A stretch of 32,000 nt of DNA, from the NCBI RefSeq assembly GCF_000400465.1, contig NW_008806275.1, positions 30,001 to 62,000 on the forward strand, given 5' to 3'. A model generated the notes under the pieces. It worked only from the letters and a program-made list of their open reading frames with translations. It was not told where the DNA came from and made no database searches. Shown piece by piece: positions 1 to 32,000 of the stretch. The position numbers and the translations under genes are program-made. The stretch is from Wallemia ichthyophaga EXF-994 (Eukaryota > Fungi > Basidiomycota). The first letter of the stretch is position 1, and each line of letters starts with the position of its first letter.

Positions 1-498
1 AGCATTGTGGTCCAGTCGGTCTGTCTAAAGATCAAGTACCAAACAATATGGAGATTGATGCAATACTTGGATCAGCTTCCGCCATCGTTGCAGGATATGA
101 CACTGATAGGTTAGTAAAATCCAAGTTCGGTGAAAACTGGTGTGTCAAAATCAATGATAAATATGTCTATCCTCGTCAATGGGTTAAGCTGGAAGGAAAC
201 GCTGTCGAAAGTACGTGGAGAAGTGTGCTCTTTGCTCTGATCAGTACTCTGATGATCTACCCCGGTATTTCTTTGGTAAGTGGATTGAATGTATTTGGAA
301 AGAGCTCTTACATGTGTGTAGACTCAACTCAGAAAATGCTTCAGCAAAGCGTACGACAGACTTGAGGTTGTTGATGCAATTCAAGCATTGCTGAGGGAAG
401 GACTTGTTCATGGGAGAATGCACAATGCAGAAGGAGCACCAAAGTTACAAAGTTTGGCAGATGAAAGTGAAATGTGCTATTATCAAAGCTTTATATAA
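1..498 (+). CDS. 3' end of a gene entering from the left; probable TFIIIC B-block-binding subunit (Tfc3/Sfc3-like) C-terminal winged-helix region
   Basis: Frame is open from the window start. Removing intron 276-321 (GTAAGT...TAG, 46 nt) gives ...YPRQWVKLEGNAVESTWRSVLFALISTLMIYPGISL|TQLRKCFSKAYDRLEVVDAIQALLREGLV...YQSFI* with TAA at 496-498. The PGI...YDR.EV.D.I..L...G pattern resembles fungal Tfc3/Sfc3 C-termini; this family call is from memory. Confidence 0.55.
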
Positions 499-536
499 TT
501 AATTGTACAACATCAATACATATGTAGTTATCTTTA

Positions 537-1625
537 TCATTCGTCGATTTGATGATAATGTTGTGTTTCAGATTCTTTGTTTGCAATTTGTTTGACCCTT
601 TGATGTTAATTAGCTTTGAAAGAATGGACTTGAGATGTTACCTTTTCGCTAATCTTTGATCTTCCCTCAGATCGATCATTGATATGTTCACGCTACAGCC
701 ACTGTATGGACATATCTTTGCCTGACCAAGAAGATATTCTTTAATTGCATTGAAAGAATAAGAATGCTTGCATTTGTCACTGATTTTTTGGTTAGCTGAA
801 CTTTGCACCATGGAAGGGAAACTGACGAAGTGTACGGGTTTTCAAACAAGCAAAGAGTGATCGGATCATTGAAGTTCTGGCGTATACTTCCAATTTCAAC
901 GTCAGAGTCATCATCATCTTCATCATCACTCTCTGAAATTATGATTAGCACGAGGAGAGCACGAATTGACCCAAACAAACCTTTTGGAATGAGTTTTCGA
1001 ATGCTTGGTACAACCTCTTCCGGCTTAGAAACAGCCTACTCAATGTTAATGAATTGACGCGTTGTGACGCGTTTGTGACGTACCCAAATGGAATTGTAGT
1101 AACTCGAAAACTTATCACTATCGCCGTACTTTTGACGTGATGTTTTGTTATTATAACTATGCATAAGATTGCTCAGTTTCTGTCTGTAAAGAGTCTCTGG
1201 TTTAACCTTTGACATGTTAGCACGTTTTGCTAATAACCACGAGACACTCACAATTTCAGCTTCCTGCTCAATATCATCGATAAAGTCGCTCGCGATGGAT
1301 TGCTTTAGTTGAGTGCGATTTTCCAAGTCAACTAAAGACCTCATGTTGCTATCCGCTGTCCCTTCGAGCTGGCGTCTGTTCAGCTATTTTGCAATCAGAC
1401 ATAGTGACTAACTCTATCCCAGTCGCCATTTGGTTCGTACTGCTTGCAGTACTGTATTTGGGTTACGAGATCGATGACATTGTCGCATGCAGCATCAGTG
1501 GGAAGTCTTTTCCAAAGTGAGTTCAGGCTCTTGATTGAGCTTCTATCATTACGTCCTATATTGGTGTCCTCGTCATAGTCGACGCTCATCGTTGTCAGAA
1601 ACTTCTCTTTAAACTCAACTTCCAT
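537..1625 (-). CDS. NSE2: Nse2/Mms21 SP-RING SUMO E3 ligase of the Smc5/6 complex
   Basis: Splicing introns 1083-1036, one near 980-930, 826-780, 641-598 and one near 1410-1370 gives ...YYNSIW|[10 protein letters not shown]...[82 protein letters not shown]...DE*. This has the acidic tract and C-x-H...CP-x2-GC SP-RING of Mms21. Start is ATG 1625 or ATG 1589. Confidence 0.85.
1055..1082. repeat. Tandem 10-bp repeat TGACGCGTT(G/T) with two ACGCGT (MCB) cores inside an NSE2 intron
   Basis: Sequence tgacgcgttg tgacgcgttt gtgacgta; ACGCGT at 1057-1062 and 1067-1072, within intron 1083-1036. Confidence 0.6.
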
Positions 1626-1634
1626 CACAGGAAG

Positions 1635-2214
1635 ATGTCACTTGCAAATTCATTCTTGAGGTCTTTCGCTTCATTGAATCTACGTACTCAAGTACACGCT
1701 CATCCTTCAGTCCTTACTCGGCGGTCGATCTCATCCACTGCCACCAACTTTGCTACCTTGAACCAAATCATGAGAGGAGCTCGTAAATCATTCCCCAAGG
1801 TTTCAAAAGCACCAGCATTAGAAAAAAACCCTCAAAAGAAAGGAGTCTGTACCAAAGTTTACACTACTAAGCCCAAGAAACCAAATTCAGCTATCCGTAA
1901 AGTAGCACGTGTAAAGCTTTCGAATGGAAGGGTAGTACGTGCGTACATACCTGGTGAAGGACACAATCTGCAGGAGCATAGTGTGGTTTTGTTGCGCGGT
2001 GGCCGTACGCAAGATCTTCCCGGTGTTCGGTAAGCCAAATATAATCTCAATGATAAACTGACACTCTATCAGATACAAGATTATTAGAGGCGCTTTGGAC
2101 TTCAGCGGTGTCGTCGGTCGTGCTAATGCTAGATCCAAGTATGGTTGTACGTATATATGTAACACTAGATATTTCACTAATAGCACAACAGCTAAAAAAC
2201 CAAAAGAAATTTAA
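1635..2214 (+). CDS. MRPS12: Mitochondrial ribosomal protein S12 (uS12m)
   Basis: Contains [30 protein letters not shown] and [14 protein letters not shown]|[13 protein letters not shown]...RSKYGSKKPKEI*. The N-terminus is Arg/Ser-rich and presequence-like. Introns at 2030-2072 and 2147-2191. Confidence 0.97.
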
Positions 2215-2324
2215 TTTCTTAAAACGAATAGATTTAGCAATTTTATTTCTTTGTGTACATTGTGAGAATAGGGGTCAATTGACACTAGACCCTCCATCAG
2301 CAACCATCACAAAGGTAATCCAAA

Positions 2325-3162
2325 ATGAATAAGGAGACGTTGATAGCTAATGCAATATCGTCGAAGATTCACAAATTCAATATTTCGTGGATAGTTTATA
2401 CATGCTACATAGAAGATCTGTTCTTTCGAGGCGTCCTGAATCAAAGACTATTATTGCGAAACTTTGTTGAGACTTTCAGGAAGTTCAGTGCTGAATACGA
2501 CTCTGAATACAAAAGTGGACAACTGTCGCCATTTGTCGTTAATATCGTTCAAAATTTGATGTTCAGAATCAATAAGACTAGTAAAGTCATACAATTAGAA
2601 AGTCTTACCAACTATTCTGGTAGGGAGCCAGTTGCCGCAGGCGTATCCACATCTAATCCTCTCAATGAAACTCAATATACAACTCGAAACATAAAATTCG
2701 AGGCGTGTCATCAGTATTTTACAGATAACATTGCTTATCCGTATCCTTCGGACAAATCAGAAAGAGAATATCTTGCAGCTAAAGATGGTGCTAGCTTGAA
2801 ACAAGTATGTAGGCCGGTGACTCTTTTTTTTACATTCTAAAGAATTGCAGGTAGACCAATGGTTCACAAATCATCGCAAGCGTTCTGGATGGAACCATAT
2901 TTGCAACATCGCCGAGAGCAAAGAGACGGCATCAAAGCTCGTCAAGTTAGTTTTATCAGGCCCCGACCAAACTATGTTGCCAAATTCTGTGACATCGATT
3001 GTTGCTACATATATCCAACGTGGGACGAATAACCCAAGGAATATACCAAGCGAAGGACTTAAGAACGCAATTGATCAATTAAGTAATCGCTACCCATTTT
3101 TGTCAAAGAAGCGTAAAAGGGACGAAGGAAGTTCTAACTACTTGAGTACCTTCTTCCAATAA
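2325..3162 (+). CDS. TALE-class (HD1/Sxi1/bE-like) homeodomain protein, putative mating-type transcription factor, about 263 aa
   Basis: Intron 2805-2850 (GTATGT...CAG, 46 nt) joins FEACHQYFTDNIAYPYPSDKSEREYLAAKDGASLKQ to VDQWFTNHRKRSGW. It has the TALE PYP loop and a WF-x-N-x-R-x-R-SGW helix-3 ending typical of basidiomycete HD1 proteins. KKRKR at 3106-3120 is a likely NLS. Confidence 0.85.
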
Positions 3163-3725
3163 TAGGGAAAAGAACATCAGAATGGTGAATATGTGTAATG
3201 ATCTATGTCTAGCGTAAGGTATTTGTCCCGAGCTTTTGTGTATACGTTTTTAATTTATGTTATTGTTTAGTGAATAAAGGGGAAAGAGATACAACAAAAA
3301 GAAGAAAAAGGAAATTGCGAGAGCAGAGGCGGGTGGGGTGGAGAGGGCTGCGAGGCTGTGGGCGGTTTGTTAGAGCGAAAGCAGGGAGCGAGAGGAGACG
3401 TACGACGGGGTAGCTGATGGAGATGAGATGAGGGAGAGATAAATGCAGTATATTTGATTTTCTATTAGATGTAATGTGATGAAGTCATGTGTTCATGTGT
3501 TATTTGATTTGCTAATTGATTTGATTTGATTTGATGAAATATTTCGTGAGAGCGTATATATTGTGCTGTGATTAGAAGAAGCAGATGAATTAGATGTAGG
3601 AGAAGAAGGAAAGTGATGAATCCATGGTGATCTTGTTTTTGTGTGTTGCGCTCATTGTGCTCGCTGTATTCCTGTGCTCGCAATACTCGCAATGCAACCA
3701 AGAAAAGGGGCCACACATCCACTAC

Positions 3726-6700
3726 CTACTTACTCGACTGCGACGAGTGTTTTCTCTGATGCTGAGGCTTTTCCTTGCCTACCTTTTTCTTGGAGCCCGA
3801 CTTGCCCTTGCTGGTGTCGCTACCGACGCTTGCCGATCTGCGTTTTTCGTGGTTAGCTGGTGTGTTTAGGATGTGTGGCGTTTTCGGTAAGCTTGCGATT
3901 TCGCCAAGGGAAGAAGGTTGCCAAGAGTATTTCTTCCTAGCAGGGAGGAGGGTATGAGAGGGAGAGGGAGAGGGAGAGTGAGTGTGAGCACCGCTACTGC
4001 CACTGCCACTACCACTCGCGACGCTCCCTAGTGCTGGAAAACCATCATCTAGCGCAAACCCACCCAAATTAGGTTTGAAAGGCGGGTCATCTCTATCGAC
4101 GCCACCCGCGTTGCCCATGCTAACTTTGTCGAGGAGTGGGAGAGGGGTTGGGAGGGACGACGAGGCGTTGGGAATGATGCGCGAGTAAGTACGTCCGCCG
4201 CTGATCGCCTTCTCATATTTGTCGTGCCTATACCTATCCATTTCGCCCTCTCTGTTCCACGTGCCTGTGCCACTGCTCCTGCTTGTGCTGGCGACGCGCG
4301 GCGTCTTGGCAAGTACGCGCGGTGTTGATGGCACTGAGCGCGAGCGGGTGGGCAGAGAGCGCGTGTGAGCAGGGGGAGAGGGGGAGTGGGAGTGTGTGGG
4401 GGAGAGTAGGCGCGAGTGTGTTTCTGTTTCTTGCATGCCTTGCGTATCGACCTGCGCTAATCCATCTCCATTCTCATCCCCTTCTCCCTTTCTGCCTTCC
4501 CGTGTCGCTGAATCGCCTTCTACACTCTCACTCTCACTCTTGTGTCGTGCCACGGCCTGTTTCTGAAGGCGCAGCCACCGTCGGGCGGACATACGCGGCG
4601 GGGGTACGCGCACATCAGCTGCGAGGGTGAGAGCAGAAGTGGTGAGAGTCTCAGGTTTAAGCGAGGGGGTCTGACCGAATGTGTACGTGTAGCGAGGATG
4701 CGATGACGAGAGTGAGGAAGTGAGAGGGGTGAAGCCTAACCCAAGACCTAGAGTAGCGCCGTCGTCTTCATCGCCTTCGCCCACCTCAATCCCACTACCT
4801 TCCTTCGGCGCGTGGGCGGGTGCACTGAGCGTCGACGTCGTCGACAGTGGCGGCGAGTTAGTCGGGGTGTTTGCTTCTGACGGCTGCGTAAATGTCGACG
4901 GCGTGATTTTGATTTGCTGGCCGGCGCCGTTGGTGACGAAAGTCGGTATGCGCATCTGGGCGGGGGTAGGAGTGTGTGTGGTTGTATGAGCGTTTGTGTG
5001 GATGTGACTGTGTGTACCACTCCAGCTCCCGCTCCCCCCTTCCATCTGCTTTTGTATGAGCTGGGCTGGCGACGCGTTGACGCTATTCGCGGTCGTTGCT
5101 GCCGCAGCGACCGCCTCAGCGCTGCTCGATGCCCGCGAGTGCAAGGCAGCGTTAGCGAGGCGGGGTGAATGGCGCAAGGGGGCGGGAATGGGAATGGGTG
5201 GGTGAGATTGAGCGTGCGTGAAAGGTTGAGTATGTGAGTGTGGGTGTGGGTGTGTCCAACCCATCTCCAATTCGCCGTGCTCCGCATGCTCGCAAGCATC
5301 GCCAGTTGCACTCCCACTCACGCTCGCATCGGCATATGGCCCTACAACACTTGGGATGGTCGCCTTTAGGTGGTGCTTAGGGGCGTACTTGCGCTCGTGC
5401 ACACGCGCCAACCACGCCGGACCCACGTTAGCACCCGAACTAGCGCGTCGTGGTATACTGCTGCTCATATCCGCCCGCGTACTCTCATCCGACACGAGAT
5501 TCTCCGCTTCCCAGAACGCACTACCCAGAGGCTTCGTGTGCGATTGCGGATGCTGGTACATAAGGTGTTCTTCGTGGGCGTTGCGGACGCGTTCGCTCTG
5601 TGCGGCGTTCAGCGCAAGTGAGAGTGCGTGTGCATGTGACGGGGATGAGGAGTGTCTGCGGGGTTGTGCTTGTGTGTGTATATTTTGGTGGGTGTTTTGC
5701 AGTGTGCTTCCATTTGCTCCAGGTGGTGATGATGAAGATAAGGATAACGCAGACACACCGAATCCCGTCATTCCTGTCATCTGCTCACTTGGTTTGCGCG
5801 TGGGGAGGATAGACGATTGTGTTTGCGTCGGTGAGTAGCCGGTATGCACGCCTTGAACGCTTGGTAAAGTAGTTACACCCGGCGGCGGCTGCAGAGTTGG
5901 TCCTAGCGACGGGTTGATGAGTGGGCGTGGTGTGCGCACACCACTGGTGAAAGGTGCAGGCACGAGAGCGTCGTCGCGCTCCTCGCATAGATCTACCAAC
6001 ACTTGCGACGGCAGAGTGTCCACTTTGCCGACAGTCTGAAGCATTCTCGAAGCGCGCATGAACTCGCCGCGAATAGTGTAAAGGCCTGTGGTGGGAGATC
6101 AGAAGACGCAAGTACCGCTATACTCAACCTCACCGTCAGCAGTCACCGTGCGAGCGACGTTGTACGAGGTATCAAAGGGGTCTTCTATCGAGAGGCGATT
6201 TCTGTCTCGGGCAAACTCGCTGGCGCCATCAACCTCTAAATCCTGGACCCAGCCTTTAGCGTCCTTGGAGAGGATGCCGCCCTGGGTTCTAATGGAGATG
6301 ACGTCGTGGGTATAGTTGAAATCCTTGGCGTAGAAGCGGAAGAACTCCCAAAGCAACTCGCCGACCGACTGGGTGTTGGCAGAAGACCACTCCTGGCGAA
6401 GGAGAGCGACGTCGTCGAAAAAGTAGATGTTCCTACCGTCGTAGCTAGCGGACTCGGGAGAGACGGGTCTGATGGGGGGGATGCGCTGTAAATTGGGGAG
6501 GACGGGAGGCTGCTTGACGTGAGTGAGGAAGAAAATGACAAGGAGAGTGAACCCGTAGCTGGAGAGTGTGCCTCTATACGCGCTATTAATTTTGCGCCTC
6601 TTTGACCAGACTTTAATGAAGAGAACGAGAGTGCGGAGGCGTGGAGGGTCGACAGAAGCGTAGCCGAGGAGAAGGCGGGTGTTCTCCAAGGCCAGCTGGC

Positions 6701-7127
6701 CGCCAAAGCCGATATCACAGGCAATGCCATATGGGAGAGAAGGCGTGGGGGAGAGGGTGAGCTTGATGATGGGGATGCGTGCTTTTGGGAGAGGCTTGAC
6801 AAGGAAGTTGGTCTCGTGCCTGATGAGGTCGCCGACGATAGTAGTTAGCTCGGCAGAGGACAGTGGCTCGCTGGCTGGGTCGAGAATACACTGCAAATCC
6901 ATGTCGGAGTTCCTGAGTGCAAAACCATTGGCCATAGACCCAAAGGCGGTGAGGCGGGCACCAGGGCTGACTCGCACGATAATCCTCTCTAAGAGGAGCC
7001 TTGTTTGTTCTTTTATCGCATACTCTTCTGCCGTGGGGAGGAGTGGGAGGATAAAGCTGAAAAGACAGCCAGTGAGATCCTGCGACAGCGCTGAGCGCAT
7101 GGCACTTGAACCCCAGTTATTTGTCAT
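3726..7127 (-). CDS. CID1: Cid1/TENT-family non-canonical poly(A)/poly(U) polymerase with a roughly 750 aa low-complexity C-terminal tail (about 1117 aa in total)
   Basis: Contains FGSMANGFALRNSDMDL (GS and DxD motifs), GIACDIGFG, LVLFIKVWSKRRKIN, GTLSSYGFTLLVIFFL and IEDPFDTSYNVARTV. Intron 6133-6086 fuses track ORFs 6099..7199 and 3726..6059 (TADG|LYTIRGEFMRASRML). The first ATG is at 7127; the track start at 7199 is TTG. An extra 3' exon cannot be excluded. Confidence 0.9.
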
Positions 7128-7215
7128 TTTTTGGGCGTCGTCGGCGTGTTTTAAGAGATGGAAGAGATGGTCGACGAGGAGATGGACGTGAACAACCAAG
7201 AGTGAAATAGCGTTA

Positions 7216-7941
7216 ATGTCGGCAGAGTGTGGGTGTTGGTGGATCCAGCCGTGTTATTGGCTGATTATTCTATAGCGTTTTTCAGCCAGTCGATGGGATC
7301 GTTTAGGTGGTTGGGGCAGTCGCAGGGACAAGAGCAGTCACAAACAGAGGCACAGCCACAGACACAACCCCCGCAATCGCTCTACGCCACTCTCTCAAGT
7401 TCCATCTCAGACTACATTCCCCTCAACTCGCAGCACAACTCAAACGAGCAAGAAGCGTATTTTGCACTCAACCGCTGGGAGCGCTTCTTGGGCTTTGTTA
7501 TCTGCCTCATTGGCAGCGCTGCCTGCTTTCTCCTCTCCTTTTTCCTCTTTCTCCCTATACTCCCGATACGGCCCCACAAGTTTGCGCTAGCGTTTAGCAT
7601 GGGCAGTGTGTTGGTGATGGCTGCGTGGGTTGCTTTGGTTCTACAAACACTTTCTCTAACTTGCGCTCAGTTTCGCTCTCCTCGTTGGGCCGCTCAACCA
7701 CCTAAAACACCTCCTCAGCAGGGAGCGTATCGTGTTCTCTGTCTCATACCTCTCCTCACTCTCGCTCACCATATATTTTGCACTCATCGCCAAATCCTAT
7801 ATCGGCGTCCTCGTCGCTGGTCTCATCCAACTCGCGGCTCTCCTCACTTATATCTTCCAATACTTCCCGGGCGGTTTGACGACCCTCAAATTCGGCGGAA
7901 GAATGGCTTTCAGGGGTGCAAGCAATATCCTCCCTATCTAA
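7216..7941 (+). CDS. SFT2: Sft2/Got1-family Golgi tetraspan membrane protein
   Basis: MSAES|FFSQSMGSFRW (intron 7229-7275), then LNRWERFLGFVICLIGSAACF, PHKFALAFSMGS, a second intron near 7626-7670, and GPLNHLKHLLSRER...YFPGGLTTLKFG. These are Sft2 family motifs. Confidence 0.9.
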
Positions 7942-8175
7942 TCAGCATTTCTGTATAGTACATGTTACGTGTTTGGCGTTTTGATTGAGTGTCTGGCGTG
8001 ATTTGCGTAGTTTACATGTAAAAGGGGTGATTGGCGCGATATGCGCAAATAGCGCGAAATATAGCATGTTTAGCATTTTTCATCCTTTTTTTTCACTCTC
8101 AACCATCACATCTGCTCCCTCTTAGCCTTGAGTCTATCTGGATCCTGGAATATGTCAGCTAGCACACTCACCACA

Positions 8176-8820
8176 CTATCCACCCACAAATCCCAGCGCA
8201 TAATCCTTCAACTGCTCATCATTACCCCGCTTATACGGATGAAGATCGTTGAATGACGTGCGCGCGTGTACCGATGAATTTCCGTGGCTGGTATCTGCTG
8301 TCGATTGGCTGACGTGGCTATGGCTTGTGTTTGGGGAGAGTGTGCCGATACTGCTGTCTGTATCGTAGTGTTGTTGGTGGTGGTGGTGGTGGTTATCCTG
8401 ATCATCCTGATCCTCCTCTTCCAGCTTCTGCTCGCCAACATCCTCCAACTGCTTATCCATAAACTTATCCTTATCCTTAATCTTGTTTTTATTCTTATCT
8501 CCATTCTTACCCTTCTCTACATCTCTATTCTCACCACGTCTAAATAGTCTGACTAGCCTTTTCCCAGCATCAACAGCGACATCCCCGAGATCGACTACGT
8601 TCTTCTCCTGTGATTGCTCCATCTCCTTCCACTCCTGCGCCGTAAACGTTTTTACGAGGCTACCATCTGAATTTCTGTGTATATTACTAGCATTTCCACT
8701 GTTACCGCCGCCATTAAAAAAGCTAGAGCGCGCTGCAACACCGAGAGTGATAGAATTGCGCCGTGGCATCGACGCCGGCCGCTGTGGAAGTGGGGCGAAC
8801 GACACGCCATCAGCCGACAT
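8176..8820 (-). CDS. Uncharacterised hydrophilic protein (VSFAPLP...RRNSITLGVAARS motif; acidic and His-rich C-terminus)
   Basis: 214-codon open frame with protein-like composition, located between SFT2 and IZH3. A possible upstream exon from an ATG near 9020 could not be spliced unambiguously. Confidence 0.6.
   Translation of the reverse strand: MSADGVSFAPLPQRPASMPRRNSITLGVAARSSFFNGGGNSGNASNIHRNSDGSLVKTFTAQEWKEMEQSQEKNVVDLGDVAVDAGKRLVRLFRRGENRDVEKGKNGDKNKNKIKDKDKFMDKQLEDVGEQKLEEEDQDDQDNHHHHHQQHYDTDSSIGTLSPNTSHSHVSQSTADTSHGNSSVHARTSFNDLHPYKRGNDEQLKDYALGFVGG
8375..8393 (-). repeat. Trinucleotide microsatellite encoding a His run
   Basis: (TGG)n on the plus strand gives HHHHH in ORF 8176..8820. 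Confidence 0.85.
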
Positions 8821-9297
8821 TTTACGCGGGGCTGTGGCTGTAGCTAGGGCATACAGGGTGAGTCATCTGCTTCTACATCGCAGCCAAACACCCTCACTCA
8901 CACTCACCCCCCTCCTTGGAATTTCGCAGTATCGATGGTGTCTTGGGCGCGCCCAGCTCACGCGCTTCTGGTGGCGGTTCTAATTTATTGGCGAATTCAT
9001 CCTGCGCTGACAAATCGCTCATTGATCATGGATGTAGCGGAGTAAGTCGAGTGGAGTGCGCGTTTTATTTCGTGTGTAATCTCGTGCGTGCTTATATCCA
9101 TATCCATCATCTTATTAGTATTTATCTCTCTTCAATTACCTTTCTCCTCATTGGTCACTCCCCCTCGGCCTGCATGTGGGGTCCCGGATCTAACGCGGCT
9201 CACACGGCCATCACTCTAGCACCTCACACAAACTAAAAATTAAAAATCAAATATCTATAAAGTCATTAACTCGTCGCTGCATTCTCTCGCAAGGTTT

Positions 9298-10776
9298 TTA
9301 CGACGATGCAAAGAGATATCGCGACGCGTGCATGCTCACAATAGCTCTGTAATGCAAAAAGATAGCAGCAGCGACGGCGATATGCCAAGCATTATGGCTC
9401 GCGAAAGCGAAATCGAAGCGGCCGGGTGCGAGGCACTCAGGTATCTGGAGGGCGTAAACGACGAGCCCTACGACGTAAAAGAGGAGGGACGGTATAAGGG
9501 GTGCGAGGAAGGAAAGGGTGTTAGCGAGACTATGATAGTGAACCATAGCCAGTATAGGCGCTGCACCGCAAATGGCCATATACACGAAGAACCCAATCCT
9601 ATACCCGCGGCTCTCCTTCCTGTTGAACGACTCGGTGAAAGGGAGGTAGCTGCCTGCTATGGCATTGGAGATGATGAAGGTGAGGAGTGTGTTGCGTGTC
9701 ACGTCGTCACAGTATAGCCCGTAGTACGTCACGCCCGTCACACTCGCTGTGATGAGCGAACTGATACCGACGTAGTCAACACATGCGTAGTGTTCGAAGA
9801 TGCGCTTATCTGCACACCCAGCGTGGATGTGCCACAGACTGGAGAACACCAAGCACTTTAGCGCGGCGAGGAGAAAACCCATCATCACCAAATTGTCAGA
9901 CCACGTGCTGTCGTGTGCCACCCACGCAGGATGAGGCGCAGCGATGTGATAGGCGAAAAGCAGAGCCACTCCAACAGCAGCCCACAGGTGCGTCTGTACG
10001 CTGCAGCGGTGTTAGAGGTGAGTGTTTAAAGAGCGCTTCACCTACTTAACCGTCTCGTTGTGCCATGTAAATGCAGATCGGAATAACTCGCTCTTGTTGT
10101 TGTGTATCGGTATGAATCGGTATCCAGTGAGTATATGTTCGTTGTTCTTCCACGCATCGGGCAGCTCACTGAACTGGATAAGACGTGCACCATTCTGCGC
10201 GCGCGCTAAGGCCCACTCGATAGCTGTGCGTGCCGAGTCGAAGCCGTGCTCGACCATCTGCGCTTTAGTATGTACCTCAGCCTCGACGAGCCGACGGATC
10301 TCGTCCCACTTCTCCAGCACCACCGCGGCTTGTTCCGCAGTAAAGGTGGATGTAGAAGCAGACGCAGAAGCGGATGCCGCTATCACCGATTTCAGTCGCT
10401 CGCTCACTGCCTCCATCTGCACCTGCAGATGCACCGAGGGGAGCTGACGGTGAAGTTTCTCTGTATCCATACTGCGCAATTCGCTTATCATTCGCAGAAG
10501 CTCGCGCCCCATCTCGAGAGAACGCTTCGACGTCGCGTTGGTGTCGATCAACTGCCTCACTCTGTCCTCCATTTCGTAGAAACCCCGCTGGAGTCGCTCG
10601 CCGGCACTCCACACCGCCTCCACCGTCCCATGCAGGTCGAGATAGTCGAGTGCGCTGCTCGTCGTTGGTAAATGCGAGGCTATTTCCGTCGGCAGAAAAC
10701 TTAGACTGGGATTACTCGAATGCGACGATTGCCAACTTTGTGAATTGCGCCGTTTGCTGTCTGCATCTTGATTCAT
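9298..10776 (-). CDS. IZH3: PAQR/hemolysin-III family membrane receptor (Izh3-like) with a long soluble N-terminus
   Basis: Intron 10045-10001 joins ELPDAWKNNEHILTGYRFIP...FTWHNETV to NVQTHLW. It also contains SSLWHIHAGC, DYVGISSLI and PECLAPGRFDFAFASHNAWH, which carry the conserved PAQR His/Asp metal motifs. Confidence 0.9.
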
Positions 10777-10937
10777 TTCAATCCAGTGCGAGTTTTCGCT
10801 CGACTACCAATATTGATAAGATTCGATTAAAGTTGTCATCTCGGCGGGCGTGGTATAAAAATCGGTGAAAATTATTAATTTATAACAAAGTTTATGTGTG
10901 CTGAAAATTATATTAGATTACAAATGCTGCGTGATTC

Positions 10938-12066
10938 CTATGATAGCTTCTTGGTAAGCTCTGGGACGACTTGGAAAAGATCTCCAACGAGGCCAACATC
11001 AGCGATCTGGAATATTGGTGCTTCTGGGTCCTTTGGTTGTGTTGTGAGTGGTTGAGTACATGCATAACACTACTGACTCACCTTATTCACTGCCACAATC
11101 AGCTTCGAGTCTTTCATTCCAGCCAGATGCTGGATGGCGCCTGAAATACCAATAGCCATGTAAAGTTCCTGTTTGAGTGGCCGTAACAGTCAGCAGCAAC
11201 ACACAAACCACTTTTTCACTCACCGGCGCGACAATCTTACCCGTCTGGCCTACTTGTAGCGAGTTATCAGCATAGCCACTATCGACAGCGGCTCTCGAAG
11301 CGCCGATAGCAGCGCCTAGGGAGTCAGCGAGTGGTTCAATAATGGAACCAAAGTTCTCTGCCGACTTGAGTGCTCTACCACCCGACACGACTCTGGCCGC
11401 GCTGCCCAAATCAGGGCGAGCAGTAAGAGTCATTTCCTCCGAAACGTGTGGAGCGTGGTCTTTCACTTGCACTGGGGCTACCTCCTCCACAACCACCTGG
11501 TCACTGCTAGATGAGTCTGCGCCATCGAAAGCTGTAGCTCTGACCGAGACGACTTTCCTGCTTTCACCACTCTTCACGGTGCTGATGGCATTACCTGCGT
11601 AAATGCCCCTCGTAAACACCTCTCCGCCGTCTTCGAGAGAGAGTATATCAGCAATGATGGATGTATCGAGTAGGGCAGCTGCGCGCGGGAGAACGTTCTT
11701 CCCGACAGCTGTGTGCGCGGCGAACAGGTGAGTGAGTGAGTCGTCTTTCTCCATGAGCGTCTTGAGTAGTGGTGCGAGTGTGCTGGGTGGATGGTGGTCG
11801 TATTGCTCGCTGTGTGCCACTAACAGTCTGCTAAGAGGGAGTCTTCGGGCGGAGTCAATGGCACTCGAAATGCTCTCGGACCCGGCTATCACTCCAACCA
11901 CCTTGCCATTCACCTTCTGAGCGGCCGTCAGCGCCGACAGCGTACCAGCATTCAGCTTCCCGTCGCGGTGCTCCAAGTAGAGAAGCGCATCGCGTGTGGG
12001 TGGAGTGGTGCTGAGTGGGCGTGCTGTGCGTGGTGCTCTTGTCGCTGCTCTTGCCAATCTAAACAT
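10938..12066 (-). CDS. AIM45: Electron transfer flavoprotein alpha subunit, mitochondrial
   Basis: Contains [48 protein letters not shown]|[29 protein letters not shown]|[30 protein letters not shown]. Two 3' introns; presequence-like N-terminus. Confidence 0.97.
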
Positions 12067-12753
12067 CGCCGTCGAGTTGCAAGAGACGCAGCGGGATAAG
12101 TTGATGGGAATTATCTGTGATTCTCGTGAGTGGATTAGGCGCTGTAATTATTCTATATCCCATTAGCCACGTGCCATCTGAGCAAATTTCAAATCTCGGA
12201 TCAAATCAAATCAAATTGAAGATAAAAGCGTCGGTCAACGTAATAGGGTGTTGTAGAATGTCATGGCCATATCATTGGTAGTACTTGCCATATCCATACA
12301 CCGGCAGATGCTGTCAATTCACTTACCTCCACATGACTCGGTCAAGTGTATCTGACAGCTGCGGTTGGTGCTTAAGCGGGGCTAAATTCATAGCGGCAAT
12401 CTCGGAGGTTTTTACAGTGGTTCTCACTGATCAATACCATTCATGTTCCCTCCGCTGCCGAAGGATGCATGCGTCATTTATCCACCATACGTCATACGTC
12501 CTCAACTTTCAACGTTGTCAGAGAAGTGTATGCCAAAGCTAGCACAAGGCACACGCGGCACATGTCGCACACGGAACCTTACGACGTGAGACAGTCTCAG
12601 CTGAATTCGAAATTGAATTTTAATTTGACTCAGAATTCGTTCACTGGCACGAAGTTAAATATGCACTGGCCCTCGACTGCGTGCCTTAATTGAAGCCTAT
12701 ATTAAGATGAGCTTGGCTAGCTCTCTTTTTACACCACAATCACAACCGAAAGT

Positions 12754-14365
12754 ATGTCCAATTCGCACAACACAGTACAGGATCTCGCGGTGCACGCACC
12801 TAATGGTGGACCACCAATCACTATCGAGCAGCTGCGCAAAGATCAAGACAATAATACCAGAGACAAATATCCGAGACGTTTGATCGTCTGCTGCGACGGA
12901 ACCTGGCAGGATGGTTTGGCTACCAAGGCTGAGGAGGAGTACACCAATATCCTCAGACTTACGAGAGCCATTAGGCAGGTGAGTTGCGGGTGGTCGAGGC
13001 GATGTCTTGGTGTTGTGTGTTTTGTGCCATGACGCACGGCGCACTATGCACTATGCATATGCATATGCACTCATCAACACGCTCAAATTCACCCCACCCA
13101 GGAAACAAAGGACGCAAAACCTGACACACCATCCACAGGAAGACAGAAGACACTTTCCGCCAACCCCGCAAATCTGCCACTATGTTAGGTGAGTTAGCCG
13201 CGTTACTGCCGCCATTGCTCAGCTGACGTCTTGCTTTTACAGTGGTGTCGGCACTGGCTGGTCACTCTCTGAACAGCTTATTGGCGGTGCCACAGGCAAT
13301 ACTCTCGGTATTAAAATCAGAGATGCGTACGCGTTCCTGTCGCAAAACTACTGCGACGGTGATGAAATATTTCTCTTTGGATTCAGCAGAGGTGCATTCA
13401 CGGCAAGGACACTCGGCGCGCTGATCAACGACATTGGTATTCTCAACAACAAGGAGATGGAGCATTTCTTCGAAATCTTCAAAGCCTATCACGACCGCAA
13501 CGACAGTGGGAACCCAAAGAAGGCGGAGAAGGCGCGCAATTACCTCGAGCCATGGCTGTTGCGCAACCCTGCCAACAACCGCCACAAGGGGAGGCAATTT
13601 ATTATCAAGTGTATTGGTGTGTTCGACACAGTCGGTGCACTCGGTGTGCCCTCGCTGAGCTCCTCCTTCTTCCCCAAGATGAAAAGCGAGGAGAACTACA
13701 TGGGCTTCCCTGACACGGTGCTTGGTGACAAGGTTGAGCATTGCTACCATGCACTCAGCCTGCACGAGAATCGCCCCAACTTTGTCGACACGAGGCTCGA
13801 GGTGAAAAAGGAGAACCTAGCCAAGGGGCAGCACTGCAAGCAGGTGTGGTTCACAGGGTGCCACTCGGACATCGGTGGTAGTTACAGAGAACACGAGCTG
13901 AGTGACCTCACGCTTATTTGGATGTGCGCATCCATTGAACACCTCCTCTTGCTCGACATAGAGTATCTCAGAAGCATCCCTAATCCGATGGAGGGCTGGG
14001 GCAAGCAGCAGCCGCACGACAGCCGCACGGGTATCTTCACTTTAGGCATGCCTATCAAGAGAAAACCAGTACTCGAATTGAGCACCACAGAGAGATTGCA
14101 CCCAAGTGTCCTCGAAAACGATTGCAAACTCGCTAAACCAATTCAGGAGAAGATCGACAAAGAGCCGCAACTTATCGCATCGCTCCTCCCACTCGAGGAG
14201 CAGTTCAGAGCCGAATGGAAGCAGACTCATGACGCGGAGGACCGCAAGAAAGGGAGCAAGTACCACACAAGCAAGGATAAGAAGAACTTTGACGACGAGG
14301 AGAATGAGTCGACAATGAAGAAGTATTGGGATATGATACCTAAGCCGTGGAACATCTTCTCTTAA
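12754..14365 (+). CDS. DUF2235 (Tle1-like) alpha/beta hydrolase
   Basis: Contains RRLIVCCDGTWQDG, then intron 12979-13138, EDRRHFPPTPQICHYVS|GVGTG, DAYAFLSQNYCDGDEIFLFGFSRGAFTAR, IGVFDTVGALG, HALSLHENR and QVWFTGCHSDIGG. Confidence 0.9.
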
Positions 14366-14491
14366 TGAGTATAATGGGAAATGAGAAATTAGAAAAACAA
14401 ATAAATAAATAAACAGCTAATGCGCTATCATATGTTAAACCAGCCAAATAATACATTGTAATACCATATACACGTCTTCTCCACACAACCA

Positions 14492-15343
14492 ATGACACTC
14501 GCAGAGTTACTGCCAGAGAGAAGCAGAGTGACGGTGGTAAAGGATGAGCCAGGATGCTCGGGGCTGTTTGTGCTGCTGGATGAGCTCAAGCGGGCGCAGG
14601 CAGTGCAGCGGCCGGTGAGTATCGTATCAACGGAGCATACCAAGGAGCATTGGCAGGCTTGTGCGAAGAAGTTGGTGGGAAGGTGTATTTAGAGAGCGTG
14701 GATTATTCTAACCATAAAATCACGCTTCAGGGATCGCCGCTGAGTGCAGCCGTCGGATTCATCGACGGATTCAGCCAGCTTGCAGACGCGGGCGAAAGCG
14801 CACTAGAAGCGTTGCTGGCGCAGACGGAACAATCCATACGCAATCACAGCCACAGTCACAGTCACAGTACACCGCCACTGCTGCTTATCGACGATCTAGC
14901 GTGTTTGAAGTGGCTCGGTATCGCTGACAGCGCGGTGGAAGGCTTCGTCAAGGGGCTGCTCAAGGTGGCTGAGGAGGTGGGTGTTTGTTGGGTAGTGGCT
15001 CAAGCGTGTTGCTCACGCGTACACCGATACAGCTCGACGTGGATATAGTTGCGATAGTCCACTCTCCACACACAGCAACGCTTCTCGAAGCACGCGCTAC
15101 GCTCATCATAGTCACAAAACCTCTGTCTACAGGCGCAAGCGCAGAAGTTACTGGTCAAGTGGGTAGACAGGGCTCCGATCGCTAGTAATCAGCCTCACAC
15201 ACATGCAGATAAACGCTTATCGCGGCCCGCTGTGGGACTCTCTCGCTGCTAATGGCGGATGGAACGGCTGGGAGAGGCAGCTTCACTTGACTGACTCGAG
15301 CATACATGTTTTTGCAAAAGGTCTCGGACGCAGTGTGATTTGA
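14492..15343 (+). CDS. ELP6: Elongator complex subunit Elp6-like RecA-fold protein
   Basis: Four exons reconstruct ...EHWQACAKKL|GSPLSAAVGFIDG...LLLIDDLACLKWLG...|LDVDIVAIVH...TKPLSTGASAEVTGQ|INAYRGP...LTDSSIHVFAKGLGRSVI*. The LIDDL, PL-x-TG-x-S-x-x-V-x-G and terminal F-x-KG motifs match Elp6. Confidence 0.75.
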
Positions 15344-15451
15344 AGTGTTTGTACAAATATATTTTATTTCCGTCTATCGTTCCGCGCCCGTTCTTTGGTT
15401 CAACGACAATTGCAGCGCGATAAAGAAATCATTCACGCACTGAGCGATTGG

Positions 15452-17661
15452 ATGGTCAGGAAACACGTCAGCACTTCCACACTCAACAAATCTCAAAGCG
15501 ACACGGCTTTTCATTATCGCAGGCGCCGTAGCAGCACCTCCATCAACAAATTACGCACTCTATCCACTCTGCGAGCCATGGAGAGATGGGACGATCGCAG
15601 CGGCAACTGGGCGATGGGCGGTACAGACACGGGCGGCCGTTCCTCGTCTTCGGATAGCAGCCAGTCTTATGGTAGCCACAGTTCTGACGGCCGAGCAGCC
15701 GGCAGTGTAGCAACTCGCCCGCAAAAGAGCAGGAGATTGAACGAACACCCACCTACCACCAACAGCGTGCAGCATGCAGAGACGGTGTTGCTATCTGTGG
15801 CGATAACAATTGCTGGCTACAAGCTTATTTCGGAGTTTGGTGAGCATGGCGTTGTCCTCCCAGCAGCTGTCGTTGTAGCAGCTCTACTTTTGCTGTTGTT
15901 GCTCAATACGCGTCGGTGCGGACACGTCTACGGCACAGCTGCCAACGAGTACAGAGAGACGGCTGATCCGGGTCTTGCCGTGGCTCTCCTCCTCCTCCCC
16001 CTCATGGCGCTCAGCGCGCTTTACGCATCACTCTCGAGCAAGCGCGATGGACACACGGCAGCGTGGGCATCTGCGTATAGCTTCGTCGCTGATCCGCAGG
16101 ATGACCTCATCGTGTCGAGACGCTCCCTTGTCGGTCTCTCCCTCGCTATGTCTTGCACTGCTGCCGCGCATATTATCTGCACGAACCTGCAAATCACTCA
16201 GAGTGGTAGCGGTGGCAGGCGGTTCCTCACTTTCACCCTCTTTAGCACGCTCGTTGGTGTGGTTATTACGTTTGCTGTTGATACAGTCAGGTCGACGTCA
16301 CACTCACACGGTGCCTTCTTCGCCGATCTTGACAGCCTCGAGTGCTTTTCGGCTACCGTGTTCTTCCAGTTCACGCTGCTCGTTATCTTGCGTCTCGGTA
16401 AAAAAGGGTTTACTATAGGCGAGCTCGTCGTGAGCAGCGGGCTGGGCACGGGGCTATTTGTCGAGGTGCTTAATCTTACTAGATGGAAGGTGGGTTTGTA
16501 GCTTTTGGTGCACTCGCTCCTTCTCACGCCTTCTCAGATCGGCATTTTGCCCATACTCAAGACTTACAGACTACCTACACCTCTCGTCGTTCTACAGCTT
16601 GCTCTCATTCCGGGCTCCTTTCTTATCGGCTTCCTTCTCTCACCGCTGCTCGTGCTGAGTCGGAATATATCGCAGAAACCGCTGCATAGACTGCGCTGGC
16701 CCGAGCAGAAAGAAATGCACAGACGCATCCTCGCTTTCTCCTTCTACATCCTCTGTGCTGTGCTGGAGGTAAGTCTGGTAGGAATGTGGCTAGTGTGGGT
16801 GCTCAATTGGAAGAACCCATTCGAGCTAGTGAAGGAGATAATGTGGAACGACGGGAGATATGTCAGTCGACTGTGTCTGGTAGGGTACTGGATTGCGCTG
16901 GTTGCCGTCAGCCTGCTCGGCTGGGTCAAGCAGCTCAGTCTGGTGCGCAACCCCATCCAGTTTAAGCACATTCACACTCCGGATGCTAGAGTCGACAGCG
17001 GGGAGATGGTCAAGAGGCTTGTCTCTGCGGCGAACAAAACCGCGGCTGGTATGACACTCAATGGTCGCAGGAAATACTTTCATCTTCTTCTCGCTGCGAT
17101 TATCGTACCTGGCGTGGTGGTTGATGTGAGTATGGTGTGTCACATAGTATTAACAAAAACTCTAATACACAGCAGCCATTTATCACCCATCTCGCTGCGA
17201 GTATCGCATTTGGGATATTCATATTCATCGAATATATGCGATATTTCGCACTATACCCACTTTCAGCCAAGATACACGTCTTTATGAGTGAATTCATCGA
17301 CGAGAAAGACAGCGGCGCGGCTATTCTCAGTCACTTCTACTTGCTGACGGGATCGATGATGTGTCTGTGGATGGAAAATGGGCGTACGATGGATAATCTC
17401 AGCGGAGTATTAGTGCTCGGCGTGGGAGATGCGATGGCGAGTATTGTGGGGAAGAAATGGGGGCGACACCGTTGGACAGACGCGTCAAATAAGAGCATCG
17501 AAGGAACACTTGGATTTGCACTGAGCATGCTAGCCGTCACATCATTCAAGTCTTCTCAAGTAATACCGATACTGGTGACAGCACTGATGGAGGCGTACAG
17601 CGTACAGAATGATAACTTGATAATAGGATTTATATTCTACAGTACTTGTATATTATTTTAA
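15452..17661 (+). CDS. SEC59: Dolichol kinase (CTP-dependent)
   Basis: Polytopic hydrophobic protein with GFTIGEL, LNGRRKYFHLL, FIDEKDSGAAILSHFYLLTG, GVLVLGVGDAMASIVGKKWGRHRW, KSIEGT and QNDNL motifs. Introns near 16489-16538 and 17128-17173. Confidence 0.93.
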
Positions 17662-17716
17662 AAAAAACCAGATTATCACTTGTGCACGTACTGCACTGTG
17701 AATACGAACGGCGAGG

Positions 17717-20700
17717 ATGTCAGCGACAACGGGAAGGAAGAAGTCAATAAACCAGCAAAATCAGCAGAATGGGCAGGAGAATGGGCAGATAGAGCAGCCA
17801 ACGATATCAAAATCGCAGATAAATCGATCACCGCTACAAACACAATCGGTATATCAGAGGTGCTTGCTGTTGAGGAGTAGATTATTGAGAGTAGAAGGAT
17901 TTAATGGATTTTTAGACAGCGTGCAGTCTACAAATTGCGTAAATTTACTCTGGGAATGCTTTAAATTAGGAAATTCACTGTGTCATCTCTTCAACCAGCT
18001 TGGGCTCGAGCAGCAGCTGGAAGTATCAGATAACTACGATATAAATAAACAATCAATTTGCAAGAAAGGCGTGGCTAGATTTATTATAAGCTGCAAATTA
18101 CTCGGTGATACTTCAACAGGATGGACGAGCGATGACCTCTTTACAGTCACAGATCTTTATAAACAAGATACAAGTGGTTTCATACGCGTATTACACACTG
18201 TGAACTTAGTGGTAAATGAAGTCGATAAACGTGGCAAGTTGATGGAAGTCACTCCAACTGAAACTGATGATGCACCGATACTCGAATCTACAAATCAATC
18301 TAGAGTTAAGATTACTCAAGAATTGATCGAATCTGAGAGGAAGTTCATTATGGATATGGAATTATTACAATCATTCTCAAATGAAATTAGAAATTCAAAC
18401 ATATTCTCACATGACACTCATCACTCTATCTTCACCAACCTCAATGCACTCGTTGACTTTCAAAGAAGAGTTCAAATTAGCCTTGAAGAAGCATTTGAAG
18501 TTGATCAGTCTGGCGGTATCGGTCTCTGGGGCAAAGCGTTTACCGATCATGTAAGCTCAGGCCTCAAAATTAGTAATTCTATTATTAAACCGACACAGGA
18601 ACAAGATTGGCTTGTCTATGCTCCATTCGTTATTAACTACAACCACGCTAACAATATCGTCCTCGAACAAGCTGATGCTATTCAGAATGGCACCCCTTCA
18701 GGTCTATCTCACTACGAAGTTCAGGCCTTGCTCATCAAGCCTACTCAGCGTGTCTGTAAATACCATATGTTCCTCGACGTGAGTTTTTCAATCGATGTCT
18801 TACTCACCAGCTCAAGTTATCTCAGGAAATAAGAAGGAAGACAGACGAGGAATCCGTCTCACACTCTGACCTTTCAAGTGGCTACAACGCTATGAAGAGA
18901 GTAACAGGTGAAATTAACGAGCTTCAAAGACAGAGGGAGAACATCGAAAAGTGTCAAGTTCTTATTGAAAGAGTTGAGGATTGGAAGGGTCACAATATAA
19001 GTTCTTTTGGTAACCTGCTAATTGAGGATATGTTCAATGTCAACAAAAACCACGTCGATAGAGAATATCACGTTTTCCTATTTGATAAGATTCTCCTCTG
19101 TTGTAAAGAGGTTCACGACAACAAGAGTCACAGTGGTAGTGATAGGGGCAAGGAGAGGAAATCTTCTAAATCAAACAGTTTGCTCAAGAGAAAAGATAGC
19201 ACTACCACTCAATTTGATCCCCTTCGTCGCAACATTCCCTTGCAGTTGAAGGGTAGAATCTATCTAAACAATGTCACCCACGTCATTCCATACTTTAGAG
19301 GTGAGTGTTGTTATTCATCTCTACAATTCTAATATGCCATCACTTCAGACATACAACCTGGCTCTCACAATTTGGAGGTTTGGTGGAAAGGCGATGATGA
19401 TTTGGAGTCATTCACTTTGAGATGTAGAACAAGTGAGCAAATGGAACTCTGGAAGGCTGCATTAGAGAAGCAATTGAACCAGGTTAACCTCAGAAGGCAA
19501 GCTATGGAGGAGGCTATCGCAAGAGGAGAGATAGCACCTTCAGCTAGAAAGCAATCGACTTCATCATCAAATTCGCATGGCTCACATCCCTACTCTGCTT
19601 CCTCGAGGAGACCATCCGGTCAGCAAACCTCTCAATGGCCGCAAACTCCTGTTGTTGACACTGGCCTAATCTCACCAATGAGCGCTGTCAGTTTGGAGGA
19701 TAAAATACCATCTCCAGTGTATCCAACCAGCGCCAGGCAACAGAGGGCTAAGACTGAGGACTCTAATGCGCACTCATTCCAGCAATGGAAGCAACAGCAA
19801 CAATTTCCACCAAGGTCTGTATCTCAGCAGGGATTGAATATATCACCAGGAGCTGAACGTGCACTCAGGAGCCAGTCGTCAAAGTCAGCTTTGCGACAGA
19901 CACCCGCTGGAGCACCGCCAGTGCCATCAGTTAGTGCTGCGATGGCGAAGGCAGGCAGCATGACATCGACTAGTCAACCAGCCCAGCTCAGTCCAACATC
20001 TACATCTACATCTACAAATACAAGAAACAGATCACTATCGTCACCGCATACGTACGAGAAGAAGAATCCGTTCGATGAGCAGGCTGAGGCGAAGCGGCCA
20101 CCGCCTTTGCCACGCAATCCACTAAGCTCTCAGTCTATGCACAGCGTCTCGTCTAATAGCTCGTTTGTCGGTTTGACGAACGCTCATCAACAGCAGCTGA
20201 TGGCTAGGCAGCAGCAGCAGCAGCAGCAGCCGATGCAGACTCAGACGCAGACGCAGAAGCAGATGCAAAACGAAGACGACCTTGTGGATGACAGCAAAGT
20301 TAGCTTAGGGGCTGGTAGCTATTCTGAAGCACCAACACAAAGATCTTGGGTATCTAAGAGATTCTCGGAGAGTTCAACCATGACCAATAGCTCACAGGAG
20401 TCTCTACCTAGTAAGAAAAAGGTGGCACCGATATCGACCTCTACCAACTCAACACCTTCCTCTGTGGCTAGCTCACCAAACAATAACAACCCACCCACGC
20501 CAACCAACTTCTCGAATAGTGGTTTCTTGGGAGATAAAATGAAGGTCAAAGTTAGATATAATGAGGATCTTTTCGTTCTCAATCTCCCGCCTTCAATTGA
20601 TCACTCCTCGCTAGTTACACAGATCGCTAGAAAGGTTAGGTTGTGCACTGGTGGTGTCAGATCACACCTTCCATACACTGAGAATCTCTTGGGCGGAAAT

Positions 20701-20850
20701 GATACAGATGAAAGTGTAATCAATTTTAAACTCAAGTGGATCGATGAAGAGGGTGACCAAATTCTCGTTCTTGGTGATGAAGACGTCGGGATGGCGATGG
20801 ATTGGGCTAGAAATCAAGGTGGGGGAGCAGTTGAACTAATAGTTACATAA
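17717..20850 (+). CDS. CDC24: Cdc24/Scd1 Rho GEF for Cdc42 (CH-DH-PH-PB1)
   Basis: CH region LWECFKLGNSLCHLFN; DH region ELIESERKF...LLIKPTQRVCKY; PH region REYHVFLFDKILLCCKE...LQLKGRIYL...EVWWKGDDDLESFTLRCR; C-terminal PB1 KVKVRYNEDLF...LKWIDEEGDQI. Confidence 0.95.
20209..20262 (+). repeat. (CAG)7 plus a CAGACN hexamer repeat encoding polyQ and QTQTQTQ in Cdc24
   Basis: CAG x7 at 20209-20229, followed by cagactcagacgcagacgcagaagcag. Confidence 0.9.
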
Positions 20851-21152
20851 ATTAGCAACAAAATACAATTGAAGGTTAAGTAAATAAATCGATTCTTGGA
20901 TTTTATTTGCCGATTTCACTCTTACACTTGGTACTTCAAAGACACTCACTCATATCTGGTTTCTTCATTCAATCACGTCTCTCACTTATCTTTCACTTAT
21001 ATGACCGCATATCGTTCCAATTTTACTCGTATCCCTCGTTTAAACAACTTTTCACTCCAATCGAATAACACCAGTTATCATTATTGTTGTACTTAAAAGA
21101 TTTATCTTTATACTTTGATTTTTATACACTTGTGGACATTTGCACAATAATT

Positions 21153-23200
21153 TTAGTCGGCATCCTGAACACCTGAATATGCAGGCAAATCAACCTGAGG
21201 CCATTCAATTTCACCTTTACTGAGTTTAACGATGGCGTCTACGACTTGCTCAACAGTACCGATTTTTTGCTCGGTTGTGTCACGCTCACGCAGGGTGATA
21301 GTGTTCTTCTTGACTGTTGCAAAGTCTACCGTGATACCGTATGGTGTACCGAGCTCATCGTTTCTAGCGTATCTCTTACCAATAGTTGCAGACGAGTCGT
21401 CGACTCTTGAAGCAACGCCGTTCTTGCGAAGTCTTAAAGAAATGTCTTTAATTATTGGCTCAAATTCTTTCGAGTTGGAGATTGGTACGACGAGAGCCTT
21501 GATTGGGGCGACTAATGGTGGGAATCCGAGTACCTGCGGTATGTTAGGCGGCGGTTTTTTGAAATACACACACTCACTGTTCTGCCTTCATCTTGCTCAC
21601 GTGCGTAGAAAGAGTGCTCGAGTAAGGCGTAAAGTATTCTACCAATACCGAAGGATGGCTCGATAACATTTGGCGTAAATTCACGCTTAGTTTCCTTGAA
21701 AGTCTTCTTTTCGATGGTGAGTAACTCTGGTGTCAAATCGTATTTGTTTCCATCAGCAGCTTGGATGTCAGATTTTCCTTGAGAATCAAAGTCCTTCTTG
21801 ATACATTCCAAACGTGGTTGATCGAGTGCAAAGATGGTACTCTCAACTATCTTTTGATTGGCTCTGAAAGTTGGACCAAATTTCTTCTTGTTGATCTCTG
21901 GTGCCCACTTTTCTTCTATCTTAATTTCTGGGAGTGGCTCACGCACAACTAATGGCTGGCCGGTACGTACGGCGTGCACTGTCAAGTCGTATGCTGATCT
22001 GTCGGCGCAACCAACACACTCAATCCATCCGTAACTAGTGTGAATTTCTGCATCCCAACAGTCTGATGCGTAGTGAGCCATCTCGTTGGACATGTGTTGT
22101 CTGAATCTCAGTCTGTCCTTGTTAATACCGATCTTTTCTAAGAAGAGGTTGATTCTGGCTACGAAGTAACCAAGTGTCTCATTGTCAATGATACCCTTCT
22201 TTACAGCTTCACCGACTGTAATCTTGGTCAAATCAGTCTTACCCTCGACTTGGACCTCATTTGGGAGAATTTGCAGTTGAACGTTCTCAACTTCGTTGAA
22301 TCTTGGGTGATTCTTTTTCAGAGGATCGACGTAGTGTTCAATTTCAGCCATCAAAAACTCTCTCACTCTGAGCAAACCCTGCTTTGGTGAAATTTCGTTA
22401 CGGAATGATTTACCAATTTGAGCAGATGCGAATGGAACTCTGCCATTGTTAAATTCCAACAACCTTCCAAAGTTTACAAAGTGACCTTGAGCAGTTTCTG
22501 GACGTAAGTAGCCCTTAACTTGACCAGTTGGACCGATAGAAGATTCGAACATCAAGTTGAATTCCACAGGCTTTGTTAAGTCATTTTGAGATTCAGGGGA
22601 TTTGATTGAATGTTTTTCAATTAAATCTGCTAATTCTTCACCATCGAAGTTATCAATTTGAGCGAGAATTGTCTCATATTGTTGTACAACAGCGTCATCT
22701 AGTTTGACAGCTGAAGATTTTACCTTTTTCTTCTTCTTTTTCTCATCCTCCTTTGGTTGTTCTATTTGTTGCTCACCACGAGCTTCTTTGTCACCTTTAA
22801 GACGAGCTTCAAGGACAGCTTCAACGAGGTGATCAGCTCTAAAGATATCACCAGTCTTTGTATCTCTACACATCCAATCTGTGAATTTATCGACGTGTCC
22901 AGAAGTCTTTAAAACTTCACCCAAAGTAACAGCCGTTGTATCAACTTCGAGCATTTCTTCTTCAATGATGAAATGTTTACGCCAGGCATCGAGTATGTTG
23001 GCTTGAAGTGCAGATCCAGGTGGACCGTAGTCGTATAGACCTGCGCAACCACCATAAATTTCAAAAGCAGGAGCGAAGAAGAATCTCCTTAAGCAAACAG
23101 CTTCTAATTTCGATTTATCAAAAGAGTGAGCTAGGCGATTAGACATGAGTGAAATTCTATTGGTTGATTCCTTTGTGAGTAATTTCAAGGTGAGTCGCAT
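21153..23200 (-). CDS. GRS1: Glycyl-tRNA synthetase (eukaryotic alpha2 type), probably dual cytosolic/mitochondrial
   Basis: Contains RRFFFAPAFEIYGG, YLRPETAQGHFVNF, QIGKSFRNEISP, HYASDCWDAEI, IECVGCADRS, EPSFGIGRI and the anticodon-binding YARNDELGTPYGITVDF. One intron near 21566-21523. In-frame ATGs at 23200 and 23146. Confidence 0.98.
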
Positions 23201-23318
23201 ACACCCACTCAAGATCGATGTATACCACCAAGAAATCAATAGCAATTACTAGTAATTTAAAATTTGTGCTATTAAATTTCTAAGCCACACTATTAAAATT
23301 CATTTCAATTTATAAATT

Positions 23319-23345
23319 CGAGTCATTATCCGTACATTTGAGTCA
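23319..23345. promoter_or_regulatory. Two AP-1/Gcn4-type sites 20 bp apart in the GRS1-ILV6 divergent promoter
   Basis: CGAGTCA at 23319-23325 and a perfect TGAGTCA at 23339-23345; TATAAA at 23311-23316. Confidence 0.4.
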
Positions 23346-23371
23346 TTTTGGTCTTCTCGAGCATTACGATC

Positions 23372-24511
23372 ATGTCTTTTATAGCTAGAAATGCGTTAAA
23401 GGCTAAAACTGCTAAACCAGCCCAGTTTTGTAGCATCTTACGCAGCTACTCACAACAACCACCAACAAACGACCCAGATTCAACGTCTGCGTATGAGTAC
23501 AAGTTACAGCACTCACCTAGGTCACCACCACCTTTGCCTGCTCAAGAACCACCAAGAAGATGGTCCGCAGAGGAATCTGTTAAGAATATTCTGTGCGTTG
23601 CTTATTATCACCCTGATCAAGTCAATTTAACTTGATTTCAGTTACAACACTCCTCCGCCTTCAACACAGCCATTCAAGAGACACATTCTCAATGCTCTCG
23701 TACAGAATGAACCAGGTGTCCTCAGTCGCGTTTCAGGTATTCTCGCTGCAAGAGGTTTCAACATTGATTCTTTAGTCGTTTGTCGCACTGAAGTTCGCGA
23801 TCTCAGTCGAATGTGTATCTGTATTAGAGGTCAAGATGCTGTTGTTGAACAAGCAAGAAGACAACTTGAAGATTTGGTGAGTTTTTTTAACTGTTTGATG
23901 GCTTTCTTACGATTTATTCTCACATATATAAAAAGGTACCTGTATGGGCTGTACTTGACTACACCAACACCAGCGTAATCGAGCGTGAACTTCTTTTAGT
24001 CAAAGTTTCATTACTCGGTCCAGAGTACTTTAATGAACATTTCAAACCATCTGCATCAGATCCTTCCTTCTCTTTAGAATCAGCAAGAACTTACGATGAA
24101 GCACTCACCCAGTTCTCACAAAACCAAAGACATTCTCAAGTTCAAGAAGATTTGACTAAAATGTCTTTGTCAGAGGCTTTAAGGACTAAACACGCTCATC
24201 TATCGGCATTAAAGAACCTCGCTGATCAGTTCTGTGGCCGCTTAGTCGATGTTAGCTCTGATAGCGTCATCGTTGAGGTTACCGGTAAGAGTACGAGATT
24301 GGATGCATTCCTTGGATTAGTAAGAGCATTTGGTGTTCTCGAAGCGTCTAGAACTGGTAGGGTTTGAAATTTAATGGTTTTATTGAGTTAATTACTTCAA
24401 TCAGGTATGATGGTTATGCCTAGAACACCCCTTCCAGCCAGCTGGGCGGAAGAGAGCGACGTCGCCGCTGAAGCTGATGAAATTGACACTTCTCTCTTAC
24501 CACCAGGTTGA
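23372..24511 (+). CDS. ILV6: Acetolactate synthase regulatory (small) subunit, mitochondrial
   Basis: Presequence followed by HILNALVQNEPGVLSRVSGILAARGFNIDSLVVC (ACT domain), QARRQLEDL|VPVWAVLDY, ERELLLVKVS, FGVLEASRTG|MMVMPR and C-terminal LPPG*. Confidence 0.97.
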
Positions 24512-24761
24512 TTAGCTGTTTTTATAAATTTAAATTACATTTTTGGGTATTGCGAATGCGGACAAATGACGTCGATTCGTTGATGTTTTTAATGATTTTG
24601 TTTGCTGGTTTGAGGTGTGTATACTTTGTGCTTGAGAATAAACGGCTCATTCTATCATCTAATTTACCCCACTTGTGTTTTCGTCAATTACATCAGTGCC
24701 ATCCTCCCTACCTCTTTGTACATAACCACCACGGCGTAGATAAAATTATATAATTTAAGAG

Positions 24762-27700
24762 ATGGGTACTAGTGACGGAGATTTCAGCAATCTCTCTCAT
24801 TCAGACCATCAATCTCGCGTCTTCAAGCCTTCGAAATCTAGCAGCAATGCGAATACCAATAATAAGCGTGCGTGTGTTTTAAGATAATTACGCACACCTC
24901 ACTAAAACAGCATCAGCCTATTTGCCACACTTATTCACTGGCACCACTAATAATCCTGACGATGAGCACGCGCTTAACGCTGATGACTACGATTGGGCAA
25001 TGTTCATCTCAGCTTATGCAGCCGGTAGATGGGATCCCTTCGAAATTCCCAGACCTCCTCTCAAATCTGCTTCTTCACTATCTGTTGATAGCCGCAGAAC
25101 TTACTCAGCTCATCGAGCTTTAGATAAAATTGATAGACTTAGCACCACAAGGAGAAGGTCGTCTATAAATGAAGCTGACATTCCTACAACTCCTTCTAAT
25201 TTATTAGATTCTCATTCTCCCTCTCATGCAGCCCCCAAATCTGGTCAAATTACTCACTCTGCTCCAATGTCCCAAGCAAATTCTAATGCTGAAAATGCTA
25301 ATGACCACGCTAATGGCTTGGATGCTCCCATTTATCCTTTGAATTTGACCTCTCCTCGTCAAAATTCAGCTTATGGTGCTGATTTGGCCGTACAAGTTGC
25401 AACTCACTCTCTCGTACAACATTCTGACGAAAAGGCAAAGAATCAGTTCAAAGGAATTCATAAAGAGGATGAAAGACCGTCTAGTGCCCCAAATGGCACT
25501 CAAAAACCTCCCCTCTCTTCTCAGGATACCAGCCAGGGCTACTTTGATTATGTATCGCCAAAAAATCAAGAACAACCAGCTCCTATAGCACCAATTAAAC
25601 CACCTGAGCGTCATTACTCTTTTGAATCCAGTGTGTCAACGGACACTTCCACACCAACCAATACTCGGCCTCAATTGCTCAACAGAGAGGACAGTGATCG
25701 AACAGTGATGAACGATGCAGGGCTTTCTCAGAATCCCGACTTTGATATAGACAGGCTAACCCAGGCCTTTGACAATCAGGCTATAGGCTCCACCTCACCC
25801 TCAGCAGCGTCCGCAAAAGCACTACCAGTTGAAATGAGTTCAATAAAAGACTCTATACCTTCAAGGCTGAGTTCAGATCGCATACAGCAATTAGCTGAGC
25901 AGCAATTCGATGAACTCACCTATTTGGTGCCTCCACTTCCCTTGAACGAAGACGCCAGAAGGAAGGAGTTGTTTAAATTTGACTTATTGAGAGGCACTCC
26001 AGATCTTTCTTTGGACAGGATACTTCATTTAGTAAAGCTGGTTTTTCAGACCAAGTGCGTCGTAATTAGTTTGGTGAATGGAGACACTGTGTTACTCAAA
26101 GCACACACTGGATATGAAGAAATGTTTGAGACGGATGTTAGAACTCAAGAGCCAAGAAATACTGCAATGAGTTCACATGCTATCTTGCAACAAAATGATG
26201 AACCTCTTGTCAGCTTAGATTTGACTAAAGACTGGAGATTTTCTAAAAATCCATCCTTCTCTCCCAAAGCAAAGTTTTACGCAGCTGCTCCGATTAGAAC
26301 ATACAATGGTTACAACATTGGTGCACTAGCCTTAATCGATTCTCAACCAAGAACTGAGTTCACACCGAGACAGAGGCACACTCTGAAGGAGTTTGCAGCC
26401 ATTGTTCTGCGTGAAATGGAGCTATGGAGGGATAAATGCCAGATGAGAACTAGAGACTTGATCCAAAGTTCGATGGAACAATTCAACAGAGATATCTTAG
26501 AAATGAATTCTGCCGGTAATGCTAAATCAAGAAACGTCAGTGATATGCAAAAGGTATATGATAAGGCTGCAAAATTAATCAAAGATACTCTTGGTGTTGA
26601 AGGTGCTCTGGTTTTGGATATTTCTCAGTTCGAGGTCGCAGAGAATCTAGGTGATGATAATGAGCTTTATATGCCGGTGTGTGTTTTATCAACGCTTCGA
26701 CTCTTTACTAATAACATTCAGGATCCCGTCACTAAGTCTTCTCAAAGAGAAACACCCTCACGGACGACGTCGTCAACTAATATCAACATGATGGATAGGC
26801 GAAGCAAATCTCATACGCAGCGGCCACCGCTAAACAAAACCAACACTAGTGATACTTACGCACGCTCTATTCCAATCCTGGCTGCTTCAGAGGATGGTCC
26901 TAAACCTCTTACTCGATTCCATCCAGTCAGTGAGGAGAACGCTGAAAAGCTGGCATGGTTTTTGAAACGTAACCCCGATGGTTACATTTTCGATTACGGG
27001 TTGATTCCGGGAGTTTTCAGGCAGTTTGTCGGTGTCAAAGAGAAGTACGGTATGGCGATAGTACCAATCTTCAACCTCTCGAATGATAAGGATGGTCCAT
27101 TTGCACTACTTGTTGCTTACACTGGCGATCGCAAGCTTCTTCTTGAGGGTTATGAAATACAGTTTTTACGCGCGATGGGTGTCATCATATTATCTGCTGT
27201 TCTCAAGGAGAGAATATTACTGGCAGACAAAGCAAAGCAGAACTTTATCAGCAACATCTCGCATGAATTGAGAACACCGCTGCATGGTATCCTCGCAGCT
27301 GCGGAGTTGCTTCAAGATACAGAGTTGGATGAGGTGCAAGTGGAATTTTTGGACACTGTCAAAGCATGCGGCAGGTCTTTAAGTGAAACCTTGAATCATG
27401 TTCTTGACTTTACAAAGCTTTCTGGATCGAATACGAGCGCAGGTGTTGAAAGGGGCATTAGACTTTCTAAAGTCAATCTCAAGAGTCTGGTAGAAGAGGC
27501 TGTGGAGAGTACGATTATCGGATACAGGGGTAAATTTGCTGCGTCGAATGAAGGTCTTGGTGATATCTACGCTCCTCCATCTAGTTCTTCATCCTCACCT
27601 TCGCTCACTTCCCAAAAAGTCGATCAAATAACAAAAGCCATTCCGGTGGAAATACTCGTCGATGTCCAGTTCAGATCAAATTGGTTTTGCAAATGCGAGA

Positions 27701-29627
27701 AAGCGGGTTTGCGAAGAGTTTTGCAGAATTTGGTCGGCAATTCACAGAAGTTCACTAAACATGGTTACATCATGATCGTTCTCCGCGAAGCTCCTCATTC
27801 ACCAGGCGCCAAGAAGATACCGATCGAATTGAGTGTCATCGACACAGGTAAGGGTATGTCAAAGAGTTTCTTGGATAGCCAAGTGTTCCAGCCATTTAGT
27901 CAAGAGGATCCCTTACAAGCTGGTACGGGATTGGGATTGGCCATCGTCAGCTCGATCATCAAGTCACCCTCTGTCAATGGACAGGTCGACATCAGAAGTC
28001 GTGAAGACTTTGGTACGGAGATCAAGCTGACTATTCCGATTGAAATCATCGATGATGGTAGTGGGGAAGAAAAGACTACTGACCAAGCGAACATCGTCGA
28101 GAAATTGGGTTACAGTCCAAATTGGAAGTTGAAAGTATCCATGCACGATTTCGATACTTCATCAATTGGTGGACAAGCACTCTACAACGTTACGTCTAAT
28201 TACTTGCAGAATTGGCTTGGATTGGAGTGCGTTAATTCGACCACACAGAACAACTACCACGGCGATATTCTTGTGCTCAATGAGAGTCGGGATAAGTTGG
28301 TTTCTTTGATTGACAAGCGCGATGCACGCAAGCCGATCGTCTTAATCTCTTCGTCTAGAGCCGACAAGCAACTGTACGGCGCCAAAGTTGAATATGAAAG
28401 AATGGGTGGTATTGCTAGGATAATATACAAACCAGCAGGACCGACCAAATTTGACTCAGTGATGGTTACGCTGATTGACAGTCTAGCCCAGCGAACAGGA
28501 CAACAGCGCAGTGAAAAGAAGCAGGGCAGCAACGTCGATTACACGGGAAGAAACCTGCCTATGCCATCACCTGCTGAATCATCGGGCTCTAGCAGATCAG
28601 ACTACTTTGGTGACGGATCCGGAGATCACTCTAATGACAGTCCCAAGGGTGGTAATGATTCGTTTGAGAAATGGAAAGACAACGTACCGGAGTTCGTCAG
28701 CCCGTCCAGTCAACGCAAACCTTCGACTGATAGTATGATGTCTGTACAAAGAAGAAACTCTGACAAGTCGACAAACTCAAGCGCGACTCTGCCTACCAGA
28801 CCAGGCATGGCGCCTCGGAGTGTCACGTTTCACAATACAACGGGTAACGTCCACAATAATAGCAGTAACAATGTGAACCAACTCAATCAGAACAAATCGG
28901 TGTCAGGGAATTGGTCAGCGTTTGCTTCTAGCTCGAAGGATACGCAAAGCAGCTCACCATCAACGCCTGGTTCAACTATTAGTATTTCTGGCGCAGGTGC
29001 TATACTCAAGACGAGCACTGAGGATGAACCCGTCAAGACACACGGTGAGCCGTTTAGAGTGCTTTGTGTTGATGACAACGCTGTCAATCTTAATCTGTTG
29101 ACCAAGTTCCTCAAGAAGAAGGTGTGTTGTTTTATTACGGTTGCTTGCGCTAACACTTTGAAGGGATGTGAATATGTCGAAGCAACAGACGGAAAGCAGG
29201 CAGTGGATATTATGGAGGCCAATTCCCCTGGTTACTTCTCTGTGATTTTGATGGATGGTAGGTTTGCTGGTTCGATGGAAGTCAATCGCTTACAAAATGA
29301 TTATTAGTCTCGATGCCGGTGATGGATGGCCTCCAAGCCACGATTGAAATCCGCAAAATAGAACAGCAGAGGAGGAAAGAAATGCGCGAGAGCCGAGACA
29401 AATCATTGCAAAAATCATACCTCACCGCTAAAGAGGGCGAGGTAACACCACCTGCTAAAATATTCGCATTGACTGGTTTGGCCGCTAAAGAGGATCGTCG
29501 AAGGGCATTTGGAGCTGGTGTGGATGGATACTTGATCAAACCTGCATCATTCAAATCTTTGGAGCTTCTTCTATCTCGAATTGGTGTTAGCAAAAAGGTA
29601 CCGGCACCAACACCACCTACTACTTAA
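24762..29627 (+). CDS. Cytosolic hybrid histidine kinase (GAF-HisKA-HATPase_c-REC)
   Basis: Exon 1 starts at ATG 24762; the track start at 24922 is TTG. Contains a GAF region (LDRILHLVKLVF...FYAAAPIRT.NGYNIGALALID), H-box ISNISHELRTPLHGIL, N-box LQNLVGNSQKFT, G-boxes DTGKGM, QPFSQED and GTGLGLAIV, and receiver VLCVDDNAVN...ILMD|VSMPVMDG...KPASF. Confidence 0.95.
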
Positions 29628-30000
29628 TACACAGCTTTCATGAAAAGGAGCAATCTCACATTCTCAATTCGCGTTAGGTGTCCTTATCCTACATTTTTCA
29701 TCCATCTCTATCTCTGTTTCACCTCCTTTTGGGCTACACTCTGAGGTCAAAAATCTCCCGATTTGCTTACGACAGTTTTGTCTGCTTTTCTTTTCTTTTC
29801 TTTTGTAATTTAACTCTTTACTATTACGATCAGCTTTATTTGCTTTTTCAGTGTTTGAGTGCGATTTAAGGTGGTAGTTTTTCGTTGCTGCTACTAGTTA
29901 ACTGAATTACTCTCTGCATCAAGATGTGCAATTTTTTCTTATCTATCCCAACGTCATCATCAGAGAGAGTCGGAGATAACACTCTCACCTAGGTCCATCG

Positions 30001-30552
30001 ATGAGCAGTGGGAAAAGTGAGAGCAGCCCAGTGACAGTGCATGGTAGGTGGAATTTGTCATCATAGTCTGCTCCTGCTTAAGTTTATGCAGTCTTGGATA
30101 CAGTTTCTGGTAAGCCGGCGCAGGGGATAACAGTTGAAATCAGCGACGCGTCCAAGAATACAATGGGCATTGAGTGAGCAGTGTGACATAGTTACCAGTT
30201 TTACTCACTAAAATTGTCCAGAAAAACAAATGAAAATGGTCGCTGCGATACCATCCTAGAAAAACTCATACAGAATAGACCAGCAAAAGGCGCGTATAAA
30301 GCCAGGTTCTATACAGAGGAGTACTGGTCAAAGAAATATACAATACCATTCCATCCGTTTGTCGATGTCAGTATGAGTTTTTACCTTGTGTCTAACTCAC
30401 GCTTATCATTGAAGGTTTGGTTCAGTATACTCAACACCAAGGAGCATTATCATGTGAGTCTAGCTTGCTTCTTAGCCGTGCATCCCTTCTGACGCCTTCA
30501 GATACCACTGCTCATCACTCCTGCCAGCTACACGACTTACAGGGGATCGTAG
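30001..30552 (+). CDS. 5-hydroxyisourate hydrolase (transthyretin-like), 4-5 small exons
   Basis: Spliced product is MSSGKSESSPVTVH|VLDTVSGKPAQGITVEISDASKNTMGIE|KTNENGRCD...GAYKARFYTEEYWSKKYTIPFHPFVD|VWFSILNTKEHYH|IPLLITPASYTTYRGS*. Catalytic His, Arg, His and the diagnostic C-terminal YRGS are all present. Confidence 0.95.
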
Positions 30553-30632
30553 CGTGGCACTTGTGTAAGGTTTTTGTGATGATTCACGTTTATAATGAAT
30601 GAAGCGATGGTAATTACAATGCAAGTTTTGGG

Positions 30633-32000
30633 TTAGTCATTAAGATTGTAGTATATGTTTTTGTCTTGGTAAGGTGTCTGAGTTTGTGAAGAGCGCGATG
30701 ATGTGGCAGAGTTAGCAGAGCGTGCGGACATAGGTTGCTGCGCTCTTTTCTCGAGTTTCAGCGGTTTAGTTTGAGTTGGAGGCGTGTTGACTAGAGGTAT
30801 TTCCCATTCCCACACTTGAGCCAGCCAAACTGCCAAACGATCAGCAGGGAATTTCTGGCTCGTCTTTTTCACCCAGCTATCTTGGAGGAGTTGAGAAGGC
30901 GATGGACGCGTTGCTGGATCTCTATCTAGACATTTTCTCACAAATGCCTTGATGCCAGACGACCATTTGAGACCTATTTCTGGCTCATCTGATAGTTCCG
31001 GTGGTTTGGATAGCGTGATCATATTTATCAGCTCTATCGGGCCCAGAGGCTCTTCGTTGGCTTCTTGGTACGGATATCTGTTCATGGCTACCTCGAGCAG
31101 TGTGAGTCCTAGCGACCAAACATCAGAATTTACTCTGTATCCCTGTCCTTTTGCATCCATTCGTTCAGGCTGAGAAGTGAGCTGTGATTGAGACAAAAGG
31201 TGCAAGAACTCACAGCCATATAGAACTGAGTACCGGTAAATGTCTCTGCTATACTACCTTGGAGTTCTCCAGATACACCAAAGTCACATAGCTTGACTTG
31301 ACCATTCCGCGTGATGACAATGTTCGATGGCTTGATATCTCTGTGAATGATTCTCTTGCTGTGGAGATATTCGAGCCCTCGGAGGACCTATGTGGGGAGT
31401 GAGTAAAGTCATCACTAAGATACCCCACCCACGCTGAAAGCAATGTTCCCGAGTGGCTTCTCGCCAGTCCTTCCCTGTCTCTTACGTATATGTTTGTAGA
31501 TTCTGTCGAGACTGCCACCCTCTGCGTACTCCATGCATACGTCGATTTCCGTGTTTTCTGAAGTTAGATAAGCGCCGTAGTATTTGATAATAGTTGAATG
31601 CTGGCAGTGCTTTAAGAATGATAGCTCACGCAGTAGCTGTTTGTGGATGGCAGGATCCGGGGAAGTTGACATGGATTTCTTAGCCATCACCATATCTGTG
31701 AGCTTATGCTTGACTTTAACGACGGAGCCACCAGCGCCCTCACCAAGTTTATCGATGACAGCGAGATCACGCGGGTTCATGTCGTAATCGTCGCCCAGTG
31801 GTATTTCCAAATCCTGTGGTTTGGGTGGTCGAGGAGGTGGAGCGGGTGCTGCGTAGACTGTCTTGTCGTAGTCGAGATTTGAAGAAGATGGCTGTGATGG
31901 CTGCAATTCTTCATTTGATGGTATGGCTAGCGATAGAGATGGTTTTCGCGCGTCGTGCGTATCCAGCTGATAACTCATCCCAGGAGCGTTATCGAGCTTT
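30633..32000 (-). CDS. MKK1: MAP kinase kinase of the cell-wall-integrity type (Mkk1/Mkk2/Pek1); may start at ATG 31978 or beyond the window edge
   Basis: Contains [45 protein letters not shown]|[44 protein letters not shown]|PER and [20 protein letters not shown] and RTGEK are Mkk1-like. The frame is open to the window end. Confidence 0.9.

What the first reader, a model, noticed from the sequence alone, without database searches (positions are those of the whole stretch)
2325..3162. Lone HD1-type mating homeodomain gene with no divergent HD2 partner
Seen: a two-exon TALE homeodomain gene with PYP and WFTNHRKRSGW. Only 110 bp upstream is the stop codon of MRPS12 on the same strand, and the downstream neighbour is convergent CID1, so no HD2 gene fits beside it. 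Established: basidiomycete HD loci (Ustilago bE/bW, Coprinopsis A locus) usually carry a divergent HD1-HD2 pair, whereas Cryptococcus neoformans MATalpha carries only SXI1. Inference: this is either one idiomorph of a single-HD mating system or an HD1 gene uncoupled from mating specificity in a fungus with cryptic sex.
Basis: partly seen in the sequence, partly recalled or inferred. Interest (0 to 1): 0.7.

Follow-up and report, generated by a model that had tools for sequence, protein, structure and literature searches.

The report
Wallemia SXI1 idiomorph; partner HD2 found
The lone homeodomain gene is the already-described SXI1 (HD1) mating-type gene of the salt-loving fungus Wallemia ichthyophaga, and strains of the other mating type, reported to have no homeodomain gene, carry an unannotated HD2 partner gene at the same spot.

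Summary
Window 2325-3162 (+) is a two-exon, 263-aa TALE homeodomain gene, 110 bp after MRPS12 and convergent with CID1. The window is W. ichthyophaga EXF-994, scaffold KE007225.1. The gene is the published WiSxi1 (EOR03899) at one edge of the published ~22-kb invertible MAT locus, so the feature itself is already known.

New here: the mating-type-specific DNA in the window is only 2249-3261. In all four assemblies of the opposite ("inverted") type, that spot next to MRPS12 holds 1.3 kb that the literature calls "unidentifiable function" and "lacking any HD gene". It encodes an intact five-exon, 337-aa protein with a typical non-TALE homeodomain, which passes Pfam's Homeodomain threshold. W. 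mellicola has an orthologue at the same position with the same four introns. A spliced transcript contig from a third Wallemia confirms the model exactly. dN/dS is 0.32 overall and 0.08 in the homeodomain. The intron between homeodomain positions 48 and 49 is shared with an agaricomycete HD2 gene.

Wallemia therefore most likely has a Cryptococcus-like system, with HD1 in one MAT allele and HD2 in the other. Heterodimer function is inferred, not shown.

The parts
1..3261 (.). Right-hand end of the ~22-kb invertible MAT segment (reference/SXI1 orientation). Bases 1-2248 are shared with the opposite mating type at 98.7% identity.
   Evidence: L002 8528-10777 matches window 1-2248; the shared downstream flank starts at 3262, and the alt-type junction sequence equals the start of the paper's 'INVERTED REGION' alignment.
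1635..2214 (+). MRPS12 (mitochondrial ribosomal protein S12), 163 aa, two introns. It is the last gene shared by both mating types before the HD idiomorph.
   Evidence: P0007, Pfam Ribosom_S12_S23.
2215..2324 (+). 110-bp MRPS12-SXI1 intergenic region, the presumed SXI1 promoter. It holds two HMG-box core motifs (ACAAAG) at 2249-2254 (-) and 2309-2314 (+).
   Evidence: This is a weak lead only, because motif density across the window is ordinary.
2249..3261 (.). SXI1 idiomorph: 1013 bp present only in the SXI1 mating type, with no nucleotide similarity to the 1345-bp HD2 idiomorph of the other type.
   Evidence: Only 3 variable sites among 8 SXI1-type loci.
2325..2804 (+). SXI1 (HD1) exon 1, codons 1-160: helical N-terminal region plus helices 1-2 of the TALE homeodomain.
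2805..2850 (+). SXI1 intron (46 nt, GTATGT...CAG), located inside the homeodomain just before VDQWF. The position is conserved in W. mellicola SXI1.
2851..3162 (+). SXI1 exon 2, codons 161-263 plus stop: recognition helix WFTNHRKRSGWN and a C-terminal tail with a KKRKRD basic cluster.
2718..2883 (+). Stretch matched by Pfam Homeobox_KN (residues 132-171), interrupted by the intron.
   Evidence: PDB best matches are PBX1, Extradenticle and Meis, all TALE proteins.
3262..17124 (.). Downstream flank shared by both mating types (99.76% identity). Genes: CID1, GOT1/SFT2-like, an unnamed gene, HlyIII/IZH, ETF-alpha, a DUF2235/Tle1-like hydrolase, ELP6 and a dolichol-kinase-like gene.
3726..7127 (-). 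CID1-family poly(A) polymerase, 1117 aa, convergent with SXI1. One 48-nt intron at 6086-6133.
   Evidence: P0178 = EOR03900.1.
3300..17300 (.). GC-rich block (GC 0.50-0.61, GC3 0.53-0.71, against 0.36-0.50 elsewhere) that begins at the MAT edge.

Best explanation
Window 2325-3162 is SXI1, the HD1-class (TALE) homeodomain gene of one of the two mating-type alleles of Wallemia ichthyophaga. It occupies a 1-kb idiomorph (2249-3261) at the edge of a ~22-kb segment. That segment is inverted between the mating types and also carries the allele-specific STE3 receptor and pheromone genes, so the system is bipolar with fused P/R and HD functions.

The opposite allele is not HD-less, as has been published. 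At the equivalent place next to MRPS12 it carries an unannotated five-exon gene for an HD2-class (typical, non-TALE) homeodomain protein.

Proposed mechanism (inferred from Cryptococcus Sxi1alpha/Sxi2a, Ustilago bE/bW and Coprinopsis HD1/HD2):
- A haploid cell makes only one partner.
- After pheromone/receptor-mediated fusion of an SXI1 cell with an HD2 cell, the two proteins pair through their helical N-terminal regions.
- The heterodimer acts as the transcription factor that signals the fused, compatible state and switches on sexual development.

The orientations (MRPS12 ->, HD2 <-, SXI1 ->) fit reciprocal loss from an ancestral divergent HD2-HD1 pair. Both idiomorphs and the same boundary occur in W. 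mellicola, so the dimorphism predates the split of the two species.

Shown here: gene structures, domain classes, allele-specific placement, conservation, purifying selection, and expression with correct splicing in one Wallemia. Inferred: heterodimerisation, the regulatory role, and actual mating.
For: SXI1 class:
- TALE class: Pfam Homeobox_KN 1.1e-10. PDB best hits are PBX1, Exd and Meis, ungapped through the TALE loop.
- HD1 architecture: in a search of 1.84 billion representatives, the hits whose alignment extends through the N-terminal region are agaricomycete HD1 proteins. P0031 is named 'HD1 protein' of Volvariella. P0036 (Tulosesus) carries Mating_N, Homeobox_KN and Mating_C. Pairwise BLASTP gives 2e-18 and 3e-16 over residues 29/44-177, including WFTxxRKRxGWN.

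Mating-type specificity:
- Homology with alt-type contigs stops at window 2248 on the left and resumes at 3262.
- L002/L003 carry the published alt-specific pheromone precursor, and L017 carries STE3 (Pfam 2e-52).
- This agrees with Gostincar 2019.

HD2 in the other allele:
- Gene model at L002 12001-10805 (-), 337 aa, four GT..AG introns.
- Pfam Homeodomain: 23.3 bits for W. ichthyophaga, 27.6 for W. mellicola, 27.4 for P0014, against a gathering score of 22.9.
- A profile of the two proteins hits only non-TALE homeodomains in the PDB (DUX4 4e-5, Lhx4), ungapped.
- Intact in all four alt-type assemblies, with 0-3 nt differences.
- W. mellicola orthologue at the same place in three alt-type assemblies: 42% identity, same four intron positions.
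- Logan contig L008 (SRR23314750) is an intron-less HD2-MRPS12-Nse contig. Its gaps against W. mellicola DNA fall on my four predicted introns, and its 313-aa ORF has exactly the predicted structure.
- dN/dS is 0.32 overall and 0.077 in the homeodomain.
- The intron between homeodomain positions 48 and 49 is shared with the HD2 gene of the canonical Tulosesus HD1/HD2 pair. A Wallemia HD2 homeodomain profile scores that HD2 at 20.9 bits against 2.9 bits for its HD1.

Trans-specific boundary: it lies about 30 bp after the MRPS12 stop in both species.
Against: - No experiment shows mating, heterodimerisation or any phenotype in any Wallemia. W. ichthyophaga has no observed sexual cycle and was reported to lack several meiosis genes.
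- There is no transcript evidence for HD2 in W. ichthyophaga itself. The spliced contig comes from an unidentified relative of W. mellicola.
- The W. ichthyophaga HD2 passes the Pfam threshold only narrowly (23.3 against 22.9 bits).
- All three Wallemia HD2 proteins have F instead of the near-invariant W at homeodomain position 48.
- The SXI1 N-terminus does not hit Pfam Mating_N.
- I could not scan whole genomes, so strict absence of HD2 from SXI1-type strains, and of SXI1 from HD2-type strains, rests on the locus and on the 2019 paper.
- No formal phylogeny with Cup9/Tos8, bE or Sxi1 was built.
- Divergence between mating types inside the inverted segment is only 0.3-1.4%. That is odd for an ancient non-recombining region and needs gene conversion or a similar process to explain it.
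Confidence: 0.8

Rival explanations
1. Published view: only one Wallemia mating type has an HD gene (SXI1). The other has none, so compatibility does not rely on an HD1/HD2 pair, and SXI1 acts alone or with an unlinked partner.
For: Stated in Gostincar 2019, Sun et al. 2019 and Coelho et al. 2025. GenBank annotations call no gene in the 1.3-kb replacement sequence. The HD2 proteins are absent from a 15-billion-protein collection.
Against: The replacement sequence encodes an intact, spliced, conserved homeodomain protein under purifying selection. It is present in all four alt-type W. ichthyophaga assemblies and in three alt-type W. mellicola assemblies, and a spliced transcript contig exists in a third species. 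The earlier negative result is explained by four short introns, two of which split the homeodomain, including the WF/FQN motif.
Confidence: 0.05
2. Relic system: W. ichthyophaga is effectively asexual. SXI1 and HD2 are leftovers that no longer control mating, being either uncoupled, co-opted for another role, or decaying.
For: [quoted passage not shown] There is no expression evidence for HD2 in this species. HD2 carries the unusual F48.
Against: - Both genes are intact in every strain examined.
- F48 is shared by three species, so it is not recent decay.
- dN/dS is well below 1.
- Both idiomorphs have been kept since before the split of W. ichthyophaga and W. mellicola.
- Both types co-occur, and linkage disequilibrium decays within about 1.3 kb, which indicates recombination.
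Confidence: 0.12
3. SXI1 is a general TALE transcription factor of the Cup9/Tos8 or Pbx/Meis kind that merely lies near MAT.
For: Most of the 171 database hits cover only the homeodomain and include non-fungal TALE proteins from a diatom and from ichthyosporeans. Pfam Mating_N is not hit.
Against: The gene is present or absent by mating type, and its 1-kb idiomorph has exact boundaries. It is replaced by an HD2-class gene. The only hits that align across the N-terminal region are HD1 mating proteins. Zajc 2013 found four other HD genes in the genome and found only this one similar to mating HDs.
Confidence: 0.03

Closest known systems
Cryptococcus neoformans/gattii MAT: SXI1alpha (HD1) in MATalpha, SXI2a (HD2) in MATa
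   Same: Each MAT allele has one HD gene, of opposite class in the two alleles. The HD gene is physically linked to STE3 and pheromone genes (bipolar). CID1 and ETF1 homologues lie beside it; that these two are Cryptococcus MAT genes is my recollection and was not checked here. A GC-rich region adjoins MAT (Cryptococcus side: PMC3390403).
   Different: The Wallemia locus is about 22 kb and is a single inversion, against more than 100 kb with many rearrangements. Shared genes inside it differ by only 0.3-1.4% between types. Protein similarity is confined to the homeodomain level. Wallemiomycotina is a separate subphylum, so the arrangement is probably convergent. Function is untested.
Trichosporonales fused MAT loci (Sun et al. 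2019, PMC6730849)
   Same: Fused P/R-HD locus with SXI1 in one allele and SXI2 in the other. That paper names Wallemia as the apparent exception, and this work removes the exception.
   Different: Different lineage, locus size and gene content. The Trichosporonales alleles were recognised from annotation, whereas the Wallemia HD2 was missed.
Canonical divergent HD1-HD2 pairs (Ustilago maydis bE/bW; Coprinopsis/Tulosesus A locus, e.g. L020)
   Same: The same two protein classes: a TALE HD1 with an N-terminal region and the WFTxxRKRxGWN motif, and a non-TALE HD2 with an intron between homeodomain positions 48 and 49. The Wallemia gene orientations fit descent from such a pair.
   Different: In the canonical loci both genes are in every allele, and many alleles exist with hypervariable N-termini. 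In Wallemia each allele keeps one gene and each gene is almost invariant within its type (3 variable sites in 1013 bp; 0-3 in 1197 bp).
Saccharomyces cerevisiae MATalpha2 (TALE-like) / MATa1 (typical HD)
   Same: Two idiomorphs each contribute one homeodomain protein of a different class, and the heterodimer marks the fused or diploid state (textbook knowledge).
   Different: Ascomycete cassette system with silent copies and switching. There is no linked receptor or pheromone genes.
Non-mating fungal TALE factors (Cup9/Tos8)
   Same: TALE homeodomain fold.
   Different: Those are not mating-type-specific. This gene is present or absent by mating type and shares N-terminal architecture with HD1 proteins.

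Membership tests
Basidiomycete HD1 (Sxi1/bE-type) mating homeodomain proteins | TALE homeodomain with a three-residue extension between helices 1 and 2 | tested here: met
   Pfam Homeobox_KN 41.6 bits (gathering score 24), while PF00046 is below threshold. Ungapped alignment with PBX1 through the YFxxxxxxPYPS loop.
Basidiomycete HD1 (Sxi1/bE-type) mating homeodomain proteins | N-terminal region of about 110-130 aa ahead of the homeodomain, related to that of other HD1 proteins (the dimerisation/specificity region) | tested here: inconclusive
   Collinear alignment from residue 29/44 to 177 with the Volvariella 'HD1 protein' and the Tulosesus HD1 (BLASTP 2e-18 and 3e-16; phmmer 4.7e-9 and 2e-8 library-wide). 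These two carry Pfam Mating_N, but SXI1 itself does not hit Mating_N at E<=1.
Basidiomycete HD1 (Sxi1/bE-type) mating homeodomain proteins | Encoded in the MAT locus and specific to a mating type | tested here: met
   The idiomorph is 2249-3261. It is absent from four alt-type assemblies at this locus and lies at the edge of the inverted segment that carries STE3 and pheromone alleles (paper).
Basidiomycete HD1 (Sxi1/bE-type) mating homeodomain proteins | Divergently transcribed HD2 gene in the same allele | tested here: not met
   Only 110 bp separate MRPS12 from the ATG, and no second homeodomain exists in the 32 kb. This is the same exception as in Cryptococcus and Trichosporonales.
Basidiomycete HD1 (Sxi1/bE-type) mating homeodomain proteins | Heterodimerises with HD2 of the other mating type and controls post-fusion development | not testable with these tools
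   Needs two-hybrid or co-IP, multimer modelling, and crosses or deletions.
Basidiomycete HD2 (Sxi2/bW-type) proteins (for the newly found gene, L002 12001-10805) | Typical 60-residue, non-TALE homeodomain | tested here: met
   Pfam PF00046 at 23.3, 27.6 and 27.4 bits (gathering score 22.9), each above the Homeobox_KN score. Ungapped alignment to DUX4 and Lhx4 homeodomains. Position 48 is F, not W.
Basidiomycete HD2 (Sxi2/bW-type) proteins (for the newly found gene, L002 12001-10805) | Specific relationship to HD2 genes of other basidiomycetes rather than to any other homeodomain | tested here: inconclusive
   The phase-0 intron between homeodomain positions 48 and 49 is shared with Tulosesus HD2, and a second intron lies within one codon of the same position. 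The Wallemia HD2 profile scores Tulosesus HD2 at 20.9 bits against 2.9 bits for its HD1. That is one comparator only, tblastn was not significant, and no tree was built.
Basidiomycete HD2 (Sxi2/bW-type) proteins (for the newly found gene, L002 12001-10805) | A real, maintained, expressed gene located in MAT | tested here: met
   Intact in four W. ichthyophaga and three W. mellicola alt-type assemblies. A spliced transcript contig exists in a third Wallemia. dN/dS is 0.32 overall and 0.077 in the homeodomain. It lies between MRPS12 and the PCI/BAP31 flank. Expression in W. ichthyophaga itself was not shown.
Cryptococcus-type bipolar MAT with one HD gene per allele | HD1 only in one allele and HD2 only in the other, linked to P/R genes | tested here: met
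   At locus level. HD2 and STE3 lie on one contig about 20 kb apart (L002/L017, SPOQ01000008.1). Genome-wide absence of the other class was not tested.
Non-mating TALE factors (Cup9/Tos8) | Present in all strains irrespective of mating type | tested here: not met
   Missing from the locus in all four alt-type assemblies. The paper reports no SXI1 homologue in those genomes.

The most novel reading that the evidence does not exclude
Wallemia mating types are defined by reciprocal single homeodomain genes, SXI1/HD1 in one allele and a previously overlooked HD2 in the other. Both have been kept since before W. ichthyophaga and W. mellicola diverged. The genus is therefore not an HD-independent exception. 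It is an independent (Wallemiomycotina) origin of the Cryptococcus/Trichosporonales-type arrangement, embedded in a small inversion whose shared genes are kept nearly identical between mating types, probably by gene conversion, and bordered by a GC-rich, possibly recombination-hot flank.
Probability: 0.7. Interest if true: 0.7.

Novelty: new member of a known kind. Interest (0 to 1): 0.6.

Why it matters
The gene in the window is itself already described, so on its own the finding is ordinary.

What matters is what following it up showed. Three papers (2019, 2019, 2025) treat Wallemia as the one basidiomycete lineage in which a mating type has no HD gene, and one suggests that mating there may not depend on HD compatibility. 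The sequence evidence here shows that the "unidentifiable" replacement DNA is a conserved HD2 gene, expressed in at least one Wallemia species.

- This restores the universal HD1/HD2 logic for the genus.
- It adds an apparently independent case of reciprocal HD loss after P/R-HD fusion.
- It gives a concrete protein pair to test (interaction, co-expression, crosses) in fungi whose sexual cycle has never been seen.
- It is a reminder that short-intron genes with split motifs are missed by BLAST-based MAT surveys.

Tried and rejected
- Word-indexed protein search with SXI1 found only the protein itself. The HD2 profile found only one relative. The index is too coarse for these fast-evolving proteins.
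I reached the contigs through protein ids instead.
- Supplementary File S1 of Gostincar 2019 is stored cut, before the SXI1 end of the alignment. It served only to confirm the junction sequence and the STE3/HMG order. None of its STE3, HMG or BAP31 sequences lie in the window or in L001.
- AlphaFold2 single-sequence models of SXI1 (P0001) and HD2 (P0014) were useless (mean pLDDT 38.0 and 34.6), so no fold search was run.
- tblastn of Wallemia HD2 against the Tulosesus HD locus was not significant (E 0.4-0.8) because introns split the homeodomain. I replaced it with intron-position and profile comparisons.
- No inverted repeat of 11 nt or more at the inversion breakpoints.
- No tRNA, no Rfam family, and only one trivial tandem repeat in the window.
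- SRR23314750 is not mentioned in the paper library, so the species of the transcript contig is unknown.
- The ACAAAG promoter motif is not enriched window-wide and is kept only as a weak lead.
- An assembly chimera as the cause of the GC shift is rejected: twelve contigs carry the exact SXI1 protein, and all seven loci shown have SXI1 followed by CID1.

Full report
**What is in the window.** Bases 2325-3162 (+) hold a two-exon gene. Exon 1 is 2325-2804, the intron is 46 nt (2805-2850, GTATGT...CAG) and exon 2 is 2851-3162. The 263-aa product contains YPYPS and VDQWFTNHRKRSGWN. It matches Pfam Homeobox_KN (TALE) at E=1.1e-10, 41.6 bits against a gathering score of 24. Its best solved-structure relatives are PBX1, Extradenticle and Meis, aligned without a gap through the TALE loop. 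MRPS12 (1635-2214, +) ends 110 bp upstream. A CID1-family poly(A) polymerase (3726-7127, -, 1117 aa) is convergent downstream. Six-frame motif scans, and tblastn with the HD2 proteins described below, find no second homeodomain in the 32 kb.

**Where it comes from and what is already known.** The product is identical to EOR03899.1 / P0012 of Wallemia ichthyophaga. The window is base-for-base identical to scaffold KE007225.1 of strain EXF-994 over the overlap. Zajc et al. 2013 already named this protein a hypothetical WiSxi1. Gostincar et al. 2019 described a putative MAT locus in 21 strains. It contains SXI1, an HMG gene, STE3 and pheromone genes, and it is inverted in four strains (1, 2, 15, 16). 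[quoted passage not shown] Sun et al. 2019 and Coelho et al. [quoted passage not shown] The lone SXI1 is thus a known feature. The open point is the other allele.

**Delimiting the idiomorph.** I reached contigs of other strains through the MRPS12 and CID1 proteins.
- Two contigs (L002, L003) carry the published alt-specific pheromone precursor MEPETLKN...CIIV, so they belong to the inverted type.
- Their homology with the window (98.7%) stops at window 2248, which is 34 bp after the MRPS12 stop.
- From the other side, alt-type contigs L016/L017 match window 3262-17124 at 99.76%. They then diverge into the exact sequence with which the paper's "INVERTED REGION" alignment begins.
- The mating-type-specific DNA in the window is therefore 2249-3261: 1013 bp holding SXI1 with 76 bp upstream and 99 bp downstream.
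- Among eight SXI1-type loci, standing for thirteen contigs, it has only three variable sites, all in one strain, and one amino-acid change, G106S.
- In the alt contig SPOQ01000008.1 the inverted segment spans about 22.4 kb, with STE3 (Pfam 2e-52) near the far end.

**The other allele has an HD2 gene.** In the alt type, MRPS12 is followed by 1345 bp (L002 10778-12122) with no called gene, and then by the PCI-domain and BAP31 genes of the upstream flank.
- The minus strand of this stretch holds a five-exon gene (ATG at 12001, stop at 10805). Its four introns are 46, 48, 45 and 44 nt, all GT..AG, and it encodes 337 aa.
- The homeodomain, ...HRKQ|VFREILPELYKWNHRPSVSDRNYLSR|ITGLNRKCLDNF|FQNTRNRRGQ..., is split by introns. 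That explains why BLAST-based searches and the annotation pipeline missed it.
- It passes Pfam Homeodomain (PF00046: 23.3 bits against a gathering score of 22.9, E=5.7e-5), and that score is above its Homeobox_KN score.
- A profile of it aligns without gaps to typical non-TALE homeodomains in the PDB (DUX4 4e-5, Lhx4).
- The gene is intact in all four alt-type assemblies, with 0-3 nucleotide differences and one polymorphism, E203K.
- Neither this protein nor its W. mellicola orthologue exists in a 15-billion-protein collection, so it is unannotated.

**Conservation, expression and selection.**
- W. mellicola shows the same two arrangements. The reference strain (L007) has MRPS12-SXI1-CID1. Three other assemblies (L004-L006) have MRPS12, a 1.3-kb gap, then PCI and BAP31.
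- That gap encodes a 313-aa orthologue with 42% identity overall and 82% in the homeodomain, with introns at the same four positions. Its PF00046 score is 27.6 bits.
- The idiomorph boundary again lies about 30 bp after the MRPS12 stop.
- The only database relative of the HD2 profile is P0014, a 313-aa ORF on Logan contig SRR23314750_301 (L008).
- That contig carries HD2, MRPS12 and the zf-Nse gene without introns, and the second MRPS12 intron appears to be retained. Its gaps relative to W. mellicola DNA coincide with all four predicted HD2 introns.
- It is therefore transcript-derived. It confirms both expression and the exact splice pattern in a third Wallemia.
- Between that species and W. 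mellicola, dN/dS is 0.32 overall and 0.077 in the homeodomain.

**Class assignment.**
- SXI1: a phmmer scan of 1.84 billion representatives gave 171 hits, most confined to the homeodomain. The hits that align through the N-terminal region are basidiomycete proteins with the same layout. They include the Volvariella "HD1 protein" and the Tulosesus HD1, which carry Pfam Mating_N, Homeobox_KN and (for Tulosesus) Mating_C. Pairwise E-values are 2e-18 and 3e-16, and the alignments share WFTxxRKRxGWN.
- HD2: the canonical Tulosesus HD locus (L020) has a divergent HD2 gene. Its homeodomain is interrupted exactly between positions 48 and 49 (EVW|FQNHRSR), as in Wallemia (DNF|FQNTRNR). A second intron lies within one codon of the Wallemia one.
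- A Wallemia HD2 homeodomain profile scores the Tulosesus HD2 at 20.9 bits and its HD1 at 2.9 bits.
- This is one comparator and not a phylogeny, so I rate specific HD2 membership as likely rather than proven.

**How it most likely works.** The system mirrors Cryptococcus (SXI1alpha/SXI2a) and Trichosporonales: one HD gene per MAT allele, of opposite classes, linked to the pheromone/receptor genes. A haploid cell makes only one partner. After fusion of opposite types, an SXI1-HD2 heterodimer would form through the helical N-terminal regions and switch on post-fusion development. This step is inferred from the named model systems and is not shown here. The orientations (MRPS12 ->, HD2 <-, SXI1 ->) are what reciprocal deletion from an ancestral divergent HD2-HD1 pair would leave. 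In the window that is 110 bp between MRPS12 and SXI1, and in the alt type 121 bp between the HD2 ATG and the PCI gene. Both idiomorphs and the same boundary occur in two species whose synonymous sites are saturated, so the dimorphism is old and has been maintained.

**Caveats.**
- No Wallemia has been seen to mate.
- EXF-994 was reported to lack several meiosis genes.
- HD2 expression is not shown in W. ichthyophaga itself.
- The Pfam score in that species is marginal.
- Position 48 of the HD2 homeodomain is F in all three species.
- I could not scan whole genomes for second copies.
- Single-sequence structure models were too poor to use.

**Verdict.** The finding as written is real and correctly interpreted, but already published. 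Its follow-up yields a new member of a known kind: the missing HD2 of Wallemia. This contradicts a repeated statement in the literature and makes the HD-compatibility question directly testable.

Noticed in passing
window 3300-17300: A 14-kb GC-rich block (GC 0.50-0.61) starts at the MAT/inversion edge (3262). GC3 of CID1, HlyIII, ETF-alpha, DUF2235 and the membrane ORFs is 0.53-0.71, against 0.36-0.50 for MRPS12, SXI1, CDC24, GlyRS and the histidine kinase. The effect is weak in W. mellicola (L007) and absent on the BAP31 side (L002). It resembles the GC-rich recombination hot spots that flank Cryptococcus MAT (PMC3390403), so GC-biased gene conversion is a possible cause.
   Followed up: partly
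window 1-2248; L013/L002 left 10 kb; L004 vs L007: Inside the inverted segment the two mating types differ by only 0.3-1.4%, rising towards the HD gene. Within-type diversity is at most 0.18%. W. mellicola shows 1.3%. Yet the idiomorphs and their boundary are shared across species. The shared genes in the inversion must be homogenised in some way, perhaps by gene conversion or double crossovers. This is unexplained.
   Followed up: partly
window 2249-2254 (-), 2309-2314 (+); L007 10660; L002 12065; L004 11820; L008 37: Every SXI1 and HD2 upstream region examined, in three species, contains at least one ACAAAG HMG-box core, and the 110-bp SXI1 promoter has two. The window-wide density is ordinary (25 found, 22 expected). 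This is a weak hint of Prf1-like (HMG) control of the HD genes.
   Followed up: partly
L002 12001-10805 (-); L004 11790-10663 (-); L008 72-1013: All three Wallemia HD2 proteins have phenylalanine instead of the nearly invariant tryptophan at homeodomain position 48 (FFQN instead of WFQN).
   Followed up: no
window 17717-20850 (+), 24922-29307+ (+), 30633-31978 (-): Signalling genes lie 15-29 kb beyond the MAT edge: CDC24 (CDC24 calponin, RhoGEF, PH and PB1 domains), a large hybrid histidine kinase (GAF, HisKA, HATPase_c) and a protein kinase with MAPKK-like sequence. They are outside the mating-type-specific region. Any link to mating was not examined.
   Followed up: no
L009-L016 gene tables; P0009; P0002: Several GenBank gene models around the locus are fusions or mis-starts: ETF-alpha+HlyIII (796 aa), ELP6+dolichol kinase+CDC24 (1925 aa), W. 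hederae MRPS12+SXI1 (441 aa), and a 196-aa MRPS12 model in alt-type strains. These compact-genome annotations need care.
   Followed up: no
window 3950-3990: A (GAGGGA)n-like low-complexity run sits inside the CID1 C-terminal coding region. The short-read contig of strain E3P86 (L001) ends exactly here, so in that assembly SXI1 lies at a contig end.
   Followed up: yes
window 12700-14400 (+): A eukaryotic DUF2235 / T6SS Tle1-like alpha/beta-hydrolase domain gene (Pfam 8e-36) lies in the flank. It is an ordinary fungal family member as far as seen.
   Followed up: no
L017 14385-14887 (-): In the alt-type allele, between the CID1-side breakpoint and STE3, ORF fragments of a membrane protein lie in a stretch with no called gene. 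They were not identified here.
   Followed up: no
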